A DNA stretch of 64,000 bases from assembly GCA_965279035.1 (NCBI GenBank), contig OZ257142.1, positions 1,801,239 through 1,865,238 of the forward strand, given 5' to 3'. Under the pieces are notes generated by a model. That model was not told the DNA's origin and searched no databases. It was given only the letters and a program-made list of their open reading frames with translations. A program made the position numbers and the translations under genes. Every line of letters begins with the position of its first letter. Position 1 is the first letter of the stretch. This document shows, piece after piece, positions 1 through 64,000 of this stretch. This stretch comes from Bacteroidia bacterium. Lineage in GTDB: Bacteria; Bacteroidota; Bacteroidia; M30B66.

Positions 1-2117
1 GCATCCGAAGTGAGTGGAAAGTCGGTACTGTTTGTATATCCGAAAATATAGACATCGTTGTTGAGGTCCACATTCAATCCCATCATGTTTACTTCATTCA
101 AACTTCCTCCGATATAGGTCGAATTCACGAATGTTTGATTGGTATCCATGCTGGCAACAAAGAAGTCATTATCGCCGCTATTGTATGAGTTATCGTAATT
201 TCCAGATGCTGGAATATTGCTTGGAGAATCGAGTCCATTGGTTGTTCCTCCAAAATACAAACGATTTTTGAGTGTATTAAATTCCATACACAAAATGGAA
301 GTGGATTTACTCGAAGCCGATTTAAAATACGAAGACCAAACAGTAGTTCCGTTCGATTTAATTTTTTGAATGAATCCACTTTTCGTTCCGCCCAATGCAT
401 TTTGTCGTGCATTGCTTGTCACAGGAAAATCGCTTGAAGTAGTGTATCCTCCTAAGAAAATATCTCCATTTGTGGGATTCATTGCCATGATGGTAGCTTG
501 ATCCAAGGAAACGTCTTTGGATGCACCTGTTCCACCAAAATTTTTCATCCAGACAATGGAAGAAAGCGCTTGATTGATTTTGAATAAATGAACATCTGTA
601 TTTCCAGTATAACCTGAAGTCCGATTGGTTGCACCGCTCGAAGAATACAGTGTTGCTAAGTTTTTACTACTCGTATTTCCACAAACAACTACATCACCTG
701 AAGTAGTTAATCGTAAATCGAACGATCCATCATCTCCATCACCACCAATTACAGCAGCTTTAATAGCAGTTCCTGCTTGGTTGATTTTTAAGATGAAGGT
801 ATTATCTGTTTTTTGCGAACGTTGATCTAAACCTCCTGAATTCCCAAATGCAGATCCTCCAATGAGTGGAAAATCAGAACTTCCAGTATAACCAGTAATG
901 TAAAGATTACCATCTGGTCCCATTTCCATCGCGTATGGATTATCGTCGCCCGAACCTCCAATATAGGTTTGCCAAACGCGAGTTCCGCTTCCTCCGATGC
1001 TTGATGGTTCCAAGTACTTTCCAACAACTAAATCAATTCCTCCATTCGAAGAATTATCTAATGCTCCAACCGAAATTTCGTTGGTTTGTCCATCCACACG
1101 GGCAACTACGTAAATAGCACCATCAGTAGGATCAACCCAAATTCCGTGACCATGATTATCGCCACTTGTTGCATTTTTCCCTGAACCAACTACTTGCGAA
1201 TTCGAATTCACCCATGTAGCCCAACGCAATGCAATGGGATCGATCACCAAAGGCAAACGTTTGTTGTATTCTCCTAAATCAAATTGTAGGATTCCTTTTT
1301 CATCGAGTTTGTATTTCGATGGAATGTCGATTTGTTTCCCATCTACTTTTTGATACACGATCGGTTGAGGTAAACGCATCTCACCCACGCTGGTAGAAAT
1401 GATGAGTTCACCTTTATCCGAAAGTTTCAAACCTGAAACACCTTCCAACTGAATGGCAATGGCATCTTGCTTAAAACCAGGTTTACAAATGATGTCGTAT
1501 TCGAGCATCCCATCAGCCGAAGGATAATAACGAACGTCCACTTGATCGTACACGTTGTTATACCAAACTTCTTGGAAGCTACTCACCGAAGAAGCTTGAC
1601 CACTTCCTGAGAAATAACTCATTTGATCGCCATGTTTCTGACGAGCATCAATGCTCATTTTTTCAGAACCATGAAGGAATTTCATCATCCAAGCATGCGA
1701 CCGCACTTTGGCGATATCCTCTGTAAAAGGAACACCATCGCGATGCGCTTCTTCTTCGCGCATACTTTGTTCGCTATGTCGAGCAAGATCATCTTCACTA
1801 AACCAACGCATCACAACACCATCGCGTGTTACGAGCGCTTTTCCTTGTGGGAATTCGGCTTTATAAAGGATTTCCTTTTCCCACTGACCTTTGTTTTCGG
1901 TAAAGTGAATTTGCTTTTCAAAATAATGAAGCAAGCTTTCCACATCCGGATCCTTTTGAGTTCCGGTTTGCAAAGGCAAATTCCGACTCGGATTGTTTTG
2001 TGAAAATCCAAATACTGGTTGGATGAAAAGGCTTGAAAACAACAATAAGCGCTTAAGCCAGTTTGACTGACTAGCACATTTGATTGTTTTATTTCTGTAG
2101 GTAGGGCTTATAATCAT
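1..2117 (-). CDS. Partial cell-surface beta-propeller (SBBP-type) repeat protein with signal peptide. The C-terminus lies off the left window edge.
   Basis: Manual reverse-complement translation gives a stop-free frame from 2117 (ATG; MIISPTYRNKTIKCASQSNWLKRLLLFSSLFIQPVFGFSQ...) down to position 1. The N-terminal ENKGQW-type module and repeated GGSGxD / YTGSSDFP beta-propeller motifs are typical of large Bacteroidota surface proteins. It is absent from the ORF track only because it has no in-window stop. Confidence 0.6.
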   Translation of the reverse strand, partial: MIISPTYRNKTIKCASQSNWLKRLLLFSSLFIQPVFGFSQNNPSRNLPLQTGTQKDPDVESLLHYFEKQIHFTENKGQWEKEILYKAEFPQGKALVTRDGVVMRWFSEDDLARHSEQSMREEEAHRDGVPFTEDIAKVRSHAWMMKFLHGSEKMSIDARQKHGDQMSYFSGSGQASSVSSFQEVWYNNVYDQVDVRYYPSADGMLEYDIICKPGFKQDAIAIQLEGVSGLKLSDKGELIISTSVGEMRLPQPIVYQKVDGKQIDIPSKYKLDEKGILQFDLGEYNKRLPLVIDPIALRWATWVNSNSQVVGSGKNATSGDNHGHGIWVDPTDGAIYVVARVDGQTNEISVGALDNSSNGGIDLVVGKYLEPSSIGGSGTRVWQTYIGGSGDDNPYAMEMGPDGNLYITGYTGSSDFPLIGGSAFGNSGGLDQRSQKTDNTFILKINQAGTAIKAAVIGGDGDDGSFDLRLTTSGDVVVCGNTSSKNLATLYSSSGATNRTSGYTGNTDVHLFKINQALSSIVWMKNFGGTGASKDVSLDQATIMAMNPTNGDIFLGGYTTSSDFPVTSNARQNALGGTKSGFIQKIKSNGTTVWSSYFKSASSKSTSILCMEFNTLKNRLYFGGTTNGLDSPSNIPASGNYDNSYNSGDNDFFVASMDTNQTFVNSTYIGGSLNEVNMMGLNVDLNNDVYIFGYTNSTDFPLTSD

Positions 2118-2576
2118 AAGCGATAAATTGGTTGGGTTTTGATGGATAAAACTCTTTACTGATGAGGAGTGTGAGCCTTTTTTAGGTTTCGAATTTTAAT
2201 CCGGTTTTGTTGCGTTTTTGTTTGAAATAGGTTGACATTTCTTTGTTTTATTACTCAGCTTTATACCTAAATCTCGTGTGGGGGTTTCCCTTCAGACACC
2301 CTAGAATTCATCAAGTCTTCAAAATGGGTGATAGGAAAATCGGACATCTTGTTTTTATTTTTCAATTCAAACTTTCATTTAAAGCAGCCGATTAACTCGT
2401 ATTGTTTGATCACAACACGTATTAACCTGAATTCTATTTTGAGATACAATTCAGATTTGTGTGTAAGTTTTTATTGCATTCTTTTTAAAAAAATGCTGCC
2501 TTAAAGGAATTAGGATGGTTTGTGTTTGAATGAATAACTAGTGTTAGTTGATTCAATCATTCCTTAGCTTTGCTTT

Positions 2577-2966
2577 GTGAAAATGAAATCGCTTTCGGGT
2601 TATTTGTTGCTGATGGTTTTCTGTCTGCGCTTCCTGCCATCGCTGGAAATGCACGACCATCGTACCTCCCATGAGCGATGCATTCAGGAGCATTTAGAAC
2701 ATCGCAATCAATATAGTTCTTGCGAATTGACTGAGGTCTTAGGATGGGATTTCGGAGGACATTGTTCCGATAAAAATCACTTGAAAGAAACCCAAAAAGA
2801 ATGCGCTTCTTGCGGTTTCGACTTTATTAAGAATTTCGATGCGGCTGTATTTTCAGTTCAAGAAGTAAGCACATTTCATTTAGCCAACATCGATTTTCCA
2901 ATCGAAAATTGCTACTCCGGATTTACCTTATTGTTATGCAATAAAGGGCCGCCTGCCTTTGCCTGA
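2577..2966 (+). CDS. Small secreted His/Cys-rich hypothetical protein, possibly metal-binding
   Basis: N-terminal hydrophobic signal-like segment. HDHRTSHERCIQEHLEHRN His-rich stretch and several Cys. It ends 50 bp upstream of the TonB-dependent receptor gene on the same strand. Confidence 0.35.
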   Translation: MKMKSLSGYLLLMVFCLRFLPSLEMHDHRTSHERCIQEHLEHRNQYSSCELTEVLGWDFGGHCSDKNHLKETQKECASCGFDFIKNFDAAVFSVQEVSTFHLANIDFPIENCYSGFTLLLCNKGPPAFA

Positions 2967-3015
2967 TATCAAATAGTACTATTCATTTCCTAATCAGGTC
3001 CAACAATTTTAAAGC

Positions 3016-5364
3016 ATGTCAATTCCATTTTCCTTTGGTAGGAAAGTGCTGACACTATTCCTGTTTCTATATATTCCTATGCATTATTGTAGTGCACAGG
3101 ATTGTGACAGTCGTTTGTTTTTGCATTTCTCCAATCCTTCTGCAAAGCCCGTTGCAGTAAAACTATTTTTCAAGAATTCAGAACGAACACTTTCGTTTAA
3201 TTCATCCATAATGCTTTCTACATTATGTCCCGGACAATACCGCATTGTTTTGCTCCAAGCAGGATATCTTCCCTTGGATACGAGTTTCACACTGGCTAAA
3301 TCTCTCGATTTAATTCTTCCACTTATTCCACGTGTGAAAGAATTGAAAGAACTTGAAATTCATGAGGATCATCTCGATCAACAAGGGCGATTAACGCTGC
3401 AATCATCTCAACTGAATGCATCACAATGGCAAGCAAATGCAGGCAAACCATTGGGCGAAATGTTGAAGGAGGCGAGTGGAGTGAGTAGTTTGCAATCGGG
3501 TCCAACCATTTCGAAACCGGTCATTCATGGTTTACATAGCAATCGGGTAGTATTGATTAACAATGGCATTCGGCTGGAAAGTCAGCAATGGGGCGCCGAA
3601 CACGCTCCGGAGATTGATCCATTTAATGTTGTGAGTGCAACAGTTTTAAAAGGAGCTGCCAGTTTACGCTATGGTTCAGATGCGATAGCAGGCGTTGTAT
3701 TACTTCAACCTAAAACGATGGATTTTGAGAAAGGCACACGAGGCGAAGTAGTTCTCAATGGAATGAGCAATGGTAGAATGGGCGCTGCATCTGCACGAAT
3801 TGAACATGCGTTTGGAGGGAAATTCAAAGGCATGGGAATTCGAATTCAAGGAACACTAAAAGATGCAGGAAATATAAAAACACCTACCTATTATTTGAAA
3901 AATACAGGCATGTGTGAAAACGATGTTTCAGCGACTTGGATGTATACGAATAAACGTGTAGCAATGGAAATTTCTGGGTCGATTTTCAAAACTCAAATCG
4001 GGATTTTTACAGGTTCACATGTGGGGAATCTCAAAGACTTGGAAGCTGCTCTTCAAAGCGTTTTTCCTAAAGATTCTTCCGGATTCTCTCGCAAAATTGA
4101 ACGTGGTTTTCAAGAAGTAAAACACGAAACATTCAAAGCACGTTTTTGCTATCATTTAAATGAATACAAACAGCTAGAAATTGTATACGGACTTCAACGC
4201 AATCACCGTCAAGAATACGATAGCGGCTTGCCTTTAAGTACCAATCCTGCGATATTAAATGCTGCTCAAGCCGACTTTTTAATTAGCACCAATACACTCG
4301 ATGTTTTGTATTCTGAGAAGCTCAATGGGTTGTATTCATTGTCGATAGGAGCAAGTTTGCTGAGTCAAGGAAATGTGTTTAAAGGATTAGAATACCGTGC
4401 ATTAATTCCCAATTTTCGAAACAATGGCGCAGGTAGTTTTATCGCGCTTTCGCGAAAGAAAAAAAGGTTGATTATCGAAGCTGGTTTACGTTACGATTAT
4501 CGCTGGTTGGAGTGTTATCGATTGGATTATACAACACTCGAAACCTTTGCAACATTGCATCAATTCCAAAATGGTTCCTTTTCACTTGGAGGCTTGTATC
4601 AATTCAACGAAAAGTTCAGCATACAGACAAATGTAGGTTCAGCATGGCGTGCACCCAACGTGAATGAATTATACGGAAACGGAGTTCATCAAAGTGCTGC
4701 TTCATTCGAAATTGGAGATAGTACTTTACTTAGCGAACGTGCTTATAATGCTATCATTTCAGGCCTTTGGGAAAGTAGTAAATCACGTTTCGAAATTGGA
4801 ATTTATCGAAATCAACTAGATCATTTCATTTTCTTAAAACCACTTCTTGTCCCAGTAATTACCATTGCCGGAGCTTATCCAGCCTTTCAACAAACTCAGG
4901 TAAATGCAGTATTCACTGGACTCGATTTCGATTTTAAAACCATCCTCTGGAGAAGTCTTAAAATAGGAGGGAAGTTGGCTCTGATTCAAGGGTATAATCG
5001 AACAATTCATGATTATTTAGTCTACACTCCTTCGAACCGAGGAGACATGTTTTTGATGATCGAAGGCAATGCGAATGAACGTGGGAAAAAGTCCTATGTC
5101 AAGTTGAGTGCTCAGTATGTAGCTCGACAAAATCATGTACCATCGAATAGCGATTATGTAGCTCCCCCGGCAGACTATTTTCTGATGAATTTCGATGCTG
5201 GATTATCAGTAGGGAAGAAGCATCCAATCGATTTGGGATTTTCAATTTACAATGTATTCAATACACAATACCGAGAGTATTTAAATCGCTTTCGGTATTT
5301 TGCAAATGAGCAGGGACGATCGTTTGTTCTAAGAATTTCTGTCCCCTTTACTCTAAAAAAATAA
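3016..5364 (+). CDS. TonB-dependent outer-membrane receptor
   Basis: Plug-domain motifs are present (LQSGPTISKPVIHGLHSNRVVLINNGIRLESQQWG..., VLKGAASLRYGSDAIAGVV). The long beta-barrel region ends in an aromatic-rich C-terminus. 782 aa. Confidence 0.85.
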   Translation: MSIPFSFGRKVLTLFLFLYIPMHYCSAQDCDSRLFLHFSNPSAKPVAVKLFFKNSERTLSFNSSIMLSTLCPGQYRIVLLQAGYLPLDTSFTLAKSLDLILPLIPRVKELKELEIHEDHLDQQGRLTLQSSQLNASQWQANAGKPLGEMLKEASGVSSLQSGPTISKPVIHGLHSNRVVLINNGIRLESQQWGAEHAPEIDPFNVVSATVLKGAASLRYGSDAIAGVVLLQPKTMDFEKGTRGEVVLNGMSNGRMGAASARIEHAFGGKFKGMGIRIQGTLKDAGNIKTPTYYLKNTGMCENDVSATWMYTNKRVAMEISGSIFKTQIGIFTGSHVGNLKDLEAALQSVFPKDSSGFSRKIERGFQEVKHETFKARFCYHLNEYKQLEIVYGLQRNHRQEYDSGLPLSTNPAILNAAQADFLISTNTLDVLYSEKLNGLYSLSIGASLLSQGNVFKGLEYRALIPNFRNNGAGSFIALSRKKKRLIIEAGLRYDYRWLECYRLDYTTLETFATLHQFQNGSFSLGGLYQFNEKFSIQTNVGSAWRAPNVNELYGNGVHQSAASFEIGDSTLLSERAYNAIISGLWESSKSRFEIGIYRNQLDHFIFLKPLLVPVITIAGAYPAFQQTQVNAVFTGLDFDFKTILWRSLKIGGKLALIQGYNRTIHDYLVYTPSNRGDMFLMIEGNANERGKKSYVKLSAQYVARQNHVPSNSDYVAPPADYFLMNFDAGLSVGKKHPIDLGFSIYNVFNTQYREYLNRFRYFANEQGRSFVLRISVPFTLKK

Positions 5365-5367
5365 ACC

Positions 5368-5946
5368 ATGAAAAATCATAAACGCTTTTGGAATATCATT
5401 TTTTCAATTTCCATTCTATTTGGAATGAATGGGTGTAAAAAGGACGAACAAGTTGTTTCTCCACCTTTACCCGGAAATGAATTAATCACAACGGTGAAAC
5501 TACAATTTATCAGTAGTGATCAGGCTGATACAATTCAAGCTGTGTGGCGCGATTTAACTCCAAACGACATCAATCCTCCGGATACGAGTGCCGCTGTAAT
5601 TTCACTGCGTGCGAATAAATCCTATCAAGCAGAAATTGCTTTTTGGGATGAAACAAAATCTCCAGCAGTCGACTTAACTCCTGAGATTAAACAACGCGGT
5701 AATTATCACCGAATCTTTTATTTTTCTTCTAGCCTTTTGGGAAATAATCTCGTATTCATCATCAACGATTTTGACACGAATTCTCCACCTTTGGCATTAG
5801 GAATTTCATCTACATGTACAACGCATGATGTATCTTCGGGCTTCCTAAATGTTATTTTAAAACATCAACCTAACGTAAAAGATGGCACATTTGCACCCGG
5901 TTCAATTGATCTCGATGTGAATTTTCAAGTGTCTATTCAACCTTAA
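5368..5946 (+). CDS. Lipoprotein of unknown function, co-operonic with the TonB-dependent receptor
   Basis: Signal peptide with lipobox-like FGMNGC. It starts 4 bp after the receptor stop. Confidence 0.55.
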   Translation: MKNHKRFWNIIFSISILFGMNGCKKDEQVVSPPLPGNELITTVKLQFISSDQADTIQAVWRDLTPNDINPPDTSAAVISLRANKSYQAEIAFWDETKSPAVDLTPEIKQRGNYHRIFYFSSSLLGNNLVFIINDFDTNSPPLALGISSTCTTHDVSSGFLNVILKHQPNVKDGTFAPGSIDLDVNFQVSIQP

Positions 5947-5955
5947 TTCTCCGCA

Positions 5956-6666
5956 ATGAAAAAAATATTCTTAACAAGCTTTCTTTTTTGCTCTCTTATT
6001 TCATGGGCGCAAACCGACAAAGGAACCTACTTTATAGACCTTACAGCAGGTGTAGCTTTTGCTTCTGGCAATTTCATCAAAACCGATTATGCCGATTCCA
6101 CTTCTGGATTTGCGCAATCGACCGGTTTGGCTATTCAGTGGAAATCGGGTGTTTTTATTCGAAAGAATTTTTCGATCAATATGGTCATTGGTTCAAACCA
6201 ATTTGGAATTGCTGAATTGCAGAAAATGGCCGATGGATTTTTGAGCGATTTTAATGTGGATAGCACCACCGTTACTGTGAAAGGAAAATATGCAAGTGCG
6301 AATTATTTGTTAGGTCCTTCTTATTCATATCCTCTAGGGAAATTGATTCTCGATGCACATGTTTTAGCTGGAATTTCCACCTTGCAAATACCTCAAATGA
6401 AGGTTGATTTGGAAGATAATACCAGTGCAACGTTTTATCAGAAGAAATCAAGCGGGATAGGATTTGGATTGCAATCCGGTATTGGAATAAAATACTTCTT
6501 AGGAGAACATTTCGCTTTAAGTTTTAACGGTGATTATTTACTAGCTAAACCCAAAGTCAGCATCGAAAACGAAAACAGAACCAATACTGCGGGCAGGTAT
6601 TTAAGAACCTATCAGCAATCGATTGGTGGCATTTCAGCTAAACTGGGATTGACGTATGTTTTTTAA
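5956..6666 (+). CDS. Outer-membrane beta-barrel (porin-family/OmpA-like) protein
   Basis: Signal peptide (SWAQT). Alternating amphipathic beta-strand pattern and C-terminal ...LGLTYVF aromatic terminus typical of OMP barrels. It is the third gene of the receptor operon. Confidence 0.55.
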   Translation: MKKIFLTSFLFCSLISWAQTDKGTYFIDLTAGVAFASGNFIKTDYADSTSGFAQSTGLAIQWKSGVFIRKNFSINMVIGSNQFGIAELQKMADGFLSDFNVDSTTVTVKGKYASANYLLGPSYSYPLGKLILDAHVLAGISTLQIPQMKVDLEDNTSATFYQKKSSGIGFGLQSGIGIKYFLGEHFALSFNGDYLLAKPKVSIENENRTNTAGRYLRTYQQSIGGISAKLGLTYVF

Positions 6667-6739
6667 TTGATAATCGCTGTTGATTCATGCGCGATGGTAT
6701 ATTTTCTATGAGGATGTTTGTGCTGCATAAGTTGAATCA

Positions 6740-8209
6740 ATGAGAGAAATAGTTCAATCGAAGTATCGTAAACTATTGCTGTTAGGATTGCTTGTGTATA
6801 TTCTAACAGCGGTTTTTAGTATTGGATATTTTCATCCAGATGAGCATTTTCAAATTCTGGAATTTTGTCAGTATAAATTAGGGAAATCTCCCCTGAGCGA
6901 TTTACCTTGGGAATACAACGAACACATGCGTCCCGCTTTGCAGCCAAGCATGGTTTTTATTCTTATTAAATTCCTACAACTCTTCCAGCTTCAAAATCCA
7001 TTTTACATAGCTAGTATTTTACGATTATTAAGTGGGATTTTAACTTGGTTTGTCACTTCTATTTTAGCAATACAGCTCCTATCTAATTTTAAAACAGAAA
7101 AGGGAAAACGAAAATTTCTTTTAGCTACTTATTTCCTGTGGTTTATTCCTTTTTTAAGTGTTCGATTTTCTTCCGAAAATTTTGCAGCCATTTTCCTGCT
7201 TGCTTCCTTGATTGTTTTTTTTAGAATTTCCCCCAATAGTAAATCGTATGTCAACTATGTATGGGTAGGAATTTTATTGGGACTTTCTTTTTTCTTTCGA
7301 TTTCAAATGGGCTTCGCCCTTCTTGGAATTGCCGCCTGGTTGCTATTCATACGACAATTAGCATTTCGAAGTATACTTATCATTGCCATCGGTGGAGTAT
7401 TATCCATAGCCTTTGGAACACTCGTCGATCGTTGGTTTTATGGCGAATGGGTGTGCACTCCTTATCAGTATTTCTTTGCCAATATCATTCAAAATAAAGC
7501 AGCCAAATTTGGGACAGAACCAATCTGGTATTATTTCAATTCCTTTTTTATTTCAGCCATTCCACCCATTAGCATTTTGCTTTTTATATTCTTATGCATT
7601 GGTTCTAAAAACAATAAAAAGGATATATTTTTATGGATACTCATTCCATTTGTCCTTGCGCATTCGCTTGTTGCTCATAAAGAAATGCGTTTTTTATTTC
7701 CTCTCATTTTTGGATTTATTTATTTAAGTGCATTGGGTTTAGATTCTATTTATCACCAATCGAAACATCTCAAATGGTGGAAATTATTTTTGCGCTTAGT
7801 GCTGATAATTAATATTCCAATTCTCTGCATTCGTTGCCTGATGCCCGCTAACGAATCCGTTGCGTATTATCGCTATATGTACAATCAGTATAACGAAAAA
7901 CCAATAACCATTTTGAGTAGAGAAAAGGAACTCTATTTCTTGAAAACGAATTTCTATAAAACTCCCGGTGTACACTCTCTCCAACTCGAAAATGATACTG
8001 CTATACGAGCCTTTTTATTGGAGAAAAATCCCAAATCAATCCTCCTGTTTGAATCCGAATTGAAAAATGGAACAATTCAATATCCCGGCTATAAACGCGA
8101 ATTAAACTTTTGCTTATTTCCGCAATGGATTCTCGATAATAATCTAAATAATTGGCAAAGCAGATCGCGCATTTGGAGCATTTGGGAATTGAAAAGAATA
8201 GAGGATTGA
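6740..8209 (+). CDS. GT-C fold glycosyltransferase, family 22-like (Alg9/PIG-B-type mannosyltransferase homolog)
   Basis: Polytopic membrane protein. The N-terminal luminal-loop motif YFHPDEHFQILEF matches the conserved HxDExFQ signature of the Glyco_transf_22 (Alg9-like) family. 489 aa with a C-terminal soluble segment. Confidence 0.6.
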   Translation: MREIVQSKYRKLLLLGLLVYILTAVFSIGYFHPDEHFQILEFCQYKLGKSPLSDLPWEYNEHMRPALQPSMVFILIKFLQLFQLQNPFYIASILRLLSGILTWFVTSILAIQLLSNFKTEKGKRKFLLATYFLWFIPFLSVRFSSENFAAIFLLASLIVFFRISPNSKSYVNYVWVGILLGLSFFFRFQMGFALLGIAAWLLFIRQLAFRSILIIAIGGVLSIAFGTLVDRWFYGEWVCTPYQYFFANIIQNKAAKFGTEPIWYYFNSFFISAIPPISILLFIFLCIGSKNNKKDIFLWILIPFVLAHSLVAHKEMRFLFPLIFGFIYLSALGLDSIYHQSKHLKWWKLFLRLVLIINIPILCIRCLMPANESVAYYRYMYNQYNEKPITILSREKELYFLKTNFYKTPGVHSLQLENDTAIRAFLLEKNPKSILLFESELKNGTIQYPGYKRELNFCLFPQWILDNNLNNWQSRSRIWSIWELKRIED

Positions 8210-8340
8210 ACACGTGAAGGGTTAAAATTATCCTCACATAATAATTATAATTAAACCCAATATTCAATGATAGTGTTAAGCTTTATTATTAGAAGATTAA
8301 ATTATTAATTAGGTTTAGAATTGAAACGGATCTTGCGATA

Positions 8341-9425
8341 TTAGCATCTAGGCTGAAACCTCACCCCCGGCCTCTCTCCACCGGGAGAGGGGAGTTTATT
8401 AAGGTACTTTTGCTGGTCTGCTTCTAAGTGTTTCGCATTTGAAAATTCAATTTCTATTACAGTTGAATGATTTACAGTAAATTGAATCTAGCTCAAAAAG
8501 TAGGATGTAAACACGGATTTAGTGCGCTAGCCTGTCTGGGCGGCGAGGCAGCGTTTCGCCATTCCTTAGAAAAATATAGCTCTTAGCACATAGGGCGAAA
8601 AAAGGCTTTGCGCGCTGAAGCATCGTCCAGACTTGAATTTCTTTGCATGCACGCTGAGCTTGTCGAAGCGTGTTTCAAGACAAGAAAGTACCACGTCGTA
8701 GACATTCATGTACAGCCCAAAAGAAAACTGAATCTCGAATTTCCCAGAATGATTATTAATATTTAAATGTAAACACGGATCTAATTCGATAGGAGACCTC
8801 ACCCCCAGCCCCTCTCCTTCCCGTAGGGACCACTAAGTGGCAGGAGAGGGGAGTTTGTTACGTTACTTGTGCTGTTCAGAATGAGCGGTCAGACTGCACT
8901 TCTCATTTTTAGAAAAATTCAATTCTAATACAGTTAAATGATTTTATTAAATAGAATCTAGCTCAAATTGTAGGATGCAAACACGTATCAAGTGCGCTGG
9001 CCTGTCTGGGCGGCGAGGCAGCGTTTCGCCATTCCTTAGAAAAATATAGCTCTTAGCACAATGGGCGAAAGAAGGCATTGTGCGCAAGCAGCATCGTCCA
9101 GACTTGAACTTCTTTATTCGTAAGTGTTTATTTTATAAAGGAACTCATGAGGGCTTCGCCGTTGCTTCCTTTCTTGTATCAAGACAAGAAAGGAAGACGT
9201 CGTAGACATTCATGTAATGACTCAAAAGAAAACTAAATTTCGAATTTCAATGAATGTTTATTGATACTAAAATGCAAAATCGAATCTTTGCAATTGCCCG
9301 TCATGCCGGTGAGGAAGTATCTTCAAGACTTGTGAATGTAAGTTGAAATTTTTCGAAGAGTTTATAAAAGCATATTTCAAGACAAGAAAGGAATACGTCT
9401 TAGACAAACATGAATGATTAATTGA
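8341..9425. repeat. Tandem array (~2.3 copies) of a ~450-500 bp non-coding unit with conserved internal hairpins
   Basis: Near-identical blocks gcgct(a/g)gcctgtctgggcggcgaggcagcgtttcgccattccttagaaaaatatagctcttagcaca at 8523 and 8993. The cctcaccccc(g/a)gcc(t/c)ctctcc...ggagaggggagttt inverted repeat occurs at 8359 and 8807. tcaagacaagaaag(t/g)a(c/a)(c/g)acgtc(g/t)tagaca occurs at 8675, 9179 and 9375. No ORF is conserved across copies. Confidence 0.7.
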
Positions 9426-9484
9426 AATAAAGCTGCCAAAGGTTTATTTTATCAATATCATATAGAATTTCAAAAGCAAACAGT

Positions 9485-10027
9485 TTAATTAACCTCAATT
9501 AATTTCATTAACTCTGATTCCTGTCTTTTAAGCATTTCTAACTCATGTTTCCACTTGAAATACAGTTTTGAAGCATTGGGCATTTCATATTTCTTCACTT
9601 CTTTTTTCTTTAATCTTAAAACGAGATTTCTCGCTTCTATTGGTTCTATTGTATTTCGACTTAATACTTCAATGGCTGTTTCTAATCGATATTTATAATC
9701 CCAGGTTTTTTCTAGTTTCTCAATCTTTTTTTCAATGGAATAAATAGTATGTTTTATTCTTCCTAATAATTTCTTTATTTCTAATTCATTTAAATCAGGT
9801 AGTGCTTTCTTTTCTAAATGCCATGCAGGATTTTCTTTCTCATGTTTTTGATACAAATCTATTATTGAATAATATTTATGCTTCGCTGAATCACTTAAAG
9901 TATATTTATTCCGATCGTTTCTCGCAATTACACTTCGAGCTACTTCAATTAACATAGCTAATTCATGTTGTTTTAGCCCCAGTGTTTCACGTTGAACTTT
10001 TCTTTCATAAGGTATACGGTCTTTCAT
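9485..10027 (-). CDS. XRE-like helix-turn-helix protein with C-terminal coiled-coil region
   Basis: The LGLKQHELAMLIEVARSVIARNDRN segment fits an XRE-family HTH. The rest is K/E-rich and predicted helical. Confidence 0.45.
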   Translation of the reverse strand: MKDRIPYERKVQRETLGLKQHELAMLIEVARSVIARNDRNKYTLSDSAKHKYYSIIDLYQKHEKENPAWHLEKKALPDLNELEIKKLLGRIKHTIYSIEKKIEKLEKTWDYKYRLETAIEVLSRNTIEPIEARNLVLRLKKKEVKKYEMPNASKLYFKWKHELEMLKRQESELMKLIEVN

Positions 10028-10276
10028 AATCTATTTTTAAATGAAATTAAGGAATGCTTGGAACATTTCAAAAGAATGGATTCAAGATGTTCTAATGAAA
10101 GAACATTTATTAATGATATCGTTCAGAATGTTCTGAATTTGGAACATTTTATATTTGTAATTACTGGAATGTTCTAATTGTAATCGTTATTGATAGTGTA
10201 TCTTATAAAAATCATTGTTTCGAAAACATTTTTCGAAGCCGTATGTTTGAAGCGGCAAATCTTTCTTCAATATATG

Positions 10277-12724
10277 TTAATACGTGCTACACTTCTTTTA
10301 CTTTTTCTAATTTCAACCACCACATTTGCCCAAAACACCGGCTCTATTCAAGGAACCGTGAAAGATAAAAACACTCAGGAAACTCTCGTTGGAGCTACGA
10401 TCCAATTAGAAAATACCACCTTGGGTGTGAATACCGATATTGATGGAAACTTCAAACTCAGCAACATTCCGGTGGGTAGTTATGCCGTTAAAGCAACGCT
10501 TGTTGGATATAAACCACTTACCAAATTCAACATCAATATCACTTCTGGAAACGCCATCGTGCTCAGCTTTGAACTCGAATCTTCATCAACCGATCTCAAA
10601 GAAGTTGAAATAACTTTCGATAAAAATCGCTCTGCTGCAGCTGTCGATATGGTTACTCCTTTATCTGTTCAAACGCTCACTACCGAAGAAATTCGTAGCA
10701 ATCCGGGTGGGAATTTTGATATATCTAAAGTAGTGCAAGTATTACCCGGCGTAGCTGGTGCTGCAGGTGCCTCGTTTCGTAACGACATTATCATTCGTGG
10801 TGGCGCTCCTAACGAAAATGTATATTATCTCGATGGCATCGAAATTCCAGTCCTAAACCACTTTCAAACACAAGGGAGTTCTGGTGGTCCTGCAGGTATG
10901 TTAAATGTGTCGTTCATTGAAGATGTAAAACTCAGCTCCTCTGCATTCGACGCGCGTTTTGATAATGCAATGGCTTCTGTTTTTCAATTCAAACAACGTC
11001 AAGGAAACCAAGACCGCATCTCCGGAAACGTGCGAACCAGCTCAACCGAAGTGGCAACTACACTCGAAGGTCCCATTAATAAGAAAACCAATTTCCTCGT
11101 TTCAGGGCGACGTTCGTATTTGCAGCTTTTATTCAAAGCCATCGACTTACCCATTCGTCCCAATTACTGGGATTTTCAATACAAAGTCACGCATAAAATC
11201 AACGATAAAACTACACTCACGGCTTTGGGAATTGGTGCAATAGACCAGTTTTCATTGGCTGTTCCGCGCAAATCGACACCCGATAATACCTATATTTTAA
11301 ATGCTACACCAACCATCAATCAATGGAATTACACGGTTGGTTTTGGTGTAAAACGATTGATAAAACATGGATTTATCAATATAACGGCAAGTCGGAATAT
11401 GTTTAATAATAACATCGACCGATTTGAGAATAAACAAGATGGCGATGAGAGCAAACGCATTTTAAAAATTCGTTCTCAGGAAATTGAAAATAAATTCCGA
11501 TTCGATGTCAATACCTTTAAAAACGGATGGAAGATATCTTATGGTGTGATGTTGCAGTACGTGAAATTCAATAATGAATTATACAATCGTTTAGTTAAAC
11601 AGCAACAAATAATCAATCCGCAATCGGGCGATACGATTACAGTTCCACAAGTTTTATTGCAGTATAATTCGAATATTGAATTCTTTAAATACGGTGCATT
11701 TGGACAAATTTCTAAACGCTTTTTTAAAGAGAAATTCTTGGTCAGCGCCGGATTAAGAACCGACATGAATTCCTTTACCAGCACTGGAAATAATCCTGGA
11801 AAAACACTTTCGCCGCGTGTGTCAATCTCATGGAATTTCCTTCCTAAATGGAATTTAAATGCATCAGTTGGGACCTATTATAAAATTCCAACTTACACCG
11901 TTTTAGGATTCCGCGATTCGTTGAATGTTACGGTAAATGCAGGTTCTAGCTATATTCGATCAACGCATTATGTTACAGGATTTGAGTATTTACCGAAGGA
12001 AGATTTACGTTTTACACTCGAAGGATTTTATAAGAAATATTCGAACTATCCGGTGTCGTTGCGTGATGGTATTTCGTTGGCTAATCAAGGTGGTGGTTTC
12101 GATGTACTCGGAAATGAGCCTGTTACCAGCATTGGCGGTGGCGAAACCTATGGATTAGAATTTTATGTGCAACAAAAATTGACCAAGAAAACCTTTGCTG
12201 TATTAAGCTACACGCTAGTACGTTCGCGCTTTTCAGGGACCAATGGGAAATTAATTTCTTCGGCTTGGGATTATCGCAATTTATTTTCGGCATTAGTAGG
12301 TCGCAAATTCAAACGTGGTTGGGAAGTGGGAATTAAATATCGTTTCGCGGGTGGAGCGCCTTACACGCCTTTCGATATGCCTGCATCGCAATTAAATTTC
12401 GCTACTACGGGTACTGGAATTTTAAATTACTCTCAACTCAATACTTTACGATTAATCAACTTTAATCAGTTCGATATCCGTATCGATAAGAAGATTTATT
12501 TCAAGCGCGCCACACTCGATTTATACATGGATGTGACCAATGCTGCCGGTTTTGCGAATCCTTCTTTGCCTAATTATTCTTTCAAACGTAACGCTGATAA
12601 TTCGGGCTTCGAAACCACCGATGGTCAAGCATTGAAGCAAGATGGCTCGAATGGAATTCCAGTTTTATTGCAAGATCAATCGGCTTTAGTAACTCCTTCG
12701 ATCGGCTTTATTTTCGAATTTTAA
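10277..12724 (+). CDS. TonB-dependent receptor with N-terminal carboxypeptidase-regulatory-like domain
   Basis: Signal peptide MLIRATLLLLFLISTTTFAQ. CarbopepD_reg-like TGSIQGTVKD...GATIQLENTTLGVNTDIDGNFKLSNIPVGSY. Plug motifs (VQVLPGVAG..., IIIRGGAPNENVYYLDGIEI). The ORF-track start at 10190 is in-frame upstream; 10277 is the likely true start. Confidence 0.85.
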   Translation, partial: LIRATLLLLFLISTTTFAQNTGSIQGTVKDKNTQETLVGATIQLENTTLGVNTDIDGNFKLSNIPVGSYAVKATLVGYKPLTKFNINITSGNAIVLSFELESSSTDLKEVEITFDKNRSAAAVDMVTPLSVQTLTTEEIRSNPGGNFDISKVVQVLPGVAGAAGASFRNDIIIRGGAPNENVYYLDGIEIPVLNHFQTQGSSGGPAGMLNVSFIEDVKLSSSAFDARFDNAMASVFQFKQRQGNQDRISGNVRTSSTEVATTLEGPINKKTNFLVSGRRSYLQLLFKAIDLPIRPNYWDFQYKVTHKINDKTTLTALGIGAIDQFSLAVPRKSTPDNTYILNATPTINQWNYTVGFGVKRLIKHGFINITASRNMFNNNIDRFENKQDGDESKRILKIRSQEIENKFRFDVNTFKNGWKISYGVMLQYVKFNNELYNRLVKQQQIINPQSGDTITVPQVLLQYNSNIEFFKYGAFGQISKRFFKEKFLVSAGLRTDMNSFTSTGNNPGKTLSPRVSISWNFLPKWNLNASVGTYYKIPTYTVLGFRDSLNVTVNAGSSYIRSTHYVTGFEYLPKEDLRFTLEGFYKKYSNYPVSLRDGISLANQGGGFDVLGNEPVTSIGGGETYGLEFYVQQKLTKKTFAVLSYTLVRSRFSGTNGKLISSAWDYRNLFSALVGRKFKRGWEVGIKYRFAGGAPYTPFDMPASQLNFATTGTGILNYSQLNTLRLINFNQFDIRIDKKIYFKRATLDLYMDVTNAAGFANPSLPNYSFKRNADNSGFETTDGQALKQDGSNGIPVLLQDQSALVTPSIGFIFEF

Positions 12725-12918
12725 ATTCATAAACGCATTTTCTATCTTACCAAAAAGCGGCAGGGGTTGCCCATAGGGACAGGCATGGAAAGCCCGATTG
12801 CGCCATTAGTGTGTGTGCCGGTACCGAAAGCTTTCGGTATGGTAGGAAAGCCGTTTGTCCGCCCAAATAAATCGACATCGTATATCGTATATCGTATTCC
12901 GTATATCGTAGTTCTATA

Positions 12919-13866
12919 TTAAAACAAGTCTTCAGTCCAACGCATCGACGGGCGTTTTTCATTGAGTTTTCCTAGAATAAAACCAAGCGTGAATTCATGT
13001 GCACCGCCAGTTCTATTAGTTAAATGAGAAATTGTGTAATCGTATGAATAAGCTGCGGAAAAGTGTTTTCCGGTATAGCCAAGCATTCCAATGACTGCAT
13101 CTCCTTTTCGAATGGCACAACCAGCTTTCCATTTTCCATAGCGATACGAAATGCTTGGTAACAGCTGGTGAAATTTTTGTTCTTTTATATAAAGCATGTT
13201 AATATAAAGCCCGCTAATACGTTTACCTTCATGTTGAAAAATGCGCAATGAAGCATGAGCAGTATGGCGAATGGGAAGGCGCGAATCTGAAGTGAAACTG
13301 ATATTCGGTTGATTTATGTTTGCTGCTGAATAACCAATTAAATATCGTTTTGCATGTATCACAAGTCCAGCATTTAGCAAAGCATAATGTACAATTGGAT
13401 TTGAAATAGTTTCAGTTGAACTGTAGATAAAACCAGTGTGCGAGTCAATTTGATCACCAAATATGAGTTTTGAGAAATCAATCTTTTTTGTTGCAATGGA
13501 TGCCGATACTCCAAACCGAATACTTAAGCTTTTGTAAATCTTAAATGAGCGGGCGAGACCAATTCCAATGTTATTCGAAATGAGTGATCCACTTCCAGCA
13601 TTATCATACGTACAAAATGTCCCTAAATCAATGGGTAATTTCGCAAAACTGAAATCAGCTGCAATGTTGGTTGTATAAAACGAACCCGGTATAGAAGGCC
13701 ATTGAATGCGCTGAGCTGCTTGAATACGAATAGCTCCGCTGCTTCCTGTAAAAGCTGGATTGGTATATGTCGCAGTTCCATTATACTGTGTAAATGCTGG
13801 GTCTTGCGCATGTAGAATGGGTGTTATTAAAAGAAATATACCCAATAATTTAAACGATGTTCTCAT
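12919..13866 (-). CDS. Type IX secretion system membrane protein, PorP/SprF family
   Basis: Signal peptide followed by the family-typical QDPAFTQY...TNPAFTG N-terminal motif. 315-aa beta-barrel-like protein. Confidence 0.8.
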   Translation of the reverse strand: MRTSFKLLGIFLLITPILHAQDPAFTQYNGTATYTNPAFTGSSGAIRIQAAQRIQWPSIPGSFYTTNIAADFSFAKLPIDLGTFCTYDNAGSGSLISNNIGIGLARSFKIYKSLSIRFGVSASIATKKIDFSKLIFGDQIDSHTGFIYSSTETISNPIVHYALLNAGLVIHAKRYLIGYSAANINQPNISFTSDSRLPIRHTAHASLRIFQHEGKRISGLYINMLYIKEQKFHQLLPSISYRYGKWKAGCAIRKGDAVIGMLGYTGKHFSAAYSYDYTISHLTNRTGGAHEFTLGFILGKLNEKRPSMRWTEDLF

Positions 13867-13966
13867 AGATATTTTAGTAAAACTGTTTTCTAATTTGAAT
13901 TCAATAAAAGAAATATTTTCGAATGAATGAATTATTTTCTCAATCCTAATTCCTAATTGTCAATTC

Positions 13967-15371
13967 GTAATCAGTACTGTCCGGTTAAAGTTTAAATCAG
14001 AAAAAAGGAGCGACCATTTCGATCACTCCTTTTGTGATTATTTTTGAGTTACGACACACCAAAATAATCATGAGTAAAAGTAAATATTTTACCGGACAGC
14101 CGATTTACAGTCAACTCCTTTCTTATCTGCCTCAGACGAAAGTAAAGAACATAGCTGATGAGCATAACGCTGATAGGTATTATAAGAACTTCAGGACTTA
14201 TACGCACCTAGTAACGATGCTTTACGCAATCTTTAATCGGTGTACAGGTATCCGAGAAGTGACCTCAGGCCTACTTGCCTGGGAAGGCAGGATACAGCAT
14301 TTAGGAATCAACTACTTTCCCAGAAGGAGCACGATTTCAGATGCAAATACCAGTCGACCAGCCGATGTCTTTGAAGATATTTACTACTGGCTTTATGACC
14401 GATACAAGCATTTTTTACCGGACAGCCGAAGTAAAATCGCATCCCGGCTTTATATTGTTGACTCGACAACGATTCAGTTGTTTCAGGAAGTTTTGAAAAA
14501 TGCCGGTCGTAATCCCGCCGATGGTAAGCGCAAAGGCGGTATTAAGGTGCATACTTTAATGAGGAGTGATCAAGACGTGCCTTGCTTGATAAGGTTCTCT
14601 GCTGGAGCTGGAGCCGACAGCCCATTTCTGCAGAACATACACCTGCAACGTGGGTCCATTGTGGTGTTTGATCGTGGTTATAATGATTACAAGCAATACA
14701 ACCGTTTCTCGGAAGAAAATGTCACATGGGTGACCCGATTACGAAACAACACCGTGATCAAAGTCCTGCGGGAAAAGAAAATTTCAGACAAGGAAAAGCA
14801 GAACGGAATTTTGCTCGACCAGATTATAGAAATGGGCCACACCAAGCACAATAACAATACACGAGTGAAGGCACGTCTTATAAAATATGAGGACAAAAAA
14901 TCGAAGAGGATATTTGAATTCATAACCAATAACAATCAATTCAAACCCTCCTCAATCGCACTGTTTTATAAAAATCGTTGGCAGATCGAATCGCTATTTA
15001 AGCGTATCAAACAGAACTATCCGATGCAAAGCTTCCTTGGAGAGAGCGAAAATGCGATCAAAATCCAAATCTGGTGTGCCCTGATCGCTGACCTTGTCTT
15101 AAAAATTGTCAAAGCAAGAGCTGGTAAAAACTGGTCGTTTTCAAATCTTGCAGCCATGGTCAGGCTACATTTGATGACCTATATCAACCTTTTTGAATTC
15201 CTCATCAATCCTGAAAAATCGCTAATTAGAAATCAAATTAAATCCTTTCAACTGCCATTGTTCCCTCCATAGGGGGCTTTATTTTAAATAAATACCATCA
15301 ACACCCGCATTTACTGCAACTACAGAAGGTAAATCATGCAATCTCAATTTTAACCGGACAGTACTGATTAC
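13967..15371 (+). mobile_element. IS4-family insertion sequence with ~23-28 bp terminal inverted repeats
   Basis: Left end gtaatcagtactgtccggttaaa (13967-13989) is the exact reverse complement of the right end tttaaccggacagtactgattac (15349-15371). A possible 5-bp flanking direct repeat aattc lies at 13962-13966 and 15373-15377. The element carries one DDE transposase ORF. Confidence 0.8.
14061..15272 (+). CDS. IS4-family DDE transposase
   Basis: Catalytic-region motifs YIVDSTTIQLF, VVFDRGYNDY and YKNRWQIESLFKRIKQ (the conserved RWxIE..F..LK block of IS4 transposases). The likely start is MSKSKYFTG at 14061, inside the longer track ORF. Confidence 0.8.
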   Translation, partial: KIIMSKSKYFTGQPIYSQLLSYLPQTKVKNIADEHNADRYYKNFRTYTHLVTMLYAIFNRCTGIREVTSGLLAWEGRIQHLGINYFPRRSTISDANTSRPADVFEDIYYWLYDRYKHFLPDSRSKIASRLYIVDSTTIQLFQEVLKNAGRNPADGKRKGGIKVHTLMRSDQDVPCLIRFSAGAGADSPFLQNIHLQRGSIVVFDRGYNDYKQYNRFSEENVTWVTRLRNNTVIKVLREKKISDKEKQNGILLDQIIEMGHTKHNNNTRVKARLIKYEDKKSKRIFEFITNNNQFKPSSIALFYKNRWQIESLFKRIKQNYPMQSFLGESENAIKIQIWCALIADLVLKIVKARAGKNWSFSNLAAMVRLHLMTYINLFEFLINPEKSLIRNQIKSFQLPLFPP

Positions 15372-16804
15372 AAATTCGTAATTCTTTTTCTCCTCCTAAA
15401 ACCAATCGTCAAAAAAATCAATTGCAATAAAATTCCAGGTAAATAATATCGGTTATGAATCACTTCTAAGGAACACGCTGCCAGCGACATTGCCAAGGGA
15501 ACACTCATCAATAAAACCAGAATTGGATCAATGCTACGATATAAATACATGCGTAGAATTTCTAAGCCAATTAACAGGATATAAATTCCATAAAAAAGCA
15601 TGTATAAATAGTGATTATTCATTTTTAAAAAAGCAGTATTCCAATAACTATACATCCAAATCATACGATTTGAATAGCTATTTAATCCAATAGATTGCTC
15701 ATTGATTTTATCTAACAAGGGTTGATGATGTTGAGATTGATACTGTTTAATAAATTCGCGATACTCTTGTGCGCTGCTATAAATACACAGACTTTCTTGT
15801 TGTTCGGTCGGTAAAGTCCACAATCCGCGTTGGAGTGAAATGGATAGGTAATTTACCGGATCGGCTTTAATTCCATCCCAACAAACATGCATGCAATACT
15901 CTTGAATTTCTTTGGGTTTTAATCCTTTGTGCGAAAGCTGTGAGGTAATGTCCCACCAATGTCCACTTTGGGCAACAAAGGTTGCATCGTGTAGCTGTCT
16001 TTTCATATTAAAAGTAGCTGCAGAACGATTTGGATCGTAGCCATCTTCATGCACTACACGGTTCCATAAATTCCAGGAAAACCCTTCACGTAAGGACCAT
16101 GTATTATATACTACATGATTAAATCCCGATTGAATGAAAGGGAAAATTAAAAAGCAAGCAGCAGCCAATGTTAAACGAATGCGATGTAGTTTGAAATACG
16201 GATGAAACAATAAAACAAGGAAGACAATAGGTAGCATTACACCCGCAACTGGTCGCACCAAAAAGGTATATCCGCTTAAGCAAAATGCAAGAATAATCCA
16301 GGTGTTCTTATGTTTCAACACTCCACATTGGAAGCAATATAGGCTAGCCAATAAACAGGTGATGAACCATGTTTCGGACATCAGCAAATGCGCATAATTG
16401 AAAAAAGGGATGTAGCACAAATAAGCTATCACGGTAAAGTTACATGCGGTTGTAGATGTATAATTTCGACAAATCAACCAAATAAAACGAGCTGAAGCGA
16501 GGTAAGCAATAAATTGAATTTGCAGCACCGACTGAGCAAACGAACACTGGAAAATGGTACTAACTAATTCTGCGATGTATAATAAAAACGGATAACCTAG
16601 AGGACAGTAATATAATATGGGTTCTTGAAACGACGGATAAAGTTCTTCCTGAATCCAAATTCCTTCGAATAAAAAATGTTTGTACATATAATACCAAGCC
16701 GGATCGTTCAAGAAATGTGGCATAAGAGGAATTCCACCATGCAAAACACATTGAACTAAAATGGTACTAACTAATAAATAGGAACTTACCTTTTTCAACA
16801 TCAA
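15368..16804 (-). CDS. Polytopic membrane protein, putative GT-C-type (ArnT/PMT-like) glycosyltransferase. Its stop codon lies inside the IS4 terminal repeat.
   Basis: About 11 predicted TM helices followed by a ~200-aa soluble C-terminal domain, an architecture typical of GT-C (family 39/83) enzymes. The last codons AAT TTG TAA are contributed by the IS right inverted repeat (15368-15376). Confidence 0.4.
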   Translation of the reverse strand: MMLKKVSSYLLVSTILVQCVLHGGIPLMPHFLNDPAWYYMYKHFLFEGIWIQEELYPSFQEPILYYCPLGYPFLLYIAELVSTIFQCSFAQSVLQIQFIAYLASARFIWLICRNYTSTTACNFTVIAYLCYIPFFNYAHLLMSETWFITCLLASLYCFQCGVLKHKNTWIILAFCLSGYTFLVRPVAGVMLPIVFLVLLFHPYFKLHRIRLTLAAACFLIFPFIQSGFNHVVYNTWSLREGFSWNLWNRVVHEDGYDPNRSAATFNMKRQLHDATFVAQSGHWWDITSQLSHKGLKPKEIQEYCMHVCWDGIKADPVNYLSISLQRGLWTLPTEQQESLCIYSSAQEYREFIKQYQSQHHQPLLDKINEQSIGLNSYSNRMIWMYSYWNTAFLKMNNHYLYMLFYGIYILLIGLEILRMYLYRSIDPILVLLMSVPLAMSLAACSLEVIHNRYYLPGILLQLIFLTIGFRRRKRITNL

Positions 16805-16862
16805 GTTTCGAAAATACGATTTCTATTTTGGCATAGTCATTGAAAACGCAAAATCAAATTCA

Positions 16863-17651
16863 ATGGTTATGAAAACACAACTCCTCTCCCTCTCAGCGCT
16901 TATTGCAAGTAGTCTTGTAGCTCAAGCGCAAGTAGTAGTTCAACAACAAACTACCACCTACACCAATACACCGGGCGTTCAGTTGCAAGTAAATGCTTGG
17001 AATCCCTTAATTCAACAACCTCAATATTATTCAGTATGGGATGCAATCACTAATCAATATATTTTAGTTCCAGTTACTCAACAACAACAAATTGTTTATA
17101 CCGATCAATACGGAAATCCCATTCAATCTCAAGTTACTTATTACACCGACCAATATGGGAACCAAATTCAACAACAAACCACTTCAAGCGTAAATTATTA
17201 TCCTCAACCCAATCAACCAATCGTTTATGTGGATCAGTTTGGAAATCCAATTCAACAACAACAGCAAGTTATTTATACCGATCCATATTCAAACCCAGTT
17301 CGTCCAAGCGTAATTTCTGCTCAACCAATACAAGCCAATACCTGTGCTCCAGTTAACACCGCGTATCCAATGAGTCAGGCCGATTTTAATAATGCATTAG
17401 CTAATATTCACAATCAAAGTTTTGAGTCAACTCGTATCACCGTTGCTAAACAAATGTTAGCAGGAAATTGGGTTACTTCTGATCAGGTTCGACAAATGAT
17501 GCGACAAATGAATTTCGAAGACAGTCGCATTGAAATTGCCCGTTTCGCTTACAATCGAGTGGTTGATCCACAAAATTATTACCTCGTGAATAATGGATTC
17601 ACATTTAGTTCTAGTGTAGATCAACTCAATCAATACCTTTTCGGTCGCTGA
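16863..17651 (+). CDS. Secreted Q/N-rich repeat protein with C-terminal DUF4476 domain
   Basis: Signal peptide. Four imperfect repeats VYTDQYGNPIQ(Q/S)Q. The C-terminal block MSQADFNNALANIHNQSFESTRITVAKQMLAGNWVTSDQVRQMMRQMNFEDSRIEIARFAYNRVVDPQNYY matches the DUF4476 pattern. Confidence 0.6.
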   Translation: MVMKTQLLSLSALIASSLVAQAQVVVQQQTTTYTNTPGVQLQVNAWNPLIQQPQYYSVWDAITNQYILVPVTQQQQIVYTDQYGNPIQSQVTYYTDQYGNQIQQQTTSSVNYYPQPNQPIVYVDQFGNPIQQQQQVIYTDPYSNPVRPSVISAQPIQANTCAPVNTAYPMSQADFNNALANIHNQSFESTRITVAKQMLAGNWVTSDQVRQMMRQMNFEDSRIEIARFAYNRVVDPQNYYLVNNGFTFSSSVDQLNQYLFGR

Positions 17652-17677
17652 CCGTCGCTATATATCCATCCACGTTT

Positions 17678-17706
17678 AAAAGCTGCTTTCGGGCGGCTTT
17701 TTTTAT
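17678..17706 (+). terminator. Rho-independent terminator
   Basis: aagctgc-tttcgg-gcggctt stem-loop (one G-U pair) followed by TTTTTTT. Confidence 0.5.
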
Positions 17707-17744
17707 GTTTGTCAACTTTTACATTAATAAATGGTTTATCCTGA

Positions 17745-18575
17745 ATGAAAAATAATACATGGTTTATTACGGGTGTTTCTGGTGGATTTGGAAAAGCGCT
17801 AGCCGAAGAATTAATTCACCAAGGAAAGCAAGTCGTTGCTACGTTTCGTAAACAAGAGCAAGCTCAAGCTTTTGAATTAAAATATGGTTCTCAAGTTCGT
17901 GCTATCATACTTGATGTAAATAATTCAAATACAATTCATGAAGCTGTTTCAGCATCTTGGAATTATTTCTCGGGTATTGATGTGGTTGTGAATAATGCCG
18001 GATATGGTTTGACTGGAGCGATTGAAGAAGCATCTGAAAAAGAAGTTCGTGCCCAAATGGAAACGAATTTTTTCGGAGCACTTTTCATTACTCAGGCATT
18101 TCTTCCCTTTTTTAGAATTCAAGGACATGGAACGTTTGTACAAATTTCTTCGCAGGCAGGAATTAGCAGTACTGCCGGACTCGGGATATATAATTCCAGT
18201 AAATTTGCGCTTGAAGGTTTTTCCGAAGCATTATCCAAAGAAGCTTCTCATTTAGGAATTCGTGTTTTGATTGTTGAGCCAGGACCTTTTAGAACCGACT
18301 GGGCAGGTAATTCGATGGTTTTTGCAAACAATGAAATTGCTGCATACGATTCAACTTCAGGTGTAATGCGTCGCCGTTTAAATCAGCTTTCTGGTAATCA
18401 ACCTGGTGATCCAATCAAAGGAGCTCAAGCAATTATTTCGGTTGTAGATGCAGATGCGATCCCTTTGAGACTTACTTTAGGGAAAATTGCCGTTGATATT
18501 GTTCGTGCTAAAATCAAGCAAGTTGAAAAAGACATTGAGCATTTTGAAAACATCAGTCGCTCTGCTGATTTTTAA
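17745..18575 (+). CDS. Short-chain dehydrogenase/reductase (SDR) family oxidoreductase
   Basis: TGVSGGFGKA (TGxxxGxG), NNAG, and catalytic YNSSK (YxxxK). Confidence 0.9.
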   Translation: MKNNTWFITGVSGGFGKALAEELIHQGKQVVATFRKQEQAQAFELKYGSQVRAIILDVNNSNTIHEAVSASWNYFSGIDVVVNNAGYGLTGAIEEASEKEVRAQMETNFFGALFITQAFLPFFRIQGHGTFVQISSQAGISSTAGLGIYNSSKFALEGFSEALSKEASHLGIRVLIVEPGPFRTDWAGNSMVFANNEIAAYDSTSGVMRRRLNQLSGNQPGDPIKGAQAIISVVDADAIPLRLTLGKIAVDIVRAKIKQVEKDIEHFENISRSADF

Positions 18576-18592
18576 TTTTATTTTGAATTGAT

Positions 18593-18814
18593 ATGAATCA
18601 TCAGATAAATAATCCGCTTCACGGTATTACTTTAGAGAATATCATTGTAGCTCTTGAAAAAGAATACGGATGGGAAACTCTATCAAACAAAATTCGGATT
18701 AATTGTTTTTATGAAAATCCCAGCGTTTCGTCTAGCTTAAAATTTTTGCGCAAAACACCTTGGGCAAGAAGCAAAGTGGAAGAATTGTATATCCAAATGA
18801 TTCAAGAAAAATAA
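18593..18814 (+). CDS. DUF2132/VF530-family small protein
   Basis: 73 aa with [21 protein letters not shown]...[18 protein letters not shown], matching the conserved pattern of the VF530/DUF2132 family. Confidence 0.55.
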
Positions 18815-18850
18815 GGTTGAGTTTGATTCTAGATAAGATCATTTAATAAA

Positions 18851-18893
18851 TAAAAAATCCCCGGCTTTAGAAATAAAACCGGGGATTTTTATT
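18851..18893. terminator. Bidirectional rho-independent terminator between convergent genes
   Basis: aaaaaatccccgg-ctttagaaataaaa-ccggggattttt, a perfect 11-bp stem with an A-run upstream and a T-run downstream. Confidence 0.75.
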
Positions 18894-18905
18894 CGTGATG
18901 ATTTC

Positions 18906-21900
18906 TTATCGAATGATCAATTTACCACTGGCTTCTGATTTCTTAGAAGTCACTTTGTAGTAGTACATTCCAGCAGCATATCCATGAGCATCAAACACCG
19001 TTGCTTTTCCAGATTCTGCATTTAATTCGGCAACAATTTCTCCCAATACATTGTAAATCTGAATCCGTGAATTTCCATTATCTGGAGTATTCACAAAGAA
19101 CTGAGTGCTACCATTAAATGGATTCGGATATACACTCACCATCGTTCCATTTTGAACATTTTCTAGTCCTGCAGAACGATCAATAGTATGAACCGTTGTA
19201 TTTGTTCTCACAGGAACATTAAAATCGAAATAGATATCAGCAAAATTATTTAAGACTGTTCCATCCAACTGATTCTGAACAGGATCAATACTAAACGATA
19301 CAAAGCCAATGCTACCAATTGGATCGGAAGTGCTATCGGGTAACATGATGTTATTAAATGTCCAACGAATGACACGCGTTGCTTGATCAATTTGAACGCT
19401 ATAATTATCTGAAGCGGCAACCATGCTAAATGTTTCAATTAAGAAATCATCGCTAAGTGTATCAACCAATACTACATTCACCGCAGGAGCCATTCCCGTA
19501 TTTTGGAAACGAATAGTATACGATAAACGAGTATTTGGAAGAATACTTCCTTCTTCTCCTATACCAGCTGGTACTCCTTGTTTATCGTTTGGATCCCAAG
19601 AACCAACAACCACTTGATGTAATGTATCAATGTTGTTCGAGGGATAACTATCATTCAAAGGTGTAACTACGACTGTATTATTTACAGGCGTACCCAATAC
19701 AAGTGAAGTAGGAGCAGGGGTGTTTTGATAGATATAAGTACATTGTCCAGGAGCAAGGTTAGTAAACGTCCAACTAGCTGTATTTCCAGCTGCATTAAAC
19801 GTTGTTGGTGCTGGACTAAATACACCCGCACTGCTGATTGCTAATTGTGGATCCCAATAGTAATTAAACGTTCCCGATTGTGCTGTTACTCCATTGTTGC
19901 AATAACTTAAATACGTCATAACCGGAAAACCTGGAGTGACAGTAGATATATGCGTAATAGAGGCCGATAGATCTTGTAAATTAGGATCAGCCCACAATCC
20001 GAAGTTATAACCACTGTATGTTTGACCAATGGTGTTTGCAATAACATTGTATGTATAAGGTGAAGCTGGAACTGAATACGAATATCCATTTCCAGGATAC
20101 ATGAGGCTGATCATATACGTTCCGGGGATGATGTTCAACATATAATGTCCATTGTAATCAGTATAGGTCCAGTAATTACCAATTTGAATGGCTTTGTAAG
20201 GTGCACCGGTTTCTCCTGTATCTTGAACTCCATTGTTATTGGCATCGTAAAATACATTTCCACTAATAACTACTGCCTGATTCTGATAACCGAAATCAAA
20301 TCCTGTTTGATCAGCAGTTCCAGTTGTACTGAAAGTATATCCACCACCTATCGAAGGAAGTGTTGGAACATATAAGTTTTGCCATATATACGATGTAATT
20401 GAATAATTTCCTGCAAATACATCAAATGAATAATGACCACTTGAATCGGTTGTCGTCCAAATACATGAAGTAGAATCTTGGATTGATCCCGTATTCAAAC
20501 ACAATTGTACATACGAATTGATAAACGGATTTTCATTCGGTTCGAATAATCCATTTCCATTTGCATCATCCCAAACATAACCTGAAACATTATCCGAATT
20601 CAATGTTCCCAAATCAATATTCACACAGGCGCTGTCCATACAAACTCCATCTGCATACACACATATTTGATGAACTCCAGCTGTGAGATAAGTTATTTCA
20701 GCTTGTCCATTTACTATTTGTTGCCATGATTGATCACTCGACAATGAATAATAAAGTTGTGGATCAAGATTGTTTACTATAACACTAACCGTATTTCCAG
20801 TTATCTGAGTTGTTAAATCAATTTGATAGGTACAAGGAACATCAACATATAAACAAGTTTGTTCGCTACAACCTAAAGAATTTACTGCCGTTAAACACAG
20901 TTGGTGATTTCCTTCTGGCATTGGGTAATTAAAACTTGCAGTTGTATTAGAAAGTGGAGCGCCATCCAAAGACCAACTGTAAGAAGTCCATGATTGGGCA
21001 CTTGTTGAGCTAATTTGCCAGCTACCATTGTTTTGATTTACTGCAGCAATAGATAAATCGGTACAAGAAATTTGAGCATTCCAGCCATTACTTACTACAG
21101 TGAAATCAGATGTAAAATGAAATGTTAATGATCCATCATTTGCTGTGGAAGTATAACTAATCGGACCCGTGATTGCTCCATTTAAGTTTGCTAAAATTTG
21201 ACTTGAAGTAGATTGCCCATTATGAATAGCTAAATAATCATAATTGGTTTCTAAATCATACGAATTAAATGTAACGCGCAATTTTGAGCCAGGTGTTGAA
21301 GGATAAAGTGTCAACGTATAGTTTTCATTATTCAAATACGCCGCAGATAAATTACCGGAATCAAAAAATTGAGCATTGCAAGTAGTTTGATTTCCAGTAT
21401 GCATCAGTAATTGTGGGCCTCCTGTTTGTGTGCATCCTACATATACAACACCCGTTACCACTTGGTTACATCCACAATTATCGCTTACAGTTAATATAAC
21501 TGAATAGCTTCCAGGTTGAGTATAAGTAGCCGTAAAGGATGGTCCAGCTCCTGTTTGATTTTGGGTTTGCCATAAATACGTGTAAATTCCACATCCACCA
21601 TTTATTAGTGGGGTAAACGTTGCAGTAAGTCCATTGGTTGTGGATATAATTTGAGGGAAGAAATTAACACATGGATTAATGGTAATCTGTTGGCAATATT
21701 GTCCCGAACAACCATTTACATCAGTCACAGTTAAACAAGCTGTATATGTACCTGGGAAAGGATAATTATATATTGATCCTCCGGTATCGGCTGTAACAAC
21801 AGTACCATCTCCATAATTCCAAGTATAGGTATAGGGTGCTTGTCCACCAGAAACACTTGGGTAGAATTCAAAAACATTACCACCAAAGCCATACGATTGA

Positions 21901-22763
21901 AAGGAAACAGGAAGGGATAAACACGAAGTAGTAACAACGGGTTGACAAAGTGTATCGGTGCAACCATTGGCATCAGTTGCAGTTAAACATAAAAGGTATG
22001 TTTGATTCACGTTGTTATAGTGGTGAGTTGCAGTAAATGCAGATGTTAAAATTGCATCTTGGATTGCTCCATCGCCATAATCAATATGCAAAAGAACCGG
22101 CAAAGCAGATGTATTACTAAATACGACTAATGCTAAATCTTGTTGATTAATTTGTGGTTGAGCAGTAATGAAATTGTTTGCACATGGACCATTCGTTATG
22201 TTAAATGAATTACAAGTAGTATCAGTGCAACCGTTAGCGTCAGTTACAGTAAGGCAAACCGAATAATATCCAGTAGGAAATGTTTGTTCAACCATTGGTG
22301 CAGTAGAAATGAAGCCGTTACTGAAAACCCATTCGTATGTAATGGGTAATACAGCATTGCTTACTTCAACACTATCTAATATGACTAAGCCATTCGGAAG
22401 TGCTGTGGTTAAATAAGTTGTATTGATGTTACAGTTAACACCGCTATTCACTTGGATGGTATAAATTCCATAGGCACACCAACTCGTTTGAAGAGAATCG
22501 TAAATTGTTAGTTCAACAATATAAACTCCATTGTTCGGATAAAAGTGAGTAGGGAATTGGCCGTAACTTGAAGAACCATCGCCAAAATTCCATACATAAA
22601 TTGAATTACCAGAAGGAGCTTGGATTGTAGTTCCTACACTAATCGTATTGCCGTTTTGTTGGAGCAAATCGATAGGGGCGGAGGTCTGACATTGAGAAAA
22701 CGCAGGAGCTGCGAAAGCCATCAGAGCAAGAATGACCGAAAATACGTAGCGATTGAATTGCAT
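18906..22763 (-). CDS. T9SS-secreted cell-surface protein with PKD-like and SdrD-B/Cna-B-like domains (1285 aa)
   Basis: Signal peptide. Repeated CLTVTDANGCTD PKD-type motifs. GYVWDDANGNGLFEPNE SdrD-B-like module. C-terminal Por secretion tail (VYPNPFNGSTQFF...GMYYYKVTSKK...KLII). Confidence 0.8.
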   Translation of the reverse strand: MQFNRYVFSVILALMAFAAPAFSQCQTSAPIDLLQQNGNTISVGTTIQAPSGNSIYVWNFGDGSSSYGQFPTHFYPNNGVYIVELTIYDSLQTSWCAYGIYTIQVNSGVNCNINTTYLTTALPNGLVILDSVEVSNAVLPITYEWVFSNGFISTAPMVEQTFPTGYYSVCLTVTDANGCTDTTCNSFNITNGPCANNFITAQPQINQQDLALVVFSNTSALPVLLHIDYGDGAIQDAILTSAFTATHHYNNVNQTYLLCLTATDANGCTDTLCQPVVTTSCLSLPVSFQSYGFGGNVFEFYPSVSGGQAPYTYTWNYGDGTVVTADTGGSIYNYPFPGTYTACLTVTDVNGCSGQYCQQITINPCVNFFPQIISTTNGLTATFTPLINGGCGIYTYLWQTQNQTGAGPSFTATYTQPGSYSVILTVSDNCGCNQVVTGVVYVGCTQTGGPQLLMHTGNQTTCNAQFFDSGNLSAAYLNNENYTLTLYPSTPGSKLRVTFNSYDLETNYDYLAIHNGQSTSSQILANLNGAITGPISYTSTANDGSLTFHFTSDFTVVSNGWNAQISCTDLSIAAVNQNNGSWQISSTSAQSWTSYSWSLDGAPLSNTTASFNYPMPEGNHQLCLTAVNSLGCSEQTCLYVDVPCTYQIDLTTQITGNTVSVIVNNLDPQLYYSLSSDQSWQQIVNGQAEITYLTAGVHQICVYADGVCMDSACVNIDLGTLNSDNVSGYVWDDANGNGLFEPNENPFINSYVQLCLNTGSIQDSTSCIWTTTDSSGHYSFDVFAGNYSITSYIWQNLYVPTLPSIGGGYTFSTTGTADQTGFDFGYQNQAVVISGNVFYDANNNGVQDTGETGAPYKAIQIGNYWTYTDYNGHYMLNIIPGTYMISLMYPGNGYSYSVPASPYTYNVIANTIGQTYSGYNFGLWADPNLQDLSASITHISTVTPGFPVMTYLSYCNNGVTAQSGTFNYYWDPQLAISSAGVFSPAPTTFNAAGNTASWTFTNLAPGQCTYIYQNTPAPTSLVLGTPVNNTVVVTPLNDSYPSNNIDTLHQVVVGSWDPNDKQGVPAGIGEEGSILPNTRLSYTIRFQNTGMAPAVNVVLVDTLSDDFLIETFSMVAASDNYSVQIDQATRVIRWTFNNIMLPDSTSDPIGSIGFVSFSIDPVQNQLDGTVLNNFADIYFDFNVPVRTNTTVHTIDRSAGLENVQNGTMVSVYPNPFNGSTQFFVNTPDNGNSRIQIYNVLGEIVAELNAESGKATVFDAHGYAAGMYYYKVTSKKSEASGKLIIR

Positions 22764-23121
22764 AATGCATGTTTAAATGTTGATTGAAAGGTAAAGAACT
22801 TTTCTAACGACCATGTTTTTTTATGGGCTATTTTTCAATAATTCTTACGTGGTTAAATTTTAGTTTCACGATTTTTCGATTGATATAGCTCATTTTAGAA
22901 GGTATTTTTATTACGAATGAGCTTGCGGTTCATAGTATTTATTTGAATAAGCGGGAGCTGTTTAAATAGATCTTAAAGCACCTTGTCTTAATAGTAATAT
23001 AAATTGAATTTGTGTGACGTATTTAAATTTCAATTACTTTTGAAAAATAACTTTATTGAATTTAGAGATGAATTAATTTTTTAATCCATGAATTTTAAAA
23101 TCATTTCATTATGACATTAGG

Positions 23122-24240
23122 ATGGGACAAATAATAGATTTCTTCCTCAATTTATTTGGAGCTGAGAGTTGGCCAGCTCGATGGTCATGTGGTAATTGGA
23201 CAGGTTTTCATGGATGGTTATATATCATTTCAAGTTTTTTAATTGCATCAGCCTATTTGCTTATTCCGTTCATTTTATACAAATACATCAAACTGAAAGC
23301 AGGTATTCCATTTCTGCGAGTTATTTGGTTATTTATATTTTTTATTCTTTCATGCAGTGCTACTCATCTGTTCGATGGAATTATTTTTTGGATTCCCGTC
23401 TATCGTATAAATGCTCTCATTCTTTTTATAACAGCACTTTTTTCTTGGGCAACTGTTTTTGCACTAATAAGAGCTTTGCCTCAGGTTATTCTTCTAAAAA
23501 CACCTAGACAATCGGAAGCGATTATTGAAGAGAGAACGTTTGAACTCAATAAATCAAATCAATTGTTGCTCAAAAAAAACCAAGAATTGGATAATTATGT
23601 TTATGCAGCTTCGCACGATTTAAAATCACCTATAAATAATTTGGAAGGATTAGTTGGAATTTTATTGGATGATATTGAAGAAGGAAAAATACCTGACAAA
23701 CGAATTGTTGAAAAAATACAACATTCCGTATTTCGTGTTCAGAATACAATTATGAATTTAACAGAGGTAATACGCTTAGAAAAGAACCCATATGATGATT
23801 TGGTAGAAATTTCTTTTCAGGATATTCTCGATGAAATTCTTTTAGAAAACGAAGAACTTATTCAAAGATTCCAAACGATTATACATGTAAACTTTGAAGA
23901 AATTGAATTTGTTTATTCGAGAAATGGATTTAAAAGTATTTTGTATAATTTAATTTCAAACGCAATTAAATACTCATCACCTGAACGTCGCTCAGAAGTT
24001 TGGATACGAACATATAGCGAACAGTCAAAATTGGTGCTCGAGGTTGAAGATAATGGTCTTGGGATCGACTTGAATCGACATCAAAATAAACTATTCAAAA
24101 TGTTTAAGCGTTTGCACGATCATATAGAAGGAACTGGTATTGGTTTATATAGTATAAAGCAACTGGTTGAACGTAAAGGTGGTAGCATTGAAATAGAGAG
24201 CACCATAAACGTAGGTTCTACTTTTCGGGTTCGATATTAA
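23122..24240 (+). CDS. Sensor histidine kinase with N-terminal ethylene-binding-domain (ETR1-like) membrane module
   Basis: Residues ~30-140 align to the Arabidopsis ETR1 transmembrane ethylene-binding domain: ours YIISSFLIASAYLLIPFILYKYIK...FFILSCSATHLFDG...ITALFSWATVFALIRALP versus ETR1 [24 protein letters not shown]...FIVLCGATHLINL...TAKVLTAVVSCATALMLVHIIP. The Cu(I)-ligand Cys and His of helix 2 are conserved (CSATH vs CGATH). It then continues directly into HisKA (SHDLKSP) and HATPase_c (N-box LISNAIKYS, DNGLGID, GTGIGL). Confidence 0.8.
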   Translation: MGQIIDFFLNLFGAESWPARWSCGNWTGFHGWLYIISSFLIASAYLLIPFILYKYIKLKAGIPFLRVIWLFIFFILSCSATHLFDGIIFWIPVYRINALILFITALFSWATVFALIRALPQVILLKTPRQSEAIIEERTFELNKSNQLLLKKNQELDNYVYAASHDLKSPINNLEGLVGILLDDIEEGKIPDKRIVEKIQHSVFRVQNTIMNLTEVIRLEKNPYDDLVEISFQDILDEILLENEELIQRFQTIIHVNFEEIEFVYSRNGFKSILYNLISNAIKYSSPERRSEVWIRTYSEQSKLVLEVEDNGLGIDLNRHQNKLFKMFKRLHDHIEGTGIGLYSIKQLVERKGGSIEIESTINVGSTFRVRY

Positions 24241-24304
24241 AATTGATTATTCCAATTTTTTCAGAGGTTTTTTTGATTTACTTGCATACACCCAATCCTA
24301 AATC

Positions 24305-24718
24305 ATGAACTCACCTTATTCTTGTGTTCTCATTGTTGATGACGATGAAACCAGTATTTTCCTAAGCGAAATCATTCTTGAACGAAATCGATTTGCAAGT
24401 GAAATCCATTCTTCAGCTAATGGTGAACAAGCTATTCAATTTCTATTGGATCATTGCTCAGAGATCGCTTCAAGTATCACAGGTTGCCCTGAAGTTATTT
24501 TGCTCGATATTAATATGCCAGTAATGGATGGCTTCGAATTCCTTGAAGTATTTACTACGAATGCAGCTATTTCAAATTCATCGAAAGTTGTTATTTTGAC
24601 CTCATCTAATAATCCTCGGGATATTGAAATGGCTCACAAATTTGGAATTAATACATTTATAAATAAGCCTCTAACTGATGATAAAATCCTTCAAATACGC
24701 GATATGCTTCAAAATTAA
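24305..24718 (+). CDS. Single-domain response regulator (REC only, CheY-like)
   Basis: VLIVDDDE...ILLDINMPVMDG...KVVILTSS...K receiver-domain motifs with no output domain. 137 aa. Confidence 0.85.
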   Translation: MNSPYSCVLIVDDDETSIFLSEIILERNRFASEIHSSANGEQAIQFLLDHCSEIASSITGCPEVILLDINMPVMDGFEFLEVFTTNAAISNSSKVVILTSSNNPRDIEMAHKFGINTFINKPLTDDKILQIRDMLQN

Positions 24719-24761
24719 AATTTGATTATTTAGAATAAATCATTTTACTACCTTCACCAAC

Positions 24762-25043
24762 ATGAAAAGAATTCTGCCACTTATTATTCTCATTGCAGGT
24801 TTTAGTTCTTGCAAGAAATGCTACGATTGTACTAAAAAATGTGGGTCTTGCCACAATGGAGCTATTACAGTTGCCGGTTGTACTGGTGATGATAACTTGA
24901 ATGGAGCTTCAGTAGATTCTTGGAAAATTTACCTTGAAACTCAAGGATACACTTGTGCCTATGACAATGTTACTGAAGAAGCATGTGGCAAGGATGACAA
25001 AACAAATAAAGAAAAGTCCTATTACGAATGCGTTGCTCAATAA
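24762..25043 (+). CDS. Small Cys-rich lipoprotein, paralog 1 (9 Cys)
   Basis: Signal peptide ending FSSC, then CKKCYDCTKKCGSCHNG...GYTCAYD...ACGKDDKTNKEKSYYEC. It shares its cysteine scaffold with the next ORF. Confidence 0.5.
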   Translation: MKRILPLIILIAGFSSCKKCYDCTKKCGSCHNGAITVAGCTGDDNLNGASVDSWKIYLETQGYTCAYDNVTEEACGKDDKTNKEKSYYECVAQ

Positions 25044-25079
25044 TGAAACCGAGCATCGTTAACGAAAAAATTAACTAGT

Positions 25080-25370
25080 TTGATTTACTTCAGAAGCCTC
25101 ATAGGAATTCTCCTTTTGTTATGTTCAATAAGTTCATGCAAGAAGTGTTTTAATTGCTCAGATCATTGCGTTCGATGTTTAAAAACGCCCTATAAATACG
25201 AAGCCTGTGGCGGAGAAGATTTTTTAAATAAAATGTCTGTTTCCGAATGGAAGGAGTATAAAATGAGCATAGGATATACCTGCATTGATATATATAAGAA
25301 TGATGAAGTGTGTGGTGTAGATGCGAAAAATGAGAAGGAAACACAGTATTATCTCTGTGAACCGAAATAA
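25080..25370 (+). CDS. Small Cys-rich lipoprotein, paralog 2 (9 Cys)
   Basis: Signal peptide ending ISSC, then CKKCFNCSDHCVRC...ACGGEDF...GYTCIDI...VCGVDAKNEKETQYYLC. The Cys spacing matches paralog 1. Confidence 0.5.
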   Translation: MIYFRSLIGILLLLCSISSCKKCFNCSDHCVRCLKTPYKYEACGGEDFLNKMSVSEWKEYKMSIGYTCIDIYKNDEVCGVDAKNEKETQYYLCEPK

Positions 25371-25645
25371 AATTTTCTTTTGATGTAATACTTTTCAGGA
25401 GCTGAATACTAATAAATAAAGTAAGCGATGAAAAGGCATAAAATCCTAAGTGGGGTTCTTGCATTTAGTTTTCCATGTTTATTAAATGCAACAGTTGTAT
25501 TGCCATTAAATAAAGGCATGGATTCTCATCCCCTGAAAAAGTGTTCGACTAAATCATTATACGTTAAACAACAGGACTCTCCTATTGGAGTTGATAGTTT
25601 AAAGAAATATGAGATAATTGTGAATCACAAATAAAGAGCAGTAGT

Positions 25646-26131
25646 TTGGATTCTAAGCTTCAGGAAGAATTTTTAAACCTCATTAATCAACATCGAGGAA
25701 TACTACATAAAGTGGTAAATCTCTATATTGATGATAGTATTGAAAGAGAAGATTTAATTCAAGAAATTCTTTTTCAAGCATATCGAGGATTTGATCGATT
25801 TCGTGGAGAGTCTTTATTTTCAACCTGGCTTTATCGCGTTAGTCTCAATACTGTATTTTCATATCGCAAGAAAAATCAACGAAGAATGGAAGCGGAATCG
25901 AATGCAATCCCAGAAGTCGTAGTTGATTTACCTTCGGATGCTTCGGAAGAACTTTATTATCATATTCGTCAACTCGACCCAATAAAACGAATGATCATTT
26001 CTTTGCATCTCGATGGATTTGGAAACAATGATATTGCTTCAATTACTGGTATGAATGCAAATGCCATCGGGGTGAAATTATTTCGTATTCGTGAGGAATT
26101 AACACAAAAATTAAATGCCCGTCATGACTGA
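25646..26131 (+). CDS. ECF-subfamily RNA polymerase sigma-70 factor
   Basis: Region 2 (LIQEILFQAYRGFDRFRGESLFSTWLYRVSLN) and region 4 HTH (DIASITGMNANAIGVKLFRIREEL). Confidence 0.85.
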   Translation: MDSKLQEEFLNLINQHRGILHKVVNLYIDDSIEREDLIQEILFQAYRGFDRFRGESLFSTWLYRVSLNTVFSYRKKNQRRMEAESNAIPEVVVDLPSDASEELYYHIRQLDPIKRMIISLHLDGFGNNDIASITGMNANAIGVKLFRIREELTQKLNARHD

Positions 26132-26735
26132 TCTTCAAGAACTTTGGGATAAGAGAAATAATAAAGAAATCAGCTCGCCCGTTTTGGAAGAGAAAGATAT
26201 TGCTCAACTAAAAGAAAGCATTAAATCTCCTATTCAAATCTTAAAAAGAAATTTCATCATTAATACAGCCTTTGCTCTTTTAATTCTCCTGGGATTTATT
26301 TATTTATTCTTTACTGTTGATTGGTTCTTGTTTCGACTATTTACTGCAATCCTTTGTATTTCTTATGTAGCTGCGATTGTTTTTAATGTGATTATCTATA
26401 AACGGTATCTTCAGGTACAATCTCCTGATCAACCAATAATTACTTATTTAACATTCCTTGTTGAAGGAATGAGAAAATCGTTTAAAGCAGCCGAAATAAT
26501 TGCTTTAGCTATTTATCCAATTGCTATGACCGCTGGTTTTTTATTACCATTAAGTTTAGAAAACAAATTATCACTTCTATACAACGAACCAATTGTCCAG
26601 GGAATTTTAATAGCTTGTTATGTACTATTAACTCCACTATGCTGGTATTTAGCTAGATGGATGAATAAAGTTGCTTTCGGAAATTATGTTGATCAATTGG
26701 ATGAATTGCTATTCGATTTAAAGAAAATTGATTGA
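26115..26735 (+). CDS. Putative membrane anti-sigma factor
   Basis: Its start overlaps the sigma-factor stop by 17 bp. A cytoplasmic N-terminal segment is followed by 4-5 TM helices. No recognisable catalytic domain. Confidence 0.4.
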   Translation: MPVMTDLQELWDKRNNKEISSPVLEEKDIAQLKESIKSPIQILKRNFIINTAFALLILLGFIYLFFTVDWFLFRLFTAILCISYVAAIVFNVIIYKRYLQVQSPDQPIITYLTFLVEGMRKSFKAAEIIALAIYPIAMTAGFLLPLSLENKLSLLYNEPIVQGILIACYVLLTPLCWYLARWMNKVAFGNYVDQLDELLFDLKKID

Positions 26736-26737
26736 AC

Positions 26738-27211
26738 TCAGTTGAATTTTCTAATTGGACGTTTTTGTTCTACATTAAAAAGTCCTACAAATACCGAATA
26801 ACCCATTAAAGCACCAAACCCAATTTGCTTCATTACTCCAAGCAAATCCGTTGTTTGCCATTCTTGTAGCACTTTACCATCCTTCACTTTGCGCATAAAA
26901 ATTCCATGAATTTCGAGCTTCTTTTTATTTGCTGGAGCGCCCATAAATTTACCAGTATTTATTGCTGTCGAAATAAATCGTATCGAAGCCATATCACCAT
27001 CCACAACAATGGATGGAAAGACCATTTTTAAATCCGAAAATGCCGCTTTCATATCTTGCATAAATCCAATATACTCATCTTTGGTAAATACAAAACCATC
27101 GCCTGTATAAGTGAATTTATCATCTAACAAAGCATCTAAATCATTCCAGCGTGCTTCTAAAATTGCTAGCGACACAGCTAATGCTGTTTTTTTAACTTCT
27201 TCCTTTTCCAT
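26738..27211 (-). CDS. SnoaL-like/NTF2-fold (ester-cyclase-like) protein with C-terminal hydrophobic tail
   Basis: ~150 aa alpha+beta fold pattern (RWNDLDALLDDKFTYTGDGFVF...GDMASIRF...GKFMG). Likely start MEKEE at 27211. It is divergent from an HxlR regulator gene. Confidence 0.4.
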   Translation of the reverse strand: MEKEEVKKTALAVSLAILEARWNDLDALLDDKFTYTGDGFVFTKDEYIGFMQDMKAAFSDLKMVFPSIVVDGDMASIRFISTAINTGKFMGAPANKKKLEIHGIFMRKVKDGKVLQEWQTTDLLGVMKQIGFGALMGYSVFVGLFNVEQKRPIRKFN

Positions 27212-27319
27212 GATTTTTTTTCTGTAAAGCAACACCGCTTCTTTGCACAGCACAATACACTACCCAAAAAGAAAGTACTATCTGTTGGGGTAGTATAAGC
27301 GATAAAGTACATTTGATCC

Positions 27320-27658
27320 ATGGAATCAAAAATTAAACGCTACAATCTCGACGGGACCTTCTTTTATTGTCCAGTTGATCTCACTTTATCTGTCATTGGC
27401 GGTCGTTGGAAAGGACTCGTTTTCTGGAACCTACGTGATGGTACTCGACGATATGGAGAATTGAAAAAAATACTAGTCGGTATCAATGATAAGATGCTCT
27501 CACAAGTACTTAAAGAATTGGAAAAATCAGGAGTTGTAAACCGCAAAGTATTTGACGTAATGCCACCAAAAGTCGAATATTCCCTATCAGAAGAAGGAAA
27601 GAAATTGCTCCCCGTTATGAAATTAATGTCAGAATGGGGAGGGAAATTCGAGATTTAA
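27320..27658 (+). CDS. HxlR-family winged-helix transcriptional regulator
   Basis: CPVDLTLSVIGGRWKGLVFWNL...RYGEL...PPKVEYSLSEEGKKLLPVMKLMSEWG conserved HxlR pattern. Confidence 0.85.
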   Translation: MESKIKRYNLDGTFFYCPVDLTLSVIGGRWKGLVFWNLRDGTRRYGELKKILVGINDKMLSQVLKELEKSGVVNRKVFDVMPPKVEYSLSEEGKKLLPVMKLMSEWGGKFEI

Positions 27659-27690
27659 TTCGAATGCTGATTCAATTACTCAATCCAAAT

Positions 27691-28986
27691 TTAAGCCTTA
27701 TAAAGACCCAGTCGCATCTTCACTTTTCGAATAGCAGCTCCTGCTAAATACGTCATGGTCATTTCTTGTCCGCGACTCTTTTGCTGATCAATTCGAAAAA
27801 TATTATAGAAGTTGGTGTAGTTTCCTCCTCTTGGTTTTTGAATACGACCATTGATTTGAGTTGTATCTAATCCATAAGGAAATTTCATACAAAATAAAAG
27901 CGATTCGGAAGATAGTGAAACATCGCATTTATCATAAGGAATAGGCGTTTCCTTTAATTTGTCATTTAAAGAAAGTAGATAGGTTTTATTGTAGTCGTGC
28001 AGGTGTATATGTGCAGGTTTAAGCAAACTTTTTACAATGAAGTTATTGGTCTTATTTAAATTGTTGATGAAGACATCTGCTTGCTTTTGTAGTTCAACTA
28101 AATCAACGGGTACGTTTTTAATTAATTTATCCTGATTTAAATCGATGTTTTTTAAATCGTTCATATATTTTTGAATAGAATCGGTCGAATCCCATTTCTC
28201 AGGATACGTATATTCTTCACCATTATACAATACAACTGCTTGAGCTTTTGTATTATTTTTTATGTATTGATATGTTTTCTCTGCCGTATTGATGCTGTCG
28301 TTTAAATAATAATTTTCTTCGTGGCAGAAGTAAACATAACTAGCAATTGGTATGATAGCTTTGGGTTCGAAAACGTCACATTGAAACTTGAGTGCTTCTA
28401 ATTTATCATCAGCAATTTTCTGTCTAACTTCTTTTTCATCTTTGTTACCGGCCCAATAGGCATAAGAAAACTGAGTTAATAGTACATCTACTTTTCCAAC
28501 TATATTCTTAATGTAATTGGCTGGACCAATATTTCGAACTCCACAATCATTCGTATTTAAAAATGTGTATCCACCACCTTTATATACTATCCATGAATCA
28601 CCTTCTCCATAATATTCGCACAGTACTTTAAAGTCTTTACCTAAGTCGTAGTATGTGCCTTTTTGCATTTCAATTACTTCCTTAAACCCAGCTTTCCTAC
28701 AATAATTAGCCACTCGTCCATCAATTGTATGTTGGAATAATACAGTAATATTCTTCTTGTATTCAGCAGGAATCAACTTTAAATTGGGAGGATAAAAATG
28801 ATCTGGATGTTCATGTGAAAACCAGATATAATTTATTTTTTTAAAATCTTCATAACTGAAACGGGATTTGCTAATTAAATCCCATCCATTATTAAAAACA
28901 CGTCCTTCAAGCCAAGGATCTGCAATAATTTTCACTCCTTCATGTTCAACAATAAACGAGGAATGATTTACGAATTGGATTTTCAT
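27691..28986 (-). CDS. MBL-fold metallo-hydrolase with ~200-aa C-terminal extension
   Basis: WFSHEHPDHF (HxHxDH zinc-binding motif) near the N-terminus. Beta-lactamase-fold pattern. Confidence 0.65.
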   Translation of the reverse strand: MKIQFVNHSSFIVEHEGVKIIADPWLEGRVFNNGWDLISKSRFSYEDFKKINYIWFSHEHPDHFYPPNLKLIPAEYKKNITVLFQHTIDGRVANYCRKAGFKEVIEMQKGTYYDLGKDFKVLCEYYGEGDSWIVYKGGGYTFLNTNDCGVRNIGPANYIKNIVGKVDVLLTQFSYAYWAGNKDEKEVRQKIADDKLEALKFQCDVFEPKAIIPIASYVYFCHEENYYLNDSINTAEKTYQYIKNNTKAQAVVLYNGEEYTYPEKWDSTDSIQKYMNDLKNIDLNQDKLIKNVPVDLVELQKQADVFINNLNKTNNFIVKSLLKPAHIHLHDYNKTYLLSLNDKLKETPIPYDKCDVSLSSESLLFCMKFPYGLDTTQINGRIQKPRGGNYTNFYNIFRIDQQKSRGQEMTMTYLAGAAIRKVKMRLGLYKA

Positions 28987-28989
28987 TTG

Positions 28990-29670
28990 AATTATATTTT
29001 TAGAGTTGAATCCTGAAACTTCTTAACTGATATTTTAATAGATACCAAAAAGTCATTCACCTGCAAAATATAACTCAAAAAGTAATTTGTCAATAGTTAA
29101 ACTCAGATTAATATTTATTTTATATATTATTGTATATGTAACATAGTGAGGAAGATACAAAGATATTAATTACATTAGTAAGTTTTATATACATATAAAA
29201 GACAATAAATGCATCTATGATATGTGTGAGTGGTGGTTGTGTATAGCATGTTCAATTGTGAATTTTAAAACAATCTATTAAGTGACATCATGTTCGGCAA
29301 AGTGCATGTCAAAGAGATAATATAGCTTGTTAAATGGATTAATACTACCACAACATTGGGTTTTGGCGATCCATTTACCTTTGAAATTAATAATGAAATG
29401 AAGTTTAGCGTTGGTTTATTTCGAGATTATTTGAATAAACTGAATCTATTCCTATCTATTAAAAATCTAGGTTTTGAGCTGTTGTTTCAACTAAATTGAA
29501 ATCCAATAATCCATCAATTTTAAATTCTTTTAAATTAGTTTAGATGAATTAAATTCATTTTAAAATTAGTATTGAATTAACAAAACTACTATTAAATTTA
29601 TTTAAACAAATTTAACCATAATCTCAAGAGTACCTTATTAACAAAAATTATCCAATTAAAATGTTTTCTA
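28990..29670. other. AT-rich (~80% A+T) non-coding tract
   Basis: No ORF longer than 60 aa. Much higher A+T than the flanking genes. It lies directly upstream of the minus-strand flotillin-operon tail. Confidence 0.5.
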
Positions 29671-29674
29671 TTTA

Positions 29675-30163
29675 TTAAATACTCGACAATTTATTCAGTT
29701 CTGTTATAAAATCTGTTTTTATATTCTTCTCGTTTAAATCTTCATAAATCTGAGAATATACTTCATAATTCACCTTATTTGAATCCATTTTAATTAGAAA
29801 AGAAATAAAGTGAACACGCTTCACATCTTTCTGAGTTCCATTTAATGATACTAAGAAATCGGCTTCATTGCATTGCGTTAATATTAATACTTCATTCGGA
29901 TTTAGTTGAATTATATGTAAAAACAAAAATTTATCAATTCGCGTATTTTCTTGAATAGATAAAAGTTTCTTAAATAAATCTGGAAAAGAGGTTATATCTA
30001 TTTTGCCGTAAATAGCTGTTAAATTGGCAGCAATTTTACTTGCATGTGCAGGATTTTTTCTGACTTTACGAACGTGATTATCTGCATTGGCTTTTTGAAT
30101 TAAATTCTTAATTCCAATAGCAATTAATGAGATGATTAATATTAAAAGAACGACTACTTTCAT
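29675..30163 (-). CDS. Hypothetical membrane-anchored protein (N-terminal TM helix), last gene of the flotillin operon
   Basis: MKVVVLLILIISLIAIGI N-terminal anchor. Co-directional with the three upstream genes, 7 bp gap. Confidence 0.45.
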   Translation of the reverse strand: MKVVVLLILIISLIAIGIKNLIQKANADNHVRKVRKNPAHASKIAANLTAIYGKIDITSFPDLFKKLLSIQENTRIDKFLFLHIIQLNPNEVLILTQCNEADFLVSLNGTQKDVKRVHFISFLIKMDSNKVNYEVYSQIYEDLNEKNIKTDFITELNKLSSI

Positions 30164-30169
30164 AACTAT

Positions 30170-30577
30170 TTATTTAGCTCTCATTTTATTATTCTTCGCT
30201 TCATGAGTTAATTCTATTAAACCCAATGCTTCCATTAATGGTGGAACATATACACCAAATCTTCCACGCAATCCTTTCTTCAATCCATACCATCCTCCAA
30301 TCGGATTTTGTTCAGATCTTCCCCAGGCTTCAACAGTTCCTGCTTTAGCTTCTTTTTGTTCATCCGCACCTCCTAAATCCATCCAATCGCCATGTTGTTT
30401 GAGCATTGCATGTAAATTGTTTAAGCAGCGAGCATCGTATAATAATGTTGTTTTTCCTACAACACATACAATGACTTCCATACCATCTTTTTCATCGCGA
30501 TACATTTGATATTCCGATGTATTGGGTGGAGTTTTTAATTGAAATTGATTTGATTTATTGCTTTCTTGAAAATTCAT
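30170..30577 (-). CDS. Hypothetical soluble protein (135 aa)
   Basis: Intact ORF with coding-like composition. Conserved-looking GGWYGLKKGLRGRFGVYVPPL segment. No family recognised. Confidence 0.4.
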   Translation of the reverse strand: MNFQESNKSNQFQLKTPPNTSEYQMYRDEKDGMEVIVCVVGKTTLLYDARCLNNLHAMLKQHGDWMDLGGADEQKEAKAGTVEAWGRSEQNPIGGWYGLKKGLRGRFGVYVPPLMEALGLIELTHEAKNNKMRAK

Positions 30578-30598
30578 TTTTCTTCGTTTGAGAATGGA

Positions 30599-31057
30599 TT
30601 AAAATTCGGGGTCAATTAAAAAAACTATGGCAAATATTATGGCAATATTAATTAGCAAACCAATCAAAGTAATTCCGAAAACACGCCATCCAGAATAAAA
30701 TTCTCCATTGGAGGAACTGTGTTTTTCAATATAATCTTCTTGATATCGTTTCGCTAAATAACCTGCAAGTTGTGATATTAATAATGGGATTAGTATGCTT
30801 GGGAAATGTTTTATTTCACTTACTAAAAAACCAATACTAATTGTCAGCAATAAAACTCCTATTCCAATGAACCAGGTTAAACTTGTTTTCCTTTCATCTC
30901 CCATTTCTTTGAAGTTCGCAGCTATCAAGTATGTTCCAACGATTGGTCCACCAAAAAATGTAGCATTCCGAATATGCATTATTCTGTAAATTGGAGATTC
31001 CGAATTCTTGAAATTATCTAAAATTAAATCAGATGAATTATTCTTTTGATTTTCCAT
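30599..31057 (-). CDS. Hypothetical integral membrane protein (4 TM helices)
   Basis: Hydrophobic segments. Its start overlaps the flotillin stop (31038-31057). Confidence 0.45.
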   Translation of the reverse strand: MENQKNNSSDLILDNFKNSESPIYRIMHIRNATFFGGPIVGTYLIAANFKEMGDERKTSLTWFIGIGVLLLTISIGFLVSEIKHFPSILIPLLISQLAGYLAKRYQEDYIEKHSSSNGEFYSGWRVFGITLIGLLINIAIIFAIVFLIDPEF

Positions 31058-32963
31058 CAGTATTTATTTCGTTCTTTTTGTTTGGATCCATCATTTCCAT
31101 CAACTTCAACCCTAATAAGCCATCCATCGCGTTGCCACCTCCATTTTGACCACCAATTAAAATATCAGGAATTAATTTTACATTTCCTTTAGATAATTCT
31201 TCGGTGATTTTATATCGCGTGAAATTTTCGCCTCCTAATGCACTTACGGCTAATTCATAGGCTTCGGCAGTTGATTTACCGATGGCTAATATTTTTCCAG
31301 CCTCTGCTGCACCTGTTAATGTTATTTGTTCTGCTTGTGCCGAAGCTTTCAATTTAATAGCCTCAGATTCTGCTTGAGCTCTTGCTTTGGTAGCTTCTGC
31401 TTCGGCAAATGCTCTCAACTTGGTCGCTTCCGATTCGGCACTTACTGCCAACTTCACACTCGCCGCATCTCCTTCTGATTTTTTTACTGTTGCACTTGCA
31501 GTTCTTTCCGCAATTTCAACACTCTGTTGAGCAGATACAATTTCCTTTTGCATATCTGCAATGGCTGTTTCTTTCTCCATGCCCTGACGTGTTTCTTGGG
31601 CTTTTTTCTGCGTATCGTAGGTAACTTTTTGTTCTTCTGCAATCTTCCGATCCGTTAAAGTTTTCATTAACGATTCTGGAGGAACAATATCTCCAATCAA
31701 AGTATCTACAGCATTTACATTGTATTCATCCAACACTTTTTTTATGTGTGCTTTAGCAGATTCTTGACGTTCTTTTCGCGTACTTAAAAATGCTATTACA
31801 TCACTATCCTGCGCTGAATTTCTAAAATAATTTCCAATGGTTGGTTCCAATACTTGTGAAACCAAATTAACCATATTTCCAAATCGGGCAATTACTTTAG
31901 GAGCTTCCGTTGTAGGCACATGGATGATTTGTGCAACATCTAAATTAAAAGGAAATCCATCTTTCGAACGAACCGTTATAGTTGATAAATTTTTATCTAG
32001 ATTATGTGCTTCACTTCGTGCGGATGCCCAATTCAAGACCAAATTCGTAGTAGGAACTTGCTCTACTTTCATTATGTATTTGTTGATTGGATATTTCCCA
32101 GGACCAAGAGGTTCTAACCACACGCCTTTATATCCTTTCTCAACAATATTTCCATGTTTAAATTCTGATCCAGTTAAATCACTTCCCTCTTGTCCTATAT
32201 AGGAAATCACCACACCAACATATCCTATGGGAATTTCCATCATCGGAATTTCTTCAATCTGAACTGCCCAAGGATTTAAATTATAAGAACCTGCTAATAT
32301 CACTTGAGGTTGTAAACCCCGATTTCCATTGTTCTTTAAAAAGGTATCGAAATCCTGAAAATTATTATGTCCTTCAATCAATTTTCCAGCAATTTGATCA
32401 GCTTGAATCGGTTGTCCATCCAATGTAGTGACGATTCCTACCATGCTTTCTTGTATTCGCACCATATCCGTTATCGACACTTGAAAGAGCATCGTGTTAA
32501 TACGGTATGATCCTGCCGTGATGTATACGGTTTGTCGACCACGTTGGCCGCCATTGTTTAGAAATTTCTCAGCATCTTGAAAATTATCACACTCTGCTCT
32601 TCCTGCAAGGATGTTTCCAGTTGGAATTTCAGCTCCATCTTTCGCCATGACCAATCCAATTTTTCCTTCCGGAATCACCATGAAGCGTTCCATGGTAACA
32701 TCGTATTGCCAAAACCACATCCCAAAATATAAACCCGGAGCTAAAGTTTTTGCTTGAAAACCGGCTTCTCCTTTTGTGGCGATTATTCTTCCGTCAGGAA
32801 GCTCTTTATTCTCACCAAAGAGTACAAATTTCTTAGTCACTAAGCCGATTTTATCTTCAGGAACGATCACCATTCCAAATAAAAATCGCAGGATGTATTT
32901 ATAGAGAAGTATGCAAATGATGAGTAAAATTACCCACCAATAATTTGAAAGAAATGTACCCAT
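31038..32963 (-). CDS. Flotillin-family SPFH/Band-7 protein (YqiK-like)
   Basis: N-terminal TM anchor. Duplicated VIPEGKIGLV...DGAEIPTGNILAG modules. A long C-terminal Ala/Glu-rich coiled coil (AEAEATKARAQAESEAIKLKASAQAE) is characteristic of bacterial flotillins. Confidence 0.75.
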   Translation of the reverse strand: MGTFLSNYWWVILLIICILLYKYILRFLFGMVIVPEDKIGLVTKKFVLFGENKELPDGRIIATKGEAGFQAKTLAPGLYFGMWFWQYDVTMERFMVIPEGKIGLVMAKDGAEIPTGNILAGRAECDNFQDAEKFLNNGGQRGRQTVYITAGSYRINTMLFQVSITDMVRIQESMVGIVTTLDGQPIQADQIAGKLIEGHNNFQDFDTFLKNNGNRGLQPQVILAGSYNLNPWAVQIEEIPMMEIPIGYVGVVISYIGQEGSDLTGSEFKHGNIVEKGYKGVWLEPLGPGKYPINKYIMKVEQVPTTNLVLNWASARSEAHNLDKNLSTITVRSKDGFPFNLDVAQIIHVPTTEAPKVIARFGNMVNLVSQVLEPTIGNYFRNSAQDSDVIAFLSTRKERQESAKAHIKKVLDEYNVNAVDTLIGDIVPPESLMKTLTDRKIAEEQKVTYDTQKKAQETRQGMEKETAIADMQKEIVSAQQSVEIAERTASATVKKSEGDAASVKLAVSAESEATKLRAFAEAEATKARAQAESEAIKLKASAQAEQITLTGAAEAGKILAIGKSTAEAYELAVSALGGENFTRYKITEELSKGNVKLIPDILIGGQNGGGNAMDGLLGLKLMEMMDPNKKNEINTDGKSKE

Positions 32964-33157
32964 TGGGAAGTAGAATAATAGAATGAAATCGCCTTTAAGC
33001 GAAATTCAAACATACCAAGTTCTTTATCGATAATCAAATACTTGTTGAAAAATTAGAATAAAAAATATGCTCCAGTTAAACATACCCACATGATCGGATT
33101 TATTTTTCCAATGGTAAACGCAATACAATAGCCGATGAAAAGGATCGTTAGTGCAAA

Positions 33158-33838
33158 ATGAAACATAAAAAACTGCTTTTTTACAGCTTTATTCTCTTTC
33201 CAATAATTGCCTTTTCACAAAGAAAAAAAGTTGATTCAATCAATCTAAGTGCATTCATCGATTTAACTCATTACAATTCTTGGAATGTAATAACAACAAG
33301 TAAAGGAGCATCCTTTTTTATTGATTTCAGGGATAAAAAACGCAATTGGTTTGAAGCCTGCTTAGGAGTGAGTTTGCTAAACTCGAACGTATTTAAAGTG
33401 TATGATGTTGACTTCACTCCAATTCTATATCCTCGTCCTAATGGCTCATCTTCAAGACCCTATTTTATTCAATCCCACTCACTCGATTTTACAATTCCCT
33501 TCTTCTTGCGTTTTCGAATTATTCATAATGAAAATATTTCGTTGAAATGGAGTTTAGGAATAGCGAGTTCTTATCGATTTCTAAATACAACAAAAACATA
33601 TTCATATCAAGTAGAAACATGGAATACTCCTTTTGTTCGGGGGCCAAACTATTCTAGTTATCATAGATTAAATAATGAATTCTTTTATCTAAATGCTTTA
33701 TTTCCTCTGGCTTCTATTGATGCTGTTTTCTTTGAAAAATCATCGTTTCAATGTGTTAGCCGATTTATTTTTTCGGGTGCTAAGAATCGATTTTTAATGA
33801 ATGTTGGATTGGGAATTCAAAAGCGTTTTAAACATTAA
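33158..33838 (+). CDS. Hypothetical secreted/outer-membrane protein
   Basis: Signal peptide (IIAFSQ). Aromatic-rich alternating pattern. Confidence 0.4.
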   Translation: MKHKKLLFYSFILFPIIAFSQRKKVDSINLSAFIDLTHYNSWNVITTSKGASFFIDFRDKKRNWFEACLGVSLLNSNVFKVYDVDFTPILYPRPNGSSSRPYFIQSHSLDFTIPFFLRFRIIHNENISLKWSLGIASSYRFLNTTKTYSYQVETWNTPFVRGPNYSSYHRLNNEFFYLNALFPLASIDAVFFEKSSFQCVSRFIFSGAKNRFLMNVGLGIQKRFKH

Positions 33839-33901
33839 TTTATGTTGAATAATTTCATTTTAAAATATAATTGAATGTATCATATTATTCAATTAAACAA
33901 T

Positions 33902-34408
33902 TTATTCGGATTTCAATTTCATAAAATTAAACAAGCCAATCATCTCTACCGAATAATCCCACATTTCAATGCTACTACTATATGGAATGACCGGCATTAC
34001 AGCCATTGGTTCATAAACTGTTTGATCTAATTTTAATATATCCAATGAAAATTCTAATGGATATTCAGTGCCATTTCGAATGATAAAAACACTGTGTTTA
34101 TTTGCTTTTTTTTCTTCCTCTGTGCTTCCTTTTGTTCCTATGGAAACCAAAATATCAATGGTTCCTTCGGGGGCTTTAATGGAGGTGTATTGGTCGAGTT
34201 GATTTAAATCGAACTTTTCTTCAAACAAATCAAAATTCAAAATAGCATAATGAAAACGTACCGAATCAATGGGAATTAAGCGAATGCTTATTTTTGAATA
34301 CATCGGAAATGCAAAGCCAGCAATGGCTGATGTATCTGCCTGCTGAGCTTGAGCCGAACAGCTTATCAACAAGGCGAATATGATGAGTGTTTTCCTGATT
34401 AATTTCAT
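33902..34408 (-). CDS. Hypothetical secreted protein
   Basis: Signal peptide (CSAQAQQ). Confidence 0.4.
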   Translation of the reverse strand: MKLIRKTLIIFALLISCSAQAQQADTSAIAGFAFPMYSKISIRLIPIDSVRFHYAILNFDLFEEKFDLNQLDQYTSIKAPEGTIDILVSIGTKGSTEEEKKANKHSVFIIRNGTEYPLEFSLDILKLDQTVYEPMAVMPVIPYSSSIEMWDYSVEMIGLFNFMKLKSE

Positions 34409-34460
34409 TTTTTTGAATACAATTTATCTACTATTAAACTCGCAATTTATTGTTTTATTT

Positions 34461-34625
34461 TTTATTCTCCGGATTGAAATCCGAGGTTGCGGGGGTGGGG
34501 ATTATCTACGTCTTATTCATTTATTAGCCGGATTGAAATCCGGGGTTGCGGGGTTTTATTATCTACATCTTATTCATTTATTCCCCGGATTGAAATCCGG
34601 GGTTGCCATTTCATTAATAAATCAT
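34461..34625 (+). repeat. Tandem ~58-bp repeat (2.7 copies) built around the palindrome ccggattgaaatccgg
   Basis: ccggattgaaatccg(a/g)ggttgc at 34468, 34527 and 34583, each followed by the similar attatctac(g/a)tcttattcatttatt. Confidence 0.8.
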
Positions 34626-34663
34626 GTATTAACGAATCAGCATACCAGCACACCAGCACATCA

Positions 34664-34990
34664 GCACACCAGTTTAATGTGCTAATCCGATAGCTATCGG
34701 ATAGTTGATGTGCTAATGTGCTTATGGAAAGATCAAATCTGCAACTTTCCGGTAACCTAACAGCACACTAATTCAATGTGCTAATCCGATAGCTATCGGA
34801 TAGTTGATATGCTAAAGTGCTAATGGAAAAACACAGCTCCAACCTTCAAGTAGCCTAACAGCACATCAGCATATCAGCACACCATTAAATCAATTCAATG
34901 TGCTAATTCGATAGCTATCGGATAGTTGATGTGCTAATGAACTAATGGAAAAGAACACTGCTCAAACATAACGCTAACATTTTGCAAACA
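34664..34990 (+). repeat. Three tandem copies of a ~110-bp REP/MITE-like element with core palindrome ATCCGATAGCTATCGGAT
   Basis: Core aatgtgctaat(c/t)cgatagctatcggatagttgat(g/a)tgcta at 34676, 34785 and 34897. Each copy carries a ctaacagcaca(c/t)cagca(c/t)a(c/t)cagcacacc tail. Confidence 0.8.
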
Positions 34991-35112
34991 CCCGAGGTGA
35001 CAAATTGGGTGAATGAATTGATTTAGTTTAGAAAAAACTCTAAATTAACGATTGCCTCAAATGCTCAGAATGCTTGACTTTGCTGATGTTTTGTTTTAGG
35101 GTGTTTTTAAAA

Positions 35113-35793
35113 TCATTCAGGAATGTAATTAATTATTCCCTGGTCGCCACTTTGGTAAAAACTCTCTTCTTTTTTAGCAAATTCAATAGACTTATCATGT
35201 CGGATTTCCAATGTTTGGCTGTCAAGCCACTTTGCATATACAAATTTTCCCTTTGAATAGAAGTTAAAAACAGATCCGCCACCAGATGCCCAACTTATAC
35301 TTGAGCTTGTGTCTTTGTATTCACCATTCACATAACTTTCTATAATTTCAAATGTCTTTTTTCCGTCTGGTGCAATGAGTGTCAAAAGGTGAATAGCGCT
35401 ATACTCGAACTTTGGTTTTACTCTTCGTTTCGCTTTTTCCTTTTCTGTTGAAATTTGAATTAGGAATTTGTCAAGTTCTTTTTTGCGTTTTTCTATTGTC
35501 TTGTTATCAGCACCAAGTCCTTTCCAAACTTCAAGGTCTTTACCCGTTTCAATAATTTCTTTTACTTTTTTATAAACTGTTGAGTCAAGTAATTTTGTTT
35601 CCCATTGTGCCAATGCAAGTCCAAACAAACTGTTGTTACGGTCGTCATTGTCGTTAAACATTTCAGCAAAGTCGTCTTGAATTTGTTTAGAAATGTCAGC
35701 GGGATGTTGTCCTTTATTGTATAAATCAAAGAAGGTTTGATAAATGTCTTGAAAGGTGTCATTTCCGTTTATTTTCGTATTCCAAGTCCCCAT
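35113..35793 (-). CDS. DUF4259-like hypothetical protein
   Basis: N-terminal MGTWNTKINGNDTFQDIYQTFFDLYNKG pattern resembles the DUF4259 N-terminus. 226 aa. Confidence 0.4.
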   Translation of the reverse strand: MGTWNTKINGNDTFQDIYQTFFDLYNKGQHPADISKQIQDDFAEMFNDNDDRNNSLFGLALAQWETKLLDSTVYKKVKEIIETGKDLEVWKGLGADNKTIEKRKKELDKFLIQISTEKEKAKRRVKPKFEYSAIHLLTLIAPDGKKTFEIIESYVNGEYKDTSSSISWASGGGSVFNFYSKGKFVYAKWLDSQTLEIRHDKSIEFAKKEESFYQSGDQGIINYIPE

Positions 35794-35834
35794 TTTTCAG
35801 TCTGTTAGCGTACTGTTTTTAAATGTCTTATTAG

Positions 35835-35965
35835 CCTATTTCACACCATCAAATCAAATTAATGTGCTAATCCGATAGCTATCGGATAGCTAATATGCTA
35901 ATGTGCAGATGAAAAAGAAAACTGCTGCAACTTTCCGGTAACCTAACAGCACACCAGCACACCAT
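35835..35965 (+). repeat. Fourth copy of the ~110-bp palindromic REP-like element
   Basis: aatgtgctaatccgatagctatcggatagctaatatgctaatgtgc...ctaacagcacaccagcacaccatcacatc. Confidence 0.8.
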
Positions 35966-35973
35966 CACATCAA

Positions 35974-37062
35974 TTATTTAAACCAGCCTTTTCTTCTAAA
36001 ATAAAACACCATACCAATGGAAATTAAAATCATAATAATCCAAACAATAGGGTAGGCCCATTCTTGATCCAATTCTGGCATGAACTTGAAATTCATTCCG
36101 TAAACTCCTACGATAAATGTTAATGGGATAAATATTGTTGAAATAATCGTCAGTGTTTTCATGACGTTATTCATCTTATTACTCAATGAACTTAAATACA
36201 CGTCCATCATGCCCGAACTCAAGTCACGAAAGGTTTCTAGCGTATCAATAGCATGCACACAATGATCATACACATCACGTAAATAAATATCCGTATTGCC
36301 TTTTAAATGCAGGTGTTCGCTTTTCGATAAACTACTCACCACTTCACGCATTGGCCAAATGGATTTTCGTAAATAAATTAATTCCCTTTTTAATCCATGC
36401 AATATTTGTAAATCGCTCGTTTTTGCATCATTTAATAATTGAATTTCTGTTTCTTCCAAATGATCGCCAATCCGCTCCAGTACTACAAAATAATTATCTA
36501 CAATGGCATCCAATAAACTATATAAAATATAATCAGTTCCACTTTTTCGAACTTTCAAATTTCCCTTTCTCAAACGATCTCTCAAACCATCAAATAAATC
36601 ACCTTCATCTTCTATAAAACTAATAATTGTATTATTTAATAGAATGATACTTAATTGTTCTGTCTTTACTTGTTTCTCTTTATCGTCGTAACTAATCATT
36701 TTAACAACCACATACAAATACGCTCCGTAATCCTCCATTTTCGGGCGTTGTGTGGGATGAACAATATCTTCTTGCACTAAACTATGCAAACAAAATACAC
36801 GACCTAATTGCTCAACAACCGATGGTTCGTGTATTCCGATGACATTAATCCAGCGTGTTTGTTCCGAACTAACATCGTCTTTAATATCAGCAATACGGAC
36901 TTTTTTCTTCTCTGTAAAATGAGATTCATCCCAAGTGAGAATATCTGCATGGACTTCAAAATCGCGTGTTTCGCCTACATAAGCTACTGTTCCAGGTGCT
37001 AAACCTGCTTTACTTCCAAGGCGACGTTGCCGATGACGATGCGGTGTGTTGTACTTTTTCAT
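35974..37062 (-). CDS. corA: Magnesium/cobalt transporter CorA
   Basis: C-terminal two-TM region with the signature YGMNFKFMPEL (GMN motif). 362 aa. Confidence 0.85.
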   Translation of the reverse strand: MKKYNTPHRHRQRRLGSKAGLAPGTVAYVGETRDFEVHADILTWDESHFTEKKKVRIADIKDDVSSEQTRWINVIGIHEPSVVEQLGRVFCLHSLVQEDIVHPTQRPKMEDYGAYLYVVVKMISYDDKEKQVKTEQLSIILLNNTIISFIEDEGDLFDGLRDRLRKGNLKVRKSGTDYILYSLLDAIVDNYFVVLERIGDHLEETEIQLLNDAKTSDLQILHGLKRELIYLRKSIWPMREVVSSLSKSEHLHLKGNTDIYLRDVYDHCVHAIDTLETFRDLSSGMMDVYLSSLSNKMNNVMKTLTIISTIFIPLTFIVGVYGMNFKFMPELDQEWAYPIVWIIMILISIGMVFYFRRKGWFK

Positions 37063-37079
37063 CTGCTCGAATATCGTAA

Positions 37080-38060
37080 CTATTTGCTTTTGTGACGCAC
37101 TACACTCAATGGCCCATCAATGCGGTTCCCATCGGGTAAAATCAATTCGAATTGATACGTTCCACTGGGCAAACCAGCACCATCCCAATCGTTTCGATAA
37201 TTATCCGTTTTAAAAACAACCAGGTCTTTTTTATTTCGAATCGTTAAACGACTATAGCGAGGCAATCCTTCGATATAAAATAAATCATTAAATCCATCTC
37301 CATTGGGTGTAACCACTTCGGGAACGTGCATGCGACCTGCTGGTAATATTTCACCCGAAGGAGGAGCGATAACCTGCACTTCGGTTGGTTTTTCTACTTC
37401 AGGTGTACAGCTACCTAAATACACATTGTCCACATAGAGATAGGCCAAACGAATGTATTGTGTTTGATCATTTGGCTGAAGATTCGTACTTGCATCGTTA
37501 CGGAAATTACCAATGGTGACAAACTGTTCACCTCCTTTAGCTTTGAATGTAAAGGATAGGATTTTCCAAGTTTTTCCTGTATCCGAAATGGCAAGGTATT
37601 TTTGACTTTTGAATTCTGGTTCGCGGATAATGGTGTTCCAGTCGTTCGAGCGTATGGAATCTTTGCTAAGCGCGATGCCCAATTCATCGGTAAAATAGCT
37701 CGATTTTTCTGCTGCCGAAACGGAGATTTTTAAACACAATTCTTCACCCGGAATGAGCATTCTGCTTAATCGAACTTCGAGGTATTCTCTGAAATTGGGA
37801 TTGTCGGCATCGTAAAGTATCAAGCCGGCAAACTGTTGTCCTTCAGCAGCCTTTTGCTTTCCATGTGGCACCTCTCCCGGTTTGATTAAATCGGGACTAC
37901 CAATTCCTGCAGGAAACCAAGGACTTGCCTGCTCAATATTTCCTGAATATTTCGATTTTACAGGCTTCAACGAACGTTCGAAGCTCCCATTGGGTATCAA
38001 ATTCTGCCCACAAACAGGCAGCACAGAAAGTAGAAAAATTATGGTCAGGAAGCGAATCAT
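37080..38060 (-). CDS. T9SS cargo protein with type-B (gliding-motility-associated) C-terminal domain
   Basis: Signal peptide. C-terminal VTPNGDGFNDLFYIEGLPRYSRLTIRNK...NYRNDWDG...GTYQFEL matches the TIGR04131-type CTD. Confidence 0.7.
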   Translation of the reverse strand: MIRFLTIIFLLSVLPVCGQNLIPNGSFERSLKPVKSKYSGNIEQASPWFPAGIGSPDLIKPGEVPHGKQKAAEGQQFAGLILYDADNPNFREYLEVRLSRMLIPGEELCLKISVSAAEKSSYFTDELGIALSKDSIRSNDWNTIIREPEFKSQKYLAISDTGKTWKILSFTFKAKGGEQFVTIGNFRNDASTNLQPNDQTQYIRLAYLYVDNVYLGSCTPEVEKPTEVQVIAPPSGEILPAGRMHVPEVVTPNGDGFNDLFYIEGLPRYSRLTIRNKKDLVVFKTDNYRNDWDGAGLPSGTYQFELILPDGNRIDGPLSVVRHKSK

Positions 38061-38084
38061 GCAAGGGGCGCAAGATAGTATTTT

Positions 38085-38435
38085 AGTGTGCTGATGTGCT
38101 AGTTTTTTGATGTGCTAGTTTTCCCGATTGCAATCGGGAGATGTACTAGTTTGTAGCTGCAGTATACCTCCCGCATCCCCGGATTTCAATCCGGGGGGAG
38201 ATTACCCTAATCTTTCACATCGCCCCAATCTCTCAATCACCCGCTTCGACAAGCTCAGCGGGCGGACTCTAGTCTTTCTCTAACCTAAGAGCACACCAAC
38301 CCACCATCACATCACTTTAATGTGCTAATCCGATAGCTATCGGATAGCTAATGTGCTCATGTGCTGATGGAAAAGAACACTGCTCCAACCTCGCACTAAC
38401 CTAACATCACATCATCACACCATCACACCAGCCTT
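38085..38435. repeat. Composite repeat block: inverted copy of the ccggattgaaatccgg element plus a fifth copy of the 110-bp palindromic element
   Basis: ccccggatttcaatccgggggg (38169-38190) is the reverse complement of the 34.5-kb repeat. The palindrome cccgattgcaatcggg is at 38135. The core aatgtgctaatccgatagctatcggatagctaatgtgct is at 38319, with a cacaccatcacaccagc tail. Confidence 0.75.
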
Positions 38436-38445
38436 TAGACTTGCA

Positions 38446-38643
38446 CTATTATTTTAGTTGAGATATCTTGACTGAAAATAAACAAAGAAACGGGGTGAAC
38501 TATCTCATCAGCTAGGTCTTTAAATCCCTAAGGTGTGTATGAGTCCCCGTTTCCTTTAACCATGTTGTTAATGGCCAGCTAGAATTTTAGACTTCGAGAT
38601 CTATTAAAGGTTTTAGCCAAGAGCAACACTTAAAAACAAAAGT
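38446..38643 (+). ncRNA. Candidate bridge (seek) RNA encoded in the IS110 non-coding 5' end
   Basis: ~200 bp non-coding left end upstream of the recombinase. This is the position where IS110-group elements (e.g. IS621) encode their structured bridge RNA. It contains the internal complementary segments gaaacggggtg / cccgtttcc. Confidence 0.35.
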
Positions 38644-39624
38644 ATGAAGAAGAACTTTATTGGCATTGATGTGTCAAAATTAACGCTGGATGTTTATTTA
38701 CATAATCAATCTCAGCACAACGTCTTTAGCAATGATATCGATGGTTATACACTGATGCTTGCTTGGTTAAAGCAGTTGAAAGTGAGTGTAAAATCGATGG
38801 CCATTTGCTTTGAGCATACGGGTATTTATAGCGAGGATTTATCTGTGTTTTTGAGTGAAAAGAAGATCTGTTTTTACATGGAATCCTCCTTAAACATTAA
38901 GTATTCTATTGGACTTCAGCGAGGCAAAAATGATAAGATAGACTCCCAAAGAATCGCAAATTTCATTGCATTACATGCAGAACAGCTTAGCCCAACGGTA
39001 CTATCAAAGAGTGCTGTAGCGCAGCTGAGAAAGCTCTTGAGTATGCGTTCGCATCTGGAAAAAGAGAAGATAGGCATCAAAAACAGACTTAAGAACTCAT
39101 CAAAAACCACTGGTGTAGATATAGTTTTTCAAATCGAAACGGATCTGTTAAAGACCTTTAACGATAAACTTAAACTGGTAGAAGAGGAAATCAAATCATT
39201 GATAAAGTCAGATGATAATCTTCGTCAAATCGACGAATTAGTTCAATCTATAAAAGGAGTTGGACCAGTGTCGAGTTGGTATTTAATCGCCACAACAAAT
39301 GGCTTTGAATACTTCGACAATGCTCGTCAATATGCATGTTATAGTGGAATAGCTCCATTCGAAAAATCATCAGGAACATCCATAAAAGGGAAAACACAAA
39401 CCGATAGAAGATCAAATCGAAAAATCAATGGAGTATTAACAATGGCGGCGCGTTCGGCAGTATTAAATAACACCGAAATGAGAGAATATATGGAGCGTAA
39501 AATCCAGGAAGGAAAACATTATAATTGTGCACTCAATGCAGTCAAAAACAAACTTGTATCAAGAGTATTTGCTGTCGTAAAAAGAAAAACACCCTATGTT
39601 GATCTAAAAAAATACGCTGCATAG
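38644..39624 (+). CDS. IS110-family transposase
   Basis: N-terminal FIGIDVSKLTLDVY (DEDD/RuvC-like N-domain). The C-terminal KGVGPVSSWYLIATTNGF...SGIAPFEKSSGTS block is typical of IS110/IS116/IS902 transposases. Confidence 0.85.
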   Translation: MKKNFIGIDVSKLTLDVYLHNQSQHNVFSNDIDGYTLMLAWLKQLKVSVKSMAICFEHTGIYSEDLSVFLSEKKICFYMESSLNIKYSIGLQRGKNDKIDSQRIANFIALHAEQLSPTVLSKSAVAQLRKLLSMRSHLEKEKIGIKNRLKNSSKTTGVDIVFQIETDLLKTFNDKLKLVEEEIKSLIKSDDNLRQIDELVQSIKGVGPVSSWYLIATTNGFEYFDNARQYACYSGIAPFEKSSGTSIKGKTQTDRRSNRKINGVLTMAARSAVLNNTEMREYMERKIQEGKHYNCALNAVKNKLVSRVFAVVKRKTPYVDLKKYAA

Positions 39625-40094
39625 ACTTGCATAAGTCCTAGAATACACACCAACCCACCAGCACATCAGATAAGTAAGATTCTTACTCTCCTCATCTTAT
39701 CATCCCTAAAATTTCCGGACTTGGGGGCTTCATTACAAAATCCATTTTCGTTTAAAGAGTGTAGAGATAAAGTTTTCAACAGAGCTAGTGTTATTTTGAC
39801 ACAATTAATTGGCAATGTGGGTGCTGATAGGCCTTTTATGTGGCTTATTCTGTTGAAAATCAAGGATTCTGTAAATTTGGTATTTCCATCTGATTGGTCT
39901 ATTTTTATGCTCCCTAAATTTCCCTTAGAAGTACCCTAATCTGTTTTGCTTTGAAAAATTTTGACGTGCTTTCTCGCTTCTCAACCCAAAACACTGCATT
40001 TTCTGTGTGGTGTAAGAAAAACAGCAAGTCTGTAACGTTTCCGATTTCATCCCGTATGCTTAGTGTTTTGAAAACTACCCTTTTCCCCGCATCC

Positions 40095-43000
40095 ATGAAG
40101 AACTTCAACTCCACCACCATGATGCTTACCCGTATTCGTTTAACCTGCTTGTTAGTACTTGCCGGTTTATCTGCTTTTGCGCAGACTACCGTTACCTACA
40201 CCCAGCAACAGGCAAACTACTACACCACTTTTACTGCCGGTACTGCTGGTAACTTCAACCAAGGCTCTTTCCAACTTGGGATGTATGCCAATGCTGGAGG
40301 TACAAAACAAGTAGCATCATTTCGTAAATTTCGAACGGATGGTTCGGGTTCATCTACCGGTGATCGGAGTATGAAAGTCGGTGATCAGTTTGTAGTCACC
40401 TTATCGGCTACTCGTGCCTATGGTAGAATCGGTTTCTCCCTTTTGGCTTCTCCAAGTGCAACTACTGCTTGGACCGATCGGGAAAACAATTATGCGATGA
40501 GCATGAATTTGGACGGAAATTCCGGAGCTTGGGGTAACTGGTATGCGAAGTACAATGGCGGTGGAACTTCTGCAGGATCGGCAAACGTAGCTGGACAACA
40601 AACTACCTATAAAAATTTCACTTTCACTCTTACGCTTACAGCTCCAGATCGGATGAATGCCACCTGGACAGATGGAACAACAACTAGTAATCTCTACGAT
40701 ATTCAATTAAATACTTCCAACCCGATTACCGACTATTGCGTGTTTTTGGAAGACGACTGGGATGGCGGAGCAAATCGAAACATCTACTGGGGATTAGGAG
40801 CAGTAGGAACTCAACACACATTAACCAATACAGGTAACTGTACTATTGGACAAAGCAATTCTTCCTTTACAACTTCAGGAGTAATTTTTAACGGACTCGA
40901 TGCCAATAGCGCATCCACCAATAGCTTAAACAACAACTTAGTAAAAAGCGGAACTGGTACACTCACCTTGAGCGGCGCTAATACATATGTTGGAACTACA
41001 ACAGTAAATGGTGGTTCACTTCTATTAGGTGCATCCGGTGTGATTCCTGATGCAAGTAATGTAACTCTTAATGGTGGAACCTTGAGTTCTGGATCCGGTG
41101 CAGGTTTTACAGAAGTCATGGGGACTTTGAACCTTAGCGCCAATTCAACCTTAGCTCTCGGAACAGGAGCACATACAATCACTTTTGCTAATTCCAGTGC
41201 TGTTTCTTGGACAGCCAATACGATCCTTACTGTTACTGGTTGGACAGGTACCAATAATGGAAATTCATCTGGAACAGCAGGGAAGCTGTTTGTTGGAAAT
41301 GGCTTTGGCGGATTGACAGGTATTCAATTATCAAGAATTCGATTTAATATCAGCGGTACTTTGTATGGAGCCATGCAATTGAGTACAGGTGAAGTGGTAC
41401 CTACAGGTGGAACGGTTTTATACTATGGTGGTGCAAATGGTACTTGGACTGGAAGTTTATGGAGTGTTAATGAAGGTGGACCATATACTACAGCATGGAC
41501 ATCTGGTTGTCATGCTGTAATGAATTTAACTTCAGGAGCAAATACTCTTACTGGAGCTACTACTAACATTGCTGCAATTACTGTAAATGCTGCGGTAACA
41601 TATGCAATAGGAGGTACTTGGAGTATGGGTCCTGCAGGTGCTGCCGTTGCTCCAATATACGTAGATAATGGGGTAACATTTTCAATGCTTGGTCAGGGAA
41701 TTTCAGTTACAGCTGGAAATGGTATAATAAAAAATGGTTCAGGGATTTTACAAGGCGCCAATGGTAATAATTACTTAGGTGGATTTACAATTAACAATGG
41801 AATGTTTGCCATTGGTGGAATTAATTCCATGGGAAATGGTGGAACTTTAAATATTAATGGTGGAACATTAGCCGGAACTGCAAATCGTGATTTAACAGGA
41901 AAATTTAGTTCAATAACTATTGGTGGAGATTTTACATTAGGTTCATCTACTTCTCCTGCATCAGGTACTGCAACATTAACTTTTACAAATAATACAGCTT
42001 TAGGAAGTTCTGTTACACGTACAATCACATTAGGTGGAACTGGTTTAATTACTTGGAATGGTATCATCAGTGGTACTAGTTCTAACTTAACGATTGGTGC
42101 TACTGCAGCGGGTTCTATGTCGCTTGGTGGAGTTAATACATTTGGAGGAAACTTTACAGTCAATGCAGCATCAAGTACCATTACACTCGCAGCAGCAAAT
42201 TCATATGGTGGAGGAACAGTTGTTAATGCTGGTACATTAAAACTTACTATTTCTTCTGCAATCCCATCAGGTTCGGCATTAAGTTTTGCGAATACATCAG
42301 GAGCAATTCTCGATTTAACTACGACTGCTTTAACACACACTGTTGCCTCTCTTTCGGGTGGTGGCTCAACTGGTGGTAATATCAGCTTTGGCGCTCCAGC
42401 TACAGGCGAAGTGTTAACAATCAATCAATCAGGTAACACAACGTATTCAGGTTTAATTAGTGGTAACGGTTCAATCACCAAAACAGGTGCTGGAATCTTA
42501 ACCTTTGGTCATACTGCTAATACTTATACAGGTTCTACAACCATTTCGGCTGGAGAGCTTCGCTTGAACCCAAGCACAACCACAGCTACATTTGCTTCAC
42601 CCGTAATTTTAAGTGGTGGTAAATTGAGCACTACTTCGATTACAGCTGCTACAACTTTCACTAGCTCATCAACCTTAAAACTTAACGCAAGCAGCAGCAT
42701 CGACTTAGGTTCGAATGCGCATTCCTTGAAATTTGCTGCTTCGAACGGTGTTGCTTGGACAGGTGCAACTACCTTAACAATCAATGGTTGGACAGGTACA
42801 GGAGGAGCAACAGGAACTGCTGGTAAAATCTTTTTCGGTTCTGCAGTAGGAACACTTACAGGAACTCAATTAGGGCAAATCACATTTACTGGTTATACGG
42901 GAACACCTATCCTTTTATCAACAGGAGAATTGGTTCCTCCAGTTCCGTCAGTTACCTATACATGGACTGGTGGTGCAGGAGATTTTCTTTGGACAAGTCC

Positions 43001-46000
43001 AGCCAACTGGAGTCCTGGAACAAGTACAGCAGGCGTTGGTCCAACAGCTACCGACAATGTTGTTATTCCGGTTGCAACAAACATGTTAAACTTAAACGTT
43101 GCTAAAACGGCAGCGAATTTCACATTAAGTGGAACAGGAAGTTTCCAAGTAGGAGCATCAGGCTCGCTTACAGTAACAGGTACATTAACGAATTCAAGTT
43201 CGGCTACACCAACATTTAACTGTGGTTCAACATTCACAGTAAGCAGTGCTGGACAAACCATCCCTGCATGGAATTACGGAAACTTGGTATTGAGTGGTAC
43301 AACAGCCACATTAGCAAGTTCAGGAACGATTGGTATTTGCGGAAGTTACACACCTTCTGCTACTACCACTGTAACAGGAAGTACTGTTGATTTCAATGGT
43401 TCTACCGCTCAAAGTATTTTAACCAATGCAGCGGTATTCAATAATTTAACGATTTCGAATACGGCATCAACTGTAACATCGGGAGTAAACGTAACGGTAA
43501 ACGGAACAGGAACGATTAATTCAAGTGCTACCTTTATTCAATCGGCAGGAACTTTTGCAGCCAATGCAGTTGCCACAACGGTTAATGGTACATTACGAGT
43601 TACAAGTACAGGGGCAGCAACAGGTTCGGCAGCGAACTTAATTTTCAGCTCTACTGGAACTTATGATCATAATCGGGATGGAGGAGCAATTCCATCGGCT
43701 TCTTGGAATGCAACTTCTAATTGTAATATCACCGGTATTAACGCAACATTGTGTACAAACACAGCTCAAACATTTGGTAACTTCTTATGGAATTGTCCTT
43801 CATCGTCGACAACATTTAACTTTGGAGCTGCATTAATGACCAATGTTGTAGGGCTTTGTGAGATAAGAAATACGAATGGAGCTACAGGTACACTGGGTTT
43901 TGATGCAACTAGAACTTGGACTGGAAATTTATCGATCACAGGTGGTAGAATTGCATTAACAAGAACGGGTTCAGCAACAAGTTCTTCTTTAACTGTCAAT
44001 AATTTTACATTAGATAATACAAGCGATGCCAACGCACGATTTACACTTGGAGGAAATGCTTCTAATGTGGCATCAACTCTCACTGTAAATGGAACCTTCA
44101 CTATTACATTGGGACAAAATGCGGCTGTCTCTCCAATTATAGTTTACGGAGGATTAGCAGGAACTGAGAATGTTAATGTAGTAGGTAATTTCTCTCAAAC
44201 GGGAGCTTTCACAGGATCTATAGGAGGTTCTTCAAGCAGAAACTTCAATTTTACGGGTGCTGGAACAAGAACAATATCTTGGGCAAGTTCAACTTTATGG
44301 GGTTCTGTTGCTGTTAATGTAAATAGTCCAGCCATTATAGATATTGCAAACTATGTATTAAATAACACGGGTACATTCACACTAAACTCTGGAGCAGGTA
44401 TCATCACAGCCAATGTCAATGGATTAACCACTTCGGGAGCAACAGGATCAATTCAATCGTCTGGTTCACGTACGTATACTTCAGGTGCTAACTATACCTA
44501 TAATGGTACTGCGTCACAAGCAACTGGAAATGGATTAAATCAAAATACACCAACCAATGTTAATATTGATAATACTGCAGGAGTAACGCTTTCTGGAGCA
44601 ACAACCATAAGCGGTGTATTAACTTTGACTAACGGGAAGTTGGATATTGGTGCAAATGATTTGACTTTGAGTAGTGTCGGATTAGGAAGTGTAACGGGAG
44701 CGAGTTCATCCAAATACATTATTACTTCTGGAGCGGGACAATTACTAAGAGCAATTTCAACTGGAGGATATCCTTTAACCTATACCTACCCGGTTGGAGA
44801 TGCAAGCAACTATACACCAGCAGCATTCAATTTTACTTCTGGCGGAACTGCTCGCAATATTGGAGTACGAGTAGTAAATACAGTACATCCGAGCAATACT
44901 CCTTCAACCGATTATGCCAACCGTTATTGGGCTGTAAGCAATAGTAATGCAGCTGGCACTTTTGCTTATACTCCTACGTTTACGATTGTTGATCCAGGAG
45001 ATATTGGAGCTGGTTCGTATGCCAACATGAAAATAAATCGTTGGAATGGTACTTCTTGGACTCAATATGATACATCACCCAATACTACGTTTAGCACTCC
45101 TGATTTTACCTTAACTTCTACACTTATTCAGTTCACAATTGTCAATGGTGGTACTAATGAATTTGCTATTCGCTTAAACAATCCAGCAATCAATTACACT
45201 TGGAACGGAGGTACAAGTTCATCGTGGACTACAACAACCAACTGGACACCGAATGGAACTCCAGGTGTGAATGATAATATTACCATTCCAGATGTTGCAT
45301 CATATACCAATGAATTGATTGTAAGTGGTTCAAAAACAGTAACCGATTTCACAGTAAGCGCAAATGGAAAGTATACTTTAGGTGCTGCCAGTTCATTAAA
45401 TGTTGCAGGAAACTATACCTATAGCAGTTCAACTGCTCCAACATTTGATTGTACTAGCACATTGAGTTTGAGTTCAGCTTCAAGTCAAACTGTACCAGCA
45501 CATAATTATGGTCATTTAAATTTAAGTGGGGGAGATCGCGTTTTAGCAAGCAGTGGAACGATAGGAATTTGCGGAAATTATACTCCAAGCAGTGGTGTTA
45601 CAACCATAACAGGAAGCACTGTTGATTTCAATGGTACATCGGCACAAACGATCATTACCAATGCGGCATCATTTAATAATCTAACCATTTCCAATACTTC
45701 ATCTACAGTAACTGCCAGTGTGAATGTTACAATCAATGGAACTGCTACGATTAACTCGAGCGCAACGTATGTTCAATCGGCCAATACATTAACCATCGCA
45801 GCAGCAACAACCACCAATGTAAATGGAACCTTACGTAATTCGGGAGGAACTATTACTAACAGTGGCACTTTAAACTTCAATGCATCGTCTATATATGACC
45901 ATGCACGCGATGGTGGAGCAGTACCAACAGCTACTTGGAATGCTACTTCAAACTGTAATATCACCGGTATTAATGCAACATTATGTACAAACACAGCTCA

Positions 46001-49000
46001 AACATTTGGTAATTTCTTGTGGAATTGTCCTTCATCGTCGACATCATTTAACTTTGGAGCAGCATTAATGACCAATGTTGTAGGACTTTGTGAAATAAGA
46101 AATACGAATGGAGCAACAGGTACACTAGGTTTTGATGCAACAAGAACTTGGACAGGAAATTTATCGATCACAGGTGGAAGAATTGCATTAACCAGAACGG
46201 GTTCTGCAACAAGTTCCTCTTTAACTGTCAATAATTTTACATTAGATAATACGAGCGATGCGAATGCACGTTTTACTATTGGCGGAAGTGGTTCGAACGT
46301 TTCAGCGGTATTAACTACCAATGGTAATTTTACCATGGTTATGGGTCAAAATGCAGCAGCTACTCCAGTTATAGTTTATGGTGGTATTTTAGGAACTGAA
46401 AATATTATCGTTAAAGGTAATTTTAGTCATAGTGGTTCAGGAACAGGAACCATCAGTAGATCTGGAACAGGAGGAACATCCGAAACATTCACATTTACAC
46501 CAACAGGAGCTCAAACATTCACAAGTGCAAATGCTAGTTTATTTGGATTATGTGATGTAGTTCTTAATGGAACTGGATCTTTAGCTTTTGATGCAACAAG
46601 TATCATCGCCAATACAACTGGAGCTACGCCAACAGTAGGTCGATTTACCTTGGCTTCTGGGGCAACAATTATAACAGCAAATACAGGTGGTTTATCCCTT
46701 ACCGGTTCTACAGGTAGTATACAATCAGGAGGAACTAGAACATACAATGCTGCCGCGAATTACACTTACAATGGTAGTTCTGCTCAGATAACCGGTTTAG
46801 GTTTGGTTCAAGCGAATAATTTAACAATCAACAATGCCGCAGGAGTTACTTTATCGGCAGGAACAACAATAACAAACAATGTCAACCTGAGCAATGGTGT
46901 TTTAACATTGAATACGGCTGATTTAATTATCAATAACGCAGCAACAATCACGGGAACTTTTGGACCAACTGCCATGATTGCAACCACTGGTTCAGCATCG
47001 AGAAGCTCAGGAAGAGTTATGCGCATGTTCCCATCAGGAACTTCTAGTGGATCTTTCACTTTCCCATTAGGAGATATTACAGGAACAGCTGAATATTCTC
47101 CTATAACTATTTCTCTATCTTACACTGGAGCTACATTGCCTCCTTATGTTGCCTATAAAGTAAAAGATGCACAAAATCCAAGTGATCCATCCATTACAAA
47201 TTATATCAGCAGATATTGGGAAGTAACTTCCAATTTATATTCAGCTACAGGTATTTCGTTTACAACTACATCAACCTATGTAACAGCCGATATTGTAGGA
47301 ACTGAAACTTTAATAGAACCGAATCGCCTTTCTCAATCGGGTGTTGATATCGGTACTTGGTATGAAGATGCTACCGGAAGTGCTGGTTCAAACACACTCA
47401 ATGGAGCAACCTTAACTTCTGCAAACGATTTCAATGATGATGATTTAACGGGAAGATTAACAGTACCAATTTATTTCCGTTCGAATGTTGCTACAGGCAA
47501 TTTTGAAAGCCCGGGTTCATGGTTAGTATCTACCGATCCTGCTTTCCTTGCACCTGTTGGAACAACTACTACTGCATCTCCAACATATAGTAATTGTGAT
47601 GGTATTGAAATTATGAGTGGTCATAATATTACCATTGCTGCTGCAGCCGGAATTGATCAAGCAACGGTAAATTCTGGAGGAACATTAACGATTGGTGCAG
47701 GAGCTACTTTGGTTGTATACAACGGAACCGGTACCGATTTACAAGTGAATGGTTCTTTGGTCAATCAATCGAGCATTGCTGTAACATTAGCAGGAACTCT
47801 TGTAATTGGATCTACTGGTTTGTACAATCATAACATCAACAGTGGAACTATTCCTAGTGCAACATGGACTGCAGGTTCAAATTGTTTGATTTCAGGAATG
47901 ACCACAACAGCACCATCTGGATTAGGTCAAGCATTTTCTGATTTCACGTTTAACTCAACATTATCTGCAAGCAATAGCTTAAGCAGCGCTTTAACGAATG
48001 TTGGAAGAGACTTAACTATCAATGGAACTGGCGGTTTCACTTTAGGTTTAACATCAACTACAGCTTTAGCATTAACTGTTGGTAGAGATCTGAATGTAAC
48101 ATCAGGCTTCCTAACATTAGTTACTGGAGCAAATACCAATACTGTTTCACTTACTGTTTCGGGGGATTTAAAAATCTCTGGAAATGGTGGATTCTCCATC
48201 GCTGGTGGATCATCATCAGGAGCTGGTTCAACTACTTTAACTGTAAATGGATTAGTTAATAATACTTCTTCTTCTGGTACTTCGTTCGTGATGTCGGGAG
48301 CATCTAAAATTGTTACTGCAACCATAGCTAATGGATATTCTCAAAGTTCAGGAACGGCTTCTATGTCGCAAGGTTCTGGAGCAACTACATTAACCATTGC
48401 AACAGGTGGATTTACATTAAGTGGCACCGGTTCTTTCAATATGAACAATGGTGGAACGGGTGGAGCAACAATGAACATTACTTCTGGAGATTTCACACAA
48501 TCTGCGGGTAACTTTAATCTCTGTGCTTCTAGTACTGGACCAGCTTATATCAACCAGAATAATGCAGCCAACGGAATGGTATTATCTGGTGGAACAATGA
48601 ATGTTTTACTTGGAAATTCTGTTACGTATGCGAATCGCCCAATCATCACCTTGGCTGGTTCATTTAGTCAAAGCGGCTCCCATGCATTTGATTGGGGCGG
48701 AGGTTCTGTATCAAATACAGCAAGTCCATACCCAGCCGAATTAAGAGTTGCTAAAGATTTCTCACGTGCAGGAACATCTACTATCAACTGTAGTAGCGGA
48801 AGTGTGACGAATAAAGGCTTGATCTTATTCAATGGAACACAAAACATTTCCTCGCTTTCAACAGGTACATTTAATAAAACAGAGACTCAAATTTCAGGTA
48901 CTTCAACACTGAATAACGACTTCACCATGACTTCTGGTGCGAACACCGTTTTCACGATTAATTCGGGAGGTCGTTTAAATACAAACAATTATGTAGTATC

Positions 49001-52000
49001 AGCTCCAGGAGGTACACCAACCTTTACTTTATCAAGTGGAGGTACTATTTCTTTAACTGCAGCTTCTGGAACTAGTAATTCAACTGGAAACATACAGATC
49101 AATGCCCCAACCTATAATGCTGGAGGTAACTACTTGTTCGAAGGAAGTACTTCAGGTATGGTTACTGGACCTTATTTACCTGCTTCTGTAACAGGAAATA
49201 TAACTATCAATAATAGCAATGGGGTAACACTTTCGAATAACCTTACTATAGGTGCTGCAAGTGTTCTTACTTTAACCTCTGGTGTATTCGATCTTGGAAC
49301 TAGCAATCTAATTTTAACATCGGGTGCAACGATTAGTAACTATGCTATTTCTCGTTACATTAAAACAAGTAGCACTGGAACAATTCGTCAAACTTTAGCT
49401 ACCAATACACCTGTTCTTTTCCCAGTTGGGAATAGTGGGTACAATCCTATAACTTTGAGTCAATCGGGAGCTAGCGATAATTATACGCTTCGTATGATTG
49501 ATGGAGCTATTTCTGGATTGAGTCCAAATGATGTTACTAAGACAATCAATCGTAATTGGTCGTTTACACGAACAAGCTCAAGCATTGTAAGCATTACAGC
49601 AAGTTCTATCTCTTATAATGTAGGTGAAGAAAACAATGCAACAAACTTTAATGCTGGCACTCAACCGTATTATGGTTTATACAATGGTGCTTTATGGGTT
49701 CAAGCTACAGCCACACAAGGAGCGCAAACATTCACCTCTGCCAATGCTGTTTCTTCCTCAACTTCTACAAGTTTCAATGTAGCAATGGGTAAAGATGATG
49801 CCTTTATTAATCCATCTACTACGTATACTTGGGTTGGTAACGGAGCTGCTGGCGATTGGACAGATCCGAATAACTGGAATCCAAGTACATCACTTGCAGG
49901 TCCTCTTCCGGGCGATAACATCATCATTAATGCTCCAGGTACTGCAAGTAATAATTTGAATTTGAATATTTCTAAAACCGTTACCGATGTTACATTCAAT
50001 GGAACTGGCGTTATGGCTTTAGGAGCATCAGGTAGTTTAACCATTAATGGTACTGTAACATACGGAGGTAGCTTTAGTGCAACTCTCAATTGTAGTAGTA
50101 CAATCAATTATGCGAATACTACTGCTCTAACAATCCCGCCATTTAACTATGGAAATTTGGTGAACGCCAATGCATCAGTAAGAACATGGGCAGCAAGTGC
50201 TACAACTGGTATTTGCGGAACTCTAACAGCAGGAATTGGATCAACATTCACAGCTGGTGCAGGTAGTACAGTTGATTATAATGGAACAGGTGCACAAACA
50301 GTTGTTAATCTCAATTATAATAACCTAACGATCAGTCAAAATAGAGGAGGAGCTACTGTTACTTTAGCTTCTGGAACTATTGATGTTGCAGGTACATTTA
50401 ACCCAAGTTTGAGTAACAATTCTATTTCTTATTCAGGAAATACAATTAATTTCTCAGGTTCTGCAGGACAAGGAATTCCAGCCTTTACATATAATAACAT
50501 CACAAGTTCAAATCTTGCTCGTACATGGGCAAATTCAGGGGTGATTGATGTAAATGGGACTTTTGCAATTCCATCTTCCGGTGTGCAAACTGTAACAGGA
50601 AGTACTGTTCGCTATTCTAGTACTGCAGCTGGAACAATTACTTTAACAAGTTTCTCTAGTTCTGCAACACCACGTCATTACAATAATTTAGAAATAGTTG
50701 GTGGAGCTTCTTCTATCTGGAACTTAGCTTCTGGATTTAATTTAGGATGCGCTGGTAATTTCGATTTAACTGGCGCAGGTACATTTACAGTTGCTGTTAA
50801 TGCCACAGCAAATTCAATGACTGTGGATGGAAATTTAACTGTAAGTGGTTCTGGTAATTTGATTATAGCCAATACAGCTACAGCAACTTTAGTCAACAAT
50901 TTAACTGTTACAGGAAACACAACCATCAGTAATGGATTGCTTACTTGTATTGGTGCTTCTAGTAGTACTACTGTTCAAGGAAATTTAAGTACGACTGATC
51001 TAACCATTAGTGGTTCAGGAGCAGTAAACCTTGATGCAGCAAGTAATACAGCAAGTGCTGCCATTACGGTTAATGGAAATATGAGTGTTACCAGTACTTC
51101 GGCCAGTGCAGTAAACTTTGGATCAGGTACTAATAATGCAAACAACGTATTCAACCTTAAAGGAAACCTAAGTAAATCTGGAACAGGTTCATTTAATTGT
51201 ACTGGAACCTTCAATTCTACTACAGGTTTCTTCTTCAATAATGGGAGTGGAACACAGCAGTTTAGTTATGCAGGAACTGCAATGACAGCTGCGAATATCA
51301 ATGTTTCAGCAGCGAGTACCTTGCAGTTAATGAGCAGCTTTAATTTAGGTTCTGCTGGTGCAAGTAGCTTAAATGTTGTGGGAACAGGTGTTCTTATTAT
51401 GGGAACCAATGTAGTAACAGCAGGAAACAGTGCCAATCTCTTCAGCTTGAGTTCAACCGGTACCTTGAAAACTGCTAATACATCGGGTGTTATAGGATCG
51501 ATTGCTGGATTTACCTTTGCGAACTGTACGTTTGCATCAGGTGCTATTTTTGAATTCAATGGTGCTGCAGCTCAAAACACAGGTGTGTCAACCTTTACAG
51601 GAATTACTACTGCAAGTTTTTACACCATTACTTGGACTGGAACAACCAGCTTAACATTGGATAAATCTTGGAGTTTAAATACTCTCAATTTCACTAACAG
51701 TGGTTTGATTTATTTGGGCACCAATAACTTAACAATTACTTCAGCTGGATCAATTACAGGAGGTTCATTCTCTGCATCCAAGATGATTGTAACCGACAAT
51801 ACAGGAACATTAGTTAGAAGTGTAACTTCAGTTGGTGTAGGATTACCATTTACTTGGCCAATTGGCGAAAATACAGGAACAACAGAATACTCTCCTGTTA
51901 CAATTGCTTCTTTAGCTTCTGGTGGTATTGCTGGATCCATAGGTTTCAGAGTCGTGGATGGTATTCAACCGAATATGAGTCCTGCAACCATCTATGCAAG

Positions 52001-55000
52001 CAGATACTGGCCATGTACAGTTTCGGGATACAATGCAACTTATACATTAGGAAGTTCGACCTTTACTTATGTACCAGGCGATATCGTAGTTGGTCCTGAG
52101 TCTTCATTTAAAGGAGATGTTTATAATTCTACAACATCACTTTGGACTGAGTTAGCATCGTCATCTGCCGTTTCTAGCGTCTTAACTATTGCATCCGGTT
52201 TGAATGGTACTGTAATGCCTACTGGTGGTTCTTCTGCAACGTATGATATTGCACCTAGAGTAGATGTACCAACGTATTATCAAACAGTAGCTTCTGGCAA
52301 CTGGACTACTTTAGGTACTTGGGAAATTTCAACAGATCCTGCCTTTGTTTCTCCTGCTGGTTCACCTGCGGTAAGTGTTCCAACCAACTTGAACAGTGCT
52401 GGAATTTTCATTCGAAATGGACATACAGTAACTGTCAACACTAGTTTATCCGGTGATGATGTTACCATTTATTCTGGTGGTACTTTACAATTAACTGGAA
52501 ATACATTCACATTGGCTAATGGATCAGCAGCAACCGATTTAACTGTTAATTCAGGAGGAACCTTGCTTTGTGCTTCTGCAACGAATAACTCACTTGTTGT
52601 TGCTTCAGGTGCAAGTATGCAAGTGAATGGATTATTTATGCAAGCTGGCTCTGCTAGTCCTGATTTGACAAACAGTGGAACCATCACCATTGGAGCTACT
52701 GGAACGTATGAGCATGCTCGAAATGCGGGTATCATTCCAACTTGTACTTGGACTGCAGGTAGTCTCTGTTTATTATCAGCCGTAACGAATAATGTTCCTT
52801 CTGGTTTAGCTCAAAGTTTCCATCACTTCACTGTTAATACAACATTAACAGCAAGCGTAAGCACATCTGGAAATCTTCAAACAATTTTGGGTGATTTTAA
52901 TTTGACTACTAATCACGCATCATTTGCCTTTAGCCTTTCTGCTGGTACATCCTATAGTTTGAATGTTTCCGGTGATATGACTATTAACAACGGAATTTTA
53001 GATTGTGCGAATAGTGGAGCTGGACCAAATTCAGTTACAGTTACTGGTACAACAACAATGACTGGTGCCAATTCTCAAATAACTAAGAAAGGTCCAGCAG
53101 CAATGACATGGAATTTCAATGGGAATTATACTCAAAACTCAGGAACATTGGAATTCAATGCGGGTGGTTCAAGTAACACAACTGTTAACTTTAGAGGGGA
53201 TGTTGTGATGAACGGGCCTGTTCAAAGAACAAATGGTGGTACACATTTGATGAATTTCTTAAAGGCAAGCGGTGTTCAGACCTTAAGTCAAGGAACTCCA
53301 ATTACTACAGCTCAGGCAATTGTTTGGGCAGTAGGAAATGGAACTACAACCAATACAGTTCAAATGCTTACGGATGTGAACGTTGGAACTTCTGGATCAA
53401 CAACCTTTACTGTTAATAATGCGGCCACATTAGATTTTCAAGACAAAACTTTATATGGTACTAATGCACCATTTTCTATGGGGGCAACTGCAACCTTAAA
53501 AATGGGTTCTCAATATGGAATAACCACTGCAGCAGTAGGGGCTACTTCTGGTAATTTGCAAACTCAAGTAGCTGGAAGGGTTGTTCAAGCGACTGGAACT
53601 TTTATCTATAGTGGTACTGTCAATCAGGTTACTGGAAATTTATTGCCTTCAACATTAACTGGAACTGGTAAATTAACTATTTCAAATACTGGAACAATTG
53701 GAAATAATACAGTTACCTTAACTACAACTCCTACAACTACACCAACCTTTAATCTTGTTTCTGGGTTATTTGCTGCAGGTGTAGGTCAGACATTAAATAT
53801 TACAAGTGGCGGAACTGTAAATGCTACAGGTGGTGATTTTGTTACAGGAAGTACAGCAGGTTTTATTAACTTCCCAGGAACTGGCACATGGACAGGTTCA
53901 TGTAATCCGTATAATGTAAATATTAGTGGTGGAGTTAATTTTGGAGCAGGAACTGTAACCATTCAAAATAGTGGTACACTAAAAATAAATGCTGGTGGTT
54001 TTGTGTCTACAAACGCACCTTTTTATAATGCTAATTCAAATTTACAATACAATGTAACTTCAGGAACTACTTATGGTAGAGGTTTGGAATGGTATCAATC
54101 CGCAGGCAGAGGTTATCCTGGAAATGTTAGAATTAGTAATAATAATACATTAGATCCAGCCAATGGTGGTGGAAATATTAATGGATCTGCCGCTGTAAAT
54201 ACTGTATTAAATTGTGCGGGTAGTCTTACAATTGATGCAGGTTCAAGCATGTACATGGACTTTGGCGGAAATAATATGCAGGTGAATTTGAATATACTTG
54301 GTTCACTAAACATATCGGGCAATCTTTCTTCTTCAGGAACCGCAGGAAAGGATATATATGTTGGGAGAGATTGGAATTATAATACAGGAGCCTCGTATAA
54401 TGCAAATACACGTGCCGTTTTCTTAAATGGATCAGTTAACCAGAATGTAGGAGGAACAGCCTCAACTACTTTCCCATATTTAGTATTAAATAACAGCGCA
54501 GGTGCAACACTTACTATTTCTCAAACAGTAAGCAATACACTAACACTTACAAATGGTAAACTAACTCTTGGGAATTTCGATTTAAATAGCAATGGAACTA
54601 TCAGTGGTGCATCAACTTCTAATTATGTTGTAACCAATGGAACTGGTCGTTTGAAACAGACCGTTGCAGCTAGTAACGTTGCTTTCCCTGTTGGAAATTC
54701 AACATACAATCCTATAACGTTGAATAATACCGGTACATCGGATGTATATGGTGTAATAGCTAAAGATGGAGCTGCAGGTAGTGAATCAGATAATACCAAA
54801 ATTGTTCTCAGAAATTGGGATATAAATGAAGCATCTGCCGGAGGAAGTAATTTAGCAATAACTACTCAGTGGAATGCTCCAGTTGCACAAACTGGACAAG
54901 AAGCAAGCAATTTTGTAAGAGCGGATGCAAGTCGTTGGATTGGAAATTATACTGGTGGAGTATGGACTCAGAATGCTTCATCTTTAGCAGGTAGTGATCC

Positions 55001-58000
55001 ATATACGTATACGGCATCTGGTTTTACCAGCTTAGGTATTTTTGAACCGGGAATTCAAAATGCATTTTTACCAATTCCTATCATAACAGGCTATTCACCT
55101 ACATCTGCTTATACTGGTGAAGTGATAACCATTACAGGTTCTAACTTAAATACATTAACCTCCGTAACGATAGGTGGTACAACTGCTGTTCTTACTACAC
55201 CAGCACCAACATCATCAACTGCTTATTATATTGTTGGTAGCGGAACATCAGGGAATGTTGTAGCAACGAATGCTTTTGGCTCTTTTACAGCTTCAACACC
55301 ATTTACTTACTTAGGATATATTACCAATAACCCAAGCGACTGGAATACTGGTTCTACATGGTTAGGTGGAAATGTTCCAATTGCGAATGCAACTACAACT
55401 GTAAATCACGCGATTACGATTAATGCAGCTGTTGTTAATTCTCCAAATTCGATTACGATCAACTCTACAAAATCAATCACTTTTGGTGCTAGTGGAGGAG
55501 TAACTGTTAATAATACACTCACTAACGGTGGTACAATCGATATGACCTCAGGAGGTGTTCTTACCATGGCTTCTGGTTCAACATTCGCCAATGGTTCTTC
55601 AACCTTTACTGGTGGAACAGGAACCGTTGTATTTGCTGGAACAGGAACTGTTACGAGCGCAAGTGGAGTTCCATTTAATAATGTAACGTTGAATGGTTCT
55701 GTCAATCCAAGTGCTGGTAGTTCAATTGCCGGAACACTTCGAGTTAATCAAAGTGGTTCTATCAATACCAATGCGTTAAGTTATGGTGCTGCATCTACCT
55801 TATTATATAATGGAACTTCAGCTCAAACACCAAATGCATTAGAGTTCCCATCTTCAAGCGGTCCTGTTAATTTCACAGCAAACAATCCAAGCAATGTGTA
55901 TCTGCCTTTTAGCAGAACAATTTCCGGTGATTTTAGAATATTGACTGGTACAGTTAGCAACCTGAGTGGTTCGGCCGTTACTTTAACAATGAGCGGTTCG
56001 AATGCAACTCTTGAAGTTACAGGTACTCTTCAAGGTACTGATGTTGGAGCTGGTAACGACATAAATCTAATCGTAAGTGGTGCTCTTACCTCCATTACTG
56101 GTAGCAACGTTACAACCTTGAAAGTCCTCAATGCAACCGTAAATAGTGGTTCAACCTTAGCACTTGCTCGAAGCAATGTAGAGGTTCGCTACGGAGCATT
56201 CAACATCAATGGTACTGGTACACTTCGTATTGATGCCAATGGAAATGTTGCTGCATTTGATGCAAATAGTCGTGTTCCAATTTATGCTTCTACAGCAAAC
56301 TTGGTTTACAATAGCGGTGGATCTTATGGTCGTTATGTAGAATGGTCAACATTGAGCGGTCCTGCCGGATATCCTGGAAATGTGATAATCCAAAATGGTA
56401 CAACGCTGAATATTGGAACACCTTCGACCGATCTTGGAATCTATAGCAACTTGAGCTTAGGTCAAACTGGATCTGCTGGTTCATTAAACATGCAATCAAC
56501 ACCACAAGGAATTACTGTTGGTGGAGATGTAACAATTGGTAGCAATACTGGAACAAGTACTTTAACATTATCTACGAATGCATCAAGTCCGGCTCTACGT
56601 TTATCAGGAAACTGGAATAGAACTTCGAATGGTGCTTTTGTAGGAACTGGTTCTAATGGACGAGGTGTTTTCTTCGAAGGTGGAAATGCTCAAACGATCA
56701 CTGCACCATCTACAGAAACATTTGAGTATTTATTGATCAATAAAACTTCAGGAACTAATGTAACATTGAACAGTCCAGTAGTTGTGAATGCAACACTAAC
56801 ATTTACTTCTGGAACAGTAACATTAGGAAGTAATGATTTAACAGCAGCAACTCAAACAGGAGGAAATGTTACTTCGTATGCAATCACCAATGGTGCAGGT
56901 AAATTGAAACTGAATGTTAACAATACCAATATTTTCTTCCCTATTGGACCGAATTCAACTACGTATGCTCCAGCTACATTGAATCAGGCTTCAACAGCGG
57001 AAGTGATAGGAGTAAGTGTTGCAAATGCACCTTCATACACACCTGCAGTAAACGATAACACTCAAATGGTAACCTTAGAGTGGAAAATGAATGAGTCGGT
57101 TGCTGGATCGAATTCTTTGATGACTCAATTCCAGTGGGCATCTTCTTCCGAAGCAGGTAGCTTTATTCGTGCAAATGGTGTTTTCCATGGTACATGGAAT
57201 GGCACTACTTACACAGTTCGTCCAGCAAGTGCTACAACAGGATCGAATCCTTACATTTCTACTTCAACTGTAAACTATACATCAACACTTAGCAATCAAA
57301 ACTTTGTGGTTGGAAACATCAGTGGAATCATTGGTTGTTTCTCTACTGTTGCAAATGGAATTTGGAATGATGCAAATACTTGGTCAAGTGGAGTAATACC
57401 TCCAGGTGGCTCAAGTGTATGTATCAATAATACCATTACAGTTGGTCCGTCCGATCCAGATGTTACTGCTTTAGGAGTTACCATTAATGCTTCTGGTTCA
57501 ATTAACTTGGATGTTGCAAGAACATTGACCATTTTAACTACTGGTGCTTTAGTAAACAACTCCGGTTCAAATCAGAATTTTGGTTTAGGTAGTGTATATG
57601 CAAATGGAGTTTTATCTATTGCTGGAGCAAATGTTTTCCTTCTTCCTAATTTAACATTAAACGGAAATACTACAGTAACAACATCTCCAACGATTTTATC
57701 AAACCTAACCTTGAATTCAGGTGCATTCTTAACAGCATCACCTACTTACGGTTCTAACGCAACCTTGATTTATAATACAGGTGGAAGTTACACTGTGAGC
57801 AATGAGTGGACTGGTAATTCGGCTACTCCGGGATTAGGTATACCTAAAAACGTAACGCTTACAGGAACTACCTTGAACATGCCTACTAGCGATAGAGGAA
57901 TTGGAGGAAACCTTAGCATTAGCAGCGGTACGGTGAATATGAATGGTACTTCGGGCGATTTATATGTTGGTGGAAATTGGACGCGTGCTTCATTTGCTAC

Positions 58001-61000
58001 GTTCAATCCAAATGGTCGTGCTGTGTTCTTTAACGGTTCTACCAACCAAACCATTTCAGTTACTTCAAGCGGTACTGAAACATTCTCTTACTTATTAGTA
58101 GCTAAATCGGGAGGTAACTTGATTTTAGATAATACGAATCCGACGAATGTTACAGTAAGTGCTTCTTCAGGAAATGTGTTACAACTCAACTCCGGAACTA
58201 CCATTGATTTAAATGGTAACACCATGTCACTCACTGGTACATCTGGAAATGTGAGCCTGCTTGGTGGAGCAAATTCAGTTATAGGTTCGGCTAATTCTGT
58301 ATTCGCAATTTCAGGAGGTTTGAAAACTATTGTACCTTCAGGTGGAGCTACACTTAGCTTTGGATCGAATGTGAAAGTTGCTTTAAGTAATGGAATCAAT
58401 TTCGGTTCATCCACATCAACCATAAACGGAACATTACAAATTGCTTTAGGTGGATACGTTAGTGGAAATGCACCTACTTATGCAAGTGGTTCAACTCTAC
58501 GTTATTTCTCTGGTAGCACTTATGGCCGCGGTTTAGAATGGAGCACGAATTCAGGACCAGGTTATCCATACCATGTGACTGTTGATCAAAATGGAACAGT
58601 TACAACAGCCGACTTAAGTACAGGATCTGCTACTTGTCAACTAGCTGGAGACCTCACCTTGAATAATGGAGGAAATATGACAATGGGAGCAATGACGAGT
58701 CCATTGATCATTCTTGGTAATGCTGTTATAGGAGGAGCTTCAAGTGGAACATTAACATTAAGTTCTGCTGCTGGTGGAGATGTTCGTATTGCTGGTGATT
58801 TAACCCGCAATGCAGGAGGAACGCTCACTCAAAACGGAAGAGAAGTTGAAATGAACGGTACAACTGTTCAAAATATCAACGGAGTAACCAGCTTTGCATA
58901 TCTAGCAATCAACAATTCAGGTGCTTCTGTTAAGTTAAATGCAAACTCTACCATTAGTAATCGTTTGCGTTTAACGAATGGTTCATTCGATTTAAATGGA
59001 CAAACTTGCACTATGGCGAATGGTTCTAAAATCCTACGGATTAATGGAACGATGACAGCTTCTCCAAGTGTTGCCCCTGGCGATTTGTATGATTTGGAAT
59101 ATCAAGCAAGTGTGGCAAGTAGTTTCGAGTTTATTTCAGCCAATGATGCTGTTCGCGATTTGATCATCACTACAGGTAATACATTAACACTAGGTGCTAG
59201 TCGCACATTCAACCGAGATTTAACATTGAGCGGTGGTGATTTGAATTTGGCAACTTATACACTTACTGCTAGAGGAAATGCTGTGGCACCTTCATTCTCT
59301 GGTAGCATTACAGTAAGCGGTGGTGGTACACGAACTATTACTGGTGCTGCAGGTTCTGGTTTTGATTTCACTGGATTTGGTGCAAATAACCCAACCAAAT
59401 ACACTAAAACAGTATCAACGTTTGGAGGAACACTTCTTAATTTTGATTCGAATGTATTGGTACGCATTGGAGATGGTTCAGTTGACTTTGGATCAGGAAG
59501 TCCAACTACCATTAACGGAGTCCTTCAAGTATTGCTTGGTGGTTCTGTAGGACAAATTTTGAATCCATGTTATTACGGATCAAACTCGATTTTGAGATTT
59601 GCTAATACAGTAGATTATCAAGTTGGAGTAAATGATAAAACTTGGGCAAGTGGTTCTATTTCTTCAGGTAATCCTGGTATTCCATACAATGTGGAGGTAA
59701 ACGATAACGGAACTGATCTTCAGTTACAGGATACACGTGCATTGAGAAATAATCTAGCAATCACCGATGGTACATTTACTTTAACTCCAGCATACACCAG
59801 TACGTTCAATATTGGTGGTAACTGGACACGTTCGGGTGCTACTAGCGCATTTAATCATAACAGCAAAAAAGTGGTATTTGACAAACAAGCCGCTGGTAAT
59901 CAAACAATCACTGTTAGCTCAGGAGTTACTGCCGAAACATTCTACGACCTAGAAGTTTCTCCTGTAACTGGTAATTTGCAAGCTGGATCTTCATCCGCCT
60001 TGAATGTGTTGAATACGCTCAATTTCGTAAGTGGTAAATTGGATATTGGAGCAAATCGCTTAACAATTGGAACCGCATCAGCAAACGGTAGCATAACAAA
60101 TGCAAGCAGTTCGATGTATGTCATTTCGAATGCAACTGCGGGTGGTGGTAATATTCGCCGCTACACAAATACAAACGCAACATTCGACTTCCCAGTAGGT
60201 GATGCTGGTGGATATAATCCGGTTTCTTTAACATTGAGCAATGGTGGACAAGCTGGTGCTTACATTACTACTACAGTAGTTTCAGGAATGCATCCAAATA
60301 TGACGGCTCCTGCACCAACGATTTACATTGCACGTTACTGGTCAGTAGAACCAACTGGATTAGCTACGAGTCCTGTTTACGACATCAACTATACTTACAT
60401 TACTGGTGATGAAGTAGGCGTAGGAACCATGTACCCTGTTAAATACAGTACAGCAACAGCAACTCCAGGATGGCAAAGTTGTCCAGGCTCTTTAGCTGCT
60501 GCCGTTACAGGAACTGCAGGTGGTAATAACGTTCCAACAAAAACGTTCTCATGGACTGGTTTAACAACCTTCTCCGATTTCTCTGGAGCTGGTGATGGTT
60601 CACCTCTTCCAATTGAATTGTTAAACTTTACTGCTACTCCAAAAGGCGAAGTTGTGGTGTTAGATTGGTCAACTGCTTCAGAGATTAACAATGATTACTT
60701 CACGTTAGAACGTTCTGATGATCTTGTTAAAATTGAATCAGTTGGTAAAGTAGCTGGAGCTGGAAACAGCACGAATATTCTCAATTACACGTATTCTGAT
60801 AAAATGCCTTTGAGTGGAGTAAGCTATTACAGATTACGCCAAACCGATTTTAACGGAAGTACTGAAGTGAGTGATTGGGTTCCAGTTACATTTAACAAAG
60901 GCAATACGGCTTTAGATTTTGGTTTCTTCTTAACTAATCGTGGTGAGAACTTCCTTCAATTTGGAATTGCCAATACAGCACCTATCACTTCATTAGAAGT

Positions 61001-61157
61001 TATTGATGCAACAGGTAGAGTGATTGTGAATGAGGTGTTTGAAACAAGAAACAGCAATACAAGCAAAACGCTTTACATGCCTGAAATTGCACCTGGTGTA
61101 TATTTCCTTCGTGTTCAAAGTGGCGGACAACAGTTAATTCGCAAGTTTGGCTGGTAA
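40095..61157 (+). CDS. Giant (~7000 aa) T9SS-secreted beta-helical repeat surface protein (adhesin-like)
   Basis: One uninterrupted 21.2-kb frame. The track start (TTG at 39951) is in-frame upstream; the likely start is 40095 or 40119 ahead of the signal peptide MMLTRIRLTCLLVLAGLSAFAQT. There are dozens of autotransporter-associated beta-strand-type repeats (e.g. LTLSGANTYVGTTTVNGGSLLLG). Recurring ~700-1500 aa modules begin NW(T/N)P..G.PG..DN..IP and contain YP(V/L)GD...Y(T/S)P...RYW. It ends with a pre-CTD Ig-like module (ELLNFTATPKGEVVVLDWSTASEINNDYFTLERS) and a type-A Por secretion tail (GVYFLRVQSGGQQLIRKF). Confidence 0.85.
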   Translation: MKNFNSTTMMLTRIRLTCLLVLAGLSAFAQTTVTYTQQQANYYTTFTAGTAGNFNQGSFQLGMYANAGGTKQVASFRKFRTDGSGSSTGDRSMKVGDQFVVTLSATRAYGRIGFSLLASPSATTAWTDRENNYAMSMNLDGNSGAWGNWYAKYNGGGTSAGSANVAGQQTTYKNFTFTLTLTAPDRMNATWTDGTTTSNLYDIQLNTSNPITDYCVFLEDDWDGGANRNIYWGLGAVGTQHTLTNTGNCTIGQSNSSFTTSGVIFNGLDANSASTNSLNNNLVKSGTGTLTLSGANTYVGTTTVNGGSLLLGASGVIPDASNVTLNGGTLSSGSGAGFTEVMGTLNLSANSTLALGTGAHTITFANSSAVSWTANTILTVTGWTGTNNGNSSGTAGKLFVGNGFGGLTGIQLSRIRFNISGTLYGAMQLSTGEVVPTGGTVLYYGGANGTWTGSLWSVNEGGPYTTAWTSGCHAVMNLTSGANTLTGATTNIAAITVNAAVTYAIGGTWSMGPAGAAVAPIYVDNGVTFSMLGQGISVTAGNGIIKNGSGILQGANGNNYLGGFTINNGMFAIGGINSMGNGGTLNINGGTLAGTANRDLTGKFSSITIGGDFTLGSSTSPASGTATLTFTNNTALGSSVTRTITLGGTGLITWNGIISGTSSNLTIGATAAGSMSLGGVNTFGGNFTVNAASSTITLAAANSYGGGTVVNAGTLKLTISSAIPSGSALSFANTSGAILDLTTTALTHTVASLSGGGSTGGNISFGAPATGEVLTINQSGNTTYSGLISGNGSITKTGAGILTFGHTANTYTGSTTISAGELRLNPSTTTATFASPVILSGGKLSTTSITAATTFTSSSTLKLNASSSIDLGSNAHSLKFAASNGVAWTGATTLTINGWTGTGGATGTAGKIFFGSAVGTLTGTQLGQITFTGYTGTPILLSTGELVPPVPSVTYTWTGGAGDFLWTSPANWSPGTSTAGVGPTATDNVVIPVATNMLNLNVAKTAANFTLSGTGSFQVGASGSLTVTGTLTNSSSATPTFNCGSTFTVSSAGQTIPAWNYGNLVLSGTTATLASSGTIGICGSYTPSATTTVTGSTVDFNGSTAQSILTNAAVFNNLTISNTASTVTSGVNVTVNGTGTINSSATFIQSAGTFAANAVATTVNGTLRVTSTGAATGSAANLIFSSTGTYDHNRDGGAIPSASWNATSNCNITGINATLCTNTAQTFGNFLWNCPSSSTTFNFGAALMTNVVGLCEIRNTNGATGTLGFDATRTWTGNLSITGGRIALTRTGSATSSSLTVNNFTLDNTSDANARFTLGGNASNVASTLTVNGTFTITLGQNAAVSPIIVYGGLAGTENVNVVGNFSQTGAFTGSIGGSSSRNFNFTGAGTRTISWASSTLWGSVAVNVNSPAIIDIANYVLNNTGTFTLNSGAGIITANVNGLTTSGATGSIQSSGSRTYTSGANYTYNGTASQATGNGLNQNTPTNVNIDNTAGVTLSGATTISGVLTLTNGKLDIGANDLTLSSVGLGSVTGASSSKYIITSGAGQLLRAISTGGYPLTYTYPVGDASNYTPAAFNFTSGGTARNIGVRVVNTVHPSNTPSTDYANRYWAVSNSNAAGTFAYTPTFTIVDPGDIGAGSYANMKINRWNGTSWTQYDTSPNTTFSTPDFTLTSTLIQFTIVNGGTNEFAIRLNNPAINYTWNGGTSSSWTTTTNWTPNGTPGVNDNITIPDVASYTNELIVSGSKTVTDFTVSANGKYTLGAASSLNVAGNYTYSSSTAPTFDCTSTLSLSSASSQTVPAHNYGHLNLSGGDRVLASSGTIGICGNYTPSSGVTTITGSTVDFNGTSAQTIITNAASFNNLTISNTSSTVTASVNVTINGTATINSSATYVQSANTLTIAAATTTNVNGTLRNSGGTITNSGTLNFNASSIYDHARDGGAVPTATWNATSNCNITGINATLCTNTAQTFGNFLWNCPSSSTSFNFGAALMTNVVGLCEIRNTNGATGTLGFDATRTWTGNLSITGGRIALTRTGSATSSSLTVNNFTLDNTSDANARFTIGGSGSNVSAVLTTNGNFTMVMGQNAAATPVIVYGGILGTENIIVKGNFSHSGSGTGTISRSGTGGTSETFTFTPTGAQTFTSANASLFGLCDVVLNGTGSLAFDATSIIANTTGATPTVGRFTLASGATIITANTGGLSLTGSTGSIQSGGTRTYNAAANYTYNGSSAQITGLGLVQANNLTINNAAGVTLSAGTTITNNVNLSNGVLTLNTADLIINNAATITGTFGPTAMIATTGSASRSSGRVMRMFPSGTSSGSFTFPLGDITGTAEYSPITISLSYTGATLPPYVAYKVKDAQNPSDPSITNYISRYWEVTSNLYSATGISFTTTSTYVTADIVGTETLIEPNRLSQSGVDIGTWYEDATGSAGSNTLNGATLTSANDFNDDDLTGRLTVPIYFRSNVATGNFESPGSWLVSTDPAFLAPVGTTTTASPTYSNCDGIEIMSGHNITIAAAAGIDQATVNSGGTLTIGAGATLVVYNGTGTDLQVNGSLVNQSSIAVTLAGTLVIGSTGLYNHNINSGTIPSATWTAGSNCLISGMTTTAPSGLGQAFSDFTFNSTLSASNSLSSALTNVGRDLTINGTGGFTLGLTSTTALALTVGRDLNVTSGFLTLVTGANTNTVSLTVSGDLKISGNGGFSIAGGSSSGAGSTTLTVNGLVNNTSSSGTSFVMSGASKIVTATIANGYSQSSGTASMSQGSGATTLTIATGGFTLSGTGSFNMNNGGTGGATMNITSGDFTQSAGNFNLCASSTGPAYINQNNAANGMVLSGGTMNVLLGNSVTYANRPIITLAGSFSQSGSHAFDWGGGSVSNTASPYPAELRVAKDFSRAGTSTINCSSGSVTNKGLILFNGTQNISSLSTGTFNKTETQISGTSTLNNDFTMTSGANTVFTINSGGRLNTNNYVVSAPGGTPTFTLSSGGTISLTAASGTSNSTGNIQINAPTYNAGGNYLFEGSTSGMVTGPYLPASVTGNITINNSNGVTLSNNLTIGAASVLTLTSGVFDLGTSNLILTSGATISNYAISRYIKTSSTGTIRQTLATNTPVLFPVGNSGYNPITLSQSGASDNYTLRMIDGAISGLSPNDVTKTINRNWSFTRTSSSIVSITASSISYNVGEENNATNFNAGTQPYYGLYNGALWVQATATQGAQTFTSANAVSSSTSTSFNVAMGKDDAFINPSTTYTWVGNGAAGDWTDPNNWNPSTSLAGPLPGDNIIINAPGTASNNLNLNISKTVTDVTFNGTGVMALGASGSLTINGTVTYGGSFSATLNCSSTINYANTTALTIPPFNYGNLVNANASVRTWAASATTGICGTLTAGIGSTFTAGAGSTVDYNGTGAQTVVNLNYNNLTISQNRGGATVTLASGTIDVAGTFNPSLSNNSISYSGNTINFSGSAGQGIPAFTYNNITSSNLARTWANSGVIDVNGTFAIPSSGVQTVTGSTVRYSSTAAGTITLTSFSSSATPRHYNNLEIVGGASSIWNLASGFNLGCAGNFDLTGAGTFTVAVNATANSMTVDGNLTVSGSGNLIIANTATATLVNNLTVTGNTTISNGLLTCIGASSSTTVQGNLSTTDLTISGSGAVNLDAASNTASAAITVNGNMSVTSTSASAVNFGSGTNNANNVFNLKGNLSKSGTGSFNCTGTFNSTTGFFFNNGSGTQQFSYAGTAMTAANINVSAASTLQLMSSFNLGSAGASSLNVVGTGVLIMGTNVVTAGNSANLFSLSSTGTLKTANTSGVIGSIAGFTFANCTFASGAIFEFNGAAAQNTGVSTFTGITTASFYTITWTGTTSLTLDKSWSLNTLNFTNSGLIYLGTNNLTITSAGSITGGSFSASKMIVTDNTGTLVRSVTSVGVGLPFTWPIGENTGTTEYSPVTIASLASGGIAGSIGFRVVDGIQPNMSPATIYASRYWPCTVSGYNATYTLGSSTFTYVPGDIVVGPESSFKGDVYNSTTSLWTELASSSAVSSVLTIASGLNGTVMPTGGSSATYDIAPRVDVPTYYQTVASGNWTTLGTWEISTDPAFVSPAGSPAVSVPTNLNSAGIFIRNGHTVTVNTSLSGDDVTIYSGGTLQLTGNTFTLANGSAATDLTVNSGGTLLCASATNNSLVVASGASMQVNGLFMQAGSASPDLTNSGTITIGATGTYEHARNAGIIPTCTWTAGSLCLLSAVTNNVPSGLAQSFHHFTVNTTLTASVSTSGNLQTILGDFNLTTNHASFAFSLSAGTSYSLNVSGDMTINNGILDCANSGAGPNSVTVTGTTTMTGANSQITKKGPAAMTWNFNGNYTQNSGTLEFNAGGSSNTTVNFRGDVVMNGPVQRTNGGTHLMNFLKASGVQTLSQGTPITTAQAIVWAVGNGTTTNTVQMLTDVNVGTSGSTTFTVNNAATLDFQDKTLYGTNAPFSMGATATLKMGSQYGITTAAVGATSGNLQTQVAGRVVQATGTFIYSGTVNQVTGNLLPSTLTGTGKLTISNTGTIGNNTVTLTTTPTTTPTFNLVSGLFAAGVGQTLNITSGGTVNATGGDFVTGSTAGFINFPGTGTWTGSCNPYNVNISGGVNFGAGTVTIQNSGTLKINAGGFVSTNAPFYNANSNLQYNVTSGTTYGRGLEWYQSAGRGYPGNVRISNNNTLDPANGGGNINGSAAVNTVLNCAGSLTIDAGSSMYMDFGGNNMQVNLNILGSLNISGNLSSSGTAGKDIYVGRDWNYNTGASYNANTRAVFLNGSVNQNVGGTASTTFPYLVLNNSAGATLTISQTVSNTLTLTNGKLTLGNFDLNSNGTISGASTSNYVVTNGTGRLKQTVAASNVAFPVGNSTYNPITLNNTGTSDVYGVIAKDGAAGSESDNTKIVLRNWDINEASAGGSNLAITTQWNAPVAQTGQEASNFVRADASRWIGNYTGGVWTQNASSLAGSDPYTYTASGFTSLGIFEPGIQNAFLPIPIITGYSPTSAYTGEVITITGSNLNTLTSVTIGGTTAVLTTPAPTSSTAYYIVGSGTSGNVVATNAFGSFTASTPFTYLGYITNNPSDWNTGSTWLGGNVPIANATTTVNHAITINAAVVNSPNSITINSTKSITFGASGGVTVNNTLTNGGTIDMTSGGVLTMASGSTFANGSSTFTGGTGTVVFAGTGTVTSASGVPFNNVTLNGSVNPSAGSSIAGTLRVNQSGSINTNALSYGAASTLLYNGTSAQTPNALEFPSSSGPVNFTANNPSNVYLPFSRTISGDFRILTGTVSNLSGSAVTLTMSGSNATLEVTGTLQGTDVGAGNDINLIVSGALTSITGSNVTTLKVLNATVNSGSTLALARSNVEVRYGAFNINGTGTLRIDANGNVAAFDANSRVPIYASTANLVYNSGGSYGRYVEWSTLSGPAGYPGNVIIQNGTTLNIGTPSTDLGIYSNLSLGQTGSAGSLNMQSTPQGITVGGDVTIGSNTGTSTLTLSTNASSPALRLSGNWNRTSNGAFVGTGSNGRGVFFEGGNAQTITAPSTETFEYLLINKTSGTNVTLNSPVVVNATLTFTSGTVTLGSNDLTAATQTGGNVTSYAITNGAGKLKLNVNNTNIFFPIGPNSTTYAPATLNQASTAEVIGVSVANAPSYTPAVNDNTQMVTLEWKMNESVAGSNSLMTQFQWASSSEAGSFIRANGVFHGTWNGTTYTVRPASATTGSNPYISTSTVNYTSTLSNQNFVVGNISGIIGCFSTVANGIWNDANTWSSGVIPPGGSSVCINNTITVGPSDPDVTALGVTINASGSINLDVARTLTILTTGALVNNSGSNQNFGLGSVYANGVLSIAGANVFLLPNLTLNGNTTVTTSPTILSNLTLNSGAFLTASPTYGSNATLIYNTGGSYTVSNEWTGNSATPGLGIPKNVTLTGTTLNMPTSDRGIGGNLSISSGTVNMNGTSGDLYVGGNWTRASFATFNPNGRAVFFNGSTNQTISVTSSGTETFSYLLVAKSGGNLILDNTNPTNVTVSASSGNVLQLNSGTTIDLNGNTMSLTGTSGNVSLLGGANSVIGSANSVFAISGGLKTIVPSGGATLSFGSNVKVALSNGINFGSSTSTINGTLQIALGGYVSGNAPTYASGSTLRYFSGSTYGRGLEWSTNSGPGYPYHVTVDQNGTVTTADLSTGSATCQLAGDLTLNNGGNMTMGAMTSPLIILGNAVIGGASSGTLTLSSAAGGDVRIAGDLTRNAGGTLTQNGREVEMNGTTVQNINGVTSFAYLAINNSGASVKLNANSTISNRLRLTNGSFDLNGQTCTMANGSKILRINGTMTASPSVAPGDLYDLEYQASVASSFEFISANDAVRDLIITTGNTLTLGASRTFNRDLTLSGGDLNLATYTLTARGNAVAPSFSGSITVSGGGTRTITGAAGSGFDFTGFGANNPTKYTKTVSTFGGTLLNFDSNVLVRIGDGSVDFGSGSPTTINGVLQVLLGGSVGQILNPCYYGSNSILRFANTVDYQVGVNDKTWASGSISSGNPGIPYNVEVNDNGTDLQLQDTRALRNNLAITDGTFTLTPAYTSTFNIGGNWTRSGATSAFNHNSKKVVFDKQAAGNQTITVSSGVTAETFYDLEVSPVTGNLQAGSSSALNVLNTLNFVSGKLDIGANRLTIGTASANGSITNASSSMYVISNATAGGGNIRRYTNTNATFDFPVGDAGGYNPVSLTLSNGGQAGAYITTTVVSGMHPNMTAPAPTIYIARYWSVEPTGLATSPVYDINYTYITGDEVGVGTMYPVKYSTATATPGWQSCPGSLAAAVTGTAGGNNVPTKTFSWTGLTTFSDFSGAGDGSPLPIELLNFTATPKGEVVVLDWSTASEINNDYFTLERSDDLVKIESVGKVAGAGNSTNILNYTYSDKMPLSGVSYYRLRQTDFNGSTEVSDWVPVTFNKGNTALDFGFFLTNRGENFLQFGIANTAPITSLEVIDATGRVIVNEVFETRNSNTSKTLYMPEIAPGVYFLRVQSGGQQLIRKFGW
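43690..44060 (+). repeat. Intragenic repeat copy 1, ~90% identical to 45915-46285
   Basis: The nucleotide stretch encoding ASWNATSNCNITGINATLCTNTAQTFGNFLWNCPSSST(T/S)FNFGAALMTNVVGLCEIRNTNGATGTLGFDATRTWTGNLSITGGRIALTRTGSATSSSLTVNNFTLDNTSDANARFT is repeated almost verbatim. Confidence 0.85.
45915..46285 (+). repeat. Intragenic repeat copy 2
   Basis: See copy 1. Only scattered synonymous or conservative differences. Confidence 0.85.
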
Positions 61158-61176
61158 TATTAGAATCGAATCCATT

Positions 61177-61209
61177 GAAAAAGCCGTCCTAGTTTGGACG
61201 GCTTTTTTT
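61177..61209 (+). terminator. Rho-independent terminator of the giant gene
   Basis: aaaaagccgtcc-tagtttg-ggacggcttttttt, a 9-bp GC-rich stem followed by a T-run, 20 bp after the stop codon. Confidence 0.8.
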
Positions 61210-61388
61210 ATATGTATTCATTCAGCAATTACTCCATTGAATAGATAAAATCAATGCATGCTTAGGAATTAGATGATTCTAAGTATGATTGGGAAGTAAA
61301 GGATTTGATGAGATAGTTCCTTTTATAGAGTCATTCTTTTTCTTAAAAGAATGCTTTAGATCGAAGGAAATGAATCGAGCTCTTATTC

Positions 61389-61952
61389 TTATTTGATTCC
61401 TTCAAATTCAAACTGAAACTTAGTGGCAAATTTTTCCTGTGCTACACTTAGTTTTTGATTTAAGATTTCCTCTTGAGAGCGAACACGTTCTACAATTAGA
61501 TTAAGCTTAGTTATATCCCCATCGGAAGCTGTATCCCCCTTTAAAAAAATATCAATCATTTCTTTGTATTCATGATGGAATACATTGTTATAAAACTGCA
61601 GTAAATCAATCGCCGAGTTTCTTAGTAAGGAATCACCTTCATAGTCGCTTAGTTGATTGAGCATTGCTAATGAAGAATCGGAACGAGTGACCAATGCATG
61701 ATATTGAAGCAAAACTTCTTGTTCTGTTCCATTATCGAAAGCATCGGTCAATTTAACCATGTTTCGGATGGTTGCATTCTGATGATCAACAATAAAATCG
61801 TTGTATTCTACTGGGGTGTAGAAAATTATTTCACCCGCATGAGCTCTTTTAGGGGAGCAGGAGGGAAGTAAAAGGACGATACAAACGCAACAAAACAGCG
61901 ATGAAGCAACCTTGATCATGAATTCAACATCTTCGATGGCAAAACTACTCAA
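61389..61952 (-). CDS. Hypothetical lipoprotein
   Basis: Signal peptide with LLPSC lipobox (likely start at MIKVASS...). No family recognised. Confidence 0.4.
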   Translation of the reverse strand: MSSFAIEDVEFMIKVASSLFCCVCIVLLLPSCSPKRAHAGEIIFYTPVEYNDFIVDHQNATIRNMVKLTDAFDNGTEQEVLLQYHALVTRSDSSLAMLNQLSDYEGDSLLRNSAIDLLQFYNNVFHHEYKEMIDIFLKGDTASDGDITKLNLIVERVRSQEEILNQKLSVAQEKFATKFQFEFEGIK

Positions 61953-62036
61953 AAGAGTGGCTTAATATCAATAAAAAACGCCCTGTTCCTTTGTTAGGAA
62001 CAAGACGTATTTGAAAACAGGTATGTTGAATGTTTT

Positions 62037-62849
62037 TTATCTCGAAACGTTAAATTTCTTAACGATATCGCCAGTTGAAGTATGAATTCGAACAAAATAA
62101 ACTCCAGCACTAATTCCTTCTAATGAAAGTTGTACTGGAGAACCATACGTTGCTTCTGGGCGATATTGCTGAACCAAACCTCCTAAAGCATTCATTACTG
62201 TTATTTGAGAAACTGTTCCCATTGATTCTGGAATTCGAATAAACAAATTGCCATCACGAACAGGATTTGGGTATAATGTTAAATCAGATGAAACCGTCGA
62301 AGAATTCGTTGTGTTTGAAATATCCATACGATTCTCAAGAACAGGACTTGTTAATTCGATATTGGCATCTACTGTATTTCCAGTTAATCCTCCATCTGAA
62401 ATAACAGCATGTGAGATTCTTGGTTCAACGTCTGTCGTAGGATTGGTATTAGCTTGAAATACACCTGAAATATTATCAACTGTAATATAATGTACAGTTA
62501 ATAGTTGAATGCGAACAGTTGGATTGTATGAATATGGACGAATGAATGGACGAACATTTCCACCACGAATAATAATGTCAACGTCCACTTTCCCATCTTT
62601 AAACTGAGAAATTTTCATGTCCTGTGCAGGATTCTCTTTCGGATTAAGAATCTCAATGGCTTCAATTCGTTGATCAGTTAAAATCTGAAGTGAAACATGC
62701 AAATCACGCGAACCATCATAGGTTCCATCGTTTGGTATCGTTATAAACACCGGTGAATTCCATGTTTCTTCTTTGCCTGCCTGCAGGTTTAAGGTTTGAA
62801 AGGATGCTAGTGCAACCAATACGACTCCAAGAAAGTAGCTACGGTTCAT
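62037..62849 (-). CDS. T9SS cargo protein with type-A C-terminal sorting domain
   Basis: Signal peptide. C-terminal LTLYPNPVRDGNLFIRIPE...ISAGVYFVRIHTSTGDIVKKFNV Por secretion tail. Confidence 0.7.
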   Translation of the reverse strand: MNRSYFLGVVLVALASFQTLNLQAGKEETWNSPVFITIPNDGTYDGSRDLHVSLQILTDQRIEAIEILNPKENPAQDMKISQFKDGKVDVDIIIRGGNVRPFIRPYSYNPTVRIQLLTVHYITVDNISGVFQANTNPTTDVEPRISHAVISDGGLTGNTVDANIELTSPVLENRMDISNTTNSSTVSSDLTLYPNPVRDGNLFIRIPESMGTVSQITVMNALGGLVQQYRPEATYGSPVQLSLEGISAGVYFVRIHTSTGDIVKKFNVSR

Positions 62850-63103
62850 AACGGTGTGTTTTAGTGAATAATCAAATATACGTTAAGATTTTAACCTGAC
62901 ACAGAACACTAATCGATCAGTATCGGAATAATTTAGCAACGAAGTTTTCGTCAACTTAGTTTTCCTTAATGTTTAAATGCCACATTTCCAGCAGTATATA
63001 ATTTGTTACTGAGGGCAATTTTATCGGAATTCTCTAAAAACACAATTTTTTAAAGTAGGTCGATGACGTTCAGAATCGTCTATTTTTGTTCACAGACACG
63101 TGG

Positions 63104-64000
63104 TATGCAACAGAGTAAACTCATACAGTTACTGAAATCCCTTTCCAAAAAGGAATTCAAGGAATTTCAAGGCTATGTGTCTTCGGAGTTCTTCAATAAG
63201 AATCAGCAGTTGATTCGTTTGTTAGATCATTTATCACATTACCAAGGATATTTCGATACTTCCAAACTCGATAAGGAAGTATTCTTTAAGAAGCACTATC
63301 CAACCGAAAAACTGGAAGAACAAAAATTTCGCTACTTACAAAGCGACCTCACCAAATTACTTGAGGATTTTATTGCCTATTCGCAATACAGTAAAGACAA
63401 TTTTCAACGGAAATACTTTTTACTTGAAGCACTCAATCAGCGAAATCAAGACAAATATTTTCTTCAGGAATTGGATGCTATCAAAGAGCAGAACGACAAT
63501 TCACCGTTTCGCGATTCTGTTTATTATTTCAACCAACATAAGATTAGCGAGCTTTCCTATCAACATACTTCTGAAAAACGAAACAGAGCTTTTGACTCTT
63601 CCCTTCAAGAAGTCATCGATAATTTAGAAATTACCTACCTCGCTCGTGGGTTTCGTTATTACTGCGAAATGATCAATCGTCGTAATATTCTCAGCGTTGA
63701 ATACAACCTGAGTTTTTTTGATGAAATGGTGAAATACTTGAACAACGCCATTTTTGATTTCGTTCCTGCAATTCGAATTTACCGTTTAATTCACAAGGCC
63801 TTAACCGAACCTGATAATCAGGAGAATTATGAAGAGTTGCTCAAATGTTTGAACGAAAACTCTCATTTATTCAGCAAAACCGAACAAAGAGGCATGTACG
63901 TTTTTGCTCAAAATTATTGTATCAAACGTATCAATCGTGGTGAACCTGGCGCTTTGAAACAGATTTTTGATTTGTATCAAGCAATGGTTGATCGGGATTT
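63104..64000 (+). CDS. Partial hypothetical protein (C-terminus off the right edge)
   Basis: Stop-free frame from ATG at 63104 (MQQSKLIQLLKSLSKKEFKEF...) to the window end. Helical, K/E-rich. No family recognised. Confidence 0.4.

Follow-up and report, generated by a model that had tools for sequence, protein, structure and literature searches.

Locus and repeat array

The window analysed here—the whole 64-kb stretch of DNA—contains a gap of 1275 bp (8210-9484) between two convergent genes. On the left, the gap is bordered by a Glyco_transf_22 gene (6740-8209, + strand), and on the right by a gene encoding a 180-amino-acid, HTH-like protein (9485-10027, - strand). In agreement with an initial sequence-only reading, which had proposed some 2.3 copies of a long tandem unit in this gap, we found an array of three units at 8340-9430, of which those at 8340-8790 and 8778-9290 are full and the one at 9270-9430 is decayed and partial, with start-to-start distances of 470 and 504 bp. 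The units could be aligned over their full length with several indels using MAFFT, and in the three-unit alignment ~70 nt at the centre are missing from the third one. The longest exact block of the full units spans 61 nt (8530-8590, identical to 9000-9060) and forms part of a 68-bp block that had been correctly described as differing at one or two bases. A repeat search further resolved several families of shared segments, i.e., D1, a stretch of 138 nt with 91% identity between 8478-8615 and 8948-9085 (spacing of 470); D2, the motif caagacaagaaag...cgtcgtagaca, the three occurrences of which were located, as anticipated, at 8671, 9175 and 9373; and D4/D6, the two halves of a GC-rich hairpin (8355-8418 and 8793-8877). 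A 40-mer, a 30-mer motif and the hairpin arm, taken from the sub-blocks noted in the sequence-only reading, were confined to the array within the 64 kb, with zero occurrences expected by chance from shuffled sequences. Tandem Repeats Finder reported no array—a miss that we attribute to the large indels by which the copies differ and to a period close to the limit of the tool.

No conserved ORF was found in the gap, where the only ORFs present (40-78 aa) differ from unit to unit, and an ARAGORN search of the window yielded 0 tRNA or tmRNA genes. The array does not follow the CRISPR pattern of near-identical repeats of 24-48 nt with unique spacers either, its units being 440-500 bp long and homologous throughout; the early judgement that the units are too long for CRISPR and non-coding holds.

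The nearest relative of the flanking glycosyltransferase, with 67% amino acid identity, belongs to a Flavobacteriales MAG. The gene order of this relative, observed in four contigs, is glycosyltransferase, a 176-aa gene (86% amino acid identity) and a SusC-like TonB receptor. Since only 11 bp separate the two convergent genes there, the whole 1275-bp block (to which no strand was assigned) is specific to the lineage of the window.

Organization of the three copies

Similarity between the window and another contig, L020, as detected by BLAST, delimits a conserved element of ~270-315 nt, located at 8906-9220 and, in the first unit, at 8459-8710. Three copies, all on the + strand, were delineated on this basis. 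The first, W1 (8436-8713; nhmmer match at 8483-8606), comprises leader, core and tail, and the second, W2 (8906-9220; BLAST matches to L020 at 8906-9115 and 9162-9220, nhmmer match at 8954-9076), is the most complete. The third, W3 (9270-9430), consists of a mutated 5' part, GCCCGTCATGCCGGTGAGGA, fused directly to AGTATCTTCAAGACTTG; it went undetected by the core HMM in nhmmer and carries the motif variant caagacaagaaag...cgtcttagaca at 9377-9406. Both the long-range complementarity GTCTGG/CCAGAC (helix P1) and the GGCGA...TCGCC hairpin, two elements of the sequence-only reading, were recovered in each full unit. In W1, P1 pairs GTCTGG (8534-8539) with CCAGAC (8627-8632), thereby closing a domain (8534-8632, + strand) that encloses the 25-mer GGCGGCGAGGCAGCGTTTCGCCATT (8539-8563), a 33-nt spacer and GGCGAAA; the corresponding domain of W2 (9004-9103, + strand) has P1 at 9004-9009/9098-9103 and the 25-mer at 9009-9033. 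A terminal hairpin, CTTCCTTTCTTGT/ACAAGAAAGGAAG, follows in W2 (9165-9196, + strand), with 13 bp, a loop of ATCAAG and arms that are 100% complementary (inverted repeat I3). The right arm of this hairpin and the adjoining ACGTCGTAGACA are kept in W1 and W3, with the left arm gone in both cases. Because it lacks this left arm, W1 is probably impaired, and the same loss, together with the remnant state of W3, indicates that part of the array is decaying. We infer from these features that W2 represents the intact copy, W1 a damaged one and W3 a remnant.

Two GC-rich hairpins on the + strand accompany the copies. Hairpin 1 (CCTCACCCCCGGCCTCTCTCC/GGAGAGGGGAG, then TTTATT; 8355-8394; families D4/D6) contains the cccctctcc/ggagagggg pairing that had been singled out previously and, in a terminator scan, scored as an intrinsic-terminator-like structure, with a GC-rich stem-loop at 8371-8392 plus the T-run AGTTTATT. 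Hairpin 2 (8797-8853, arms at 8809-8821/8839-8851; I4, D4 and D6 in the repeat search) has a 17-nt loop and drew no terminator call at 8809-8851; just 5' of it, at ~8766-8795, lies a short piece that resembles, by eye, the 5' part of the core. The cccctctcc/ggagagggg hairpins were found in none of the related loci described below, which suggests that the duplicated unit is composed of a terminator-like hairpin, an AT-rich leader, the core and a tail. The 470-bp unit is thus to be narrowed: the core of ~270-315 nt is conserved, and the cccctctcc hairpin and much else constitute window-specific packaging. Upstream of the element, no convincing conserved promoter of the Bacteroidota type was found; the partial matches spotted by eye—TACTTTTG at 8404-8411, 3' of hairpin 1, and TTTG-N19-ACAATTTG ahead of GTTAGAG in L001 and L005—are at chance level in AT-rich DNA.

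Homologues of the core fall into two types

To gain a broader view of the distribution of the element, we scanned one genome per species with the 22-mer GGCGGCGAGGCAGCGTTTCGCC as query, which returned five true copies in Bacteroidia/Flavobacteriales MAGs—one MAG holding three copies (L001-L003)—and one chance match in a coding region. A metagenome scan with the inner 18-mer added six true copies among ~90 chance matches in GC-rich DNA. Altogether, the scans identified 11 further true copies, spread over about ten contigs of Flavobacteriales/Bacteroidia MAGs or of metagenomes, so that about a dozen are known, all of them retrieved through one exact word. Two core patterns gave 0 hits in viral contigs, BLAST searches of phage and plasmid collections returned no core, with the terminal hairpin module of type B (see below) as the only match, and nothing relevant was found in the literature on the core and hairpin sequences. 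A lack of conservation outside this strain, which the sequence-only reading had named as the sign of decaying duplicated junk, can be set aside, as the core recurs at other loci and in other lineages.

All true copies display the same order of blocks, namely AGTGCG(C/T)T, the 6-nt GTYYRG, the 25-mer (inside which the GGCGA...TCGCC hairpin sits), a weakly conserved spacer of exactly 33 nt, GGCGAAAnAAnGC, AGCATCG, the complementary CYRRAC, TTGA and a stable hairpin. The conserved core blocks accordingly include AGTGCGCT, the GTCTGG/CCAGAC helix, the hairpin-bearing 25-mer, the 33-nt spacer, GGCGAAA, AGCATCG and the terminal hairpin. The short type A is represented twice in the window and once in L020 (equal to L099). 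The longer type B (L001, L002, L003, L005, L006, L011, L018 and L096, with L048 truncated) possesses an insertion of ~60 nt forming a ATCGAAAAAAA/TTTTTTTCGAT helix, as well as a longer 3' part. Unrelated housekeeping genes flank the element at every locus, and no locus is syntenic with the window. L020 and the empty-site contig of the array-less relative, L103, share one sample and have similar coverage (14x and 17x, respectively), and the relative may carry a type-A copy at another locus—a suggestion for which the identity of the sample is the sole basis. Two of the other loci show repeats of their own: in L020, a second copy of a 50-nt stretch from the 5' part lies 128 nt upstream, and in L001, a 119-nt segment with a different terminator-like hairpin lies on both sides of the element, an arrangement that is similar to that in the window and arose independently of it.

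As far as the terminal hairpin module of type B is concerned, a 40-mer with 86-91% identity to it, CTTGAACTTTTGGTTACTTTTCTTTCAAGAGAAAAGTAAC, is 100% identical between Ilyobacter polytropus pILYOP01 (L104 2610-3045) and Parabacteroides distasonis (L105 2478-3044), and thus spans replicons of the Fusobacterium group and Bacteroidales. There are 22 places matching CTTGAACTTTTGGTTACTTTTCTTTCAAGAGAAAAGTAAC in Ilyobacter, with a unit of ~430 bp and the module inverted at both ends; in Parabacteroides, a 'smalltalk protein' gene is flanked by an inverted repeat of 168 nt, at the end of which CTTGAACTTTTGGTTACTTTTCTTTCAAGAGAAAAGTAAC is found. Rfam searches of these Ilyobacter and Parabacteroides loci produced no match.

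Conservation between types A and B is concentrated in segments that can pair, as the sequence-only reading had held. The identity amounts to 69% from AGTGCG through P1, 88% in GGCGAAAnAAnGC and 83% from AGCATCG through the P1 partner to ACTTGA, as opposed to the 38-39%, essentially random, of leader and spacer. For the 25-mer, the identity is 99-100%; as 18-22 of these positions served as the search key, however, the invariance was built into the search and is no evidence of selection. On the alignments compared, the other blocks, the block order and the constant length of the spacer provide independent evidence of homology and constraint. A coding function was considered and rejected, as stops occur in all frames of the spacer and no ORF is conserved. 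Among individual candidates, a 25-aa ORF in the type-B insertion is unconserved (by eye, in the alignment), ORFs of 117-125 aa are open in L001 and L005 only, and a spurious - strand ORF over type B, used as a protein query, matched only itself.

Structural evidence for a probable RNA read from the + strand

In the alignment of the nine full copies (A4), all seven pairs of P1 are formed in each of the nine sequences. Two of the seven pairs changed on both sides (U-A to C-G and G-C to A-U), with U-G intermediates in L001 and L005/L096, and sliding the partner strand by 1-3 columns lowers pairing to 38-55%. The long-range helix first noted from sequence is thus kept in the relatives by compensatory changes; independent covariation events are few, since the double changes represent one split (A versus B), complemented by two wobbles, in nine sequences. 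The inner hairpin GGCGAGGC-AGC-GUUUCGCC is invariant and, as such, uninformative on pairing, and the same holds for the other possible partner of UUUCGCC, GGCGAAA, on the far side of the 33-nt spacer. The terminal hairpin is perfect in W2; in L020, two double changes (CATAC.../...GTATG) leave its pairing intact, and its sequence differs in type B. Moreover, the helix of the type-B insertion in L018 gained one A and one T together.

The wobble variants are G-U on the + strand, equivalent to C-A mismatches on the other strand, and the invariant hairpin includes two G-U pairs. Since P1 stays paired through double substitutions and G-U intermediates, an RNA read from the + strand is favoured. Folding of the 241-nt segment of W2 gave z = -3.4 on the + strand versus -2.6 on the - strand; the 121-nt core of W1 folds no better than shuffled sequences (z = -1.6). 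In the cassette arrays described in the next section, the element has the same sense orientation as the recombinase and the genes of the cassettes.

The comparison with known RNA families, proposed at the outset as a check, brought no match. Rfam 15 gave 0 hits in the window at the gathering threshold; with E values up to 10, only miRNA, snoRNA and hairpin noise appeared at 8150-9550 and at L011 1370-2040, and searches of L001-L006 revealed nothing at the element. A group II intron, an idea that arose from the GTGCG on the 5' side, was discarded on account of its wrong size and the absence of a group II match in Rfam.

Some type-B relatives resemble mobile gene cassettes

Four of the type-B copies (type B1: L011, L002, L003 and L006) contain no ORF and have a G|TTAG junction at their start. 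The first nucleotides of the element in L011 and L002 are GTTAGAGGTAATGCCC, and GGGCACAACCTCTAAC, complementary to this start at 14/16 positions, is reached ~500 nt on. What follows GGGCACAACCTCTAAC is an imperfect, attC-like palindrome of ~130 nt with CTAAC...GTTAG ends, termed X (L011 1882-2035 and L002 1592-1748), which is also found four times in L003 and once in L106. A neighbouring unit in L003 starts with GTTAGTGGC and its X with GCCACTAAC; likewise, the first unit of L106 starts with GTTAGTAGC and its X with GCTACTAA. In the sequences of L011/L002, L003 and L106, the complementarity between unit start and X start conforms to the boundary rule of integron cassettes. Besides, L003 harbours small genes of the kind that cassette arrays usually contain (glyoxalase/bleomycin-resistance fold, SRPBCC, TfoX and HxlR). 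Inside this cassette-like array we also observed two matches to the DUF805b RNA motif, at 2413-2445 and 3134-3166 (39.1 and 29.6 bits, with a gathering threshold of 35.6).

In L006, the element lies 112 nt past the gene of a 378-aa tyrosine recombinase (2636-3772) as the first unit there. The recombinases of L106, L107 and L108 are 96-97% identical to that of L006, and the four contigs share their downstream DNA up to ...GTGTAAGA(G/T)AGTTAG, after which a Fic gene or other content follows. This combination of a fixed junction and variable first cassettes amounts to attI-like behaviour. The L006 recombinase reached 197 bits with TIGR02249 ('integron integrase'; curated cut-off, 265), in a match split into two stretches, and 211 bits with NF040815 ('tyrosine recombinase/integron integrase'; curated cut-off, 220); its closest solved structures are XerA/XerC-like, followed by IntI4. 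Because of the scores below cut-off, the split match and the proximity to XerA, we refer to the system—found on the Flavobacteriales/Bacteroidia contigs L006 (2636-3884), L106 (470-3083), L107, L108 and L003 (140-7202)—as integron-like and not as an integron. The recombinase family is common in Bacteroidota, with 7799 matches at E<1e-40.

An HMM of the X/X' modules detected no X module in the window, nor in L020, L001, L005 or L096. Two scans of the window for attC-like palindromes found nothing, though both missed their positive controls; the window likewise contains no G|TT start with a complementary attC inverse core, no recombinase of the L006 type and no inverted termini in the array. Around the window units and L020 there are neither target-site duplications nor inverted termini of the kind expected of a MITE, and for the only inverted termini seen, those of type B1, the cassette rule offers a better explanation than a MITE. 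A further complementarity links the spacer of L011 (1494-1514) with the centre of its palindrome (1928-1948) at 19/21 nt (90%), and is weaker, by eye, in L002; TTAAGCAG occurs twice in the type-B element and CTGCTTAA in the palindrome.

Gene-less (ORF-less) integron cassettes are known from Vibrionaceae superintegrons and from an oral metagenome (PMC11014356; PMC6557892). Type B1 resembles them in having no ORF, a G|TTAG start and a 3' palindrome of ~130 nt (AAC...GTT), and the L006 copy does so in being the first unit after a tyrosine recombinase, whereas the copies of the window, L001 and L005/L096 are free-standing, with no attC-like module and no recombinase nearby. Promoter activity has been demonstrated for several gene-less cassettes (PMC11014356), and a conserved structured core in such cassettes is not described in the literature examined (PMC11014356). 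What has been shown for the known examples is a role as promoters and not, as proposed here, as conserved structured RNAs.

Interpretation of the array and alternative explanations

The reading that we prefer, and to which we give an even chance, is that a rare mobile element, duplicated in tandem and decayed in part, occupies the gap, and that its core would function at the RNA level. The core is a real, conserved, rare and mobile non-coding element that is absent from Rfam, its mobility following from the empty site in the relative, the non-syntenic copies and the cassette-like long form. Comparison of the copies establishes that the core is conserved across lineages and its genomic position is not, with the predicted helices maintained, and the core probably encodes a structured RNA. 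This RNA, most likely transcribed from the + strand of the ~270-315-nt core, would contain a domain closed by GTCTGG/CCAGAC that holds the conserved hairpin region, and then the stable terminal hairpin. We infer that the element reached the lineage of the window as an insertion and was amplified there by tandem duplication or unequal recombination, along with the terminator-like hairpin and the AT-rich leader. In other Bacteroidota, the core would move as a gene-less cassette of the integron-like system, which would offer a route for horizontal spread. As a guess, the product could act in trans or bind a protein, in preference to regulating a gene in cis.

A purely DNA-level mobile element, i.e., the remnant of a cassette or MITE in which the hairpins are recombinase sites and any transcript is incidental, is the strongest alternative, and a possible one, although we consider it less probable. 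Hairpins and inverted repeats are also expected of a substrate of DNA-level recombination or transposition; a 16-nt inverted repeat (14/16) delimits the long form, with the attC-like palindrome after it, and the L006 copy sits at a variable junction beside an XerA/IntI-like recombinase. The non-syntenic copies and the empty site agree with such an element, as do the partial copies W3, L048 and the upstream fragment of L020, all with a breakpoint within or next to the conserved hairpin, and the tandem or partial copies in independent lineages, i.e., the window, L020 and L001 with its 119-nt flanking repeats. In a transposon or cassette, however, the parts expected to be under selection are the ends. 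The core occurs in two settings, free-standing and cassette-borne, which have the internal blocks in common but not the ends; conservation between types A and B is poor at the ends (the GTTAG... region) and retained in the internal blocks, the reverse of that expectation, and it is for this reason that we rank a core acting as RNA above a substrate acting only as DNA. Furthermore, the window copies, L020, L001 and L005/L096 have neither the attC-like module nor inverted termini, the window has no recombinase of that type, and the helix mismatches are G-T on one strand only.

An RNA-level core could be taken further, to a new RNA class that exists free-standing and as a cassette mobilised by the XerA-like system, with the RNA acting on this system or on the host, e.g., through pairing between spacer and palindrome; this extension is speculative and, in our estimation, somewhat unlikely. 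If the core is a real RNA, a new family of structured RNAs would be added from environmental Flavobacteriales, which have been little studied, and a single non-coding module would be an ordinary chromosomal locus in some cases and a gene-less cassette in others—with implications, if true, for the roles of gene-less cassettes beyond promoters and for the origin of cassettes. If it is a DNA-level repeat only, the array is ordinary intergenic mobile clutter in an AT-rich genome.

Several known kinds of elements share part of these features. Modular or MITE-like intergenic repeats that fold as RNA include the pneumococcal BOX, the Correia/NEMIS elements of Neisseria, the enterobacterial ERIC and REP/BIME. 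Like them, the element is multi-copy and intergenic, often lies between convergent genes, and has hairpin modules and both partial and tandem copies; its type-B terminal hairpin is also present in repeats of other phyla. Unlike them, it has very low copy numbers and a much longer unit (270-640 nt), is conserved in internal blocks and not at its termini, and shows no target-site duplication. Tandemly duplicated small-RNA genes form families such as PrrF1/PrrF2, Qrr and LhrC, which the two adjacent, near-identical non-coding units of the window recall, each with a terminator-like hairpin and an AT-rich leader, yet the family found here is mobile and non-syntenic and shows no seed, target or regulator site. 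The large structured RNA candidates of Rfam are similar in size (250-500 nt), in the long-range helix closing around conserved hairpins and in their occurrence in metagenomic Bacteroidota, but no Rfam 15 model matches the element.

The view that the array is neutral, decaying, strain-specific duplicated junk draws on the remnant W3, the hairpin arm missing from W1 and the empty site in the nearest relative. Cross-lineage conservation largely excludes it, the core being present in other orders, samples and loci with ordered blocks and maintained helices, and we regard it as improbable. A cis-regulatory RNA of a neighbouring gene (riboswitch, leader or 3'-UTR element) is very unlikely: the element is structured and lies downstream of the glycosyltransferase gene on the same strand, but a terminator-like hairpin stands between the two, the neighbours have no common function, no riboswitch of Rfam matches, and the next gene is convergent in the window and in five of six other loci (L001, L002, L005/L096 and L020). 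Of the original suggestions, that of a structured RNA gene stands as regards its non-coding nature, the conservation of pairable segments and the conservation elsewhere, and is unlikely as regards a riboswitch-like role; nothing in the window points to an attachment site. Lastly, we regard an orphan RNA of the guide or bridge type, belonging to an IS110-family element or one like it, as scarcely credible. In its favour, the window contains an IS110-family transposase gene (38644-39624), similar internal 8-mers exist (TTAAGCAG, present twice in type B, and AAACACG/TAGCACA, in type A), and complementarity links a 9-mer in the spacer of W1 to a motif that occurs seven times near the IS. That 9-mer match, however, is imperfect in W2 and L020, the IS lies 29 kb away with a non-coding end (38438-38643) unlike the element, and no IS110 gene adjoins the element in the 11 other loci.

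Other features of the window

A second repeat region of the window (34440-34950, also 35862-35870 and 38090-38420) contains runs of CAGCACA(C/T) as well as three units with the hairpin CCGGATTGAAATCCGG and three units of AATGTGCTAATCCGATAGCTATCGGATAGTTGATGTGCTAA. The 9-mer ATGTGCTAA occurs seven times in this region, with 0.76 occurrences expected in the window, and a sequence complementary to it is found at 8583-8591, within the W1 spacer of 33 nt—a match that is probably coincidental. The IS110-family element (38438-39623, with its gene at 38644-39624), which encodes DEDD_Tnp_IS110 and Transposase_20 domains and has AGACTTGCA at both ends, is inserted into a CAGCACA/ATGTGCTAA repeat unit. 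Its 5' non-coding end of ~205 nt, where a bridge RNA would be located, has no Rfam match. Further downstream, a giant ORF (39951-61157) encodes 7068 aa with PATR repeats in the first 2000 aa, and an adhesin, surface-located or secreted, is the probable product; genes for type IX secretion lie nearby, encoding CHU_C (37080-38060) and PorP/SprF (12919-13866).

What the first reader, a model, noticed from the sequence alone, without database searches (positions are those of the whole stretch)
23122..24718. Bacteroidota two-component system whose sensor carries a plant-type ethylene-binding domain
The first ~140 aa of the histidine kinase align along all three transmembrane helices with the Arabidopsis ETR1 ethylene-binding domain, including the Cu(I)-coordinating Cys and His (CSATH vs CGATH) and the conserved Pro/Tyr/Asp positions of helix 1. 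Unlike plant or cyanobacterial receptors, no GAF domain is present and the kinase has all catalytic motifs. Its partner is a REC-only regulator, which suggests a phosphorelay or CheY-like output rather than transcription. Ethylene-binding-domain proteins outside plants and cyanobacteria are essentially uncharacterised, and in a gliding T9SS bacterium this could couple a gas signal to surface behaviour.
Basis: partly seen in the sequence, partly recalled or inferred. Interest (0 to 1): 0.85.

Follow-up and report, generated by a model that had tools for sequence, protein, structure and literature searches.

The report
Bacteroidota kinase with variant ethylene-binding domain
This is a real bacterial sensor kinase whose membrane domain belongs to the plant ethylene-receptor family, but it lacks two residues (Asp25, Lys91) that the plant receptor needs for tight ethylene binding and signal relay, so it is a natural variant of a known, already annotated family, not a newly found plant-type receptor.

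Summary
The two genes are real. The kinase is 23122-24240 (372 aa) and a receiver-only regulator is 24305-24718 (137 aa). Kinase residues 30-123 match Pfam ETR1_N (PF25487) at 83 bits against a cut-off of 27. There are three membrane helices, no GAF, PAS or HAMP domain, and all kinase motifs are present.

The copper ligands are in place (Cys78 and His82, equivalent to ETR1 Cys65 and His69). So are Tyr45, Ile48, Pro49 and Ile75.

ETR1 Asp25 is Ser38 here, and its bridge partner Lys91 is Leu101. In ETR1, D25A abolishes copper and ethylene binding, D25N lowers affinity about 100-fold, and K91M leaves 6% of binding.

The gene belongs to a compact (~375 aa) Bacteroidota clade that has Leu at position 91. 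It includes Cytophaga hutchinsonii.

The only conserved neighbour is the roughly 135-aa receiver gene. The Cys-rich genes and the sigma factor do not co-occur with the kinase beyond one near relative.

The family is large (5,813 cluster representatives). A bacterial member with the same receiver-only partner, AzoEtr1, has been characterised.

Most likely this is a Cu(I)-dependent membrane sensor of ethylene or a similar small ligand, with weaker or faster binding than ETR1. Interest is moderate.

The parts
23122..24240 (+). Sensor histidine kinase, 372 aa: ETR1_N-family membrane domain fused directly to a HisKA/HATPase transmitter
   Evidence: ORF. Pfam PF25487 83 bits and HATPase_c 72 bits. 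The identical protein P0230 is in NCBI/ENA on a 4.2-Mb contig. About 110 orthologs share the architecture.
23122..23202 (+). N-terminal segment, aa 1-27, predicted periplasmic. It holds the start of the clade motif WPARWxCGxW; the second motif, FHGWLYI, continues to aa 35, into helix 1. Cys23 and His30 are each kept in 40 of 41 orthologs. The segment lies outside the Pfam model.
   Evidence: Alignment A2. The two motifs served as scan patterns and hit at least 600 stretches in genomes. The loop charge pattern fits an N-out topology. The role of this segment is inferred only.
23203..23493 (+). Three transmembrane helices (aa 28-58, 65-87, 94-124), the ethylene-binding-domain homolog
   Evidence: AlphaFold2 pLDDT is 85-95 across this region in the full-length model. 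The same helices appear in the domain-only model. The Pfam match covers aa 30-123.
23233..23235 (+). Ser38 codon (AGT), at the position of ETR1 Asp25
   Evidence: MAFFT and BLASTP alignments. In 255 relatives the position is D 151, S 74, N 25, E 4, Q 1.
23353..23367 (+). CSATH motif: Cys78 and His82, equivalent to the ETR1 Cu(I) ligands Cys65 and His69. Thr81 is equivalent to Thr68.
   Evidence: His is invariant (255 of 255) and Cys is present in 250 of 255 relatives.
23422..23424 (+). Leu101 codon (CTT), at the position of ETR1 Lys91, the partner of Asp25 in the polar bridge
   Evidence: Every relative with Ser or Asn at position 25 has Leu here (74 of 74 and 25 of 25).
23503..23784 (+). DHp (HisKA) helical hairpin, aa 128-221, with the phospho-accepting His165 (23614-23616). 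It continues from helix 3 after a 3-residue break.
   Evidence: Secondary structure. H-box ASHDLKSP. Ser164 and His165 are invariant in A2. Pfam HisKA is weak at 21.9 bits.
23800..24237 (+). Catalytic ATP-binding domain, aa 227-372, with N box (Asn280), G1 (Asp310-x-Gly-x-Gly), F box and G2 (Gly337-x-Gly-x-Gly)
   Evidence: The best solved relative by sequence is the bacteriophytochrome RpBphP2 kinase domain 8f71 (E=3e-26). Foldseek matches HK853, YycG and similar kinase cores.
24305..24718 (+). Single-domain response regulator, 137 aa, receiver only, with phospho-acceptor Asp68 (24506-24508)
   Evidence: Pfam PF00072. Conserved Asp12-14, Asp68, Ser100/101 and Lys121. The closest solved relatives are the phytochrome regulators RcpB, Rcp1 and RcpA. 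It is the only conserved neighbour of the kinase (46 of 80 loci).

Best explanation
This is a self-contained two-gene phosphotransfer system.

Shown:
- The kinase is anchored by a three-helix membrane domain that is a true homolog of the ETR1 ethylene-binding domain. It keeps the Cys/His pair that holds Cu(I) in ETR1.
- Helix 3 runs almost straight into the dimerisation/phospho-acceptor helix, with no intervening domain.
- The kinase and the receiver-only regulator are of the phytochrome-associated (Cph1/Rcp1-like) type.
- The gene belongs to a compact Bacteroidota clade in which ETR1 Lys91 is Leu. ETR1 Asp25 is usually Ser there, and sometimes Asp or Asn.

Inferred:
- The domain still binds Cu(I) through Cys78 and His82, possibly with Ser38 hydrogen-bonding to the His.
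- It detects a small membrane-permeant ligand of copper. Ethylene is the leading candidate.
- Because the Asp-His-Lys network is missing, binding should be much weaker and faster than in ETR1. That would make it a rapidly reversible sensor instead of a near-irreversible one.
- Ligand binding shifts helix 3 and so changes autophosphorylation at His165. The phosphate passes to Asp68 of the regulator.
- The regulator has no output domain, so it must act by binding another protein or by feeding a phosphorelay. The target is unknown.
For: - Family membership: PF25487 at 83 bits, BLASTP to a plant receptor at E=9e-12, and 5,813 related cluster representatives at E<=1e-3.
- Ligand-site residues: six of the seven ETR1 ethylene-binding residues are present. 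Among 41 orthologs of 38-73% identity, His82, Ile48 and Pro49 are invariant, and Tyr45, Ile75, Cys78 and Thr81 are nearly so. That level of conservation argues the site is in use.
- Variant signature: the Ser38/Leu101 pair appears in 74 cluster representatives. It is the only systematic difference from canonical relatives. A clade of 96 sequences, all with Leu91, is recovered with those two columns masked.
- Published basis for predicting weaker or faster binding: D25N lowers affinity about 100-fold yet still signals. Natural Asn variants are proposed as fast sensors. K91M keeps 6% of binding with normal copper binding (PMC10266040, PMC11971883).
- Direct helix 3 to DHp connection.
- Competent kinase and receiver motifs.
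- Kinase-regulator pairing is conserved, with gaps of -40 to +22 nt in most loci.
- Precedent: AzoEtr1 with a 135-aa receiver-only partner (PMC11819568).
Against: - In ETR1, D25A abolishes copper binding in vitro and ethylene binding. D25N, D25E and D25Q leave only residual copper binding. Ser was never tested, and Leu91 removes the second half of the network. The domain may therefore bind neither copper nor ethylene usefully.
- Position 25 varies (S/D/N/E) inside the Leu91 clade. This could mean relaxed constraint and not tuning.
- No binding data exist for any Bacteroidota member.
- No ethylene-related gene, copper-handling gene or conserved output gene lies nearby.
- I could not measure residue distances in the model.
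Confidence: 0.5

Rival explanations
1. It is a canonical high-affinity ethylene receptor working like ETR1, SynEtr1 or AzoEtr1. Nanomolar ethylene would bind Cu(I) and switch the kinase.
For: - Strong ETR1_N match.
- Cys and His are in place, and six of seven binding residues are kept.
- It has the same kinase plus receiver-only layout as AzoEtr1, which does bind ethylene.
Against: - Asp25 is Ser and Lys91 is Leu.
- In ETR1, every tested loss of the Asp25 carboxylate removed detectable high-affinity binding in yeast, and K91M or K91A cut binding to 6% or 1%.
- AzoEtr1 and the other validated receptors keep all seven residues.
Confidence: 0.12
2. The domain has been re-tuned to sense something other than ethylene through the same Cys/His (copper) site. 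Candidates are membrane Cu(I) supply itself, redox state, or another copper-binding volatile such as CO, NO, larger alkenes or organosulfur compounds.
For: - The metal ligands are strictly kept while the two residues that set ethylene affinity and relay are replaced across a whole clade.
- PMC10266040 notes that a Cu(I) Cys/His site with an Asp-His-Lys network is also proposed for a mammalian organosulfur odorant receptor, so the chemistry is not specific to ethylene.
Against: - Apart from positions 25 and 91, no pocket column differs systematically from canonical relatives, so there is no sign of a reshaped pocket.
- No copper-homeostasis genes lie nearby.
- No experimental precedent for a non-ethylene ligand in this family turned up in the papers I searched.
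Confidence: 0.25
3. The domain is a ligand-blind relic that serves only as a membrane anchor and dimerisation module. The kinase would be constitutive or controlled by a partner protein.
For: - Two residues essential in ETR1 are lost.
- Position 25 drifts among S, D, N and E in the clade.
- The protein has no other sensory domain.
Against: - An anchor would not need an invariant His82, Ile48 and Pro49 and near-invariant Cys78, Tyr45, Ile75 and Thr81 at 38-73% overall identity.
- All 74 Ser-type representatives keep the full Y-I-P-I-C-H set.
- Position 25 stays small and polar and never becomes hydrophobic.
Confidence: 0.1

Closest known systems
Arabidopsis ETR1/ERS1 ethylene-binding domain (Pfam PF25487 ETR1_N)
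   Same: - Three-helix membrane domain at the N-terminus.
- Cys and His copper ligands on helix 2 (CSATH against CGATH).
- Tyr, Ile and Pro on helix 1 and Ile on helix 2.
- Thr, Ser and Thr on helix 3.
- About 27-33% identity.
   Different: - Asp25 is Ser and Lys91 is Leu.
- No GAF domain and no fused receiver.
- The kinase has all catalytic motifs and a dedicated bacterial regulator.
- There is a different, longer N-terminal segment (WPARWxCGxW...FHGWLYI) in place of the plant Cys4/Cys6 stretch.
AzoEtr1 / AzoRR of Azospirillum brasilense (PMC11819568)
   Same: A bacterial ethylene-binding-domain histidine kinase followed immediately by a receiver-only regulator of about 135 aa, probably co-transcribed.
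   Different: - AzoEtr1 is 525 aa with a PAS domain between sensor and kinase. It keeps all seven binding residues and has proven 14C-ethylene binding.
- The window protein is 372 aa with no PAS, has Ser/Leu at positions 25/91, and is untested.
SynEtr1 (slr1212) of Synechocystis and the Asn25 variants of cyanobacteria
   Same: - A bacterial ethylene-binding-domain kinase that signals by phosphotransfer.
- The transmitter here is phytochrome-type (closest solved relatives are the RpBphP2 kinase and RcpB/Rcp1 regulators).
- The Asn25 variants are a published precedent for natural loss of the Asp carboxylate.
   Different: - SynEtr1 carries a phytochrome-like photosensory domain, which is absent here.
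- The published variants are Asn. The papers I could read report Asp 93.55% and Asn 3.67% of 1,221 sequences and do not mention Ser.
- In my sample the Asn variants also carry Leu91 (25 of 25).
Canonical Asp/Arg ethylene-binding-domain kinases of other Bacteroidota (Spirosoma, Larkinella, Mucilaginibacter, Hymenobacter)
   Same: Same phylum, same N-terminal motif, often the same compact architecture and downstream receiver gene. They share 34-41% identity with the window kinase.
   Different: They keep Asp25 and a basic residue (Arg or Lys) at position 91, so they are better candidates for true ethylene receptors than the window protein.

Membership tests
ETR1_N / ethylene-binding-domain family (PF25487) | Profile match above the curated gathering score | tested here: met
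   83 bits against a cut-off of 27, E=1.9e-23, model positions 2-95 of 97. The precomputed PF25487 hit is present in nearly all orthologs.
ETR1_N / ethylene-binding-domain family (PF25487) | Three N-terminal transmembrane helices | tested here: met
   AlphaFold2 helices 28-58, 65-87 and 94-124, with pLDDT 85-95.
ETR1_N / ethylene-binding-domain family (PF25487) | Cu(I)-ligand Cys and His on helix 2 (ETR1 Cys65, His69) | tested here: met
   Cys78 and His82 align in MAFFT and BLASTP alignments. A structure-based alignment was not possible because afdb50 was unavailable and no solved structure of the fold was found.
Functional ethylene receptor (criterion used in the field: the seven ETR1 residues required for ethylene binding) | Asp25, Tyr32, Ile35, Pro36, Ile62, Cys65 and His69 all conserved | tested here: not met
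   Six of seven are conserved. Asp25 is Ser38. The criterion is as stated in PMC11819568 and PMC6944256.
Functional ethylene receptor | Basic residue at ETR1 Lys91 forming the polar bridge to Asp25 for signal relay | tested here: not met
   Leu101. The role of Lys91 is from PMC10266040.
Functional ethylene receptor | Saturable ethylene binding and Cu(I) binding | not testable with these tools
   Needs 14C-ethylene and BCA-Cu(I) assays on the expressed domain.
Plant-type receptor architecture (ethylene-binding domain, GAF, kinase, with or without receiver) | GAF domain after the membrane domain | tested here: not met
   No GAF hit even at E<=10. Helix 3 joins the DHp helix after 3 residues.
AzoEtr1-type bacterial ethylene two-component system | Ethylene-binding-domain kinase with a receiver-only regulator immediately downstream | tested here: met
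   The receiver gene lies 64 nt downstream and is conserved in 46 of 80 loci. The PAS domain of AzoEtr1 is absent here.
HisKA-type sensor histidine kinase | H box His plus N, G1, F and G2 boxes | tested here: met
   His165, Asn280, Asp310-x-Gly-x-Gly, Phe325 and Gly337-x-Gly-x-Gly. HATPase_c scores 72 bits. HisKA is below cut-off in this protein but above it in most orthologs.
CheY-like single-domain response regulator | Acidic pocket, phospho-acceptor Asp, Thr/Ser and Lys, and no output domain | tested here: met
   Asp12-14, Asp68, Thr99/Ser100 and Lys121. The protein is 137 aa and hits PF00072 only.
Phytochrome-associated (Cph1/Rcp1-like) transmitter pair | Closest relatives of both the kinase core and the regulator are phytochrome-linked | tested here: inconclusive
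   The best PDB sequence matches are the RpBphP2 kinase 8f71 (E=3e-26) and RcpB 1k66 (E=6.9e-18). JGI labels orthologs 'sensor kinase Cph1'. This is similarity only; no phylogeny was made.

The most novel reading that the evidence does not exclude
The compact Leu91 clade of Bacteroidota, with Ser, Asn or Asp at ETR1 position 25, is a distinct functional class of copper-based membrane sensors. Evolution removed the Asp-His-Lys network and so converted a near-irreversible hormone receptor into a fast, low-affinity detector of ethylene or another volatile. A receiver-only regulator would then link it to surface behaviour (gliding, attachment, biofilm) in soil and plant-litter bacteria such as Cytophaga.
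Probability: 0.2. Interest if true: 0.65.

Novelty: new variant of a known kind. Interest (0 to 1): 0.4.

Why it matters
Ethylene sensing by bacteria is a young field with only two characterised bacterial receptors, SynEtr1 and AzoEtr1. Bacteroidota are major colonisers of roots and plant litter, yet none of the papers my searches returned discusses their receptors.

This locus shows two things. The phylum holds hundreds of such kinases. A sizeable, coherent subgroup has lost exactly the two residues that recent ETR1 work identified as setting ethylene affinity and relaying the signal.

That offers a natural experiment on the Asp25/Lys91 model. It also warns against calling every ETR1_N protein an ethylene receptor, and it points to a genetically tractable test organism, Cytophaga hutchinsonii. 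If the variants still respond to ethylene, they would extend the 'fast receptor' idea that was proposed for the cyanobacterial Asn variants.

Tried and rejected
- A homolog search with the N-terminal 150 aa alone returned only short proteins. The full-length search was needed to find the orthologs.
- The look-up of encoding contigs found no record for the window's own protein, and the listing of cluster members gave no name or accession. The species stays unidentified. The best species-representative genome hit is only 55% identical.
- Foldseek against AFDB was unavailable. Foldseek of the domain-only model against the PDB found nothing better than E=3.8, so no structure-guided alignment to ETR1 could be made. 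The full-length model only recovered kinase cores.
- The papers of Lacey & Binder 2016 and Wang et al. 2006 are not held, and the PNAS supplement is not held. The phylum list of earlier surveys and the frequency of Ser variants in the 1,221-sequence set could not be checked.
- The sigma-70 promoter and terminator scan is uninformative: 12 sites against 20 expected, and Bacteroidota promoters differ from the scanned consensus. Operon structure rests on spacing and synteny only.
- I tested the idea that the Cys-rich genes, the ECF sigma factor or the 1285-aa secreted protein are partners of the kinase, and rejected it. The Cys-rich genes and the 1285-aa protein are in 0 of 80 loci and the sigma factor in 1. 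A composition-based search for Cys-rich small ORFs found only out-of-frame noise.
- I tested whether the Ser type forms a single clade. It does not in an NJ tree with the two columns masked. The coherent unit is the Leu91 clade. The tree is short and noisy.
Full report
**1. What is there**

The window holds two same-strand ORFs at the stated coordinates. One is a 372-aa protein (23122-24240). The other is a 137-aa protein (24305-24718), 64 nt downstream.

Pfam places residues 30-123 of the first protein in PF25487 (ETR1_N, 'Ethylene receptor 1-like, N-terminal domain'). The match is E=1.9e-23 at 83 bits against a gathering score of 27, and it covers model positions 2-95 of 97. Residues 269-371 match HATPase_c at 72 bits. 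HisKA is just under its cut-off (21.9 against 26.9 bits). No GAF, PAS or HAMP hit appears even at E<=10. NCBIfam has no model for the N-terminus. The PDB sequence search matches only the kinase core.

The second protein is a receiver domain and nothing else (PF00072, E=2.7e-18).

A pairwise BLASTP of residues 1-140 against a database plant receptor fragment (Elaeis guineensis ERS1, P0015) gives E=9e-12 and 33% identity over 95 residues. The core observation is therefore real and far beyond chance.

**2. Anatomy**

AlphaFold2, run with 41 orthologs, gives a mean pLDDT of 82.6. The model shows:
- a short helix at residues 2-9;
- three long helices at 28-58, 65-87 and 94-124 (pLDDT 85-95);
- after a three-residue break, the DHp helix 128-186, which carries His165;
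- a standard catalytic domain.

The loop charges fit an N-out, C-in topology: three Lys in loop 1 and three basic residues after helix 3.

The kinase has the H box (ASHDLKSP, His165), the N box (Asn280), G1 (Asp310-x-Gly-x-Gly), the F box and G2 (Gly337-x-Gly-x-Gly). The regulator has Asp12-14, Asp68, Thr99/Ser100 and Lys121, all conserved in orthologs.

By sequence, the nearest solved relative of the kinase core is the bacteriophytochrome RpBphP2 kinase domain (8f71, E=3e-26). The nearest solved relatives of the regulator are the phytochrome regulators RcpB, Rcp1 and RcpA and bacteriophytochrome-linked receivers. JGI labels many orthologs 'sensor kinase Cph1'. The transmitter pair is thus of the phytochrome-associated type.

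**3.

I mapped the seven ETR1 residues that the field uses as the criterion for an ethylene-binding domain (stated in PMC11819568, and PMC6944256), plus Lys91.

| ETR1 residue | Window kinase |
|---|---|
| Asp25 | Ser38 |
| Tyr32 | Tyr45 |
| Ile35 | Ile48 |
| Pro36 | Pro49 |
| Ile62 | Ile75 |
| Cys65 | Cys78 |
| His69 | His82 |
| Lys91 | Leu101 |

They are confirmed independently by the BLASTP alignment to P0015 and at codon level.

The helix-1 Asp is not, and its bridge partner on helix 3 is lost as well.

My Arabidopsis ETR1 sequence was recalled from memory. It is 91% identical to database plant 'ethylene receptor' fragments, and the residue numbering agrees with the literature.

**4. Why those two residues matter**

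PMC10266040 and PMC11971883 report the following.
- Asp25 bonds to the copper-chelating His69 and to Lys91 on helix 3.
- D25A abolishes copper binding in vitro and ethylene binding.
- D25N, D25E and D25Q leave only residual copper binding.
- D25N lowers ethylene affinity about 100-fold but still signals in planta.
- K91M and K91A bind copper normally but keep only 6% and 1% of ethylene binding, and they disturb signalling.
- Asp25 and Lys91 coevolve (EVcouplings probability 0.997).
- In 1,221 domains, Asp is present in 93.55% and Asn in 3.67%. The authors interpret the cyanobacterial Asn variants as fast-release sensors.

Ser at this position was not tested or mentioned in the text I could read.

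**5. A clade feature, not a one-off**

The domain family is large. An exhaustive phmmer search of residues 1-140 against 1.84 billion cluster representatives found 5,813 hits at E<=1e-3 and 244 at E<=1e-30.

A full-length search found the window's own protein (P0230, from a 4.2-Mb NCBI/ENA contig, unnamed). It also found about 110 orthologs of 38-72% identity. Almost all are 370-380 aa with the same architecture. Named examples come from Bacteroidia, Chitinophagaceae, Cytophagaceae, Cytophaga hutchinsonii and Halocola.

Across 255 bacterial relatives:
- position 25 is D 151, S 74, N 25, E 4, Q 1;
- position 91 is L 135, R 80, K 33;
- every Ser (74 of 74) and every Asn (25 of 25) is paired with Leu91;
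- Asp pairs with Arg (80), Lys (31) or Leu (33);
- all 74 Ser-type sequences keep the full Y-I-P-I-C-H set.

Positions 25 and 91 are the only columns that differ systematically between the Ser type and the Asp+Arg/Lys type. The Ser type is 95% compact (340-400 aa). The canonical relatives have a median length of 521 aa.

An NJ tree with those two columns masked recovers one clade of 96 sequences, all with Leu91. Inside it, position 25 switches among Ser (the majority), Asp, Asn and Glu. Ser is not monophyletic. This tree is short and noisy.

Among 41 orthologs, His82, Ile48 and Pro49 are invariant. Cys78 is kept in 39 of 41, Tyr45 in 40 of 41, Leu101 in 39 of 41 and Ser38 in 32 of 41, with the remaining nine being Asp.

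**6. Distribution and context**

The best 80 loci carry Bacteroidota names: Cytophaga, Fulvivirga, Mucilaginibacter, Spirosoma, Larkinella, Fibrella, Hymenobacter, Pedobacter and Chitinophagaceae. There are two exceptions: one MAG labelled Bifidobacteriaceae, probably mis-binned, and one MAG (L079) labelled only 'bacterium'. The best hit is 55% identical, so the window's species is not among the representatives.

The nearest loci are Ser type. Most Spirosoma, Larkinella and Mucilaginibacter genes are the canonical Asp/Arg type.

Clustering all neighbouring ORFs shows one conserved neighbour only. It is a roughly 135-aa receiver-only gene directly downstream on the same strand, found in 46 of 80 loci and often overlapping the kinase stop codon.

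The other window neighbours tested (the two Cys-rich ORFs, the 68-aa ORF, the 206-aa membrane protein, the SnoaL and HxlR genes and the 1285-aa secreted protein) occur in 0 of 80 loci. The ECF sigma factor occurs in 1.

These neighbours do reappear, in full synteny, beside the 72%-identical ortholog P0232. That reflects close relatedness and not a functional link.

In C. hutchinsonii the kinase-regulator pair sits beside an unrelated, convergent HisKA_3/NarL-type system.

The window has no second ethylene-binding domain, kinase or receiver.

It does carry type IX secretion hallmarks, so 'T9SS Bacteroidota' is supported:
- PorP/SprF;
- three proteins with Por_Secre_tail, one of them a 7068-aa ORF;
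- one CHU_C protein;
- SusC-like TonB receptors.

Gliding was not tested.

**7. Mechanism**

*Shown:* the protein is a member of the ethylene-binding-domain family with intact metal ligands, a direct link from helix 3 to the DHp helix, a competent kinase and a dedicated receiver-only partner.

*Inferred:*
- The domain holds Cu(I) through Cys78 and His82. Ser38 may hydrogen-bond to His82.
- A small membrane-soluble ligand binds the copper. Ethylene is the best candidate.
- Helix 3 movement changes autophosphorylation at His165.
- The phosphate passes to Asp68 of the regulator.
- The regulator acts through protein-protein contact or a phosphorelay.

The Asp-His-Lys network is missing, so I expect much weaker and faster binding than in ETR1. 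This is the logic published for the Asn variants.

I give this reading about 0.5. The rivals are:
- a canonical high-affinity receptor (0.12);
- a re-tuned sensor of copper, redox state or another volatile (0.25);
- a ligand-blind anchor (0.10), which the strict conservation of the pocket residues contradicts.

**8. Comparison with what is known, and novelty**

The family and its presence in bacteria are known. Pfam and UniRef already annotate it in Bacteroidota. Reviews note many bacterial homologs with diverse outputs (PMC7700396).

AzoEtr1 is a characterised bacterial ethylene receptor with the same downstream receiver-only partner.

Full-text searches combining ethylene-receptor terms with 'Bacteroidetes' or 'Cytophaga hutchinsonii' returned no paper that discusses a Bacteroidota member, and the one cyanobacterial paper I checked does not mention them. 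None of the texts I read mentions a Ser25/Leu91 class.

I therefore file this as a new variant of a known kind, with moderate interest of 0.4. It fails the field's own seven-residue test for a functional ethylene receptor and should not be called one without binding data.

**9. Limits**

- No structure-guided alignment was possible: AFDB was unavailable, and no solved structure of the fold was found.
- The species is unidentified.
- Two key older papers and the PNAS supplement are not held.
- Only the top 150 of the 5,813 family representatives could be inspected, so the class frequencies apply to the query's neighbourhood and not to the whole family.

Noticed in passing
window 24762-25043 and 25080-25370 (+): Two tandem paralogous small genes (93 and 96 aa, 38% identical, E=8e-22). 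Each has a lipoprotein-type signal ending in SSC, followed by CKKC[YF][DN]C. Nine Cys are invariant across both copies and both copies of a syntenic relative (L083 7623-8209). There is no Pfam or NCBIfam family. They are absent from all 80 more distant kinase loci, so they are not partners of the kinase. Function unknown.
   Followed up: partly
window 23122-23226 (kinase aa 1-35): A conserved N-terminal motif, WP[AP]RWxCGxW...[TS]xFHGWLYI, lies mostly outside the Pfam ETR1_N model, which starts at aa 30. Cys23 and His30 are each kept in 40 of 41 orthologs. Proteobacterial relatives have MPHGYCFLW in the same place. The Cys may be the counterpart of the ETR1 Cys4/Cys6 disulfide that links the dimer, or an extra metal ligand. 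Untested.
   Followed up: partly
window 39951-61157 (+): A single 7068-aa ORF ending in a type IX secretion sorting domain (Por_Secre_tail, 29 bits). It is a giant secreted or surface protein. Only its last 500 aa were scanned.
   Followed up: partly
window 12919-13866 (-), 18906-22763 (-), 37080-38060 (-), 62037-62849 (-): Type IX secretion hallmarks: a PorP/SprF membrane protein, a 1285-aa PKD/CUB/SdrD_B/DUF7619 cargo with Por_Secre_tail, a CHU_C-tailed protein, and another Por_Secre_tail protein.
   Followed up: partly
window 14034-15272 (+) and 38644-39624 (+): Two transposase genes: one IS4-like (DDE_Tnp_1 with DUF4372) and one IS110-family (DEDD_Tnp_IS110 with Transposase_20). The second sits just upstream of the giant ORF.
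   Followed up: no
window 25646-26131 and 26115-26735 (+): An ECF-type sigma factor (regions 2 and 4_2) overlaps by 17 nt a 206-aa protein with no family hit; from reading the translation it looks membrane-embedded. This looks like a sigma/anti-sigma pair. It is syntenic in the closest relative and not linked to the kinase elsewhere.
   Followed up: partly
window 28001-30000: The lowest G+C in the window (0.28, against 0.33-0.42 elsewhere) spans the end of the 431-aa metallo-beta-lactamase-fold gene and the intergenic region after it.
   Followed up: no
L081 5565-8117 (Cytophaga hutchinsonii CP000383.1): In C. hutchinsonii the orthologous kinase-regulator pair is followed by a convergent second two-component system: a 632-aa HisKA_3 kinase and a 215-aa receiver-GerE regulator. 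Cross-talk is possible but this pairing is not conserved in other loci.
   Followed up: no
L017 (CAZNHL010000036.1): A MAG labelled 'uncultured Bifidobacteriaceae' carries a Bacteroidota-type compact ethylene-binding-domain kinase (40% identical, Asp/Arg type) with its regulator. This is probably a mis-binned contig.
   Followed up: no

What the first reader, a model, noticed from the sequence alone, without database searches (positions are those of the whole stretch)
34461..38435. Novel family of palindrome-centred intergenic repeats (core ATCCGATAGCTATCGGAT) framing the CorA / DUF4259 / type-B-CTD gene block
Five same-orientation copies of a ~110-bp element are present (three in tandem at 34.66-34.99 kb, one at 35.86 kb, one at 38.32 kb). 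In addition there is a 58-bp tandem repeat built on ccggattgaaatccgg, and an inverted copy of that repeat at 38.17 kb. All sit in intergenic gaps around three minus-strand genes, and one copy is an IS110 target. The perfect 18-bp palindrome is a candidate protein-binding or RNA-hairpin site. This behaves like a REP/BIME or MITE system, which is not commonly described in Bacteroidota.
Basis: seen in the sequence. Interest (0 to 1): 0.65.

Follow-up and report, generated by a model that had tools for sequence, protein, structure and literature searches.

The report
Nested palindromic intergenic repeats around corA
The repeats are real. They are two old, local arrays of a lineage-specific ~100-125 bp unit flanking a magnesium-transporter operon, and each unit carries an 18-bp perfect palindrome from a REP-like hairpin family found across the phylum Bacteroidota, which appears to be gained or lost as a discrete 15-16 nt piece.

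Summary
There are five same-orientation units with the core ATCCGATAGCTATCGGAT, a 57-bp tandem repeat built on CCGGATTGAAATCCGG, and an inverted copy of that hairpin.

- **Local, not dispersed.** The ~100-125 bp unit was seen only here. It forms two arrays flanking the CHU_C-corA operon, and related Flavobacteriales contigs (CorA 78-84% identical) carry repeats at the same two sites.
- **Why genes look framed.** The "framing" of the middle gene is secondary. A horizontally acquired, integron-type gene cassette (the 226-aa ORF; no DUF4259 hit) split one four-unit array. An IS110 element landed in the octamer tail of the fifth unit.
- **The palindrome is the interesting layer.** The closest relative has the same unit without it (a clean 15-nt indel).
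  - The exact 18-mer occurs in more than 120 places in public genomes, 117 of 120 in records titled as Bacteroidota.
  - It lies mostly between genes, biased towards gene 3' ends, with no recurrent neighbour gene.
  - Unselected variants keep CCGATAGCTATCGG and change the outer two pairs in a compensatory way, stopping at 18 bp.
  - An orthologous filled/empty site exists in Chitinophagaceae.

It behaves like a REP family but lacks the GTAG/CGTC tag, a linked RAYT and a U-tract. How it spreads is not known.

The parts
34461..34606 (+). Tandem repeat of 57-59 bp (2.5 copies). Each copy carries the hairpin CC(CC)GGATTGAAATCCGG(GG).
   Evidence: Tandem Repeats Finder; pattern search. The same hairpin sits at the syntenic position in the relative (L122 5824-5843).
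34638..34761 (+). Repeat unit 1: AGCACAYC octamer run (34638-34672), palindrome 34685-34702, and a tail ending in ACCTAAC.
34762..34859 (+). Repeat unit 2 (palindrome at 34784-34801).
34860..34978 (+). Repeat unit 3 (palindrome at 34906-34923, one mismatch). Its tail ends in CGCTAAC at the junction with the inserted cassette.
34979..35843 (-). Horizontally acquired, integron-type gene cassette inserted into the array. It comprises a decayed attC-like stretch (34979-35112), the 226-aa ORF (35113-35793) and a 5' leader reaching the GTTATAG-like boundary (35794-35843).
   Evidence: 90.4% nucleotide identity to L250 over window 35092-35841. Homologues are 80-89% identical in Haliscomenobacter and many other taxa. 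In L253 the gene lies in an array next to an integrase (PF13495+PF00589), with ~135-bp CTATAAC...GTTATAG spacers that fold like attC sites. The window's own attC-like stretch folds no better than shuffled sequence.
35844..35973 (+). Repeat unit 4 (palindrome at 35870-35887), directly after the corA stop codon.
38086..38139 (+). GATGTGCTAGTTTT direct repeats flanking a second 18-bp perfect palindrome, TCCCGATTGCAATCGGGA (38122-38139), which is a sibling of the main palindrome.
38170..38196 (-). Inverted copy of the CCGGATTGAAATCCGG hairpin.
   Evidence: An orthologous hairpin occurs in the relative at L122 3291-3308.
38244..38258 (+). CTTCGACAAGCTCAG module. A second exact copy lies at 8654-8668 (-), and the relative's repeat mosaics contain it too.
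38281..38433 (+). Repeat unit 5 (palindrome at 38328-38345). It is orthologous to a tandem pair of palindrome-less units in the relative.
38434..39643 (+). IS110-family insertion sequence (transposase ORF 38644-39624) interrupting the octamer tail of unit 5. Boundaries are accurate to a few bases.
   Evidence: Pfam DEDD_Tnp_IS110 + Transposase_20. The relative has the uninterrupted sequence ...CAGCACATCAGCAGAAGTAAGATTCTTACT.
39644..39672 (+). The rest of unit 5's octamer tail (TACACACCAACCCACCAGCACATCAG), displaced by the IS110.
12822..12839 (.). A third 18-bp perfect palindrome of the same family (TACCGAAAGCTTTCGGTA), lying between convergent genes next to ATCGTAT heptamer repeats (12877-12910).

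Best explanation
The locus has two layers.

**Layer 1: a local repeat mosaic (shown).** A lineage-specific tandem repeat flanks the CHU_C-corA operon. One array of four units lies downstream of corA and one unit lies upstream of CHU_C. Relatives already carry repeats at both sites. The arrays expand, contract and homogenise locally, and they act as a landing zone. An integron-type cassette entered at a GTTAGG site between units 3 and 4. An IS110 entered the octamer tail of unit 5.

**Layer 2: the palindrome (presence/absence shown; direction inferred).** The 18-bp perfect palindrome inside every unit is not part of the ancestral unit. It belongs to a Bacteroidota-wide family of 18-bp palindromes, NN-CCGA-WW-GC-WW-TCGG-N'N'. 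Members are present or absent as a discrete 15-16 nt indel, often at the A/T centre or loop of a pre-existing hairpin.

**Most likely mechanism (inferred).** It is a REP-like, non-autonomous hairpin. It is propagated at the DNA level by a trans-acting, structure-specific activity or by short-patch conversion from other copies. Its symmetry is kept perfect by arm-to-arm template switching. In this genome it entered one unit and spread to all five by concerted evolution.

Because copies mostly sit downstream of genes, they would be transcribed as a 7-9 bp stem-loop without a U-tract. Any cellular effect would therefore resemble that of REPs (a 3'-end mRNA hairpin) rather than termination or regulation of specific genes.
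For: **Local arrays**
- Syntenic contigs L121-L124 (CorA 84% identical) carry the same unit upstream of CHU_C and a degenerate unit downstream of corA.
- L248 (CorA 78% identical) has the octamer runs at both sites.

**Cassette**
- The gene region is 90% identical at nucleotide level to cassette copies elsewhere, and the similarity ends at the cassette boundary.
- In Haliscomenobacter the gene sits in an attC-type array next to an integrase.
- Unit 3 ends in ...CTAAC and unit 4 resumes at CACACC..., exactly the unit consensus.

**Palindrome as a separate module**
- Alignment A1 shows all five window units with AAT[CCGATAGCTATCGGA]TAG against AAT-TAG in both units of the relative. The palindrome-less form is identical in seven independent contigs.
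117 of the 120 records are titled as Bacteroidota, spanning several orders.
- Flanks are unrelated between lineages, and there is no recurrent neighbouring gene.
- 98 of 125 copies lie outside ORFs of at least 100 aa. Convergent contexts outnumber divergent ones 28 to 11.
- Of 14 unselected core copies with other outer bases, 12 extend by exactly two complementary pairs and then stop.
- About 19 unselected members occur in 877 kb, against none in 700 kb of unrelated metagenome DNA.
- All six exact 18-bp perfect palindromes in the window fit the family pattern. With the 1-mismatch copy that gives 7 hits against 0.09 expected.
- An orthologous filled/empty site exists: L106 against L064, a 16-nt indel. 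A reciprocal 16-nt palindromic indel lies in a hairpin loop in the same alignment.
- In Pedobacter the palindrome sits inside the loop region of CGTC-type REP hairpins that also exist without it.

**Not a terminator**
- It has no T-tract.
- In L016 it lies between a stop codon and a canonical terminator.
Against: - No enzyme is linked to the palindrome. The one RAYT-like ORF in the 120 loci (L100) is flanked by different hairpins.
- There is no conserved tag or target duplication, only avoidance of T at -1 and A at +1.
- The direction of the window/relative indel (gain or loss) cannot be set, because the outgroup contig ends before the core.
- Only two orthologous presence/absence cases and one paralogous comparison were found.
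- The source genome outside the window could not be read. Dispersal of the 110-bp unit there is untested.
- The unit is 86-87% identical to the relative while flanking coding DNA is 72-79% identical. This hints at constraint or exchange that the 'junk mosaic' view does not explain.
Confidence: 0.55

Rival explanations
1. Purely local history with no mobility. The units arose by tandem duplication and unequal crossing-over. The palindrome arose or was perfected in place by quasi-palindrome template switching. Its recurrence elsewhere reflects convergent selection for one particularly favoured hairpin.
For: - The units are confined to two syntenic arrays.
- The insertion point is itself the centre of a small palindrome, GCTAATTAGC, and shares TAGCTA with the centre of the insert.
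- Perfect symmetry, including the central 4 nt, is what template switching produces.
Against: - An identical 18-mer in more than 100 unrelated contexts across orders is very unlikely to arise convergently.
- The filled/empty site in Chitinophagaceae has no local template for the insert.
- The outer pairs vary while the 14-bp core is invariant.
Confidence: 0.17
2. The palindrome is a duplex-DNA binding site for a conserved dimeric Bacteroidota protein, such as a nucleoid-associated or regulatory protein or a recombinase. The repeat arrays would then be clusters of binding sites that organise or regulate the CHU_C-corA region.
For: - The dyad symmetry is perfect, including the centre, with an invariant half-site CCGATAG.
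- The sequence is conserved phylum-wide.
- One unit lies in the divergent promoter region between CHU_C-corA and the giant ORF.
- The unit is better conserved than the flanking genes.
Against: - There is no recurrent neighbouring gene family.
- Sites are biased towards gene 3' ends and convergent gaps rather than promoters.
- The closest relative lacks the site at the same locus.
- Strictly compensatory change of the outer pairs is not required for protein half-sites.
Confidence: 0.12
3. The element works mainly at the RNA level. The unit or its hairpin is a structured 3'-UTR or small-RNA element, such as an mRNA stabiliser, a processing site or a protein-dependent terminator. That function is why it is kept.
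For: - Copies tend to lie downstream of genes.
- In L016 the copy lies between the stop codon and the terminator.
- The minus-strand (transcribed) folds of the units are stable, with z-scores of -1.4 to -6.5.
- Compensatory outer pairs keep a 9-bp stem.
Against: - No Rfam family matches.
- The consensus fold of seven units has no compensatory pair and a positive (unfavourable) covariation term.
- There is no U-tract.
- An RNA loop has no need to be self-complementary, yet the centre always is (AGCT or TGCA).
Confidence: 0.1
4. The ~110-bp units are recombination sites (attC- or attI-like) of a cassette system, and the locus is a degenerate cassette array.
For: - A bona fide integron-type cassette is inserted exactly at the GTTAGG (ACCTAAC) motif of a unit.
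- The relative has AACGTTATAG at the corresponding gap.
Against: - The units have only the one GTTRRRY-like core. They lack an inverse core and paired L arms.
- Their ends are direct repeats, not inverted ones.
- No integrase lies in the window.
- Cassette insertion at secondary GTT sites is established knowledge, recalled rather than checked in a paper here.
Confidence: 0.05

Closest known systems
REP elements (repetitive extragenic palindromes), including the GTAG- and CGTC-tagged superfamilies of Di Nocera et al. 2013 (PMC3733652)
   Same: - Short palindromes, mostly intergenic and downstream of genes.
- Tens or more copies per genome.
- They occur singly, in clusters and nested with other repeats.
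- CGTC-type REPs are reported in Bacteroidetes, and in Pedobacter the 18-mer sits inside such hairpins.
   Different: - An 18-bp perfect palindrome with a self-complementary centre.
- No unpaired GTAG or CGTC tag.
- The same sequence is shared across orders of a phylum, rather than being specific to a species or genus.
- It appears as a 15-16 nt indel.
BIMEs (bacterial interspersed mosaic elements) of enterobacteria
   Same: A mosaic of several short, reusable modules packed into intergenic gaps: octamer runs, three hairpin types and the CTTCGACAAGCTCAG module.
   Different: - There are no alternating Y/Z REP orientations; all units point the same way.
- The mosaic is locus-restricted as far as can be seen.
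REPIN-RAYT systems and Bacteroidetes TnpA(REP) subclasses 2.4 and 2.6 (Quentin et al. 2018, PMC6006769)
   Same: - A hairpin repeat family that could plausibly be moved in trans by a single-copy HUH/Y1 enzyme.
- Subclass 2.6 is mostly found in Bacteroidetes and is flanked by 'atypical secondary structures' lacking GTAG.
   Different: - No RAYT is linked to this palindrome. The one RAYT-like ORF seen (L100) has other cognate hairpins.
- The copies are not inverted doublets.
MITEs (for example Correia/NEMIS, RUP, BOX)
   Same: Small, non-coding and repeated; IS elements can insert into them.
   Different: - The ~110-bp unit has no terminal inverted repeats and no target-site duplication.
- No parent IS is apparent.
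- Copies lie in tandem at conserved positions.
Integron gene cassettes and attC sites
   Same: The 226-aa gene has the properties of a cassette. Elsewhere it is bounded by ~135-bp attC-like hairpins next to an IntI-type integrase.
   Different: This applies to the inserted gene only. The repeat units themselves do not have attC architecture. The attC-like stretch in the window is decayed (z = +0.26).

Membership tests
REP (GTAG/CGTC-tagged repetitive extragenic palindromes) | Short (20-40 bp) imperfect palindrome located between genes, preferentially downstream of ORFs. | tested here: met
   98 of 125 copies lie outside ORFs of at least 100 aa. Contexts are convergent 28, tandem 47, divergent 11. 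The length is 18 bp and the palindrome is perfect, so it sits at the edge of the definition.
REP (GTAG/CGTC-tagged repetitive extragenic palindromes) | Conserved unpaired tetranucleotide tag (GT[AG]G or CGTC) at the foot of the stem. | tested here: not met
   Base frequencies at -8..-1 and +1..+8 over 121 copies show no tag. The only signal is avoidance of T at -1 and A at +1.
REP (GTAG/CGTC-tagged repetitive extragenic palindromes) | High copy number dispersed through one genome. | tested here: inconclusive
   About 19 unselected family members occur in 877 kb of palindrome-bearing genomes. The window has 7 in 64 kb, but 6 of them are in one locus. No whole genome could be scanned.
REPIN-RAYT system | A cognate RAYT (Y1/HUH transposase) gene flanked by the same hairpins. 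| tested here: inconclusive
   A motif scan of 127 loci plus the window found one RAYT-like ORF (L100 1576-2142; NHVH...YIHHNP), and it is flanked by different hairpins. The source genome was not available.
REPIN-RAYT system | Mobile unit is an inverted doublet of REPs. | tested here: not met
   All five units have one orientation. The palindrome occurs singly within each unit.
BIME | REPs of alternating orientation separated by defined linker motifs. | tested here: not met
   The units are arranged head to tail. The mosaic of modules is present, but there is no alternating orientation.
MITE | Terminal inverted repeats and flanking target-site duplication; dispersed copies. | tested here: not met
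   Unit ends are direct repeats (octamer run ... ACCTAAC). There is no target duplication. Copies occur only in two syntenic arrays. All four real metagenome hits are the same locus.
Integron attC site | R''/R' (RYYYAAC...GTTRRRY) and L''/L' inverted cores forming a 55-140 nt imperfect hairpin. | tested here: not met
   The repeat units carry one GTTAGG-type core only. By contrast, the spacers in L250 and L253 show the full architecture. No attC covariance model was available.
Intrinsic (rho-independent) terminator | G+C-rich stem-loop followed by a U-tract. | tested here: not met
   No terminator-like site coincides with any palindrome. Canonical terminators do exist in the lineage (window 61178-61207; L016).
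Described structured RNA (Rfam) | Match to a curated covariance model, or covariation-supported structure. | tested here: not met
   No Rfam match at gathering score in the window and nothing credible at E<=10 in the locus. The consensus fold of 7 units has 0 compensatory pairs.

The most novel reading that the evidence does not exclude
The 18-bp palindrome (effective insert 15-16 nt) is itself a mobile unit, which would make it smaller than any bacterial mobile element I know of (my own knowledge, not checked in the literature here). Under this reading it spreads within and between Bacteroidota genomes, and an as yet unidentified structure-specific enzyme inserts it into A/T centres or loops of existing hairpins. 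The family NN-CCGA-WW-GC-WW-TCGG-NN would then be a phylum-wide population of such elements.
Probability: 0.25. Interest if true: 0.8.

Novelty: new variant of a known kind. Interest (0 to 1): 0.55.

Why it matters
REP-type repeats have been worked out almost entirely in Proteobacteria. There they are lineage-specific and tied to RAYT transposases.

Here a perfect 18-bp palindrome with an invariant 14-bp core is shared by Sphingobacteriales, Chitinophagales, Flavobacteriales, Cytophagales and Bacteroidales. It nests inside other repeats and shows clean presence/absence at orthologous sites.

If it is mobile, it sets a new lower size limit for a mobile DNA unit and points to an unknown enzyme. 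If it is instead a protein or RNA signal, it is a conserved Bacteroidota signal that nobody has assigned.

On the practical side, such palindromes and the octamer runs break assemblies: several contigs end in them. They also seed spurious small ORFs.

The locus also shows how a repeat array can act as a landing pad for an integron-type cassette and an IS110 element.

Tried and rejected
- **Retrieving the source genome failed.** The CorA protein is on record on a 4.2-Mb contig, but the contig look-up returned nothing.
- **First metagenome scan** (palindrome plus its local flanks, 26-mer): 0 hits.
Only 4 hits were real, all from the relative's syntenic locus. This pattern choice was poor.
- **Other collections.** The viral contig scan for the 18-mer gave 0 hits. 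The plasmid BLAST of a unit gave no match.
- **Operator of a specific gene: rejected.** No recurrent neighbouring gene family was found.
- **CIRCE/HrcA box: considered and rejected.** This was because of TTAGCAC/GTGCTAA, but here the GTGCTAA motifs are direct repeats, not inverted ones (read).
- **General link between the palindrome and 7-8-mer tandem repeats: only weak.** 4-7% of copies show it, against 1-2% of random positions that were mostly coding.
- **Palindrome usually extended by its flanks: rejected.** 96 of 121 copies have no extension.
- **A second lineage-internal filled/empty test** at the 12822 palindrome was uninformative, because the relatives' intergenic DNA is not alignable there.
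- **Sequencing adapter or assembly artefact: considered and rejected.** It occurs in complete isolate genomes and in MAGs from many projects, almost only in Bacteroidota, with compensatory variants.

Full report
**1. What is in the window**

The 18-mer ATCCGATAGCTATCGGAT occurs four times exactly (34685, 34784, 35870, 38328) and once with one mismatch (34906). It occurs nowhere else in the 64 kb, where 0.01 matches are expected by chance.

The five copies lie in the same orientation inside a longer repeat (93-129 nt; 70-100% identity to the reference copy). Aligning them gives the anatomy of a unit:
- a run of AGCACAYC octamers (Tandem Repeats Finder: period 8, 34638-34672);
- AATGTGCTAAT, then the palindrome, then TAGCTAATGTGCT...GATGGAAAAGAACACTGCTCCAACCT...ACCTAAC;
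- then the next octamer run.

A 57-bp tandem repeat (34461-34606, 2.5 copies) carries the hairpin CCGGATTGAAATCCGG. An inverted copy of that hairpin lies at 38170-38196.

The genes are a CHU_C / type IX secretion sorting-domain protein (37080-38060, -), CorA (35974-37062, -), a 226-aa ORF (35113-35793, -), a 168-aa ORF (33902-34408, -) and an IS110 transposase (38644-39624, +).

**2. The ~110-bp unit is old and local, not a dispersed family**

The window comes from a 4.2-Mb contig that I could not retrieve. The closest relatives are uncultured Flavobacteriales (CorA 84% identical). Their contigs L121-L124 are syntenic: CHU_C, corA, the 167-aa gene and Band_7 in the same order.

Upstream of CHU_C the relative has two tandem copies of the same unit, the same CCGGATT hairpin and the same CTTCGACAAGCTCAG module, all in the same order as the window. 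Downstream of corA it has a degenerate unit interrupted by other hairpins. A more distant contig (L248, CorA 78% identical) has the GTGCT/AGCAC octamer runs at both sites, and its assembly breaks in them.

Nothing resembling the unit occurs in the other 60 kb of the window. A metagenome scan with a 19-mer of the unit body gave only four real hits, all 100% identical to the relative's syntenic pair.

The unit has no terminal inverted repeats and no target duplication, so it is not a MITE. The consensus fold of seven units has no compensatory pair and there is no Rfam match, so a structured RNA is unsupported.

One open point remains. The unit is 86-87% identical between the two lineages over about 87 nt, while the adjacent coding DNA is 72-79% identical.

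**3. Why the repeats seem to frame genes**

The 226-aa gene is a recent arrival. Its protein is 80-89% identical to proteins in Haliscomenobacter and many other taxa, far more than CorA is to its homologues, and these proteins are mostly found on ~1-kb contigs. At the nucleotide level, window 35092-35841 is 90.4% identical to L250, and the similarity stops there.

In Haliscomenobacter hydrossis (L253) the gene lies in a same-direction array next to an integrase with PF13495+PF00589. It is separated from its neighbours by ~135-bp spacers bounded by CTATAAC...GTTATAG, and these spacers fold as long imperfect hairpins. That is attC architecture.

In the window, unit 3 ends ...CGCTAAC. The insert follows, and unit 4 resumes with CACACCATCAAATCAA.... 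Read on the gene strand, the insert therefore sits at G|TTAGG of the unit. Its 5' end coincides with the cassette's GTTATAG-type boundary. The window's own attC-like stretch (34979-35112) is decayed; it folds no better than shuffled sequence.

Units 1-4 were therefore one tandem array downstream of corA, later split by a cassette.

The IS110 element (about 38434-39643) interrupts the octamer tail of unit 5. The sequences on its two sides join into what the relative has uninterrupted...CAGCACATCAGCAGAAGTAAGATTCTTACT. The 'IS110 target' remark is therefore correct, but the target is the octamer tail, not the palindrome.

**4. The palindrome is a separate, phylum-wide module**

*Absent from the relative.* In alignment A1, all five window units read AATGTGCTAAT[CCGATAGCTATCGGA]TAGCTAATGTGCT. 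Both units of the relative read AATGTGCTAAT-TAGCTA.... This is a clean 15-nt indel at the centre of the small palindrome GCTAATTAGC. The palindrome-less form is identical in seven independent contigs.

My estimate is about 9 chance hits in the whole collection. By record title, 117 of the 120 loci are Bacteroidota: Pedobacter, Mucilaginibacter, Chitinophagaceae, Saprospira, Cyclobacteriaceae, Flavobacteriales, Bacteroidales and Marinilabiliales. The other three are one Burkholderiales MAG, one MAG labelled Bifidobacterium and one 'uncultured bacterium'. There were no hits in viral contigs.

*Context.*
- Flanks differ between lineages, and there is no recurrent neighbouring gene.
- 98 of 125 copies lie outside ORFs of at least 100 aa.
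- Convergent gaps outnumber divergent ones 28 to 11, and in tandem gaps the copy tends to lie nearer the upstream gene's stop codon.
- The base before the 18-mer is almost never T (3 of 121) and the base after is rarely A (7 of 121). 96 of 121 copies are not extended by their flanks.

*Variants.* Within the fetched loci there are 14 unselected copies of the 14-bp core with other outer bases. Twelve of them extend by exactly two complementary pairs and then stop: TCCCGATAGCTATCGGGA six times, TACC..GGTA, ACC..GGT, TTCC..GGAA and AGCC..GGCT. With five extra exact copies, that is about 19 unselected members in 877 kb. In 700 kb of unrelated metagenome DNA there are only four perfect palindromes with arms of 9 or more, and none is from this family.

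*In the window.* Every exact 18-bp perfect palindrome in the window fits NN-CCGA-WW-GC-WW-TCGG-NN: the four exact copies, TCCCGATTGCAATCGGGA at 38122 and TACCGAAAGCTTTCGGTA at 12822. Together with the 1-mismatch copy at 34906, the family pattern gives 7 hits against 0.09 expected.

**5. Evidence that the palindrome comes and goes as a unit**

- Besides the window/relative case, two Chitinophagaceae genomes align at 82% identity over 1.7 kb across one copy. L106 has GGTAAA[TCCGATAGCTATCGGATG]CAGGG where L064 has GGAAAA[GT]CAGGG. In the same alignment L064 has a different 16-nt palindrome (GCTTAACCGGGTTAAG) inside the loop of a CCCGATAGT/CATCGGG hairpin, and L106 lacks it.
- In Pedobacter the 18-mer is part of several 35-140 bp composite repeats found at non-syntenic loci in many species. 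In one family it occupies the loop side of a CGTCA..CTGAA...TTCAG hairpin. That hairpin also occurs without it nearby, and it matches the CGTC-tagged REP type that Di Nocera et al. report for Bacteroidetes.
- The direction of change (gain or loss) is not proven for any case. That the same sequence sits in unrelated hosts argues for gain.

**6. What it is not**

- *Not a canonical terminator.* There is no T-tract. In L016 the palindrome lies between a stop codon and a textbook terminator.
- *No RAYT link.* Quentin et al. describe TnpA(REP) subclasses 2.4 and 2.6 in Bacteroidetes, the latter with atypical hairpins. Their supplement does not contain this sequence. The single RAYT-like ORF in the fetched loci (L100) is flanked by other hairpins.
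- *No literature hit* for the core sequence or for REPs in Pedobacter.

**7. Most likely mechanism**

*Shown:* two ancestral tandem arrays; the cassette and IS insertions; presence/absence of a 15-16 nt palindromic piece; a phylum-wide family with an invariant core and compensatory outer pairs; a bias towards gene 3' ends.

*Inferred:* the family is REP-like DNA. It is propagated by a trans-acting, structure-specific activity or by short-patch conversion, and arm-to-arm template switching keeps it perfectly symmetric. The self-complementary centre (AGCT or TGCA) points to a DNA-level process rather than an RNA-level one. In this genome one insertion was spread over all units by concerted evolution of the arrays. 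As transcribed 3' hairpins the copies may act like REPs on mRNA ends.

*Rivals:* the alternatives are purely local origin with convergence, a duplex protein-binding site, a primarily RNA function, and attC-like sites. They are listed with their tests in the rival-explanations section.

**8. Verdict**

The 110-bp 'family' is an ordinary local repeat mosaic. The 18-bp palindrome is the notable part: it is a new variant of the REP kind, with unusually broad conservation and signs of modular insertion.

Noticed in passing
window 35092-35843; L253 (Haliscomenobacter hydrossis CP002691, 651-660 kb); L250: The 226-aa ORF is a widely transferred gene of unknown function, with no Pfam or PADLOC hit. 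Elsewhere it sits in integron-like arrays (integrase PF13495+PF00589, ~135-bp attC-like spacers), next to GmrSD and reverse-transcriptase genes.
   Followed up: partly
window 39646-40079 vs L122 2493-2927: The non-coding stretch upstream of the giant ORF (39951-61157, 7068 aa) is 86% identical to the relative over 436 nt. Neighbouring coding DNA is only 72-79% identical. This may be a conserved leader or regulatory RNA.
   Followed up: no
window 8384-9430: An intergenic region contains about 2.5 tandem copies of a 470-505 bp unit. It includes a 138-nt core that is 91% identical between copies (8478-8615 and 8948-9085), a 13-bp-stem hairpin (9165-9196), GGAGAGGGG-type hairpins and an exact CTTCGACAAGCTCAG module (8654-8668). 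There is no Rfam match, so this could be paralogous non-coding RNA genes.
   Followed up: no
window 13955-15383: An IS4/IS5-type insertion sequence: a DDE_Tnp_1 + DUF4372 transposase (14034-15272) bounded by 43-nt inverted repeats that are 84% complementary. It is inserted between the PorP/SprF and PMT_2 genes, which are adjacent in relative L257.
   Followed up: partly
window 12877-12910; L256 2620-2665; L122 6487-6780: Runs of 7-13 bp tandem repeats (ATCGTAT, AATTACGA, GTAAATCATTGTA) fill intergenic gaps in this lineage. In one case they lie at the same position in a relative whose PorP/SprF protein is 78% identical, which suggests a lineage-wide tendency to build such arrays.
   Followed up: no
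L100 1480-2200: A RAYT-like ORF (188 aa; NHVH...YIHHNP, the motif of Bacteroidetes subclass 2.6) is flanked on both sides by inverted CCGTCGCCCCGGGGTCTGGCC... hairpins. This is a candidate REPtron in a Chitinophagaceae MAG, and its hairpins are unrelated to the 18-mer.
   Followed up: partly
L042, L059, L060 (Chitinophagaceae): Here the 18-mer lies inside a conserved ORF, in a frame that would read SDSYR, near the protein's N-terminus in three genomes. This could be an in-frame six-codon insertion of the palindrome.
   Followed up: no
L257 4035-4225: At least three repeats of ATGTCGCCCCGATGGGGCTGG occupy the convergent gap downstream of the PorP/SprF gene in a relative. This is a different hairpin at the position where the window has TACCGAAAGCTTTCGGTA.
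   Followed up: no

What the first reader, a model, noticed from the sequence alone, without database searches (positions are those of the whole stretch)
38436..39950. IS110-family element with a ~200-bp non-coding 5' end (bridge-RNA candidate) inserted into a REP-like repeat ~330 bp upstream of the giant adhesin gene
IS110-family recombinases use an element-encoded structured bridge RNA located in the non-coding end upstream of the recombinase. The 198-bp left end here is the right size and position. The element sits inside a copy of the local palindromic repeat family, and several IS110/IS1111 members are known to target REP sequences. It is co-directional with, and immediately upstream of, the 21-kb gene, so it may influence that gene's transcription. 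The 10-bp tagacttgca on both sides could be the duplicated target or donor core.
Basis: partly seen in the sequence, partly recalled or inferred. Interest (0 to 1): 0.6.

Follow-up and report, generated by a model that had tools for sequence, protein, structure and literature searches.

The report
Bridge-RNA insertion sequence in a REP repeat
This is an intact 1.2-kb IS110-family mobile element whose own small guide RNA ("bridge RNA") matches the repeat sequence it has inserted into; it is a well-resolved but ordinary member of a class described in 2024.

Summary
The core of the finding holds; two details do not. Window 38433-39646 (+) is a complete 1,214-bp IS110-family element. It has a 211-bp non-coding left end, a 326-aa DEDD/Ser recombinase (38644-39624) and a 22-bp right end.

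The left end encodes a two-loop RNA with IS621-like geometry. Its stems covary across 63 distinct relatives (27 of 32 pairs show compensatory changes). In eight close element types the first-loop guides differ, and each matches its own flanks. A blind test on distant Bacteroidota loci gave 5.2/7 and 4.1/5 guide-flank matches, against 1.9 and 1.4 for mismatched pairs. The second loop matches the element's own ends (CTAGAAT / CTTTA).

The target is an octamer array (…CATCA-GC-ACACC…) at the end of a local ~115-bp palindromic repeat.

The 10-bp TAGACTTGCA repeat is not a target duplication. Its two copies overlap conserved boxes that would form a promoter across the joined ends of a circular form. 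The element ends at 39646, not 39950, and lies 448 bp upstream of the giant gene's likely ATG.

RNA expression, transposition activity and any effect on the giant gene are untested.

It is a new member of a known kind. One side observation: the first "core" base differs between the left and right junctions in 32 of 40 insertions.

The parts
38424..38430 (+). Left target (LT), host DNA: CACACCA
   Evidence: These are the 7 nt before the left core. They match LTG CUCAUCA at 5 of 7 positions, plus one U.G wobble. Relatives L001 and L002 have CACATCA and ATTATCA against their own LTGs.
38431..38432 (+). Left 'core' GC. The first base follows the target (it matches the LTG); the second base, C, is shared with the right junction.
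   Evidence: The second base is the same at left and right in 39 of 40 insertions. The first base is the same in only 8 of 40.
38433..39646 (+). Whole IS110-family element, 1,214 bp, counting the right-hand core
   Evidence: Conservation with relatives L001, L002, L013, L093, L096, L098, L103 and L003 starts and stops at these bases, and the flanks differ.
38433..38437 (+). Right donor (RD), CTTTA: first bases of the left end
   Evidence: Reverse complement of the RDG UAAAG (38605-09). Family consensus is CTTTAGaTTtG.
38436..38443 (+). TAGACTTG: candidate -7 (or -10) promoter box in the left end.
   Evidence: Fixed-position conserved box in 45 distinct elements. It resembles the Bacteroidetes -7 consensus TAnnTTTG (PMC2483708). 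Function is inferred.
38452..38477 (+). 5' stem-loop of the RNA (predicted)
   Evidence: Single-sequence fold. This segment differs from most relatives, which carry a ~40-nt G-rich insert here. Weak evidence.
38485..38555 (+). Target-binding stem-loop. Outer stem 38485-95 / 38545-55; inner stem 38513-16 / 38527-30.
   Evidence: RNAalifold and counted pairs: 10 of 11 outer-stem pairs and 4 of 4 inner-stem pairs show compensatory changes across 63 distinct sequences.
38504..38512 (+). Left target guide (LTG): CUCAUCA + GC
   Evidence: It has the same sequence as the top strand of the left flank. It covaries with the flank in 8 close element types and in distant loci. Column entropy is 1.84 bits.
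38532..38540 (+). Right target guide GGUGU, core-binding GU and handshake AU
   Evidence: The reverse complement ATACACACC equals the right junction 39643-39651 exactly. It covaries with the flank in relatives.
38564..38627 (+). Donor-binding stem-loop. Outer stems 38564-69 / 38622-27 and 38572-75 / 38616-19; inner stem 38588-91 / 38600-03.
   Evidence: All 10 outer-stem pairs and 3 of 4 inner-stem pairs show compensatory changes.
38579..38585 (+). Left donor guide (LDG): CUAGAAU
   Evidence: Identical to LD CTAGAAT at 39638-44. Conserved across the family, entropy 0.32 bits.
38605..38613 (+). Right donor guide UAAAG, core-binding GU and handshake UU
   Evidence: Reverse complement of AC-CTTTA, the right core followed by the left-end start. 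Entropy 0.22 bits. The first handshake base is complementary to LT7 more often than chance.
38644..39624 (+). Recombinase gene, 326 aa
   Evidence: Pfam PF01548 and PF02371. Aligns to ISCro4 9t56 (E 1.6e-25) and IS621 8wt6 (E 1.5e-22). D9, E57, D97, D100 and S243 align with IS621 D11, E60, D102, D105 and S241, and are invariant in A1.
39622..39631 (+). Right copy of TAGACTTGCA. It holds the stop codon TAG and the conserved TTG box (39627-29), the candidate -33/-35 half of a junction promoter.
   Evidence: TTG sits at a fixed position in the right end of most of 45 distinct elements. In a circle it would lie 20 nt upstream of the left-end TAGAyTTG box. Function is inferred.
39638..39644 (+). 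Left donor (LD): CTAGAAT, last bases of the right end
   Evidence: Equals the LDG and is found once near the stop codon.
39645..39646 (+). Right 'core' AC (donor-type)
   Evidence: AC in 34 of 46 right junctions. It matches the core-binding bases of the RTG and RDG.
39647..39651 (+). Right target (RT), host DNA: ACACC
   Evidence: Perfect complement of RTG GGUGU. It continues the host octamer array.
38300..38432 (.). Host REP/MITE-like unit that was hit, ending in the octamer array. The array continues at 39647-39670.
   Evidence: Joining 38432 to 39647 restores …CACACCAGCACACCAACC…, which is colinear with intact units at 35840-35975 and 34664-34880. The predicted target CATCAGCACACC occurs uninterrupted at 34659-70.

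Best explanation
Window 38433-39646 is an intact IS110-family (IS110-group) insertion sequence that chooses its target with a bridge RNA encoded in its own left end.

Shown by sequence comparison:
- The ~150-nt RNA (38484-38630) folds into two stem-loops, each with an internal loop.
- The first loop carries a 7+2-nt left guide identical to the top strand of the left flank. It also carries a 5+2(+2)-nt right guide complementary to the right flank.
- The second loop carries the same two kinds of guide, in the same geometry, for the element's own ends (…CTAGAAT-AC | CTTTA…).
- The guides specify the motif …CATCA-GC-ACACC…, an octamer array at the end of a ~115-bp palindromic repeat. The element sits exactly there.

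Inferred by analogy with IS621:
- The DEDD/Ser recombinase, loaded with this RNA, pairs the joined ends of an excised circular copy with the target. It exchanges strands next to the conserved C.
- Joining the ends would bring a TTG box in the right end 20 nt upstream of a TAGAyTTG box in the left end. That would create a promoter for the RNA and the recombinase.
For: Protein: Pfam PF01548 and PF02371. Near full-length alignment to IS621 and ISCro4 recombinases, with all five catalytic residues aligned.

Boundaries: relatives share sequence only between CTTTAGAC… and …CCTAGAATAC, and their flanks are unrelated.

RNA structure:
- The single-sequence fold has z = -2.7.
- A covariance model built from 8 close sequences finds a full-length hit directly upstream of the gene in about 57 further loci at 37-45% protein identity, scoring 45-102 bits.
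- On 63 distinct sequences, 92% of cells pair, against 75% when shuffled and 33-48% when slid. 27 of 32 pairs show compensatory changes.

Guides:
- Eight close element types have different LTG/RTG sequences, each matching its own flanks.
- In the blind test, junctions were located only from the donor-loop guides. On 35-40 distant loci, LT matches were 5.23/7 against 1.89, and RT matches 4.05/5 against 1.44. None of 5000 permutations reached these values.
- Target-guide columns are near maximum entropy (1.8 bits). Donor-guide columns are conserved (0.2-0.3 bits).

Target: CATCAGCACACC occurs intact at 34659-70, and the reconstructed empty site is colinear with paralogous units. L096 has two copies in two successive repeat units.

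Strand conventions follow PMC11208160 and PMC11208158.
Against: - No Rfam 15 family matches the region.
- There are no expression data, no circular form and no empty site. An exact search for the predicted circle junction in metagenome contigs gave only a chance hit inside an unrelated coding sequence.
- The two LDG positions expected to read the core (UU, 38586-87) do not match AC, and they vary across the family.
- The first 'core' base differs between the two junctions, unlike the identical CT cores of IS621.
- The window's LTG matches its actual left flank only 5 of 7, plus one wobble.
- The alignment used for the pair counts was fitted to the model, which favours the structure.
Confidence: 0.9

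Rival explanations
1. The 10-bp TAGACTTGCA copies mark the element ends, as a target duplication or donor core. On this reading the element is 38446-39631 (or runs to 39950).
For: There are two exact copies 1,186 bp apart, bracketing most of the element.
Against: - Up to one mismatch, the motif's count in the window is no higher than in shuffles (4 against 4.8).
- Relatives keep the left copy but read TAAATTTGCA, GAAATTTGGA or TAAGATTTGGA on the right.
- Conservation continues 14-15 bp beyond the right copy, to CCTAGAATAC. It also starts 3 bp before the left copy.
- The donor-loop guides point to CTAGAAT-AC and CTTTA, not to this motif.
Confidence: 0.02
2. The left end is only a promoter and 5' UTR, and the element is a decaying relic with no RNA guide function.
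For: There is no Rfam hit and no expression data. The LTG differs from the actual left flank at two positions.
Against: - The stems show compensatory changes and the guides covary with the flanks across dozens of elements.
- The ORF is full length with all catalytic residues.
- The RNA scores 182.7 bits, full length, against the family model.
- 96%- and 87%-identical proteins occur in other samples.
Confidence: 0.05
3. Beyond being a mobile element, this copy changes expression of the giant T9SS surface protein downstream. It could read out from a right-end promoter (TTG 39599-601, 20 nt, TAGACTTG 39622-29), or it could separate the gene from upstream signals.
For: The IS is in the same orientation as the gene and 448 bp upstream of ATG 40095. 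A -33/-7-like pair lies at the end of the IS. No terminator-like site was found between 38300 and 40150.
Against: - As a -7 element, the right-end box is not conserved in relatives. Only its TTG is conserved.
- A perfect TAAATTTG box at 39872-79 lies between the IS and the gene and could be the gene's own promoter.
- There are no transcript data.
Confidence: 0.15
4. The element belongs to the IS1111 subgroup, whose guide (seek) RNA lies 3' of the recombinase.
For: It has the same two Pfam domains.
Against: Only 22 bp follow the stop codon inside the element. The structured RNA with both guide loops lies upstream of the gene.
Confidence: 0.01

Closest known systems
IS621 (E. coli), the reference bridge-RNA IS110 element (PMC11208160, PMC11208158; PDB 8wt6)
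   Same: - Same two-domain DEDD/Ser recombinase, E 1.5e-22, with all five catalytic residues aligned.
- The RNA is encoded in the left end, upstream of the gene.
- Two internal loops with 7+2-nt left guides (top-strand sense) and right guides (antisense), followed by 2-nt handshake positions.
- The target lies in repeated extragenic DNA.
- A promoter split between the right and left ends.
   Different: - The proteins are distant relatives: no identity figure was computed, and the PDB alignments score only 84-94 bits over ~315 residues.
- The conserved junction base is a single C preceded by a base that differs left versus right (GC/AC), not a CT-CT core.
- The donor ends are CTAGAAT-AC-CTTTA.
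- The junction boxes fit the Bacteroidetes -33/-7 consensus.
- The RNA does not match any Rfam model.
- Nothing has been tested experimentally here.
ISCro4 recombinase (PDB 9t56)
   Same: Best solved-structure match to the protein (E 1.6e-25, residues 4-318).
   Different: Distant sequence relative. Its RNA and target were not compared here.
ISPpu10 (Pseudomonas putida), an IS110 element restricted to one conserved intergenic hairpin sequence (bioRxiv 10.64898/2026.03.19.712850)
   Same: Bridge-RNA element whose natural targets are copies of an intergenic palindromic repeat.
   Different: - That paper reports a requirement for a DNA hairpin 5' of the target and an RNA lacking the 5' stem-loop.
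- Whether the palindrome next to the octamer array matters here was not tested.
- The host phylum is different.
IS1111-group elements with seekRNA (e.g. IS1111, IS4321/IS5075)
   Same: Same recombinase family and RNA-guided target choice.
   Different: Their RNA lies 3' of the gene and they have subterminal inverted repeats. Here the RNA is 5' and the right end is 22 bp.

Membership tests
IS110 family, IS110 group (bridge-RNA elements) | Recombinase with an N-terminal DEDD RuvC-like domain and a C-terminal Tnp domain | tested here: met
   PF01548 (E 2.5e-16) and PF02371 (E 2.2e-18).
IS110 family, IS110 group (bridge-RNA elements) | Catalytic D-E-D-D and Ser residues present | tested here: met
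   D9, E57, D97, D100 and S243 align with IS621 D11, E60, D102, D105 and S241. All are invariant among 13 relatives.
IS110 family, IS110 group (bridge-RNA elements) | Structured non-coding RNA in the left end with two stem-loops, each enclosing an internal loop | tested here: met
   RNAalifold. Pair counts: 27 of 32 pairs compensatory and 92% paired, against 75% shuffled. Model hits lie upstream of the gene in about 57 distant loci.
IS110 family, IS110 group (bridge-RNA elements) | Target-loop guides match the flanking target: LTG equals the LT top strand, RTG is complementary to RT | tested here: met
   Window: RT 5/5 plus core and handshake, 9/9 in all; LT 5/7 plus a wobble. Family test: 5.2/7 and 4.1/5 against 1.9 and 1.4 null, with 0 of 5000 permutations reaching these values.
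IS110 family, IS110 group (bridge-RNA elements) | Donor-loop guides match the element's own ends | tested here: met
   LDG CUAGAAU equals 39638-44. RDG UAAAG-GU is the reverse complement of AC-CTTTA. Each was found once, at the expected place.
IS110 family, IS110 group (bridge-RNA elements) | Identical short core (a dinucleotide in IS621) at both junctions, with no inverted repeats and no longer duplication | tested here: inconclusive
   No terminal inverted repeat and no real duplication. The second core base, C, is shared in 39 of 40 insertions, but the first is shared in only 8 of 40 (window: GC left, AC right).
IS110 family, IS110 group (bridge-RNA elements) | Circular intermediate whose right-end/left-end junction forms a promoter | not testable with these tools
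   Motifs are consistent: TTG-N20-TAGAyTTG across the predicted junction, conserved in 45 distinct elements. No circle junction was found in metagenome contigs.
IS110 family, IS110 group (bridge-RNA elements) | RNA is expressed and required for recombination | not testable with these tools
   Needs RNA-seq and recombination assays.
IS1111 group (seekRNA 3' of the gene) | Guide RNA downstream of the recombinase gene, with subterminal inverted repeats | tested here: not met
   The right end is 22 bp, and both guide loops lie upstream of the gene.
Any Rfam 15 RNA family | Match to a curated covariance model | tested here: not met
   Only a 21-nt, 11-bit chance match to cyano_tmRNA at E 4.3.

The most novel reading that the evidence does not exclude
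In this Bacteroidota subfamily only one junction base (C) is shared between target and donor. The base before it is always target-type on the left and donor-type on the right. Among insertions where the two are predicted to differ, 22 fit that pattern and none fit the reverse. This is the genotype expected if only the top strand is transferred and the other strand is filled in by replication, so natural insertions would carry a record of single-strand, copy-type transposition. That model is currently argued from IS621 and CazIS110-1 experiments (bioRxiv 10.1101/2025.10.25.684509 and 10.64898/2026.08.31.748434). The alternative is a recombinase with a 1-nt crossover region.
Probability: 0.35. 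Interest if true: 0.55.

Novelty: new member of a known kind. Interest (0 to 1): 0.32.

Why it matters
For this genome, the finding explains a 1.2-kb insertion in the repeat-rich region upstream of a 7,000-residue T9SS surface protein. It also gives the element's exact ends and its target motif.

More widely, it defines a Bacteroidota subfamily of bridge-RNA elements with these features:
- a usable covariance model;
- known donor ends;
- target guides that follow host-specific variants of an octamer repeat;
- a junction promoter of Bacteroidetes type.

Such elements could serve as programmable recombinases native to Bacteroidota. The left/right core asymmetry bears on the current debate over single-strand versus double-strand transfer. 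None of this changes the known picture of how IS110 elements work.

Tried and rejected
- Rfam scan of 37800-40300 at E<=10 gave nothing relevant.
- Exact look-up of the window's recombinase in the assembly collection: not on record. The contig of P0001 (96% identical) could not be read because the sample file is too large.
- blastn of the element against plasmids: no match.
- Search for the predicted circle or tandem junction GTCCTAGAATACCTTTAGA in metagenome contigs gave one hit, inside an unrelated coding sequence (L107).
- Alternative core registers were considered: AT/AG just before CC, TA/CA one base earlier, and a blunt model. They were rejected in favour of N-C. That register makes the LTG match end exactly at the core. 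It also makes RTG+HSG equal the right junction, gives RDG GU = AC, and gives 7-nt LT/LD as in IS621.
- RNAalifold paired the two strands of the donor loop with each other through G.U pairs. Those pairs are invariant in the close set, so they have no support. Covariation instead favours the outer helix 38572-75 / 38616-19.
- The sigma-70 consensus scan of the integrated locus found no more sites than shuffles.
- Complementarity between the second handshake base and LT6: no signal.

Full report
**1. Observation**

The ORF at 38644-39624 (+) encodes 326 aa with the two Pfam domains of IS110-family recombinases, PF01548 and PF02371. It aligns over residues 4-318 with the solved ISCro4 (9t56, E 1.6e-25) and IS621 (8wt6, E 1.5e-22) recombinases. 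D9, E57, D97, D100 and S243 fall on IS621's D11, E60, D102, D105 and S241, and all are invariant among 13 relatives. TAGACTTGCA occurs exactly at 38436-45 and 39622-31. The giant ORF (39951-61157, +) has a signal-peptide-like start at ATG 40095, a PATR repeat and a T9SS Por_Secre_tail. The divergent upstream gene has a CHU_C T9SS domain, so the host is a Bacteroidota.

**2. True boundaries**

I fetched contigs carrying relatives at 87%, 81%, 77%, 75%, 67%, 58% and 56% protein identity. Alignment of their flanks shows that shared sequence begins at CTTTAGACTTGCAC (window 38433) and ends at …AAGTCCTAGAATAC (window 39646). Outside these points the sequences are unrelated.

- The element is therefore 1,214 bp: a 211-bp left end, the ORF, and a 22-bp right end.
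- The stretch 39647-39950 is host DNA.
- The right-hand TAGACTTGCA reads TAAATTTGCA, GAAATTTGGA or TAAGATTTGGA in relatives, and both copies lie inside the element. It is not a target duplication.

**3. The RNA**

*Structure.* The left end folds better than shuffles (z = -2.7). Eight close sequences give a consensus of two stem-loops. I fixed a structure with open internal loops, counted pairs and built a covariance model. The model finds a full-length hit ending just before the start codon in about 57 further Bacteroidota loci whose proteins are only 37-45% identical, scoring 45-102 bits. On 63 distinct sequences:

- 92% of cells pair, against 75% after shuffling and 33-48% after sliding;
- 27 of 32 pairs show compensatory changes.

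This alignment was fitted to the model, which favours the structure. The size of the effect and the slid controls argue that the structure is real.

*Geometry.* Both loops have the same layout. Seven bases plus two lie directly 5' of the inner stem. One spacer, five bases, two bases and two bases lie 3' of it. This is the IS621 layout: LTG/LDG, then RTG/RDG with core-binding and handshake positions (PMC11208160 and PMC11208158).

**4. Guides**

By the published convention, the left guides read like the top strand and the right guides are antisense.

| Guide (window coordinates) | Sequence | Matches |
|---|---|---|
| LTG, 38504-12 | CUCAUCA-GC | left flank CACACCA-GC: 5/7 plus one U.G wobble, core 2/2 |
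| RTG + handshake, 38532-40 | GGUGU-GU-AU | reverse complement ATACACACC equals right junction 39643-51 exactly |
| LDG, 38579-85 | CUAGAAU | element bases 39638-44 |
| RDG, 38605-11 | UAAAG-GU | reverse complement of AC-CTTTA |

The eight close element types carry different target guides. The left guides include CAUCA, UAUCA, AAAUA, CAUUA, AAUUA, CAUCU and CAUCUA. The right guides read ACACC, ACACU, ACAUC, UAAUC and AUUUA. Each matches its own flanks.

For an unbiased test I located junctions in every locus using only the donor-loop guides, then compared the target-loop guides with the flanks found. In loci not used to form the hypothesis:

- LT matched 5.23/7, against 1.89 for mismatched pairs;
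- RT matched 4.05/5, against 1.44;
- none of 5000 permutations reached these values.

Target-guide columns are almost maximally variable (1.8 bits). Donor-guide columns are nearly fixed (0.2-0.3 bits). The first donor-loop handshake base is complementary to LT7 in 25 of 55 cases, against 14.4 expected. Relatedness among sequences may inflate that last figure.

**5. Target**

The guides specify …CATCA-GC-ACACC…. That 12-mer occurs intact at 34659-70, and near-copies occur in several intergenic regions. These belong to a ~115-bp repeat built around the palindrome AATGTGCTAATCCGATAGCTATCGGATAGCTAATGTGCT, which ends in an array of octamers. Joining 38432 to 39647 restores an array colinear with intact units.

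Relatives sit in host-specific variants of the same octamer (CACATTAG, CACATCTG and others), and their guides follow those variants. One contig has two copies in two successive repeat units.

**6. Promoter inference**

Across 45 distinct elements the predicted joined ends read …TTG-N17…TAGAATAC|CTT-TAGAyTTG…. This places a TTG box in the right end 20 nt upstream of a TAnnTTTG-like box in the left end. It is the Bacteroidetes -33/-7 consensus (PMC2483708) split across the junction, parallel to the split sigma-70 promoter of IS621. This step is inferred. No circle junction was found in metagenome contigs.

**7. Departure from IS621**

The second junction base (C) is the same left and right in 39 of 40 insertions. 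The first is the same in only 8 of 40; in the window it is G on the left and A on the right. I then took the 34 insertions where the left guide and the donor guide predict different bases:

- 22 have the target base on the left and the donor base on the right;
- none have the reverse;
- 12 fit neither pattern.

This fits top-strand-only transfer, as proposed in two recent preprints. It equally fits a 1-nt crossover region. I cannot separate the two.

**8. Effect on the giant gene**

The IS is co-oriented with the gene and 448 bp upstream of ATG 40095. No terminator-like site lies between them. A -33/-7-like pair at the very end of the IS could read outward, but that box is not conserved as a -7 element. 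A perfect TAAATTTG at 39872-79 could be the gene's own promoter. No conclusion is possible without transcript data.

**9. Verdict**

This is a real, intact bridge-RNA insertion sequence in a REP-like repeat. It is a new member of a kind described in 2024 and is not surprising to a specialist. The proposed duplication and the right-hand boundary are wrong.

Noticed in passing
window 34630-34990, 35830-35975, 38084-38432, 39647-39670: A ~115-bp REP/MITE-like repeat. It is built around the palindrome AATGTGCTAATCCGATAGCTATCGGATAGCTAATGTGCT and ends in an array of octamers (A/C)CA(G/T)CACA(C/T)C. There are several copies in three intergenic regions.
   Followed up: partly
window 34585-34605, 38177-38198, 38125-38140: A second family of short GC-rich hairpins, unrelated to the IS target: CCCCGGAT(T)nnAATCCGGGG, and CCCGATTGCAATCGGG.
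   Followed up: no
40 insertions in loci L001-L106 and the window (38431-32 vs 39645-46): The first 'core' base differs between the left and right junctions in 32 of 40 insertions. In 22 cases it is target-type on the left and donor-type on the right; in none is it the reverse. This fits top-strand-only transfer or a 1-nt overlap.
   Followed up: partly
45 distinct elements; window 39627-29 and 38436-43: The predicted right-end/left-end junction carries TTG-N20-TAGAyTTG. This is the Bacteroidetes -33/-7 promoter consensus split between the two ends.
   Followed up: partly
L096 1251-2502 and 2646-3897 (same in L097): Two copies of a related IS (67% protein identity) sit in two successive host repeat units, 1,395 bp apart.
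   Followed up: partly
L002 2685-2716: A solo left-end remnant (CATCA-GC-CTTTAGACTTGCACTAGTTTTTT) lies about 105 bp upstream of a full copy. It looks like the scar of an earlier insertion or deletion.
   Followed up: no
L059 2175-2360: A distant relative carries about 180 bp of extra DNA, with a strong hairpin, between its stop codon and right end. Its right flank (CTTTACC) does not match its right target guide but resembles the donor sequence.
   Followed up: no
window 38446-38483 vs L013, L093, L096, L098, L103, L003: The window-type element (also L001 and L002) lacks a ~40-nt G-rich segment (…GGGGGGTCTGGGGGG…) that the other close relatives have between the left-end terminus and the first loop. 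It has a different 5' hairpin instead.
   Followed up: no
window 39872-39879: A perfect TAAATTTG box lies 216 bp upstream of the giant gene's ATG (40095) and downstream of the IS. It is a candidate native promoter.
   Followed up: no
window 38627-38643: A TAAAA motif sits between the RNA's last stem and the recombinase ATG, ending 9 nt before the ATG. It matches the Flavobacterium ribosome-binding consensus quoted in PMC2483708.
   Followed up: no
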